Shown here: positions 1 through 64,000 of the stretch, piece by piece
How the letters are laid out: every line of letters starts with the position of its first letter
Numbering within the stretch: the first letter of the stretch is position 1
Assembly: GCA_963693365.1 (NCBI GenBank)
Contig: CAVNZM010000017.1
Span: 124,001-188,000 of the forward strand
Origin: Amoebidium appalachense
Lineage: Eukaryota; Protista; Ichthyosporea
Length of the DNA stretch: 64,000 nucleotides
Direction: 5' to 3'
Program-made: the position numbers and the translations under genes
Notes under the pieces: generated by a model
Told to the model about the DNA's origin: nothing
The model's input: the letters and a program-made list of their open reading frames with translations, nothing else
Databases searched by the model: none

Positions 1-342
1 AAGCACATACGTGTTTGTCGCTGCACTGCATTAGTTTGCACACACATCTTCACCGCTTTGCTCACCTTGCTTGCATAAGCAACCCTGCTCGTCTTTGATC
101 AAGACGGGTTGACCCACCCAAGTTCAGTTGATGCTGCTGTCTAAGTTGGAGCGTCGTATATACGCGGGCTAAGGGGCCGAAACTCAGACGCAATTGATGA
201 CTTGGGCCCTCCCTGAGGATGGGCTCTGCTTATGATGCATACTGTGCGCATGGCTGATGCTGCATACTTGAATGTTTGCCTTTGCATGTGTCCTGCACCA
301 TGCTTCTCATCGTGTATGCGTACTTCGTGGTGTTCCGCATTC

Positions 343-379
<37 letters not shown>

Positions 380-438
380 CCTGCTCCTCCTCCGCCTCTA
401 CCACTTATGCACCCACGCACACACATCCACGTGCACAG

Positions 439-1094
439 TGGTTGAACCAGAGTTTCAACTGCATCGTCAACTACACCAACCGCAACGCAAGTGCCGGCAT
501 CACCAACGAGCAACTGGCACAGGCCTATGCGGCCGCATGCGGTGCGTCCGTTGTTACGGCCGTGGGGTTGAACAAGTTGGTCGCTAGGAGCCCTAAGCTG
601 GCTGGCGGCCTCGTTGGAAGGTGCGTGTGTGTGTGGGGGGGGGGGGGGGGGGGGGGGGGGGAGGGGGGAGGGTGGAGGGGGGTTGTTGTGCAAATGAGCA
701 AGGATGCATGTATGCAAAACACAATTGGGCTACGCGGTGCAACACGCGCATGCACTCACAACACACAAATAAAGGCACACGAATGCTCACTCACACACAC
801 ACACACGTACACACAAACACACACATGCATGCATGCATGTATGCATGCACACACACAGACAGGCACACAAACACTAAGACAGAGACACCCACATGCAAAC
901 ACATACGGGCGTGTGCACACACGCACACACGGGAATACAAGTTAAACTGTATTCCAAAACCGTATCCTCCTTACAGCACAAAGTGTCTCACCACTACCCC
1001 TTCCCCTCCCCGTCCCCCTCTCTCTTCATTTCCTTCCTCACTCGCTACACCATCAAATGTGTTTCTCACGCCTATGACACTCCCCCCCCCCCCC

Positions 1095-1125
<31 letters not shown>

Positions 1126-1703
1126 TTCCCTCGCTACATTTGCAATCCTCTACCCTATTGCACCATTATCGCATGTCACACCACTAAATTTCATTTCCGT
1201 CTCTCAGAGCCACATTATCAACGTAAATCCCACCTCCTAACTATCTCCTTAAAAACTATAGGCTGGTTCCCTTTGTAGCTGTAGCAGTAGCCAACTGCAT
1301 CAATGTATATTTCCCACCTATTCCATCATCATATATCCTACCGCTATCTCATTAATTCCATCCTCTATCCCCTTACCATCAACACATATCTTATCTTACG
1401 CCTATCTATCGGCTCCCCGCCCCCCTCCTTCCCTCCCCCCCTCCCCCTGCGTCCCCTGCTCTGCTTTTCAAACATAACCTTTGGTTTGCACATTCTAACC
1501 ACCCCCCCCCCCCCCCCCCCCTCCTAGCGGGCTCCTCCCCCCCTGCTCCCCCCCTTACAGACTGGTTTCCTTTTTAGCCGTTACACAACCCACCACGCCT
1601 TCAATGTATATTTCACCCTTTTCAACCTAAAATATCTCACCACTACCTCTGTGTTTCCATGTCTCATATTCACACCATCACCACCTACCTCACCTCCTAA
1701 CTA

Positions 1704-1736
<33 letters not shown>

Positions 1737-1930
1737 TATACAGGCTGGTTCCCTTTGTAGCTGTGGCCGCCGCCAACTGTGTCAACATTCCCCTCATGCG
1801 TCAGCGTGAGCTGGTGGGTGGTATCACGGTGAGCACAAAGGAGGGTGAGCCTGTGACGGATAGCAAGGAGGCTGCAAAGATGGCCGTGGCTCAGGTGTGT
1901 GGGTGTGGGTGTACATGGGTGTACATGGGG

Positions 1931-1961
<31 letters not shown>

Positions 1962-2654
1962 GGAGCGTATATGTGTGTGTGTGGTTGTTTGGGTGTCTGT
2001 CTGTGTCTGTGTCTGTGTGCGTGTGTGTTTTGTAGGTGTGTGTATGTTTGGGAAAGCGGAGGAAGGGGGGAGATTTTGTATGTGTGCCTGCTTCATATGT
2101 GAGCACAAAGGAGGGTGAGCCTGTCACGGATAGCAAGGAGGCTGCAAAGATGGCAGTGGCTCATGTGTGTGTGTGTGTACGTGTACGTGGGTGTGTGTGG
2201 GGGGGGGGGAGGGTTGTATGGGGGTGTGTGTGTGTACGTGTACGTATGTGTGTGTTGTTGGGGGAGGGGGGGGGGGGGGGGGGAGGGAAGGGAGGGCGTA
2301 CCTGTGACGGATAGCAAGGAGGCTGCAAAGATGAACCCGCCACACCTTTTTGGTGTGTGTCGGGGGGGGGGGGGGAGGGGGGGGGGGGGATTGTACATTG
2401 CATAGCATACATATGCACATTCATTTCGGGTTTGTGTTATTTCTGCGGTTCTTTTCCTTGTTTGTAGCTTTCAAACTGCATTGTGTGCCCGGCATGGAAT
2501 GTGCACTTCTTACTCTAGTAATGTATTCTTCTCCTGTTTCCACCCTTTTTGGTCACAATACACGAGACGCAAATAAACAAACCCTCACACTGCAACCACT
2601 AACCCTATTTCCTCCCCCCCCCCCCCCCCCCCCCCCCCTTCCCACCACCACCAC

Positions 2655-2705
<51 letters not shown>

Positions 2706-3390
2706 CCTTACCTTCCAGCCTCCACCCCCCCCCCCCCCTCCCTCCCTCCCTCGGTCCCCCCCCCCCCAACACACACACTCACACTCACCCACACGTACAC
2801 ACGTACACACGCACACAGGTGATTCCCTCGCGTATCCTCATGGCCACGCCAGGCATGGTGATCCCGCCCATTGTGATGAATAAGCTGTCCAAGGGTGTGC
2901 TGCTTCAGAAGGCCCCCTGGCTGGCTGCACCAATCACCGTGGGTCTTGCTGGCATCTGCCTCGTTTTCTCTACCCCCCTCTGCTGCGCTCTCTTCCCACA
3001 GGTGTGTATCCTCTCTTCCCCCCCCCCCCCCCCCCCCCCCCCAACACACGCACACACACACACACACCCTTCCCTCTGAAGAGCATGTTCCCTACACGTA
3101 TTTATCCCCAACTGTTACGCATATAACCACCCCCCCCCCCCCCCCCCCCCCCTCCCCCCGGCTCAGTATCTGAGTTGGGTTTCGTTGACGAGGTGAATGG
3201 GTCGAAACTCGGGTACTGTGGATGACGTAGGCCCTCCTTGAGGATGGGCTCTGCTTATTATGCATAATCTTTATGTATGGTCGCACGCTGCATCGTGTTA
3301 TTCGTTGTTCATGTGTACTTCGTACTTTATGACACATTCAAACCCCCGCCCCCCCCCCCCCCCCCCCCTCTCCCCCCGCCAACAGGTGTT

Positions 3391-3433
<43 letters not shown>

Positions 3434-3733
3434 GGAGAGCATCTCCCCCTAATGCATTTTTGCCCCCTTGGGATGCTTACCCCCTCCCCCCGCCCGGGCT
3501 CTTTTGCTGTCTTGTTTGTTGCAACCTCCCTTGGTGCGCCCCCTTCCCCCTAGTGTGCATGTCCCCCCTCCCTCCCTCCAGAGTCGAAACCCATGCTTTT
3601 GTGGAGGCATAGGAACCCCCCTGATGATGAGCTCTGTTCAAGTGTCTTCTGCCTGCACGCTTCTCATTTTTGTGACGTTTTTGCTTTTGCTCTTTGGCGT
3701 CTTCTCCATATTTCCAACTCTCTAAGGCATACA

Positions 3734-3780
<47 letters not shown>

Positions 3781-4156
3781 ACACACACACCCTCCCCCCC
3801 CCTCGTCCTTCCTTCCTTCTTTTATTCCATTCCTTTTTTTTTCTCTTTCACCCGTTTTCCCTTTTCCTTTCACTTTCTCTTTCTTTCTTTCTTTCTTTCT
3901 TTTCTTTCTTTCTTTCTCTCCTTCTTTCTTTCTTTCTTTCTTTCTTGCTCTCCTTCTTTTTCTCCTTCTTTCTTTCTTTCTTTCTTTGTCTCTTTCTTTA
4001 TCTCTTTCTTTCTTTCTTTCTTTCTTTTTTCCCCTACAGAAGAGCTCCATCCCCGTGTCCAAGATGGAGCCTGAGGCACAGGAGAAGGTGTCTGAGTTTG
4101 TGAAGAGGACGAAGGAGGCTTGGCCTGAGGTGCTCTACTACAACAAGGGCTTGTAA
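439..4156 (+). CDS. SFXN: Host sideroflexin (mitochondrial tricarboxylate/serine carrier family), last four exons: 439-620, 1744-1894, 2819-3001, 4040-4156
   Basis: GT-AG introns with consistent phases join [16 protein letters not shown] / [24 protein letters not shown] / [13 protein letters not shown]...[10 protein letters not shown] / ...YYNKGL*. These are hallmark sideroflexin motifs. The 5' exons lie outside the window. Confidence 0.93.
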
Positions 4157-4193
4157 TGGGTTAATGTAATGCACGTGTATGTGTGTGCTTGTA

Positions 4194-4282
4194 TGTTGGA
4201 ATACGTCACCATGTATGACAGCAAGAGCCTTGAAGTATGTATGTGTCTTAGCTTGTTTGTATTCGTGTCTGCTTTCCTTCTT

Positions 4283-4335
<53 letters not shown>

Positions 4336-5049
4336 TGTTTCTGTGGGCACAGATATCTGTAGATCTGTGCACACCTGGCTCTCTTGCCTGATAAGAACTT
4401 ATTGTGTTTTATTTCTGTTTGCTCTCCTCTGTTTATCTGAGAGGTAGCGTGATTGGCTAGCCTCACTCGTTGTCTTTCCTTTATTTCAAAATGGCCTAGT
4501 TTTGTTCTCAAAAAGGATGGCTCGCCAATAGTCGCGAGCGAGTACATCTGTAGATTGTGTTGTGCATTCCTGTCTGTTAATATATGTGTGTTGTGATTGG
4601 ACAATAGATATATATGGAATTCGGTTTATTGCAAAGTGTCTTCACTTTGAGAGTGTCGACTATTAGGAAATATATGTATTTAAATAGGTTTCTTTATAGA
4701 GACGAACATAAATATATATGTGAGTTAATAGTGACTAGATGTATAATTACTTAATTTATTTAAGTAAGAGTTTCTACACTTTAGTTTAATCGGAAGTTGG
4801 AATGCGTATGCTCTGTCGGAATGTGTTTTTCTATCTTCTGATAGAACCGATTGGTTCTCCCTCTTTAGTTGTGATAAGGTGATAAGTCGCAAGTACAAAA
4901 GGAACCGAGAGCACAATAAAGAATCAGTTGTTGTTTGAATCTTTCAATGTCTCGTGAACAACTCCGATTGCCCTCTCATTAATGTGTTAGTCGTGTTTTA
5001 CATGACACCTCTGTGCACTCTGCTCCCTTAGACCCGTACAAAAACAACA
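4194..5049 (+). repeat. Copia A 5' LTR (856 bp)
   Basis: TGTTGGAATACG...AAACAACA; near-identical to 41445-42333. Confidence 0.93.
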
Positions 5050-5167
5050 GGTTAAAGGCCCATTTTCGCATGCTCTCGCAACACATACTCTCGCTGCAAT
5101 CAAAAATATTCAAATTTGAATACCGATCTGATTCCTCTCTCACGCATCATCTGACTGATTGATCACC

Positions 5168-5399
5168 ATGTCGGAGAAACCTGCGTATCTCAACCTCACC
5201 CCCTGGAAAGGGGATGACACCACGGACAAGAAGTCCGGCAAACGTCTCACTTATTATGAGTGGGAACCCGTCATCTTCCGGTACCTACGTACTACCACCG
5301 CGGCCAAGTTAGTGCCCGTCATCAAGGCCCCCGAGTGGGTCGACCCTTCCGACGAGAACGAGTGGCACGGCTATGACACTGAGGAGGCCTACACCGAGG
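5168..5399 (+). pseudogene. gag: Copia A gag, N-terminal fragment
   Basis: MSEKPAYLNLTPWKG...YYEWEPV resembles the Copia B gag start (ITMWKG...YFQWEII). It resumes in frame at 36518 once the virus and one TSD copy are removed (AYTE-ASNFLEQ). Confidence 0.85.
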
Positions 5400-5859
5400 A
5401 CTACATTAAGGGGCGCGGCACCCCACGTTAGTGACGTCACAAAGTGTGACGTCACTAACGCAGGGTGGCGCACCCCTTAGGATATGGCAGATATGCATAT
5501 GGGATATGGCGATATGCAGTATGATATGGGTGTATATTGTGATTAGGATATGGATATGGGTATGGATATGTACAGGAGCACGTGCACACACTGTGTGTGT
5601 GTGCATAAACACGTGCAGAGCACGTGGATTTAATTAAAATATTAAAGGGAAAACGTGTCATGTGTGCGCGTGCACGCACGCGCACATGCGACACGTACAC
5701 AGTTCTGAGATCAAAGGAATGCGACGGTGTGCACAAGGCGGCCAATGAGAATTCGAATTCCGAATTCCTTGTACAAGGCGGCCAATAGTAATGCGGATGC
5801 ACAAGGCGGCCAATGATAATTCGGTTCCAAAAAGCCAGTTGCCGCACAAGGCGGCCAAT
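5400..5859 (+). repeat. Left terminal inverted repeat (~460 bp)
   Basis: ACTACATTAAGGGGCGCGGC... is the reverse complement of 36054-36512 with about three differences. Confidence 0.95.
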
Positions 5860-6069
5860 GAACATTAAGATAGCACATTCCATTTCCAAGGCGGCCAATG
5901 AGCGCCCGGATCGGTCAACCTGGGTTTCCTATTGGCCGCCTTGTGTAAACAATGGTGGCGCACTTACGCACGCACAGGATCATTATTTTGCGTTCTGTTT
6001 ATTGATGTTTTTGCTGCCGGCGCTGCCTGGCAATTACATTGTGGCTAAGATCTAAGATTACTGTTCAGG

Positions 6070-9000
6070 ATGTTAGACGACAGCCAGGAAGGTTTCATAG
6101 AGGACCTGCTGCGGGCACTGGATGCCGACCCGCAGCAGGCCCTGCAAGCCAACCCGTTTCTGCAGGCCCTGCAGGGCCCACCACCCCCACCCCCACCCCT
6201 CCCCGGCCTCCCCCCTGCCCCCGCCCCCATCAACCACCCAGATGACCCCCAGATCATTGCCATGCCTGCCGAGGGCAACTGGCAGCTGCGTTCACGGGTG
6301 GATGACATGCAGGCAAGGGGGTTGGGCGTACGCGGCCACACCCTCGAGTACCAACCCCTGCGCACCATGGACGTCCCCGAGTTCCCCCAGTTCTTTGCAG
6401 CTATGCTGTTTGATGCCATCGCCCGTGCAGATGTGCAGGTGGGGGACATGATCATCGTACGCATCATCAGCTTGCACGTGCAGGCCAATGGTGTGGACAA
6501 CCAGGTGGGGGATGACGGCAACCCCAACGCCGATGTCACCAACCGTCGTGTGTTTACGGCAGGCCCCATGGACGTGTTCAACGGTGATGTGAATGCCGTG
6601 GTGCTCAAGCTGATGGAGAACATACGCCAACGCACCCAGAGTGCAGCCGAGACCTTTATGGACGGGCGATCCAGTGTGCATCTGACCGTGGTCCGGCCCA
6701 AGGACATGGTGAGGAAGGGTGCCTGCGGGTCCCTGTCCACCCTCACAGGGGTGACAGCCCAGTGGCTGCGGGAGCTGGTGGAGGCCAAGGCCGTGGTGGA
6801 TGTGACCACCCTGGTGAAGGCAGCCTGCAGCAGCAACGACCCGCAGGTGACAGGGGAGAAGGAGCTTGACCACCATCAGCTGCTTGAGATTGCCGACGGC
6901 CCCTCCTGTGCCCAGCTGTGCCTGGTGTACTGTATGGCAATGTGGGTCAGCAAGGCAGCCAACAGCAACGAGAACGGCAGCCTGCCCTCCGAGCACACTC
7001 GTAAGAACCTGGGCAATGGGGGTGACCTCATGAAGCTCAAGGACCACCACGTGCTGTGCCAACTACTGGACCCTATGGATGTGATTGGTATTGGCAACAA
7101 GGCTCTGGGTAGGTCTGTGTCTTCCGGCTGTGGGGTGTGCAACCTGCTGCAGCCACCCATCAACCCAAGGAGCAACTTCCAGGACCGTTACCTGCGCAGG
7201 CTGGCAAGGGCCACCCGCGGCTGTGGGCCAAGTACAAGCTGCCTGTGCCTGCAGAGGACGGGCTGACGGTGGATCAGTTGGGTGCAGCCGTGGATGCCCT
7301 CAACATGCAGATTGCCAGTGAGACCCAGTCAGTCACCCGTCTACGGCTGGTGGTGGTGGACCTGGACAGCAAGGGTAGGGTGGCAAGAAGGTACGGGGAC
7401 GTGAGCTCGGCCCTTCCCCCCGGCAAGCTGTGCACCATGTACCTTGGCCACTCCCAGAAGCTGGGCCACTTCACGGCCATCCCCTCCAATGTCAGCAACA
7501 CCATCGAGCGCCTGCGCAACGGCAACCACACGGGGGCCGTACGTCGGAGCCTCAGCACCTGCTTCCACTGCAACCAGACCGTGCAATCCAAGAACATGGG
7601 GGTGCACCGTTGTGTGAACCGGTGTGGGAACTGTGGATCAAAGGGGAACCACATCGACCAGGCAGATGCCTGTGTGTGGACCCCCGGGCGCCGTGTGGAG
7701 CTAGCACGGGTGGGGGAGGATGCATGGCCTTACCGTTGTGACGACTGCTGTGGCCTCTTCCCTTCGGCCAGGTGCATGGCCAACCACAGCACCAAGCTCA
7801 AGGGGGCCGGGGCCAGGGCCGACGGCCGGCAACAATCCTTCTGTGACACCGTGTTCTGGTGCCGGCTGGCCACGTGCACCCACGGCCTGCAGGGGTACAG
7901 GATGATTGGCAGTGGAGATGATGCCCTCAGGGTGTGTGTGTCGGGCAATCCTGCCGGCCGGTTCTTCTACAAGTTCAAGTACGCCAGCGTGCGCCGTCTA
8001 CGCCGGCTGCACACTGCCCAGGAGCAAGGGGGGTACGATGCAGGGGCAGATGCAGGCCCCAACGACGAGGGGGAGGACTGGGACTATGCCACGGACACGG
8101 AGGGGGAGGACTCCGACACAGGCACAGACCCCCCACCCTGCCTTGTCGAGTCGTCAGACGACGAGGGTGAGAGTGATGACGAGGATGATGCCGTCGACCT
8201 CATGCAGATGTCTGAGGGGGAGGGGGAGGGGGGTGAGGGGGGTGAGCACGGGGCCAAGAAGGACGACACGTGGACACAACACCTGTGCACCGACTACGCC
8301 TGCAAGGGCTGTGGGGGCTATATGCCCGGCAACCACACGTGCCTCATACGTAGCAAGCTCAGTGGCCAACGGCGTGTGTATATGTGCACACACACGGATG
8401 CAGACGGTGCGGTGTGTGACAGGGTGGCATGCTTCTCCAACGAGCAGGGGGAGGGGGAGGAGGGGGGAGAGTCACCTGCACGGCAGAGGGTCAGGGTGGA
8501 TGCTGCCGGCAGCAGGGTGGGTGCACACGTGTGCAAACGGCACGTGCCCGACAATGACGGCAGCGGACCCGGGGGTGTGTGGAAGCAGACCAGGCAGCCC
8601 ATCAGGGACATTGTGCTGGACTTTGAGACCATGCCGGTGCCAGCCCCCGACCACACACCCGACAACCCCCACTTCATCCACATTGTGTACCTTGCTGTGG
8701 CCATGTACGTCGAGCCGTCAGATGGCCAACCGACTGGCCCCATCATCTTCTGGCCGGAGCCCTCGGCCGACGGCAAGGACGCCTGGGACGTGTTGATGGA
8801 CGACAACCACCACGTGATTGACAAGGTGGTCAAGTGGCTGTTTGACACCCCTGCCCACGCCGGTGGCCGGGTGTTTTGCCACAACGGCAGTGGCTTCGAC
8901 TTCCACTTTGTGACCAAGAGGGTGGTGGGCAGCCAGGACTATGTGTACGTGCCCATCATGACCAACAGCAAGATCAAGTCCTGCCGTATACGTCACTACC

Positions 9001-11623
9001 TCAAGGGTGCCGGTGCAGCAGACCCCGAGCCCATACCCATGCCGGTGGATGGTGATGGCCATGGTGATGTGCAGCAGCAGGCAGCAGCAGCAGCAGCAGC
9101 AGCAGCAGGCACCGGCCACAAGAGACGGCACGGGGGGGAGAGGGGGGCGGTAGCCGTACCACGGTGGTGGAGCTGACGTTCGTGGACACCCTCAACTTCC
9201 TCACCATGTCCCTGTCAGATGCGGGCAAGGCCATGGGGTGTGAGGAGACCAAGGGCCACTTCCCCCACCATGCAGCCACCTTTGCCAACTTCAAGGCCGG
9301 CACCATTCCCTTCCCCGGGCCCGAGGACTTTGGTGCCCAGGACATGAAGCCCAGACAGCATGCTGCCTTCATGCAGTGGTGGCACGAGGAGCAGGCACGT
9401 CTGCTTGAGGGGGCCCCGGCAGCCACGTGCTACGACATTGTGCAGCAGTGTGAGGACTACTGTGTCAAGGACGTGGTGCTGCTGCAGCAGGTGGTCAAGG
9501 CCTTCATGTCCAAACTCATTGAGCTGACGGGCATCGACCCCTTCACGTGTGTGACCCTTCCAGCACTGGCCATGCACTTCTGGATCTCACAGGCCATGCC
9601 CAAGGACGTGGCTGTGCTTCGAGACCAGACCATGGGCAACGTCAACAGCAGCAAGAAGGAGCAGGAGTACATCGACTACGTCACCCACGGGCTGGGGGTG
9701 GGGCCCGACGACATTGCACGGCACGAGGCCACCGGGTACGGCCCCCACGGGCGGGCCACGGCCGATGCCAAGGCCACCCACGACGACGGCACGTGCACCT
9801 ACTACTTCTTCCACGGGTGTGTGTTCCACGGGTGCCCCGAATGCAATATGCACGAGGATCTGACGATGAGGGTGGTGAAGAGGTCGGCCAAGGAGGCCTA
9901 CGACAGCACCATGGGCCACGAGAGGTACATCCGTGCCCAGGGGCACAAGGTGCAGAGCATGTGGGAGTGCAGGTGGGACAGGCTTCGGCAGAGCCCGGAG
10001 GTGAAGGCAGCACTTGCAGCACAGGCAGCACGGAGGGAGGGCACGGGCAGGGTGGCCCCCGTGCCCACGGGCCCGGTGCAGTTCCGTGATGCCTTCTTTG
10101 GTGGCCGTACGGAGGTCATCACTCGTCACATCGAGGTCAAGGAGGAGGACTGGCCACAGGCAGGGCTCAAGTACGTCGATGTCACGTCCCTCTACCCGTA
10201 CGTGATGATTGACAAGTACATGCCGGTGGGCAAGTCACAGTGGTTCACGTCACTGCCCATCAAGCCGGAGGACCACCCCTCGGTCATCGTCACGGACCCC
10301 CAGGTGCTCAAGGAGAGGCTCGACAAGACGTGCCGTATGACCCCCGGCTCCCCCAAGGCCAGGACCAAGGGGTACTTTGGTGTTGCACGTGTGAGGGTGC
10401 TCCCCCCCAAGGACCTGTTCATCCCCGTGCTGCCTGTGCGTATGACGGGTGCCCAGGGGTACGACAAGCTGGGCTTTGTGCTGTGCAGGGCCTGCAGCAG
10501 CAAGGAGGAGGCCCAGGCCACCTGCATGGACGAGGAGGGCAACCCCCGGGTGCGTGAGCATGTGCAATGCACACACACGGACGAGGAGAGGGCACTGGTC
10601 GGCACGTGGACGACGGAGGAGCTGAAGGTGGCCGTGCGTGATGGGTACACCATCCTCGATGTGTACGATGTGGTGCATTTCAAGAAACGCACCAAGAACC
10701 TGTTTCGGAAGTACGTGCAGACCTTCCTGAAGGGAAGCTCACCAGCACCACCGTGGATCCGCCGACAACCCGCCCTCGTGCACCTGTTCAAGGAGCACTA
10801 CGGCATCACGGTGACGGCCGACGAGTTCAGCCCCAACCCTGCCCTTCGTACCATCAGCAAGCTGTTTTTGAACAGCCTCTGGGGCAAGCTGGTGCAGAGG
10901 GCAGGGCTCGACACCATCGAGTTTGTCGACGATGTCGATCGGCTGAGTCTGCTGGTGACCAACCCCAACATCTTGGTGCTGGACGTCGAGCCCATCGGCG
11001 AGCAGAGGGTGGCCATCAAGTACAGGCCCAAGAAGGAGACGGCCCCACCCCCCTCCTACGCGAACATCGCCATCGGCACGTTCGTGACGGCCCATGCACG
11101 GCTGCACCTCTATGGTGCCCTCCGGTCCCTCTCCCCCCAGCAGGTGGTGTACATGGACACGGACTCCATCGTCTACCACTACGACAGCAGGGTGCCCCAC
11201 CTCAGCCACAACATCGACTCCACCAACGGGGACTTGCTGGGCAACTGGAAGAACGAGACCACCGCCCCCATCGTCGAGTTTGTTGGAGTGGCCCCCAAGA
11301 CCTATGCCTACCGCACCCAGGACGGCAAGACCGACGTCAAGGTCAAGGGCATCACCCTCTCCCGTCGTGCAGCCGACATGGTGAACCTCCCCAGCCTCCG
11401 TATGCTGGTGCACGGGGAGATGCCGAGTGTGAGTGTCACCAACCACCGGCTGCTGCGCGAGCCCGTGCCCGGGGTGCCCCACAACTACCACCTGGCCAGC
11501 AAGGACCAGAGGAAGACACAGTCGGGGGCCTTCGACAAGAGGGGGGTGTTTGAGGCAGCCGACGGCAGTGTACGCAGCTACCCCATTGGGTGGGCAGCAC
11601 CGGAGGGGACTCTGCAGTTTTGA
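6070..11623 (+). CDS. polB: Protein-primed family B DNA polymerase (~1850 aa) in three ORF pieces (frameshifts near 7215 and 9140), with a long N-terminal extension
   Basis: ExoI IVLDFET, ExoII HNGSGFDFHF, ExoIII YCVKDV, FFGGRTE, motif A DVTSLYP, motif B KLFLNSLWGK, motif C YMDTDS, and KTY / VKGI. It also has the Polinton-type FHGC..HGC..C / MWEC insertion and N-terminal Cys/His zinc-finger clusters. Confidence 0.95.
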
Positions 11624-12131
11624 GTGGGGGAGGGGGAGGGGGAGGGAGGGGGAGGGAAGGGGAAGGGTTAGTTAGCATTTTAAGTTAAAGTATGCAATTT
11701 TTATATCAAAGTTAAATCAAAGTATCAAAGTATGCAGGGAATACGTTAGGGTAGACATGAAAATTATATGGGGTGTCTGTTAACTTAGCTTCAGAAAAAA
11801 GGAAAAATGGGGTGCAGTGTGCATGGGAAAGGGGGTCAGAAGAAAAACTTAAAGAAATTAAAGACGGTGTTTTTGGGCATACACCACGTGCACCGTATGC
11901 ATGAGGGGAAGCAGCAAATAAAATCAGAGTTTAATGCAAAACACAAACCCTTCCAATGTGGGCTTGGGCAGAAGCATGAACACCAACAACAGCACCATAC
12001 ATGCATACAAGGGGGGGAGACTTGCCAAAAAGAGCAGGCACCAGCACATATAAAAGGCACACACATGTGCAAAGATACCTCACTTTTTCCAACACGAAAA
12101 CAGGCAACACACGAAAAAATCAAAATTAAAA

Positions 12132-33688: not shown

Positions 33689-34367
33689 TGGGTATGACGG
33701 GGGCAAACCACTCTCCATTGATAAACTTTTTGTACTTGCATGCTGCTCCCCAAATATCCATGGTGTCGGTGTAGGTGTCGATGACGTGTTGGTGTAGCAT
33801 CAAATCTAACTTCCCGGCCCGTTCGAGTATGTTGACCACCCCCTGCATGAAATCGAAGCACTTGCGGGTGAAAGTGAACGTGTCGTCACGGTCTTTAAAG
33901 ATCGACTCGGCCTCGCCATAACCATCATCCATACCGGTGTCATACACAGGCACAGCGATGCCGACCGACCACACCCCGTCCTTGCAGTCCCACTTAAACA
34001 CGTCCGTATGAAAAACCTCGTTTAGAACCCCCGGTAGGGCCTCCTTCTGCGAGAATGACCATGACACAACGCCAATCTGTATGGCACTAATCAGACGCTC
34101 ACGTTCCAGAATCTCGTCCTTCTCTGCAACGTTTGCCTCGATAAGTGTCTCCTCAGCCTCTGCCCAGTTATGATAGCACTCCACCAGGTTGGGACAACGT
34201 GGGCGCTGGGCCCAATCACCCTTTGTGATGTACTGAATGTACTCGTATGCTGCGTTGAAAACAGCCACGTACTCAACACAAAAGAGGTTCAAAAATTGGT
34301 CAAACTTGGTTGGGCTTTTTGCCTTTCTCATGAAACGAGAAGTGGGTTGTCTACGACGAGGAGGCAT
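33681..34367 (-). CDS. Hypothetical viral protein, C-terminus cut by the Copia B LTR
   Basis: 228-aa ATG ORF whose last codons and stop come from the LTR start (TGTTGTAA). Confidence 0.65.
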   Translation of the reverse strand: MPPRRRQPTSRFMRKAKSPTKFDQFLNLFCVEYVAVFNAAYEYIQYITKGDWAQRPRCPNLVECYHNWAEAEETLIEANVAEKDEILERERLISAIQIGVVSWSFSQKEALPGVLNEVFHTDVFKWDCKDGVWSVGIAVPVYDTGMDDGYGEAESIFKDRDDTFTFTRKCFDFMQGVVNILERAGKLDLMLHQHVIDTYTDTMDIWGAACKYKKFINGEWFAPVIPML

Positions 34368-34389
34368 GATTGCTTTCTGACCCTAAGTC

Positions 34390-34390
<1 letters not shown>

Positions 34391-34454
<64 letters not shown>

Positions 34455-34556
34455 TTTGTCTAAGTAACAAAAAACTTTAAAAGACTTTTTTCTACGAAAA
34501 GAGATGATTGAAAAGGATTTTCAAGTTTTTTCACAAAACTAACGAAAGGAAACGAG

Positions 34557-34597
<41 letters not shown>

Positions 34598-34680
34598 TTT
34601 GTCTACTACGGTAACAAAAACTTTAAAAGACTTTTTTCTACGAAAAGAGATGATTGAAAAGGATTTTCAAGTTTTTTTTG
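34391..34680. repeat. Two direct copies of (GT)n plus an ~80-bp AT-rich unit inside the virus
   Basis: GAAAGATTTGTCTA...AAAACTTTAAAAGACTTTTTTCTACGAAAAGAGATGATTGAAAAGGATTTTCAAG occurs twice, each time after a (GT)n run. Confidence 0.85.
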
Positions 34681-34920
34681 AGAAAGACAGGGAAAGAGAA
34701 GAAAAAACGACATGCTGGGCATTCCTGGAGATAAATTCGCAAAATTTCATCGGCTCATACTTGCGCAAGTCTTTGACACTCCCTCTCATTGCGCCACAAG
34801 TCAAGTCGGTCACGTAGCTCACAGTGTTCGTTTTTCCCCAAAAACACAAGTTTTTTTGACCGTTTATTTCGTGGCAATCACCCGCAGACAAATATGTTCT
34901 CAATATACAGTCGTGTGTCA

Positions 34921-35835
34921 TTACATTCTGAGCATTTTGGCATCGTCATTACCGGGCATGGGCGTGCCTGCACGCTTAGCCTGCCCCAAGTCTACCTCAC
35001 CCCCCTCCCCCTCGCCCCCCTCACCACCAACCAACTCCATCAGGCCATCTAAGTCAAACACCTGAACCTTGCGGGCAACGAGCTTGGTACGCACAGTGTT
35101 GTTCTTCTTGTTGTAGATGACGCTGGTGGCAGCTGCAGACACCCAGGCAGTCACCTCACGGCACTTGGCACGTTGGGAGTTCATAAACTCCACAAACTCG
35201 TCGATGGAGGCAGCGTTGTTGCCCAGCTTGAAGAGGCAGGGGTTGCGGCCAAGGGGGTTGGGGAGCTCCAACGTCACGTTGAAGTAGGTGCCACCCAGTG
35301 CCTCCACCATGTCCTCCTTGCCGACGGGGTCGGCACCCAGCACATCGTACAGGCTGGGGGTGTGCCTGGACCACAGGTTGCTGCTGGTCTTGACAGGCAC
35401 GGTGTCCACGTCCACCCCCTTGAGCATCTCGTGGTCCTTGTGCATCCACAACACGTCCCTGGCCATGCTGCACACGTAGGGCCACAGGTCAACGGCGTAG
35501 GCCACCTCAAAGGGCTCAGGGCGGCGTTGCGACTTGACCCTAATGGTGGGCTTGGCATCCCAGGCAACCGTGCTGGGGACCAACTCGATGAGCATCTGCC
35601 CGTTGATGTTGATGTTGGGCAGGTTGTACAGCTGCACGGCCAACACGTCGTTCATCACCCAGGGTGCGCCCATGGTGGCCTTGCCCACACCGTTGAGGAA
35701 CACCTCCTTGTACTGCACCATCTTGGGCCCCTCACTGTTGTTGGTGTTTTCTTTGCCACTGCTTGCCGCGGCGATGCTGGTCCTTTTGACGGTGGACAGA
35801 CCAGTCGTTTGACGCAGCAGGGTTGGCTTGACCAT
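34921..35835 (-). CDS. Hypothetical viral protein (304 aa), possibly an OB-fold ssDNA-binding protein
   Basis: Strong GC3 codon bias, beta-rich C-terminal strands and an acidic/Gly tail. It reads inward from the right TIR. Confidence 0.6.
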   Translation of the reverse strand: MVKPTLLRQTTGLSTVKRTSIAAASSGKENTNNSEGPKMVQYKEVFLNGVGKATMGAPWVMNDVLAVQLYNLPNININGQMLIELVPSTVAWDAKPTIRVKSQRRPEPFEVAYAVDLWPYVCSMARDVLWMHKDHEMLKGVDVDTVPVKTSSNLWSRHTPSLYDVLGADPVGKEDMVEALGGTYFNVTLELPNPLGRNPCLFKLGNNAASIDEFVEFMNSQRAKCREVTAWVSAAATSVIYNKKNNTVRTKLVARKVQVFDLDGLMELVGGEGGEGEGGEVDLGQAKRAGTPMPGNDDAKMLRM

Positions 35836-36053
35836 TTTGCTGTTGTTTGGGGGGTGTGGTGAACGTGACTGTGGTGTGCACCTCAACTGTGTACGTATGG
35901 CTCATGTTTGCTTGGTGTGATGTTGCCTGTGTGCGGATGCTTATGTACACAGCGGCGACATGCTGGGTGCGCTTGTGGCCAATGAGGACCGAAATCCTTA
36001 ATCTCTGTGTCCTTATTGGCCGCCTAAACCAAAATGTGCCAACCTGAACTCCG

Positions 36054-36512
36054 ATTGGCCGCCTTGTGCGGCAACTGGCTTTTGGAACTGAATTATCATT
36101 GGCCGCCTTGTGCATCCGCATTACTATTGGCCGCCTTGTACAAGGAATTCGGAATTCGAATTCTCATTGGCCGCCTTGTGCACACCGTCGCATTCCTTTG
36201 ATCTCAGAACCGTGTACGTGTCGCATGTGCGCGTGCGTGCACGCGCACACATGACACGTTTTCCCTTTAATATTTTAATTAAATCCACGTGCTCTGCACG
36301 TGTTTATGCACACACACACAGTGTGTGCACGTGCTCCTGTACATATCCATACCCATATCCATATCCTAATCACAATATACACCCATATCATACTGCATAT
36401 CGCCATATCCCATATGCATATCTGCCATATCCTAAGGGGTGCGCCACCCTGCGTTAGTGACGTCACACTTTGTGACGTCACTAACGTGGGGTGCCGCGCC
36501 CCTTAATGTAGT
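36054..36512 (-). repeat. Right terminal inverted repeat
   Basis: Reverse complement of 5400-5859, ending ...CCCCTTAATGTAGT. Confidence 0.95.
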
Positions 36513-36517
36513 CGAGG

Positions 36518-39500
36518 CTTCCAACTTCCTTGAACAGATGTTTACTCAACTCGTCTCCAATGATGAGCTGTATAACTCTGGTCAAATCCACGATGATGTG
36601 TCACCTGCCCAAGCTTTCCACAACCTCCGTATGACCTATGCGGCTGAACGTGAAGATCGTGCTCGTCAAATCCTCCTCGACTACCATGAGCTTGAACTCA
36701 AAGACTTCAAGACCGTCACGGCCTAGTACCTCACCATGGCACGCCGTCTGTGCACTACCCTGCACATCCTCGAAGAGCCCATTCCTCACAAGACTATGGT
36801 TGATAACTTCTTCATCCACCTCAAGAAGAACCGTAAGTTAGTTTGTACCGACATCCAGGCCATGATTGCCGACTACTTCCGTCGTACCATCAACTACGAG
36901 ACCTACAACCGTCTAATCAGTGACATCCGAGCTGCAGAGATCCGTGAAGGTCTCATCGACTCTGGGTCCGGGTCCTCCTCCACCGTCCGAACAGCACGTG
37001 CCCTGCAAAGCCGTGTCCTCACCAAGGACGACCTCAGACACCGGATCCCCCGACGTGACAGCTCCGTCTCCCGTCACCCCCGCGGTCGTCCCACCGATCG
37101 ATCCCCCTCAGTTGACCGTGATTACTCACGGTCCCGTTCCCCCGGCTATCGTTCCCGGTCACCCTACCCCCCACGTAAAGGGGGTAACCGTCATTCCCAG
37201 CCACCCCGAGCCAAGACCACTGGCTCCCTCGACTGTGCCTACTGTCACGAAGACCATCATGTCACACAGTGTGACAAACCTGGCTGCTCAATTGCCCGTC
37301 GTCACCGTGCCAACACCAAGTCTGGAAAAGAGGTGCATTTTGCCCTCGTGTCCACCACGGCCTCCCTACCCATGGACCCCTGCTGGGACTCGGCTTCAAA
37401 CGTCCACGTGTGCCCAGTAAAGGAGTACTTCTCTACTCTTGAGCCATGCCCCCCGACTGACGTCCACGGCCTCGGCATCGTCACTGCACATCACCGTGGT
37501 GTCATCAACCTGGCCGTCACCTACAACGGAGTAACATCAGTACTGAGCCTCAACACCCTCTATGTACCCGACTCCCCAGCCTTCCTGATTTCACCCTCAA
37601 TGGCCTCCAAGTCGGGTCTCCTTGCCCACCTCGATGATGAGGATGCATTCCCATCATACCTCTACACTCGTGGTGGCAACATCGTGTGTTCCCTCACAGG
37701 CACAGATGGACTGTACTTCATCACTGACTATGAGATACGTCCCTCCATCCCTCGGACCGTCACTGCTCTGGTAGCCAACGTCAAGGTCAACAATGATCCT
37801 CAGCTCTGGCACCACCGTCTCGGCCATCGTGCCCTGTCCACCCTCACCAAGATGGTGAGAGGTGACCTCGTGACAGGCCTCCCCTCATCCCTCTCAGTGG
37901 CTGACACCACTGACTGCTTCGGTTGTGTCTCCGGCAACTTAGACCACCAAGGCCCCATTCTCCGGCACCAGAACCCAGTGCCCCTTCCCCGGTGCCAAGT
38001 GGCACATGGACTTCTTCGAGCCTCCCTGTGCCTCCTATGGTGGCTACAAGGTGGCCCTCGTGTGTACCTGTGATGCCTCCGGCTACACCATCGTGTACCT
38101 CCTCCGTGATCGATCCGAAACTCTCGAATACGTCAAGGCCCTGGTTGAGACTACTGACAAGCAACCCGACAAGGTGGTGACCCACTTCCGTTCAGACTCT
38201 GGGTCCGAGTTCACCTCCCATGCTATGGAGCAGTACTGCCAGTCCAAGGGCATCATTCAGGAATTTGCTCCGGTTGACTGCCCCCAACTCAACGGCTTCG
38301 TTGAACGTAAGATGAGGGATCTGCAGGAGATCGTTCGGTGCTTCCTTCATCAGGACAAGGCCGACTCCCTTTCCCCCAAGCTGTGGGGAGCTGCTCTCAA
38401 GCATGCTGCCTACATCATCAACGTGACCCCGGCCAGAGCTGCCAATGGCCGTACACCGTTTGAAATTTTCTACGGTGTCAAGCCTGACATCTCCCACCTG
38501 CACGTGTTCGGCTGCCCAGCCTATGTACACGTCCCTGCATCCAAACGAGACAAGTTGGCCTCTACCGTCAAACTCGGCACCTACGTGGGCTGGGATATCA
38601 CCAACAAAGCCCACAAGATCATGAATCTACGTGGCAACACGGTCAACCTCTACCGCGATGTCGTCTTCGACGAATCACAATTCACCACGGCATCCAATCA
38701 GATTTCTGTGCAGGCCACCAATCAGACGACCTCAATCGATCCATCCCTGCATTCCGGAAATTCCAATTCCGATGACGATGAAATTCCGTCGGTGATTATC
38801 CGTCGTTCCCCCCGTCGTGTACCTGCCCCCGTGGCTCCACCCACCCCCCCCCCCCCCACCGGCCAGCAACCCCTGCTGCCGGCCCCTGCCGTCAATGACC
38901 ACGTACCTGGTCATCTCACCCCGGTTCGTCCTGGGTCTCCGGAGTTCCACTCGGCCCCGTCCAGCCCCGTGTTATCCAACTCCCCCCTCAACACGGCACC
39001 CATCCCTGGCTTCCAGGCCCCCATCCCCGACCACCGAGTGTCTGTCCCAGACACCCCCCCGGCCCCTGAGCCCCTCCGTACCGTCCCCCGTCGTTCCTCC
39101 CGTCTCTCCTCTCGGCCTGCCATGGCTATGGTGAGCATCTCCCGACCCAGCCTTGATGTGTCTCAGCTGCCCCGGTCAATTCAGAAGCTGTGCTCTGGCA
39201 CCAAGGGTGATGAAGTGGTGACTGCCCTCACTGCCGAGTACAAGGCTTTCATCGACAAGGACATCTTCGACGTAGTTGAGCCCCCCTCCGATGCCAACAT
39301 CATCCGATTCAAGTGGATTGTCACGGAGAAGGTCCTCAACTCTGCTGGTGACACCAAGATCAAGGGTCGTGGTGTGGCCAAGGGTTTCACCCAAGTCTAC
39401 GGTGTTGACTACGGTGAAAACTCTTCCCCCGTCGTCATGTCCTCCTCCGTCCGTGCCTTACTTGCCCTCGGTGTGCAACAGGACCACGAGATCCATCAAC

Positions 39501-40728
39501 TCGACATCAGCACGGCCTTCCTCAACAGCCCCCCAGACGAGACTTTGTACATGGAGCAACCTCCTGGTTTTATCCTCCCTGGCAATGAACACAAAGTCTG
39601 GAAACTCAAGAAGGCCATCTACGGACTCAAGCAGGCATCCCTGGCATGGTACGAGTTCTTCAACTCCATTCTCATTGCCCACGGCCTCACCCGTCTCCGT
39701 TCCGATCCGTGTGTCTACTTCCGTCAGTTCCCCAACGGACACATCATCCGTTCGGGAAACTACGTTGATGATGCCATCATCACCTGCACACGGAACTCCA
39801 CCATCATGCAGGGGCTTGTTCGTCACATCACGAAGTCTGCCGAGTGCAAGGTCGGTCTGCCAGACATCTTCCTCGGCACCCAACTGCTGTACACCCGTGA
39901 CTCCCTCAAGCTGCTGCAGTCCTCCTACATCAAGGACATCATCACCGACTTCAACCTGGTCGATGCCAAGCCTAAGGCCACCCCTATTCCCGTGGGCACC
40001 ATCATCAACGAGTCCTCCCTCTCATCCCTGCCCACCACCGTCCCCTACCGTGAACTCCTCGGCCGTCTGCTGTGGGTTGCTCGGTGCTCCCGGCCTGACA
40101 TCTCGTATGCCATTGGCTACCTCGGTCGATTCAGCTCCAAGCCCACCAAGACTGCCTGGGAGCTTCTCCTCCGTGTCGTTCGTTACCTGCTCGGCACCAT
40201 CAACCTCGGCCTCTACTACAAGAAGAAGGCCCCCAACAGCAAGGTGCCCATCCTTGAGTGCTACTTGGATTCTGACTTTGCTGGTTGCCCCACCACCCGT
40301 CGTTCCACGTCTGGGTACGTCATCCTCCTCGAAGGCTCCCCCGTCACCTACCACTCCAAGCTGCAGACGACTCGGATCACTGCAACTTCCACGTGTGAGG
40401 CCGAGCTCCTGGCCCTCAATGCTGCCGTGCAAGATGTTGTCTGGCACCGTGATCTACTAAAGGAGCTGGGCTACCCCATGACCGAGCCCACCCCGACGGC
40501 GTGTACTGTGACAATCAGTCCACCATTGCTCTGGTCCACTCCAACACCATCAAGCACCGGACCAAGCACATTGCCGTTCGTTACTTCAACACCAAGGACT
40601 ACATCAACAGTGGGGACGTCACTGTCACCTACATCGACACCAAGAAGAACCTGGCCGACATCTTCACCAAGCCTCTGGCTGGTCCGGCCCACGACACACA
40701 CCGTGCCAACCTCAGTCTCCGTGACTGA
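36518..40728 (+). pseudogene. Copia A gag-pol remainder (stop at 36724, frameshifts near 37940 and 40500)
   Basis: CAYCHEDHHVTQC, WDSAS, WHHRLGH, SDSGSEF..NGFVER, QLDISTAFLN, YVDD, YLDSDFA and YCDNQS..KHI..ADIFTK. Clearly homologous to Copia B. Confidence 0.93.
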
Positions 40729-41444
40729 CCCATGCACTGGTGTTCATCATCGAGTGGTTTCTGAGTAGGTTGGGGCCCTGGACAGCAGTTGACACCCCTA
40801 CAGTGATCAAGATGCCTCCCAACGAAAGTCTACTACTCCTCATCGTTTCTCTTCATCAGTGGGGACTCAGTCTTCCATCGTCATATGTGTGCATCTTCAG
40901 TGGGATTATTCTCCCCCATCCGTCGTTTATTTATATTCATATCCCACCATATATATTGGTTTTCTTCTATATTCGACTTTATATATATGTCGAACTGGGA
41001 TGGCGTCCCAGTATAAATAATTATCTATAGCCATGACGTGCTGGTTGACTGCCAGTCTAAACCTAGTCCACGGGATGCACCTTCCCCGTGTCTTAACTGG
41101 TTGACCACCAGTCTATAAATCAGTCCACAAGATGTTCATGCCTTGTGTTTACCTGGGTGGTCCCCAGTACAAACCATTAGCCACCAACACGTCACACATA
41201 CACTAGTGTTTCCTCTATATATATATATCGACGATAACCACCATGATTTATTGTTCCGAGTCTTCAGAGGCAACCGTCGTTGTGTGCCTCTTCAGTTTTG
41301 ATTCTCTCCTTCCCACCTCAAGGATCTTCGGTTTGCATCCTCGAGTGGGGAAACTTGAGTGTGACGGCCCCTCCTGTGTTTGGACCTCATCTACCGTCAC
41401 ATCAACAGACACGAGAACACAAACTTCAACCCCTTGAGTGGGGA

Positions 41445-41537
41445 TGTTGGAATACGTCACCATGTATGACAGCAAGAGCCTTGAAGTATGTATGTGTCTT
41501 AGCTTGTTTGTATTCGTGTCTGCTTTCCTTCTTTTTT

Positions 41538-41587
<50 letters not shown>

Positions 41588-42333
41588 CCCCCCCCCCCCC
41601 CCCCGTATCTCTCTCTCCCTTGTTTCTGTGGGCACAGATATCTGTAGATCTGTGCACACCTGGCTCTCTTGCCTGATAAGAACTTATTGTATTTTATTTC
41701 TGTTTGCTCTCCTCTGTTTATCTGAGAGGTAGCGTGATTGGCTAGCCTCACTCGTTGTCTTTCCTTTATTTCAAAATGGCTTAGTTTTGTTCTCAAAAGG
41801 ATGGCTCGCCAATAGTCGCGAGCGAGTACATCTGTAGATTGTGTTGTGCATTCCTGTCTGTTAATATATGTGTGTTGTGATTGGACAATAGATATATATG
41901 GAATTCGGTTTATTGCAAAGTGTCTTCACTTTGAGAGTGTCGACTATTAGGAAATATATGTATTTAAATAAGTTTCTTTATAGAGACGAACATAAATATA
42001 TATGTGAGTTAATAGTGACTAGATGTATAATTACTTAATTTATTTAAGTAAGAGTTTCTACACTTTAGTTTAATCGGAAGTTGGAATGCGTATGCTCTGT
42101 CGGAATGTGTTTTTCTATCTTCTGATAGAACCGATTGGTTCTCCCTCTTTAGTTGTGATAAGGTGATAAGTCGCAAGTACAAAAGGAACCGAGAGCACAA
42201 TAAAGAATCAGTTGTTGTTTGAATCTTTCAATGTCTCGTGAACAACTCCGATTGCCCTCTCATTAATGTGTTAGTCGTGTTTTACATGACACCTCTGTGC
42301 ACTCTGCTCCCTTAGACCCGTACAAAAACAACA
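41445..42333 (+). repeat. Copia A 3' LTR
   Basis: Direct repeat of 4194-5049, preceded by a PPT. Confidence 0.93.
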
Positions 42334-42507
42334 TTGTGTGTGTGCACATGCGTACCTGTGTGTAGTGTGCGGATGCTTGGGCTTGTAGGCGGCTATATTT
42401 GATCGTGCACCTGTGTACGTGAGTGTAGTGTGTGTGCTTGTGTATGTGTTTGCTTGTGCTTGTGTATGTGTGTGTGTGTGCGTGTGTGTGGACACTGTGT
42501 GTGTGCT

Positions 42508-42550
<43 letters not shown>

Positions 42551-42565
42551 GTGTATGTGTTTGCT

Positions 42566-42603
<38 letters not shown>

Positions 42604-43962
42604 TGTGCGCGGATTTTGCCATGCAAGGTGTACACGTACGTGTGGGCTTTGTGTGTGTGTGTGTGTTTGATGTGTGTGAGTCGTTTTGTTTGGAAACTAA
42701 ACTAAACGCATTCTAGTGTTGGGTTGGAGGGTGGTGGGTTTCACCTCTTCGAGCTAAGGACCATAATTACAGCCCACCCGCATGCACGTGGTCGTGAACT
42801 ACTGAATATTGTCAGGCTAGATGTACAGGAGATTGTCCCCCCCCCCCCCCCCCGGCGCTCCCGGACCCCCCCTGTCACTCCATCTACGTCTGATCGTATA
42901 TTTGAGTTCGCTTAATGATTTTTTTCTCTTTTTTATTTATTTTTTGATTCAAGTTTTTTCCCCCTTAATATAGCTGATCACGATAAAAATTACCGGAACC
43001 CCCAATCATTAAGTTAGACCCAGATTATAGTTATCATTTTGTTTTCTGTTTGAAATAGAACATACGGAGAAACACATTTGCATGAGAAGAAACACCTCTG
43101 CCTGTGATCTCTGTTTAAATTAAAAGAACATACGAAGAAACACCTTTGCCCCTCAGGGCTGAGTCAAGTTGCCAGCCAACCAGCCCCCCCCCCCCCCCTC
43201 CCCCCCCCCTCCCCCCCCCTCCCCCCCCCCCTCCCCCCCCCTCCCCCACCCGGACCCCCCCCCCCTCCCCTTCTCCCCTCTCTCCCGAACTCTCGAACCA
43301 TGTTCTCCTCTCTCTCCCGGGCGCTCGAACCATTTCCTCCTGCCTCGTGCCCCCCCCCCCCCCCCTCCCCCCAGCCTTCCCCTCACACCATCTTCCCCTA
43401 TTAGGCTCCCTAGACACAGACAACTTAGCATCCCATCACACACACCACTCCAACTGTATACCAGCCCTTCATTCAGCAGACTGCCCCCCCCCCCCCCCCC
43501 CCCCCCGGCTTATTAATATCTCCTTCAACCCTACCTCCCCCCCCCCCCCCCCCCCCCCGCGCCTATTGATATCTCCTTCAACCCTGCTTGTGACAGAGTT
43601 GCTATTCGTCACGTATAGCAACTCTTATGTCTACGTGTACGTGTACGTGTGTCTGCCTTTCTGTGGGTAGGTGTGATGAGGGGGGGGGGGGGGGGGGTGG
43701 ACATTGTGTACGTGCATGACTTTGCGGGTTAGGTGCATACACTGGAAATGACATCGAAGGGTTCCCAACAACTTGAGAATCCCAATTTATGCTAATCGAC
43801 CAATCGACACCATTAGATCGATCTGATGTGAATCCAACCACAAAATCTAATTTCCATTCGACAATTGGGATACATTAGTAGGTCATAGGATGTCATTGTT
43901 TGCACCAAATGTCTCAACACACATATACAGGTCACTTATGGTAGCATGTTTTCTCTGTTTAG

Positions 43963-44259
43963 GTTAAAAACATGGATCGGGGAGAATCTTCAGCTCCTGG
44001 GGAGGGAGGTCCAATCCAAGGTCGATAAAATGTGGCAGAGTGGGAGAGAGCCGCCAGCCAGACTGTATGACGTCCTCTCCCCCCACATCAAGGTGATGAC
44101 CCTTGACGACCCGGAGTGGGAATTGGTCAAAAAGGTGTGTGAACTCTCCCCTAAACCAAGCCCCCCCCCCCCCCCCCCCCCCCCCAGCGTGTGTGTTACC
44201 GCCTGCCTGCCGGCCTTTCCCTTCCCCACTTCCCTCACTCCGCCGACCCTTCCCAAATG

Positions 44260-44291
<32 letters not shown>

Positions 44292-46028
44292 AAAAAAACC
44301 CCGCAACCCCCCGTCCCTCCCCCCCTCCTCTTTCCCCTCACCCCACCTGTCCCTTCAAGAAGTTCCAGCCCGGTGACTTCCCCAACTCGCACGGTCAACT
44401 CCCCCCTTGCCCCCCCTTGCCCATCCCCTCCCTTTCCCCTCCCAACTTGAACCCCTCGTCCCATCCCCCTGCCTGTAGTACCTGCCTGCCGACCTTTCCC
44501 TCACCTTGTCCCCACCTTGTTGAGTTGACGTCTGACCTGTTAATAACACCCCAATATATGCTAATCTTACATTATAATGTGTAGTTACTACCACGGGTTC
44601 TTGTGCAAGTTCACCGAGACTCCCTTCAGTAACTTAATCCTTTTTACTCTCCCAGATCTACGTGCACCATGCCGGAGGCGGATTCGACGCACGCAAAAGG
44701 AGGCCCGACCTCAAGCAGGCCTCCAATGACCTGAGTCACACCATCTTCAGGGGCATCGAGTTTCTGCCATCATGCTTGGTGATTGAGCTGCTTGAGAAGG
44801 AGATGGAGACTAGCCAGCTGTCGGAGCTGAAGAAGCTCCCACAAAAACATTTCCAGCAGAGGGTAAGTCCCATCCCCCATCCCCCCCCCATCCCCCCCTC
44901 CCCCCCCCCCCCCCCACTGGGGAGGTGCCCTGTCCCATGCCCCCTTCAACCCCCCCTCCCCCTCCCCCCCCTCGGGTCCTCTCTCTCCCTTGTTTCTGTG
45001 GGCACAGATATCTGTAGATCTGTGCACACCTGGCTCTCTTGCCTGATAAGAACTTATTGTATTTTATTTCTGTTTGCTCTCCTCTGTTTATCTGAGAGGT
45101 AGCGTGATTGGCTAGCCTCACTCGTTGTCTTTCCTTTATTTCAAAATGGCTTAGTTTTGTTCTCAAAAGGATGGCTCGCCAATAGTCGCGAGCGAGTACA
45201 TCTGTAGATTGTGTTGTGCATTCCTGTCTGTTAATATATGTGTGTTGTGATTGGACAATAGATATATATGGAATTCGGTTTATTGCAAAGTGTCTTCACT
45301 TTGAGAGTGTCGACTATTAGGAAATATATGTATTTAAATAAGTTTCTTTATAGAGACGAACATAAATATATATGTGAGTTAATAGTGACTAGATGTATAA
45401 TTACTTAATTTATTTAAGTAAGAGTTTCTACACTTTAGTTTAATCGGAAGTTGGAATGCGTATGCTCTGTCGGAATGTGTTTTTCTATCTTCTGATAGAA
45501 CCGATTGGTTCTCCCTCTTTAGTTGTGATAAGGTGATAAGTCGCAAGTACAAAAGGAACCGAGAGCACAATAAAGAATCAGTTGTTGTTTGAAATCTTTC
45601 AATGTCTCGTGAACAACTCCGATTGCCCTCTCATTAATGTGTTAGTCGTGTTTTACATGACACCTCTGTGCACTCTGCTCTCTTAGACCCGTACAAAACA
45701 ACACCTCCCCCCCCCCCCCCCCCCCCCCCCCGTCGGAGCTACCACCTACTGGCCAGTACTTCCCCAACAACCCCCATCGGCCAACATCTTTACATATAAC
45801 TATAGAAACACCCCCACCCCCACCCCCACACACACACGTTTTCATGGAAGATTTTCCGGACGGGTGCTTTTTTTCCAGCAAAGTTAACCTGTAGGCTTAC
45901 ACCCGTTGCTGCAGGCTTTTTTGGACCTGCAACTTTCCCTGTGGAACAGACTCAAGCCAACAATCCGACAGGCAGCCGAGAAAGCAGGTGAACCGATTGC
46001 CGAAGACGGAAAGCCATCATGGGAAAAG
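43963..46028 (+). CDS. Three in-phase exons of an unidentified spliced gene (43963-44134, 44656-44862, 45915-46028)
   Basis: AG/GT boundaries and an open joined frame ([10 protein letters not shown].../IYVHHAGGG.../AFLDLQL...). No start or stop was identified. Confidence 0.5.
44981..45703 (+). repeat. 5'-truncated Copia A LTR copy in an intron
   Basis: Matches the Copia A LTR from the CT tract to ...AAACAACA. Confidence 0.9.
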
Positions 46029-46111
46029 GTATGCATCTACACGTTTTTTTCTTGTTTTTTGTTTTTTTTTTTCTTTGGGGGGGGGGGGGAGGGGGGGGAG
46101 GGGCACACACG

Positions 46112-46202
<91 letters not shown>

Positions 46203-47157
46203 GCACACAGACACACAGACACACAGACACACAGACACACAGACACACAGACACACAGACACACAGACACACAGACACACACACAGACACACAGACACAC
46301 GGACACACAGACACACAGACACACAGACACACAGACACAGACACACAGACACACGGACACACGGACACACGGACACACGGACACACGGACACACGGACAC
46401 ACGGACACCTGGCAGACACACGGACACACGGACACACAGACACACAGACACACACACACTCACAGAAAACTCATGTGAGCACATTCTGTGGTTCGATCCA
46501 AGGTCCCCCTCCACACTTCCTCCCCTGCTCTCTACAGGGTCTCATCCTACAGTCTCCTCCTCAAGTTCTCTCTCTCCTCTCTCTCTCTCTCTCTCTTTCT
46601 GTCCTCTCCCTCCCTTATTCTTTCTCTGCCTCCCCCTCTCTCTTGCGTCTCTCTCTCTCTCTCTCTCTCTCATGCCTTTCTCCGTCAGCCTCACAGTCCG
46701 AGGCTCTCTCCGCCCCTCCCCCCCCCCCCCCCCCCCCCTCCCTTCCTAGGAGTCCCCAGGCCAAAGCTCTATCAAGTCCTCTGGCCACGGCCCTTGGCCA
46801 TTCCAAGTCTCCTAAAGGGTTAGCATGTCTCAGTATCTCATTTCCCCCCCTCCTTCCCCTCTCCCTCCCAGTCTCTCCCGAAGTTCACTTCAAAAAGTTT
46901 CCCCCCTGTCCCCTCTCCCTCCCTCCCTCTCTCAGAGTCCCTTCCTCCCATCCTCAGGTCTCCCTTCGATTCCCTCAAAGCCTTCTCTCTTCTCCCCCCT
47001 TCCCCCCCCCTCCCCCCCCCCCCCCCCCATAATATCGTGTGTTTACATTGAGGCGAAACGACGCAATCGTCGGACAGAAGACTTCAAAAGTGTGCACGTG
47101 CACGAGTGACCATACGCAAGTATATGCGGTTCACTGCATATTAATGTCATAAGACAG

Positions 47158-47427
47158 TGGCGGCCCCGGGCCACTCGATCGACGACGACCATGTACATGT
47201 GCGGGATATGCTAACCCCGATTTTCGGTGCGCCAGCACCATTCATATGTCGTATGATATTGCTGCGTTCGTATTGGAAATACCATATTCCTCGAAATGAT
47301 GACACCTAATCACGCGTGTTTAGATGTCGATCGCGGACTACCAGAGTCCGGAGAAGGAGGTGATTTTTGCTAACGCCGCTAAACCAAGATCGTTCCGTAA
47401 CTGGTTTCGTCGTGCGGTAGAGATCAT

Positions 47428-47469
<42 letters not shown>

Positions 47470-48157
47470 CGCCCCTGAACAACGCAAACTATCACACGCG
47501 CATACTGTCAATATTTTTGTATAATGTACATGCGGCGTACAGTATGCACCCCATATGTACACACAGTAGATGATGACTGATCAAGGTTGTACGTTAATGT
47601 TTGCGTACTCCCAAAGTTTACGCTCGATAACCTCATGAGACTTGGCCATGGCGGCCCCGGGCCACTCGATCGACGACCATGTACATGTGCGGCATGATGC
47701 TAACTCCGATTTTCGGTGCGCCAGCACCATTAAGTTGTATGATACTGCTGCGTTCCTATTGGACATACCATATTCCTCGAAATGACACCTGATCACGCGT
47801 GTTTAGATGTCGATAGCGGACTACCAGAGCCCGGAGAACGAGGTGATTTATGCTAACGCCGCTAAACCAAGATCGTTCCGTAACCCGGTGTCGTCTTGCG
47901 GTAGAGATCATACTGCCCCCCCCCCCCCTCCTCTCCCCCCCGCCCCCCCCCTCCCCCCCCCCCCCCCCCCCCCCCCCCCGCCCGGCCCCTGAACAACGCA
48001 AACTATCACACGCGCATACTGTGAATATTTTTGTGTAATGTACATGTGACGTACAGTATGCACCCCGTATGTACACACAGTAGATGACGACTGATCAAGG
48101 TTGTACGTTAATGTTTGCGTACTTTCAAAGTTTACCCTCGATATCAACCTCACGAGA
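47158..48157. repeat. Diverged ~490-bp tandem duplication
   Basis: TGGCGGCCCCGGGCCACTCGATCGACGAC... starts at 47158 and again at 47649; the copies are colinear with scattered substitutions. Confidence 0.85.
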
Positions 48158-48378
48158 CGCCGCCATAAAAGAACCATGTTGAACAGCGGAAAACCATTGC
48201 CCAACGAGGGAGAATTCAATCATTGGCGCATGCAGTACAATGCATGTCATATAAAAGCGGGATACACCGTGACTCACGACCGCGCCACAATCAGACATGT
48301 GTTGTAGTCAGTACATTGTGCACAGTGGTCCTTGGGTGAATACCATGATATAGCCTAATCAACGCAATGGCTTAAAGT

Positions 48379-48908
48379 TTGGCGAAGGTGCAAAGGGTGG
48401 TGCTCAAGCCCGCCAGGAAGTACTCGGGTCAGAAACGACCTCCCGGTGCACAGACAACTGTGACACGCACGAAAAGGCGAGACACAGCCCATTCTGACGA
48501 AAACATAAAGTTGGCCGCATCGACCCGAAGGTGTTGCTCAAAGGGCAGATGTTTGGCATTGCACCCGTACTCGATTGACCAGGTTCGCGAGTCACGAACA
48601 CTTTTATATGAGATGTACAGCCTGGCCGAAAGGAAAGTAAAACTGTGGGAGCTGGCTACAGCCCTAACACACGGGGATCGTTTGAGCCAGAAAAACCGAG
48701 TCCCGTTCCACGGGCATCTGCGATGCCCGTTTGCCGTCTCAACCCTGTTTAACATCAGCCCCCAGACGTTCCTACACATGTCCCCTCACCACGTACTTGA
48801 GCGCGACATGTTGGTGGGTTGGCTACATGAGGAGCTCATTACATTCTTCGAACACACTGGCAGCCCGGTGCATGACGGGATATTTGTGTGCCCAGCCGGT
48901 AACCCCCC
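48379..48908 (+). pseudogene. Cys-rich ORF remnant interrupted by the Gypsy element, possibly a DNA transposase N-terminal part; further remnants at ~57200-57510
   Basis: CC...C...I..VR..R...Y....ER...L...G..RC......FNIS, then after the insertion P....ITSECGDC...H...HR. Confidence 0.3.
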
Positions 48909-49769
48909 TGACATATACTAATCCGTCTCAGCAGATTAGCCTAAGTCTACGATCGAGATCGGGGGGGGGGGGGGGGGGGGGGGGGGTGGCCCGGGTCCAC
49001 AGATCATCAAGATCAAGTCCGGGGCCTCAAGATAGCTGTACAGCTGCGTGCATCTTGCCTCTGCCGGCGCAGGGCATTGGACCACGTCAGCCGGGGCAGC
49101 CGACCAATAGAATTCCAATTAGTGTGTAGGATAGATCGTAGGAGGACTTAGGAATGTGATTGTTCGGGCAGAAGCCCTTTTGTAAGTATTGGCAAGGTTT
49201 GATAGAGTATGTTGCCAAACGAATTTATATATTTAGATGTAGAGGAAAGGGGGGAGGGAGGGGGGGAGGATAGTATGAAATGTAGATTTAGACTCTGCGG
49301 TGCCACTAGGGGGGGAGGGTGAGGGGTGAGACATGGATAAATATATTAGTTGAGTAGATCGACTTAGCTCGTGCAGGCGCACGATAAAAGTAGATCGGAA
49401 TGTTTGGAATGTGGCATCGTAGGGGGCCAGGTGATGATGATCTTTGAGGGCACGGCCTTGATGGCCTCAGTTGTAACTTAGTCTCATTCCGTACGGACCT
49501 AAGTTTGCCCGTCGGAGCCTGGTCTGAATAAACTTTACCGTTTTTCCGTACACGTTCGTTCCTTTTCGTGTGTATACACTTAGTAGAGTGCCGCGTCTCT
49601 AGTACATATACATTAGGATACGACAAGCTACACCTTTCTTTTAGTGCGGTTTTTCGCGCTAGGGTAACGCGGTGACAGTTCCTTCTGGGCTGTTGCTACA
49701 CCTCAAACACACAGAAAAAAAAAAAAAAAAAAAAAAAAAACATAAACACAACCACCCGAACACCACACA

Positions 49770-51113
49770 ATGGCTAAGTTTAACGTAGACATGTTCTACG
49801 CATTGGCAGCAGAGGATAGCTCCCTGCACACACAGGTACCACAGGTTCATACACTAGACGTTAGACAGACCACAGCTTTCAGTTTTACACTCAAACACGA
49901 CTCGGAAATACCTAGGTGGCTTAGGACACTCCTAGCTAACACACCCACACTCGTGTTAGACACAAAGAAGGCCCCCACTGTGGCGGCCTCGTGCTTAATG
50001 ATCAAACAGTGCATCGACCACAAAACAATGGCCGACTTACTATAGTATGCACCCTGATGGAGGAGCACCCGTACCGGGCCGAGCAGGCCCCCCAGGTGAC
50101 GGCTCGTATATACGAGCAGCAGTACGACGAGGGGAGGGACGAGATGGTGTCCCGGACGCTCGGCCAGAAACGTCTGGCCGCACGATTCATCCCCGACGAC
50201 GAGGACGAGAACAGCACCGACGACGTGGACGGGGAGCTCGAGGCCTTCACACGGCCGGAAAACGAGCTCGAGTATACGGCCCGGCTCGTCGGCCGATACC
50301 TGACGGCCGACCGGCGCCGTACCTTCCGGGCCCAGCTCAGAGAATGGAAGTATACCTTTCCCACTTTAGATATGTCCCCCGTAGAAGCTCGTGCATTCTT
50401 TGAGAGGGAATATCGGGTCTTTGAAGACCTTTGTGAGTTAGCTGGTGACGTGAGTGATAGGGAAAAATTCGAGTTTGCTCGTAAGGCTCTCTCTGTAAAC
50501 ACAGACACTGCACGCATGTTTGGGGAGCATGATGATGTAGATGAGGTGGTGTTGCATGTTAAACGTCACTTGCTTGCCATGCACGAGGTGAAGTTCAATA
50601 AGAGGGATAAAAAGGAGGTGATGGAAGTAGACAAGAAAAAGAAGGAGAGTGGACAGAAGGGGGAAAAAGAGAAAAAAGAGGGTGAACAGCCAGATGCACT
50701 CACCATGTTGGTCAAGCAGGTTGCCGAGCTCTCCCAGGCCGTCTTTTCTGGCCGAGGGGGCTTCGGCTTCCGGGGTGGCCGTGGCGGCGACCGGGGTGGA
50801 CACGGCGGTCGTGGCCGAGGTGGACGTGGAGGACAACAGCAGCAGTTCACCGAGAGGTTTGCCCCTTATCTTGCTCGTGGTGGTGGGCAGGGTAGAGGGA
50901 GGGGGTGGAAATGGTGGTGAGAGAGGCCGAGGGGGGCAGGGGGGAAGGGGGGGCCGTGGTGCACACGGTGGGCCCCCCCAGCATGACCGGGCTCCCGGTT
51001 ATGCTTTGCGCCAAGGTTTTGAAGTCCCCCCTGGCCCCTTCTTTGGTGCATGTTACTTTTGTGGCCGGCAAGGGCACTCTGCGGCATATTGCCGTAGTTA
51101 CAAGAGCTATTGA
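49770..51113 (+). pseudogene. gag: Gypsy gag (frameshifted), RGG-rich, with a CCHC knuckle
   Basis: Overlapping ORFs 49770-50045, 49991-50920 and 50649-51113; CYFCGRQGHSAAYC. Confidence 0.75.
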
Positions 51114-51676
51114 GTTCCGGGGGAGGGGGAAGCTGGGGTCACTGAGGGAGGGGGGGACAGTATCGGTCCCCCCCAGGTTGCAGAGAACCTTCACCCTCCC
51201 CCACCCCAGGTTAAGCTTCCCTTTGCCCCCTCACCGCCCCGATACGTGTGGGAGCCGGGCATCGTCGTGGGTCCTCAAGACAGCGTCGAGGTGGTATGGC
51301 ATGAATGTTTGTGGGGTGACTCTACCAAAGGTATGAATGGTGTGAATGTTTTGTGGTTGGGGGAGGTTCCCCAGCCACAAGTGGATGGTCTCAGTGTTTC
51401 TTGTCCCAACCCGGTGTTTATTCTAACCACACCGGAGGGGGTTTCTGTGCCATTGTTTCCGGGAGGGGGGGGGACACACACGAGTAAAGGGGGAAGGGGG
51501 GGGAAGGCACAGACACGTAGAAACACACCACCACAACAACATCCGACGGTTGCAGACACACCTACACCCACACCCACACCCACACATACACCAAACACAC
51601 ACACACCACCCACCCACACATCACACACACACACTCCACCACCGCCCACACCACATCGACACACCCCACCCCACCC

Positions 51677-54600
51677 GTGCAGGCACCACAGGTAGGTATG
51701 TTGCACGTAGGTATCGAGGGTGTGAGTCTTCGGGGGCAGGGATTGGGTGTGAGTGATGATGTGTTGCTTGAATTGGAGGAGGATTTAGTTGGTTTTAGCC
51801 GGCATTATATAGACGTATGGTTAGCTGATGGTAAGTTGAAGGCTGTTGCTTTGCTCGATGGAGGGGCTCAGGTTAATTGTGTGCATGCTTCGTTTATTCG
51901 TCGTTTTAATCAGGCCGGGGGGGAAATTCCTATTTTAGATGCTTCTAGCACAGCCTTGGGTAGTGCTAATAATAGTAGTATGTCTGTGGAAGGTGTTTGT
52001 GTGTTGCCGTGTGAGATAGGTGGCCAGGCTATGCATATTGCTTGTTATGTGGTTAAGGATTTAGCTCAAAGTGTTTTGTTGGGAGCCCCATTTTTCTGTA
52101 GACATGTGAATGCTTTGTTTGAACGTACGAATGTTTTAGAATTGCAGTCCGGCGTTAAAATTAAAACCCATGATGGGCTCGACGGTTATCAGTCTGGTGC
52201 TAGAACAGTAGCTGAAGTAGTAATCGAGCCTTATCAGTGCCAAACGGTACGTGTCCGGGCCGGCAATCATGTTGGGATAGGGGATTTAGGGGTTTTTACT
52301 CCGAAAACCCCATTTCAGGAGGTGGCCCAATGGACCCTTAGTAGGGTATGGCCGGATAAGACAATAGAAATAGAATTAGTGAATCCGGGCATCGAGCCTA
52401 TAGTGATTAGGTCAGGTGTTTCCGTCGGTAGTTTCACTAATGAGATTGGTAGTATAGAGGTCTCTCTTATTACCCAAAAGGAGGATGCCGGCTCGAAGGG
52501 TGACTCAGGAGGAGGGGGAACAACTTTAAATTTATTTAACGTTAGCCACCAAAATGTCACCCGACACGATGGGGGGGGGGACCGGGACAGCACCGGTCCC
52601 ACTCCCCCAACCCCCAAGAGGAAGGAGGGTCACCCCGGGTGTGAGAATGTGCAGGCAGGGGGGGAGGGTGTTGGTCTAACCCGTGGATCTGACGGGTTAA
52701 CCAACACCGTGGGGGGCAGGGTGGCCACAGACCTGGCCCCCCACATACATGCACTAACTCATCAGGAATTGCCCGGGGGCATTGGTGTGCCGGGGGGAGG
52801 GGGGTGCTAAGGGTGACCGCCTATATCCGGAGGTACCTCAACCTCACCCCGAGCAGCACCGATGTAATACAGGAGGTGAAATGTTAAGTGGCACTCCGGT
52901 GAATAAGGATGCATCCACTTGTGATGGGGGTAACCCGGAGTTAGTATTGCCGTTTGGTATGAAGGAGGGGGATTGGACGGTAGAACAGAAAAAATTGCTA
53001 GCTAAGTTATTTGATAGGACTCGGTTTGCATTTCTGGCCGATGATAACGAAGTAGGCTTCGTTAAAGGGTTTGAAATGCAGATCGACACAGGTGATAATA
53101 GGCCGGTAGTGATGCCTAGCTATAGAATGGAGCAGTATAAATTGTCGGATGCGCTAATAATAGTGAGTGATATGTTAAAAAAGGGTCATGTGGAGCATAG
53201 TTCGAGTCCGTGGAGAAGTCCGGTGCTATTGGTTAAGAAGCCCGACGGGTCTTGGCGTCTAGTGAACGATTACAGGGCTCTGAATCGGATCACTAAGGCA
53301 GACCAATGGCCTCTCCCTAACATAGACGAGCAGCTTTCACAGCTGCACGGCTATACTCACTTTGCTAAACTTGATTTAAAAGCAGCTTTTTGGCAGATAA
53401 GGTTGGAGGAGAGCAGCAAGGAGAAGACTGCCTTTGCACTGGGTGACCAGCTGTTCCAGTACAAGGTGGTGCCGATGGGTTTGCTCTCCTCTCCAGCTAT
53501 GTTGTGCCGGGTAATGTATAAAATTCTCCACCCTCATTTGGATGTATGCCACCCTTATTTGGATGATGTTTTAATTAAAGGTAGGTCATTTGAGGAGTTA
53601 GTTAATAATTGTGAAAAAGTATTTTTAGCTTTGGGTGAGTCTGGTCTTCGCATTAGCGGTAGCAAGACTGTGATTGGTGTGCCGGAGGTTAAGTTTTTAG
53701 GTCATATTGTGTCTAGTAATGGTCTTTCCCCTGATCCGGAGAAAATCCGGGCCATAGTTGAGTGGCCCCGTCCTCAGACTGTCACTCAACTAAGGCAATT
53801 TTTAGGTTTAACTAATTATCTTCGTCGTTATATTAAGGATTACAGTATGCTTGCTTTGCCGTTAACTAGTCAGACGGGGGGGGAGAAGAAGAATAGAATA
53901 GATTGGAATGTTGATGCTGTTTCTGCTTTCGAAAAGCTTAAGTTAGCTTTGCAGTCTTCGAGTATGCTTGTTCATCCTGATTTTTCGGCCGGGGGGGGGA
54001 TGTTTAAAGTTCGGTGTGATGCAAGTAAGGTTGCTGAGGGGGCCGTGTTATATCAAGTGCAGGAGGGGCAGGATAGAGTGATTGCTTATGCTAGTCGTTC
54101 ATTTAGTAAAAGTGAACGTAGATATAACAATCCGGAGAGAGAGTCCCATGCTATCTTTTGGGCAGTCTCACAGGCATGGAGGTATATACTCGCAGGCAGG
54201 ACGTTTGAGGTCTACACCGACCACAAGCCCTGCCTAGCCATGGCCGGCACCACTCGTCTGGTCAACGAGAGGATGCAGAAGTGGGCCGCGGCTCTCGGTG
54301 AGTTCTCCTATAAATTGTTTTATGCCAAGGGTGAAAAAATGGTTGACTGTGATGCTCTCTCTCGTGCTGCTTATATTTTGTTTGAAGAAGAGAAGGAGGG
54401 GGAGGGGGGGATAGTGAGAGACGGGGGGGGAGGGGGGGAAGGGGGGGAGAGTGAGCAGAAAGGAATAGATGCTGTGTCTGTGGATGTGTCTTCTTGGGTT
54501 CCGGGGTTGCTTGCTTATAAGTGTAGGAGAGGGGGGGAGGTATTTGTCAGTGTCTGAGGTCGGGACCGAGTCTGATGGCTCGGCCCCTGCCTTAGCACCT

Positions 54601-56124
54601 ACGGCTTTGATCTTAGCTCAGGAGGAAGATGTGTTGATTGGTCTGGTTAAGAATTATTTAAAGGGGCCGGTTGATTCGATTAAATTTAAAAATAAAAGGC
54701 AGATGATTAAGGTAGCTAAGTTAGCAAAAATGTGTCAGGTAGAGCAGGATTTAGTTTATCATTGTTCTGGGCCAGACGGACACCGAGTTTGGGTCCCGAC
54801 GGCACTTGTGCCTGAGGTTTTGCATATGGTGCATGAGCATCCCATGGCTGGTCATTTAGGTGTAAATAGGACGTTGCTTCGTGTTAATCGTTCGTATTTT
54901 TGGCCGGGTATGAGTAGGGAGGTGAGGGATTATGTGTTGTCATGCATGCATTGTCAGGAAAGGAATGAGAGTCCCCACTCTCGTTCCCGCCCGTCGTTTA
55001 TTAGGGATTTTAATGTTCGTATGTTTGAAAGGGTAGCAGTGGATGTGGTCGGTCCTTTTAATTCTACGGTTGAGGGTAACACTGTTCTTGTTACCGTCAC
55101 CGATGTGGCCACTCGTTGGGTTGAAGTTTTTCCTCTCCCCACTGCTAATGCCGTTTTGTTTGCTCGTATTTTTGTGGATGAAATTTGTCTTAGGTTTGGT
55201 TGTCCTCGTGTTTTGTTGTCCTTTTTTTTTTTTTTTGTTAACGGATAGGAGTCGTGTGTTTTTAAATCAGTTGGTGTCGGAGGTGTGTAAAATTTTAAGG
55301 GTAGCTCATATCACTACGTCTGCATATCACCCTCAAGCAAATGCCATCTCTGAACGTGTGCATGCAGTGTTTCAGAAGTCCTTTGGCAAAATGGTGGATG
55401 TGGAGGCTAATGATTGGGATCATATGTCTAGGTTTATTGCTCATTCTTATAATTCTACCCCTCATGCTGTGACTGGTTTTTCTCCGTTTTATTTGGTCTA
55501 TGGGCAGGAGGCTATTAGTTTGTTAGATACGGCACTTTTGCCGATGGGGGGGTTGACCGACTAACTTATCCCCACTGCACTGAGTTCCGGGAGCAGCTAC
55601 TAACCCGGGCCCGGGCTGCACGTGATGCAGCTCTGGCCCGTACACAGCAGGCACAGGCACGTGCAGATGTGTCCACACGTCCGTTACGTGAATTTGCCGA
55701 GGGTACTTTAGTTTTAATTAGGGATCATACTAGGAAAAAGAGTTATAAGCAGGAGCAGGAAGGTAAGGGTGAAGGTGAAGGTCTTCGTAAGTATGGTAAG
55801 AAATGGTTGCCTCTTTTTATCGGTCCGTATAAAATAGTGGCTAGGTTAGGTCCGACGGAATATAAGGTGCAGAGGTTAGATAATGAGAGTGATGTTAGAT
55901 TTTATAATGTAGATGATATAAAGGAATATTATGATAGGGCCCTTAGGGTTAAACGGCCGGAGGGCCGTCGAGTGTTAGATGCATTCACCCCCGACTATGA
56001 CGGGTCGGTGGATGTATCGGAGGCTGCAGTAGATAAAATTATGGATAAAAAGGTTATTGAAGGTAAGGAAGGTAAGGTAAATTATTATTTAATTCGTTTT
56101 GAGGGAGGTGGGGGGGGGGGGTAG
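51677..56124 (+). pseudogene. pol: Gypsy pol (protease, RT, RNase H, integrase, partial chromodomain), multiple frameshifts
   Basis: ALLDGGA; SPW.SPVLLVKK, DYRALN, LDLKAAFWQI, YLDD; CDAS..TDHKP..DALSR; H...GHLG..CMHCQ, VDVVGP, TD, SERVH; GPY; VDKIMDKK.....YYLIRFEG. Confidence 0.93.
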
Positions 56125-56334
56125 GTATCAAGCTTATGGTGTAGATTAATTTATTATTTTTCTTCGTAATTTATTTAATTTAATTTTTTTTTAGGAGACT
56201 GATTAGTCTATGTCTTTTTAGGGGGTGTTAGATGTAATGTGACTGAGGTGGGACTCAGCTTTTCCGGGGGCCGGGGGGGGAGTTGACATATACTAATCCG
56301 TCTCAGCAGATTAGCCTAAGTCTACGATCGAGAT

Positions 56335-56372
<38 letters not shown>

Positions 56373-58278
56373 GGGGGTGGCCCGGGTCCACAGATCATCA
56401 AGATCAAGTCCGGGGCCTCAAGATAGCTGTACAGCTGCGTGCATCTTGCCTCTGCCGGCGCAGGGCATTGGACCACGTCAGCCGGGGCAGCCGACCAATA
56501 GAATTCCAATTAGTGTGTAGGATAGATCGTAGGAGGACTTAGGAATGTGATTGTTCGGGCAGAAGCCCTTTTGTAAGTATTGGCAAGGTTTGATAGAGTA
56601 TGTTGCCAAACGAATTTATATATTTAGATGTAGAGGAAAGGGGGGGAGGGGGGGGGGGGGAGGATAGTATGAAATGTAGATTTAGACTCTGCGGTGCCAC
56701 TAGGGGGAGGGTGAGGGGTGAGACATGGATAAATATATTAGTTGAGTAGATCGACTTAGCTCGTGCAGGCGCACGATAAAAGTAGATCGGAATGTTTGGA
56801 ATGTGGCATCGTAGGGGGCCAGGTGATGATGATCTTTGAGGGCACGGCCTTGATGGCCTCAGTTGTAACTTAGTCTCATTCCGTACGGACCTAAGTTTGC
56901 CCGTCGGAGCCTGGTCTGAATAAACTTTACCGTTTTTCCGTACACGTTCGTTCCTTTTCGTGTGTGTACACTTAGTAGAGTGCCGCGTCTCTAGTACATA
57001 TACATTAGGATACGACACCCCCCCCCCCCCCCATCACTCCCCCATATCCCCATATACCCCTTGCCTTAACCCCACCCTTACCATAAATTGCTACGCCATC
57101 TTCTTCAAGGGGAACATACGGGAATGTTTGGTGTGTGTGTGGATGTGCATGTGTGCGCGTAAAAGGGGGGGGTGGAATATGACGTGCTCCCCTGCTGTTT
57201 AAGCAAGTTAGTTGATGTACACAGCGAACTTTTCCTGACATGTTTTTACCCCAGGTTTCACAAGAAGAACAATCTTCGTCGACTACTGCATATCCCGGCG
57301 ATGCAGCCCAGACCAGCCGGTAGTGTCGGAGGCATTCTTTTACCAAACACTGGCGTCCGACCCCAGACTGCCATGCTTTACGTTTCCAAATCGTTCCATA
57401 ACTAGCGAGTGTGGTGACTGTATGGCTATCCGAGTGCCTGCGAGAAAACGGCTGTCACTGGAGAACCGGTCAAAGCTGCAAGAGAAAATGCAGTACCACA
57501 GAGAGCAACATAGGTCCCCCCCCCCCCCCCCCCCCCCCCCTCCTCCCCCCAATCCCCTTCATCCATCCATTTCTTATCACACGCAAACCCCCCCCCCCCC
57601 CCCACCCCCCACCCCCCCACCACCACCACCATTTATCCCTGCTCACAAAAAAAATAAAGGCTCAGTTAAGGCGTCATTGAAAAATTACATAACTTTAAGT
57701 ACACACCGATGATCCCTACCCTAATCCCTTCCTCACTTTGCTCTTATCCCCCCCCCCCCCCCTCCCCCCCCCCCCCCCCCCCCCCCCACCCACCCACCCC
57801 CGCACCCATCCACCCACCAAAGTCACCCTTAACAAAGGACAACTTCAGAGTTGGGGTTGGGAAGGGTGCTATCTGAATGGTACTGGCTTGAAAACCATGT
57901 GGCTCATGCGAATATGCCAGAGAAGTCTGCACTGAAATCCCTGTTTTTGGATACTTGCTTGAAGGCTCGTCGCACCCTAATGCCCAATGGCATGCAACCA
58001 CAAACAGTAAGGTGCTGGCGAGTCCACACCCCGTCTCACCGTTTGCGTCTGTCAGCACAGGGCTGCCCGTGCACACTATACCAGTTGCATCCGCAGGGCC
58101 CTCATCAACCCTACTGAGGTGATGATGATCGAGTGCGATGCACAAGACAAGAAGAAGGTGGTGGTCCCGTCCTGTGTGTCATCGGACAAGGAAGTGAGCA
58201 TCCAAGGACTACTGGGACCTATCAACATGGGATGGGCACGCTCTATGGCCGCACTTCTTGTTTCTACATGGATGCAGG

Positions 58279-58311
<33 letters not shown>

Positions 58312-59099
58312 AAAAAAAAAAAAAAAAACCCACACACAAAACAAACAAGTACCCATCCCACGCAACCCCACAGACGCTATTGTACACGCCGGTTACACCA
58401 CTCCAGCTTCCAACATTTAAATATCTAGAACAAGTAACACTTGTACAGTGACCGTGATTCATCTCGAGCCATACCCTTGCTTAATACCAACCATTAATAT
58501 GCAAACTAACACACACACTCTATCACACTCACAAGCCTAGTACGCAACATATACGCACACACACGTACATGTGATCAGTGACACTAACATTTTCGACTAC
58601 TTCGAATGTTCCAAGTGATAATACTGATATGGAAGATTTTTCCTTGGTATACCCTTTGTTCATTTTACCTTTGCAACTTATTCTTATTCTACCCCACCCT
58701 TTATTTTTTTAATCATTGACCTCGCGTTTGGATACATAGGCGGATCTGGACATCGATGGACTTATATAAATTCGCATAAATGTGCAGATATATATGTAGC
58801 CTATCAGAGCGATTAAATAATCCGATTTAGAGTTCGATCATGATGGTCAGATATCTGCGTCTTCTGAAACGGGTGCTTTTTCTCGTATTAGAAGATTGGA
58901 TACATATCATGGCGCAGGTATTCCCAAGTTTACAGACAGCAACACACTGTCGACATGAGCTGCCACATGTATGAACATAAACCAAACGTGTCAGAGCCAC
59001 GGAACTTTCTGCTCGAGTCTGTTTTCTACGTTTACCTAGAAAAGAAGTCTTTATATTCACCAAGCATGCCGCGTTATTCCCCCCTTCCTGTAGCAGAGA

Positions 59100-59540
59100 A
59101 TGCAATCAGTGATCCTGTAGTGTTATTTTACTCCCAGGACATTGCGCCCGAAAGCGATGTAGGGTTTCCAAAGAACCGTGTCATCAGGGGAGATGAGGCC
59201 TTCACGCAGTTTGATTTGGTCGAAGTAAGGGTTATGGGGGAAGCAGGGCCACACTATGCCATCATTCGTAAATTCGTGCAAGCAGAAAATGGCGAGGTCA
59301 AAGCAGAAGTCTCATGGGTTCTTACGAAAAGCCAGCTTCAGAGATATTTTTTTGTCTTTGCAACCACCAATTCTAATGCAGGTGCACACGACCGCACAGT
59401 GCACCTGCCCAACGAGCTTTATATTAGTGATTGAAAAGACGTCATAGACGTTAACGCAATAGAGAAACGGGCATACAGCGGCCAGCTGGTTCATCACGAT
59501 TACCGCACAGGTGATGGACAGCCCTTTTATCGGTCGTTAG
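59100..59540 (+). pseudogene. BAH (bromo-adjacent homology) domain remnant with an in-frame TGA at 59432
   Basis: F...DLVEV......HYAIIRKF....NGEVKAEVSWV...NELYISD*KDVIDVNAIEKR...FYR fits the BAH pattern. Confidence 0.6.
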
Positions 59541-60897
59541 CGCGCGTGCACAGCGCGCCCAAGGACCGGCTGCTTGTGCCGGCCAGGAAGGCCCCTCCCT
59601 TGAATTTGTAAGTGGTGCTTGTCGGGATGCTTTTGTTTGTTGGTGGCTTATCGACTGAAATCCCCTTGTTGTGCACAGTTTCCGTTTTCTGGGACTGTCA
59701 GCAGCAGCTGGGGACGTATGGCTGCATCTTTGGCCGGTGCTGCAGCTGTACCTTTTGCAGATGTAGGTATTTGTTCCGTGACCCCCCGTACACAAGCATC
59801 TGCTTTGTTTTCACAACTGCATTTTTGTTGCATTGAGCATGCCGTCCTTTTTCATCAATCTAACTTTTTGCCCTTACAAAGATGGTGTGAAGATGTGGCT
59901 TCCTCTCCCACATAGATGAACGTTACATAAGGCATGTAACTGAAGGTATTTTTCAAGTGTGTTTAATAGGTTTGAGAAGAAAGCCTCGCTGATACTACAA
60001 CAGTAAGTAGTATAGAATTAATGATGGTGATACGTTTTTCCAGCTTCCACAGTGCGGTGCAGACCTACCGTCTCAACCTCAACAGGGCCTGGATCAGCAG
60101 CACCTACATCATTCCGCTGCGCCAGTTTGCGGCCATGGTTGTTCGGCAACTCCCTGGGGCTGTCACAACGCTCGCGCCGGTTAAGCGCCGGCTCAAGGTA
60201 TCACCCTTCCCCCCTCCCCCTTTCCCCTAAACCTTCTCCTCATCCACCACAGCTCCTCTTCCATCCCTTCCACCTTCCTGTCTCCCTCTCCCCCTTCTCT
60301 CTAAGCTGCTGTGGCGTAGAAAATCCTGTTTATTTTGACACGTGTATACACAGTTATTGCCGGGCTGATGCTGTGGTGTAAGTAACAGGCGATTTACCAC
60401 AGGGAAACTCTCTCTCCCCCCCCCCCCCCCCTCCCCCCCCCCACCCCCCCACCACGACACACGCACCCCCCCCCCCCCCCCCCCTGGCTCCTCGCTCTTT
60501 CCTCTGCAGGTGCGCATCACATCTGTAAAGCAGATGACTGCACTGCACTGCTGGGGGAGGACTGGGAGAAGCACCGGGGGCTGTATGGCGGTGGTAGGAC
60601 TGTAGGGTTGCGCGTGAATGCTTTTCTCATTTATTGCCTTGATTCCCAAAAGATGACTTTAAGGTTCAATCATTGGGTAGTTTACAACAACAATGATGTA
60701 GCTCTGTACGAAATCCTTTTTAAATAGCAGATAAACCCAGATGCAGGCCCGGTGCCTTTGACTCCTTAGAGTTGGGGGTGTGCTCATATAGGAATTATCT
60801 AGATATTAACGTCTGAGTTTGCCCGTGCATAAGTAAAACAGTTTACCAGTTCAAATCTTTCGAAGACCCCCCCCCCCCCCCCCCCCCCCCCCCCCGC

Positions 60898-60926
<29 letters not shown>

Positions 60927-60928
<2 letters not shown>

Positions 60929-61034
60929 TTGGAATACGTCACCATGTATGACAGCAAGAGCCTTGAAGTATGTATGTATCTTAGCTTGTTTGTATTCGTG
61001 TCTGCTTTCCTTCTTTGTGCTCTTTCTATTTTCT

Positions 61035-61119
<85 letters not shown>

Positions 61120-61862
61120 CCCCCCCCCCCCCCCCCGTATCTCTCTCTCCCTTGTTTCTGTGGGCACAGATATCTGTAGATCTGTGCACACCTGGCTCTC
61201 TTGCCTGATAAGAACTTATTGTATTTTATTTCTGTTTGCTCTCCTCTGTTTATCTGAGAGGTAGCGTGATTGGCTAGCTACATTCGTTGTCTTTGTTTTA
61301 TTTCAAAATGGCTTAGTTTTGTTCTCAAAAGGATGGCTCGCCAATAGTCGCGAGCGAGTACATCTGTAGATCGTGTTGTGCATTCCTGTCTATTAATATA
61401 TGTGTGTTGTGATTGGACAATAGATATATATGGAATTCGGTTTATTGCAAAGTGTCTTCACTTTGAGAGTGTCGACTATTAGGAAATATATCATTATTTA
61501 AATAAGTTTCTTTATAGAGACGAACATAAATATATGTGAGTTAATAGTGACAAGATGTATAATTACTTAATTTATTTAAGTAAGAGTTTCTAAACTTTGG
61601 TTTAATCGGAAGTTGGAATGCGTATGCTCTGTCGGAATCAGTGTTTTTCTATCTTCTGATAGAACCGATTGGTTCTCCCTCTTTAGTTGTGATAAGATGA
61701 TAAGTCGCAAGTACAAAAGGAACCGAGAGCACAATAAAGAATCAGTTGTTGTTTGAATCTTTCAATGTCTCGTGAACAACTCCGATTGCCCTCTCATTAA
61801 TGCGTTAGTCGTGTTTTACATGACACCCCTGTGCACTCTGCTCCCTTAGACCCGTACAAAAC

Positions 61863-61866
<4 letters not shown>
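60927..61866 (+). mobile_element. Solo LTR of the Copia A family within a (CA)n tract
   Basis: Complete TGTTGG...ACAACA with CACAC on both sides and no internal region. Confidence 0.92.
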
Positions 61867-61932
<66 letters not shown>

Positions 61933-62109
61933 CCCCCCGGCCTCCAAGAGCCTGATCAGGAAAGGGAAAAAAAAAAAGGCTTGAATTGTGCACCACCAGA
62001 TCATCAGTGCCATTTTTTTCTTCCCCTTTCCCTTTTTTTCCTGCATTCGGACACACACAAAGGGGTTGAGCCTTGGAGAAAAGGGAAGAAGGTGACTAGA
62101 TGGTGGTGT

Positions 62110-62157
<48 letters not shown>

Positions 62158-63192
62158 GATGCAACCATGATGTTTGCCTGGCTGTGTATGCGCCGCTCAG
62201 TTAAGTTACTTCACCAGTCCCACCTCCCCCCCCCCCCCCCCCCCCCTTCCTTTTCTGAACTCCATCAGTGCTGTATCCCTTCATATGTGTGAGTTTCAAA
62301 AACCATGTCTATTTTAGCACGTTCAAACACTCCTCCCCTCTCCCCTTCAGATCTGCTCAGCCAACCAGTCCCTCCCCTCCCCCCCCTGCTTCAATTCGAC
62401 TTGATGTCACCTCTGCAGAACGGGGGGAGGGGGGGGGGGGAGGGGCGGGATGCGCCGGATATGCATGCCTTTTTTTCCCTTTCTATCCCCCTCCCCCCCT
62501 CCCCCCCCCCCCCCTCCCCCCTCCCCCCACCCCGGCTTCCCCTTCCCCTCTTAGTAAGTCTTTGCTGTTCAACCTAGTCAACTTCCCTTCTCTCCCACCA
62601 GACGCGCTGTCACCTCTCTTCTTTTCAATTTGAGCTCAGCATACAAATTTATAGGCGCTTTGACTGCATGAGGTGGCGCCTTGGAACCTGAAGTGTGTGT
62701 GTGTGTGTGTCTCGGGGGGAGGGGGGGGGGGGGGGGGAGGGGGGGCCGTGGGCGACGGTGTGCGCCCATGCTTCGGCAAGGGATAGTGCCACATCATAAT
62801 TAGTATACGCCTCCCCCATGTACACATGCATTGATAAATCGACTCAATTGTGCGCGCAGGGGTCAATAAAAAAAACTTACGTGTACATCTTTATTTTTCT
62901 AAAAAAAAAAAAAAGAAAGAAAGGAAAAAGGGGGGTTTACGCTGTTTACTCGAGGCAAAGAGAACCAGTCTCAGGTATGGGGGGGGGTTTTGCTCGGAAT
63001 ATCCCCTCAGCGGTATATCATGATCACGTACATAGATGTCGGGTGGTGACTATATATCAGGGTTTACTTTCTCTACGAGACACCATAAAGACTACAAGGA
63101 GAAATCAATTAGTTGGGGTTCCCCGTTTTTTTTTTGTTTTTTTTTTTTGTTTTTTTAAAGGGGCTCCCCTCGGGACACTCGGTATCAGCTGG

Positions 63193-63279
<87 letters not shown>

Positions 63280-63283
63280 TGCG

Positions 63284-63853
63284 CTATAATTTTGTAGTGA
63301 TGTGTTTCTCAAGCCAATCAATACATCTAATAAACAGGTCGTAGTTACGCGTGTTTAGTATAAAATCAAGGATGTTGTAATTTACAGGTAGGCTATCTTT
63401 CTGGGTGTCTGTTGTGAATGTGACGTGTGTGTGTTGCGGTATTATGTGGTCTATCAAACTACATTTGGCGATACATGACCGGTTAAACTTGTGTGTGTGT
63501 GTGTTGTTTGGGCATGCAAATGATGCCACCTTATACTTATTAGATCTCCACTGTATAGCACGTGTACAGTAAAAGCGTGGTAATTGATCAATAATACCAT
63601 CAGCTAGAGAAAGACCAGTTCTACAGGAAGGTAATATGTATTTAGGTGTTATACACTTGCGAGTGCCATATTTGGCAATATGGTTGAGGCGGTCAGTATA
63701 TATAAAACGAGACATAAGGCTTAGTTTTTCAAGGTGTATGCTTTCATCGGGTCTAGTGTCGTGTGGTATCTTTTTCCATTTGTTATATTGCGTGATTATC
63801 TTGTGATTGTGTACATGTTTAATAAGTAAGTGGCAGTCCAAAGTCACACACAC
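63284..63853 (-). pseudogene. Probable 3' end of a 5'-truncated non-LTR retrotransposon ORF
   Basis: AT-rich ORF with IQWR......CP......FNRSC...C...NILDFILN, followed directly by a (CA)n tail. Confidence 0.35.
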
Positions 63854-64000
63854 ACTATTGCGGGGTTTATTTGTATTTGTGCCCAGGGGAGAAGGGGAGA
63901 GAGGGGAGGAAAGAGGGGAGAGGTGAGGAGGGGACAGGTCGGATAGAGAAGAGAGGGTGGGAGGGCAAATACTTCTTTAAGCGGCTTATGTGCTTATTGA

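What the first reader, a model, noticed from the sequence alone, without database searches (positions are those of the whole stretch)
5400..36512. Endogenous Polinton-like virus with a mosaic gene set: Polinton-type pPolB, PLV-type capsid module, NCLDV-type late transcription factor, three fibres and a 7-TM protein
Seen: a bounded element (TIRs, TSD) with ~22 tightly packed, apparently intronless ORFs. Candidate early genes (polB, putative SSB) read inward from each TIR and the structural genes are central. Established: canonical Polintons carry pPolB, RVE integrase, adenain protease, ATPase, MCP and penton, with 6-bp TSDs and usually AG termini. VLTF3 is a core Nucleocytoviricota gene. Inference: the ACTAC ends, 5-bp TSD, lack of a recognisable adenain, VLTF3 and rich virion-surface cargo suggest a distinct, possibly undescribed lineage of integrating virus that can probably still form virions.
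Basis: partly seen in the sequence, partly recalled or inferred. Interest (0 to 1): 0.9.

Follow-up and report, generated by a model that had tools for sequence, protein, structure and literature searches.

The report
Broken integrated virus with giant-virus gene
A 31-kb DNA virus is integrated in a jumping gene of what is likely a single-celled relative of animals; it pairs a Polinton-type polymerase and a giant-virus-type transcription factor with a capsid from an unnamed virus family, but this copy is broken and its family was likely already reported in 2024.

Summary
The element is real. It has 433-bp inverted repeats (ACTAC…GTAGT), a 5-bp target duplication, pPolB, VLTF3, an A32 ATPase and a capsid predicted to fold as a double jelly-roll (Z 28 to PBCV-1).

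(1) 6.8 kb of it (26917-33688) is a nested Copia retrotransposon with no target duplication. Viral DNA is lost there, so the virus proper is 24.3 kb and gene absences (adenain, Dam) cannot be judged.
(2) A probable integrase starts at 26675 and is cut at the Copia, and pPolB lies in three frames. This copy would not make virions alone.
(3) The gene set matches the ~30-kb VLTF3-carrying 'adintoviruses' of Amoebidium (Sarre 2024). CGC/GCG depletion and ichthyosporean capsid relatives point to such a host.

What I add: the capsid and ATPase do not group with the three Polinton-type controls. The capsid falls in an unnamed polinton-like family, in a clade with Sphaeroforma, Abeoforma and Pirum sequences. 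So 'adintovirus' likely describes only the polymerase and integrase. A link to the host-less 'Zephyrviruses' is possible but untested.

The parts
5395..5399 (.). Left target-site duplication CGAGG (right copy 36513-36517)
   Evidence: empty site read in run X6
5400..5832 (+). Left terminal inverted repeat, begins ACTAC. The TIR and the next 100 bp hold 6 GGCGGCCAAT (CCAAT-box-like), 2 TGACGTCA (CRE-like) and 3 CACGTG (E-box-like) motifs; factor names are recalled
6070..7266 (+). pPolB piece 1: probable terminal protein (not tested) plus vOTU Cys block
   Evidence: Cys block: 0 of 500 shuffles reach the score; whole-ORF hhalign not significant, E 0.31
7113..9176 (+). pPolB piece 2 (other frame): vOTU His/zinc-knuckle region and start of the exonuclease
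   Evidence: hhalign probability 93%, E 2.6e-7; His block 2 of 500 shuffles
9068..11623 (+). pPolB piece 3 (third frame): exonuclease and polymerase domains; three small indels against other copies at 10733-10768
   Evidence: PF03175; phi29 polymerase E 0.001; best locus L057, E 1.4e-90
12132..13019 (+). VLTF3-like late transcription factor, open frame
   Evidence: PF04947 E 8.4e-12; 26% identical to the VLTF3 of L034
13647..15642 (-). Low-complexity Pro-rich ORFs with a 90-bp x4.9 repeat and a Lys/Arg-rich C-terminus; likely a DNA-condensing core protein (inference); indels against other copies at 13735 and 14636
   Evidence: no family hit
15584..16449 (-). Two small ORFs of unknown function; indel near 16405
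16498..18246 (-). Major capsid protein, double jelly-roll, 582 aa, open frame
   Evidence: AF2 pLDDT 77.7, pTM 0.78; Z 28.4, rmsd 2.8 over 355 residues to PBCV-1 8h2i; 409 representatives at E<=0.001
18259..19002 (-). A32-like genome-packaging ATPase, open frame
   Evidence: PF04665; 12 homologues
19031..20320 (.). Three small ORFs: 19031-19267 minus (Cys-rich), 19362-19985 plus, 20027-20320 plus
   Evidence: no family hits
20603..21715 (-). Probable penton (minor capsid protein)
   Evidence: weak: hhalign E 0.015 over 146 columns to presumed pentons of related loci; fold not tested
21742..23223 (+). Fibre-like protein 1 with 84- and 126-bp coiled-coil-like repeats
   Evidence: only weak hits (gp26 tail needle E 0.26)
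23242..25253 (+). Fibre-like protein 2, same N-terminal motif; frame changes near 25062
25255..26061 (-). Cys-rich protein with 7 hydrophobic segments, no family
26060..26650 (+). Short third protein with the fibre N-terminal motif; broken near 26309-26399
26675..26916 (+). Probable N-terminus of an RVE integrase, broken near 26736 and cut off at the Copia
   Evidence: 18 of 2000 and 2 of 1000 shuffles reach its scores against 5 Polinton-type integrase N-termini, but it is not top among window frames; other copies continue here with an ADL motif
26917..33688 (-). Nested Ty1/Copia retrotransposon; LTRs 26917-27842 and 32763-33688, 99.9% identical; no target duplication; marks a deletion of viral DNA
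33689..34367 (-). Viral ORF of unknown function whose stop codon lies in the Copia LTR, so it is truncated
34921..35835 (-).
   Evidence: GC3 0.82; Atlas gives only unnamed clusters at 0.91-0.92 with low recognition
36080..36512 (-). Right terminal inverted repeat, ends GTAGT
4193..42333 (+). Host Ty1/Copia element (LTRs 4193-5049 and 41444-42333) whose gag gene is interrupted by the virus

Best explanation
This is one damaged copy of a multi-copy integrating DNA virus, likely from an ichthyosporean protist such as Amoebidium, that joins a Polinton-type protein-primed polymerase and a probable integrase to a double-jelly-roll capsid of an unnamed polinton-like family and a VLTF3 gene. How the family likely works: (1) An RVE integrase inserts the linear genome at its ACTAC ends and leaves a 5-bp duplication (duplication and empty site shown; enzyme inferred). 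(2) Host CG methylation keeps it silent (shown for the Amoebidium elements in PMC11244446; inferred here). (3) On de-repression, host RNA polymerase II would fire the CCAAT/CRE/E-box-rich TIR promoters and make pPolB from the left end and the 304-aa ORF from the right (inferred). (4) The vOTU domain would free the terminal protein, and pPolB would copy the genome from the TIR ends (hypothesis of PMC11161782, applied here). (5) VLTF3 would switch on the central structural genes, six of which have an AAAAT(T/G) motif 29-41 nt upstream (motif shown, role inferred). (6) The A32 ATPase would package DNA into icosahedral capsids with penton and fibres (inferred). This copy would need a sister copy in trans: a nested Copia has cut the integrase and removed viral DNA, and pPolB lies in three frames.
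For: Boundaries, TSD, empty site and a second flank. Hallmark genes. Deletion: no TSD around the inner Copia, and contigs of X1, X6 and X2 continue past 26915 with sequence unlike 33689 onward. Virus without the Copia is 24,341 bp against 29-30 kb published. Host: 4 of 25 MCP hits looked up carry an organism name and all 4 are ichthyosporeans; three of them fall with the window in a 10-sequence clade, support 0.972. CGC/GCG is depleted in the virus (252 observed / 598 expected) and the retroelements (18/91, 8/89, 25/92), the context Amoebidium methylates most. Capsid not like the Polinton controls: the family profile gives 5-9 bits to three MCPs from Polinton-type pPolB loci and 71 and 120 bits to two held-out family members; the ATPases of those loci form a separate clade, 0.924; 20 of 52 ATPase-retrieved loci carry this MCP family and 0 of 52 a pPolB hit. 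Late motif in 6 of 17 upstream windows against 2% background; motif on either strand 8 of 17, reached by 0 of 5000 shuffles.
Against: The host is inferred: no genome was available, and CGC/GCG is not depleted in the repeat-rich spacers (68/47, 122/85). No Dam methylase was found here, although the published elements have one; I ascribe this to the deletion, untested. The integrase call is weak: no Pfam hit, BLASTP E 12, two-sequence profiles missed it, no homologue found. Only three Polinton-type controls were available, and two of them also miss PF21738, so the Pfam blank does not by itself exclude Polintoviricetes. The 52 comparison loci were chosen by similarity to this ATPase and many are partial contigs. 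The promoter motif was picked by eye after seeing the sequences. Many single-base indels may be assembly errors rather than mutations.
Confidence: 0.75

Rival explanations
1. It is a true adintovirus/Polinton (Polintoviricetes), as labelled in 2024, with a fast-evolving capsid and a VLTF3 picked up from a co-resident giant virus.
For: pPolB is of the vOTU-PF03175 type; probable RVE integrase; TIRs and TSD. Sarre 2024 found adintovirus polymerases closest and suggested VLTF3 came from a giant virus. An adintovirus capsid protein ranks 10th in BFVD. Adenain may lie in the deleted part.
Against: MCP and ATPase separate from three Polinton-type controls. 0 of 67 and 0 of 15 MCP relatives hit PF21738, while control L056 does at E 3e-41. 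Starrett 2021 report that adintovirus virion proteins appear restricted to animals, with weak hits in a few close relatives. Bellas 2026 hold the capsid module to be the better marker.
Confidence: 0.13
2. Lifestyle rival, compatible with the same taxonomy: the virus is a virophage-like satellite. Its structural genes are transcribed only during giant-virus infection, and VLTF3 plugs into or competes with the helper's late machinery.
For: Amoebidium holds Medusavirus-related insertions that encode VLTF3. Demethylation woke 144 adintovirus genes but no capsid genes and gave no particles. Several PLVs are helper-dependent. The A-rich late motif resembles giant-virus promoters (recalled).
Against: The element has its own polymerase, VLTF3 and host-type TIR promoters, which fits autonomous nuclear replication. 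Silent capsids could equally reflect broken copies like this one.
Confidence: 0.35
3. This copy is intact and virion-competent, and the breaks are assembly errors.
For: Near-identical TIRs and LTRs indicate a young insertion. Many breaks are small indels where contigs of 2-4 runs show the other form, as polishing errors in repeats would give. MCP, ATPase, penton candidate and VLTF3 are open.
Against: A 6.8-kb two-LTR Copia with flanking loss of viral DNA is not a polishing error. The same TSD at both ends argues against a chimera of two virus copies.
Confidence: 0.05
4. It is a Mriyavirus or other dwarf member of Nucleocytoviricota.
For: VLTF3; best structural matches are NCLDV capsids, Z 28-22 against 20 for Sputnik and 19 for mavirus; the top Atlas cluster is mostly labelled Nucleocytoviricota, phylum known for 5 members.
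Against: Replication is by pPolB from TIRs, not HUH rolling circle. No HUH, VLTF2 or Capsid_NCLDV hit. No PLV or Polinton capsid appears among the 50 entries shown, so the ranking cannot discriminate.
Confidence: 0.05

Closest known systems
Amoebidium appalachense 'adintoviruses' (Sarre et al. 2024, PMC11244446)
   Same: About 30 kb with terminal repeats, VLTF3, major and minor capsid, PolB, many copies, some degenerate; host signature fits. Very likely the same family.
   Different: No Dam methylase in this copy (DNA is deleted). The paper classed them by polymerase; here the capsid and ATPase do not group with Polinton-type controls. Fibre-like, 7-TM and integrase genes are not mentioned in the passages I saw (figures not visible).
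Adintoviruses / Maverick-Polintons, class Polintoviricetes (PMC8502044, PMC11161782)
   Same: vOTU-bearing PF03175 pPolB, probable RVE integrase, A32 ATPase, DJR capsid, TIRs with TSD.
   Different: Capsid family differs; no adenain in the DNA present; VLTF3; ACTAC ends and 5-bp TSD (the usual AG ends and 6-bp TSD are recalled, from no call).
'Zephyrvirus' cluster of polinton-like viruses (bioRxiv 10.64898/2026.06.19.733378)
   Same: Described with mixed replicases including pPolB, VLTF3 in about 30% of VC123/VC126, and lipases. Loci related here by capsid or ATPase carry an SF1 helicase (L035), a primase and a weak lipase hit (L036) and VLTF3 (L034).
   Different: The preprint found no endogenous member and no host. 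I could not run its HMMs, so membership is untested.
Unplaced Sphaeroforma arctica MCP genes (Bellas and Sommaruga 2021, PMC7805220)
   Same: SARC_11267 is the closest named relative: 29% identity over 478 columns, E 7e-51.
   Different: That paper only notes novel MCP genes in S. arctica; no whole element is described in the passage seen, and I did not check that it means this same gene.
Mriyaviruses
   Same: VLTF3; size just below their 35-45 kb.
   Different: pPolB and TIRs instead of HUH; probable integrase present, whereas they lack integration genes.

Membership tests
Polintoviricetes (adintovirus/Maverick) | Protein-primed PolB with TP-vOTU-EXO-PALM layout | tested here: met
   PF03175; exonuclease region; vOTU Cys and His blocks. 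The TP domain itself was not tested and the gene is split.
Polintoviricetes (adintovirus/Maverick) | RVE integrase | tested here: inconclusive
   Only about 80 N-terminal codons remain; shuffle P about 0.002-0.009 but not top among window frames; ADL motif in other copies' continuation
Polintoviricetes (adintovirus/Maverick) | Adenain/vUlp1 maturation protease | tested here: inconclusive
   No Peptidase_C5 hit and no hit with a two-sequence profile, but viral DNA is deleted at the Copia
Polintoviricetes (adintovirus/Maverick) | Maverick group capsid (PF21738-type MCP) | tested here: not met
   Window MCP and 0 of 82 relatives hit PF21738, control L056 does; family profile gives L056 5 bits
Polintoviricetes (Gossevirus, group 2, VC35 branches) | MCP and ATPase group with these branches | tested here: inconclusive
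   Two pPolB+RVE loci (L057, L059) score 5-9 bits and their ATPases branch apart, but they are unlabelled and only two
Polinton-like viruses (broad sense) | Double jelly-roll MCP | tested here: met
Polinton-like viruses (broad sense) | A32-like packaging ATPase | tested here: met
Polinton-like viruses (broad sense) | [quoted passage not shown] | tested here: inconclusive
Zephyrvirus cluster | Best score to the Zephyr4/Zephyr5 MCP profiles | not testable with these tools
Mriyaviruses | HUH endonuclease, Mriya48, VLTF2 | tested here: inconclusive
   No Pfam hit for HUH or VLTF2; no Mriya48 model on hand; part of the genome is deleted
Mriyaviruses | No integration gene | tested here: inconclusive
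   TIRs, a 5-bp TSD and a probable integrase remnant argue against it
Amoebidium 'adintoviruses' (Sarre 2024) | VLTF3 + MCP + PolB between terminal repeats, about 30 kb | tested here: met
   24.3 kb remains after a deletion
Amoebidium 'adintoviruses' (Sarre 2024) | Dam methyltransferase | tested here: inconclusive
   No methyltransferase hit; may lie in the deleted part
Amoebidium 'adintoviruses' (Sarre 2024) | Sequence identity to the published insertions; host is Amoebidium | not testable with these tools
   No genome held; host inferred

The most novel reading that the evidence does not exclude
The Amoebidium 'adintoviruses' are not adintoviruses. They are the endogenous, host-assigned arm of a large aquatic capsid family, possibly the NCLDV-related Zephyrviruses that have no known host. 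An Ichthyosporea-wide lineage of this family took on a Polinton polymerase and integrase and runs a two-stage programme: host-type promoters in the TIRs, then VLTF3 on an AAAAT motif. That would be a 30-kb, culturable model of giant-virus late transcription without a viral RNA polymerase.
Probability: 0.3. Interest if true: 0.68.

Novelty: new variant of a known kind. Interest (0 to 1): 0.4.

Why it matters
The elements themselves are probably already in print, and module swapping is common in these viruses, so the mosaic alone is not surprising. Two points would matter. First, the placement: an ichthyosporean capsid clade inside a family otherwise seen here only in metagenome records would give that family a culturable host and correct a published label. 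Second, if the host is Amoebidium, it can be demethylated in culture and also carries giant-virus insertions. One could then test directly what VLTF3 does without a viral RNA polymerase, and whether such viruses are autonomous or helper-dependent.

Tried and rejected
No host genome was held. The first AF2 model, with a 2-sequence alignment, failed (pLDDT 27). PDB sequence searches gave nothing useful for the MCP, penton candidate (113) or 7-TM protein (115). IMG/VR scans with the MCP, the single ATPase (34), pPolB (56) and an integrase motif (62) found no loci. The homologue search with the integrase fragment found nothing. PHROGs and NCBIfam added nothing beyond polymerase and ATPase. No RNA holder was listed, and X22 (RNA is a guess) holds only short divergent pieces: no evidence on expression either way. 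Contig depths (about 350 for near-identical X1 contigs) are not copy numbers and were not used as such. Foldseek and VIA rankings cannot separate virus classes (6-13% identity; no PLV or Polinton capsid among the PDB rows shown). The codon-usage score was trained with one piece out of frame (about a tenth of the codons), so I cite only its GC3 values. The first His block tried was the wrong one (46 of 500 shuffles); the second is the catalytic one. Own-scan look-ups found nothing on this genome or sequence. PMC10120064 has no mention of ichthyosporeans or VLTF. No complex prediction was run (an MCP trimer exceeds the size limit). The rve hits inside the element belong to the Copia, not the virus.

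Full report
BOUNDARIES. The longest inverted repeat in the window pairs 5399-5832 with 36080-36513. The sequence shows ends ACTAC…GTAGT at 5400 and 36512, flanked by CGAGG on both sides. The arms are identical for 301 bp, next differ at 5701 and 5823, and align to about 505 bp at 96%. The element interrupts the gag frame of a Copia whose LTRs lie at 4193-5049 and 41444-42333. Contigs of run X6 go from 5399 straight into the sequence after the right TSD, which is the empty site. A contig of X22 has a different flank at exactly 5400. Twenty of 24 listed runs, from 3 named studies, hold the central stretch or part of it, and laid contigs fall into several identity classes. This is a real, multi-copy, integrating element.

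WHAT THE FINDING DID NOT MENTION. A second Copia lies inside, on the minus strand at 26917-33688, with 926-bp LTRs 99.9% alike and gag-pol domains. Its flanks (CAAAT left, TGGGT right) are not a duplication. Contigs of X1, X6 and X2 run on past 26915 with sequence unlike what follows 33688, and the ORFs on both sides are cut. Viral DNA was therefore lost here, most simply by recombination between two Copia insertions (inference). What remains of the virus is 24,341 bp.

The ORF cut on the left (26675-26916) resembles the N-terminus of Polinton-type integrases. 18 of 2000 shuffles reach its profile score and 2 of 1000 its summed alignment score against five references, but low-complexity frames of the window outscore it. 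Other tests missed it. Other copies continue with an ADL motif (read by eye) where references have QIDL or QADL. I call it a probable integrase.

pPolB lies in three frames. This copy also differs from other copies' contigs by small indels at 10733-10768, 13735, 14636, 16405, 25062, 26309-26399 and 26736; these may be mutations or assembly errors.

GENES. pPolB, VLTF3 and the A32 ATPase pass Pfam cut-offs. The middle pPolB piece aligns to Polinton-type polymerases (probability 93%). vOTU Cys and His blocks are detected at 0 and 2 of 500 shuffles. The 582-aa ORF had one homologue in the word-based search (54%) and 409 in the profile search. With a 138-sequence alignment it folds at pLDDT 77.7 and matches PBCV-1 capsid proteins at Z 28.4, rmsd 2.8 over 355 residues; Sputnik scores 20.2, mavirus 19.3 and adenovirus hexons about 16. 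The penton is only weakly supported. Three ORFs share an N-terminal motif; only the first has clear coiled-coil-like repeats. The 7-TM ORF has seven hydrophobic segments and viral-like GC3 but no family. Of 175 stop-to-stop frames of 70 aa or more, 148 were scanned and 13 were covered; 14 (mostly antisense to pPolB or in the TIRs) were not scanned. No adenain, methyltransferase or HUH hit appeared.

HOST AND PRIOR REPORT. Of 25 MCP hits looked up, 4 carry an organism name: Sphaeroforma arctica, Abeoforma whisleri (two clusters) and Pirum gemmata, all listed as ichthyosporeans in PMC11244446. In a FastTree tree of 72 MCPs (60 best-ranked rows of the alignment plus 12 locus proteins), the window joins three of them in a 10-sequence clade with support 0.972; the second Abeoforma fragment was not in the tree. 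CGC/GCG is depleted in the virus (252/598) and the three retroelements (18/91, 8/89, 25/92) but not in the repeat-rich spacers. Amoebidium methylates that context at about 70%, while the other ichthyosporeans tested have negligible 5mC.

Sarre et al. 2024 describe 44 Amoebidium 'adintoviruses' of about 30 kb with VLTF3, Dam, mCP, MCP and PolB, classed by polymerase. After 5-azacytidine 144 of their genes woke, but no capsid transcripts or particles were seen. I put about 85% on this being the same family.

PLACEMENT. None of 67 representative hits (67 of 149 scanned) and none of 15 further relatives hits a capsid Pfam family. A Maverick-type control, L056, hits PF21738 at E 3e-41, but two other pPolB+RVE controls do not. 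The family profile gives all three controls 5-9 bits against 71 and 120 bits for held-out family members, and their ATPases branch apart (0.924; 53 sequences). Of 52 loci retrieved with the ATPase, 20 carry this MCP family, 0 a pPolB hit and 1 a VLTF3 (L034). Others carry an SF1 helicase (L035) or a primase and a weak lipase hit (L036). That mixture resembles the Zephyrvirus description, for which no endogenous member or host is known, but I could not run the preprint's profiles. Five paper searches (open-licence library only) showed no paper that places the Amoebidium elements by capsid.

MECHANISM. The TIRs and the adjacent 100 bp hold repeated GGCGGCCAAT (6 left, 5 right), TGACGTCA (2 each) and CACGTG (3 each) motifs. 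These look like host polymerase II elements, and the last two contain CpG and so could be methylation-sensitive (recalled). AAAAT(T/G) stands 29-41 nt before 6 of 17 starts: MCP, 19362, 20027, both long fibres and 26060. It occurs in 2% of background windows and not in the tested windows of pPolB, VLTF3 or the right-end ORFs (motif chosen after inspection). I infer an early phase from the TIRs, protein-primed replication with vOTU release of the terminal protein (hypothesis of PMC11161782), a VLTF3-driven late phase, and ATPase packaging. I favour autonomy in the nucleus over helper dependence, about 65 to 35.

PAPERS SEEN. PMC11244446: passages, supplement passages and part 2, no figures. bioRxiv 2026.06.19.733378: parts 1-4 of 5 and passages; its supplements (the HMMs) are closed and bear on the placement. 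PMC8502044: passages and section 3.4. PMC7805220: passages. PMC10120064: term search, no hits. bioRxiv 2026.10.13.758929: part 1 and passages. PMC11161782: passages.

VERDICT. A real but damaged endogenous virus of a family probably reported in 2024. The gain here is the capsid-based evidence that it is an ichthyosporean polinton-like lineage rather than an adintovirus. Interest 0.4.

Noticed in passing
window 4193-42333: Three-level nesting: Copia, then virus, then a second Copia family (68-73% DNA identity between the two Copia pol regions). The inner LTRs are 99.9% identical, so the inner insertion is young.
   Followed up: yes
window 48909-57017: A Ty3/Gypsy element with 736-bp LTRs (96.7% identical) and split gag, protease and RT-RNaseH ORFs.
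   Followed up: partly
window 44954-45704 and 60927-61866: Two further LTR copies (one partial) of the outer Copia family, apparently solo LTRs.
   Followed up: no
window 27843-32762, 36513-41440, 50000-55600: Retroelement coding DNA is very poor in CGC/GCG (9-27% of expected), more so than the virus (42%), while other CG contexts are not depleted. This may be a sequence signature of trinucleotide-specific methylation and a rough clock of residence in the host.
   Followed up: partly
window 34391-34677: A 146-bp duplication with (TG)n tracts lies between the two right-end viral ORFs; host-like microsatellite inside the virus.
   Followed up: no
window 22388-25839: Contigs of X14 and X2 skip parts of the fibre-like and 7-TM genes while the capsid block is conserved, suggesting a variable surface module among copies.
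   Followed up: no
L034:2641-10588: An IMG/VR contig with VLTF3, an MCP of the same family, a penton candidate and an ATPase 39% identical to the window's: a free-living-looking counterpart with the same gene combination.
   Followed up: partly
window 19031-19267: A small Cys-rich ORF (CxxC-type motifs) just upstream of the ATPase, possibly zinc-binding.
   Followed up: no
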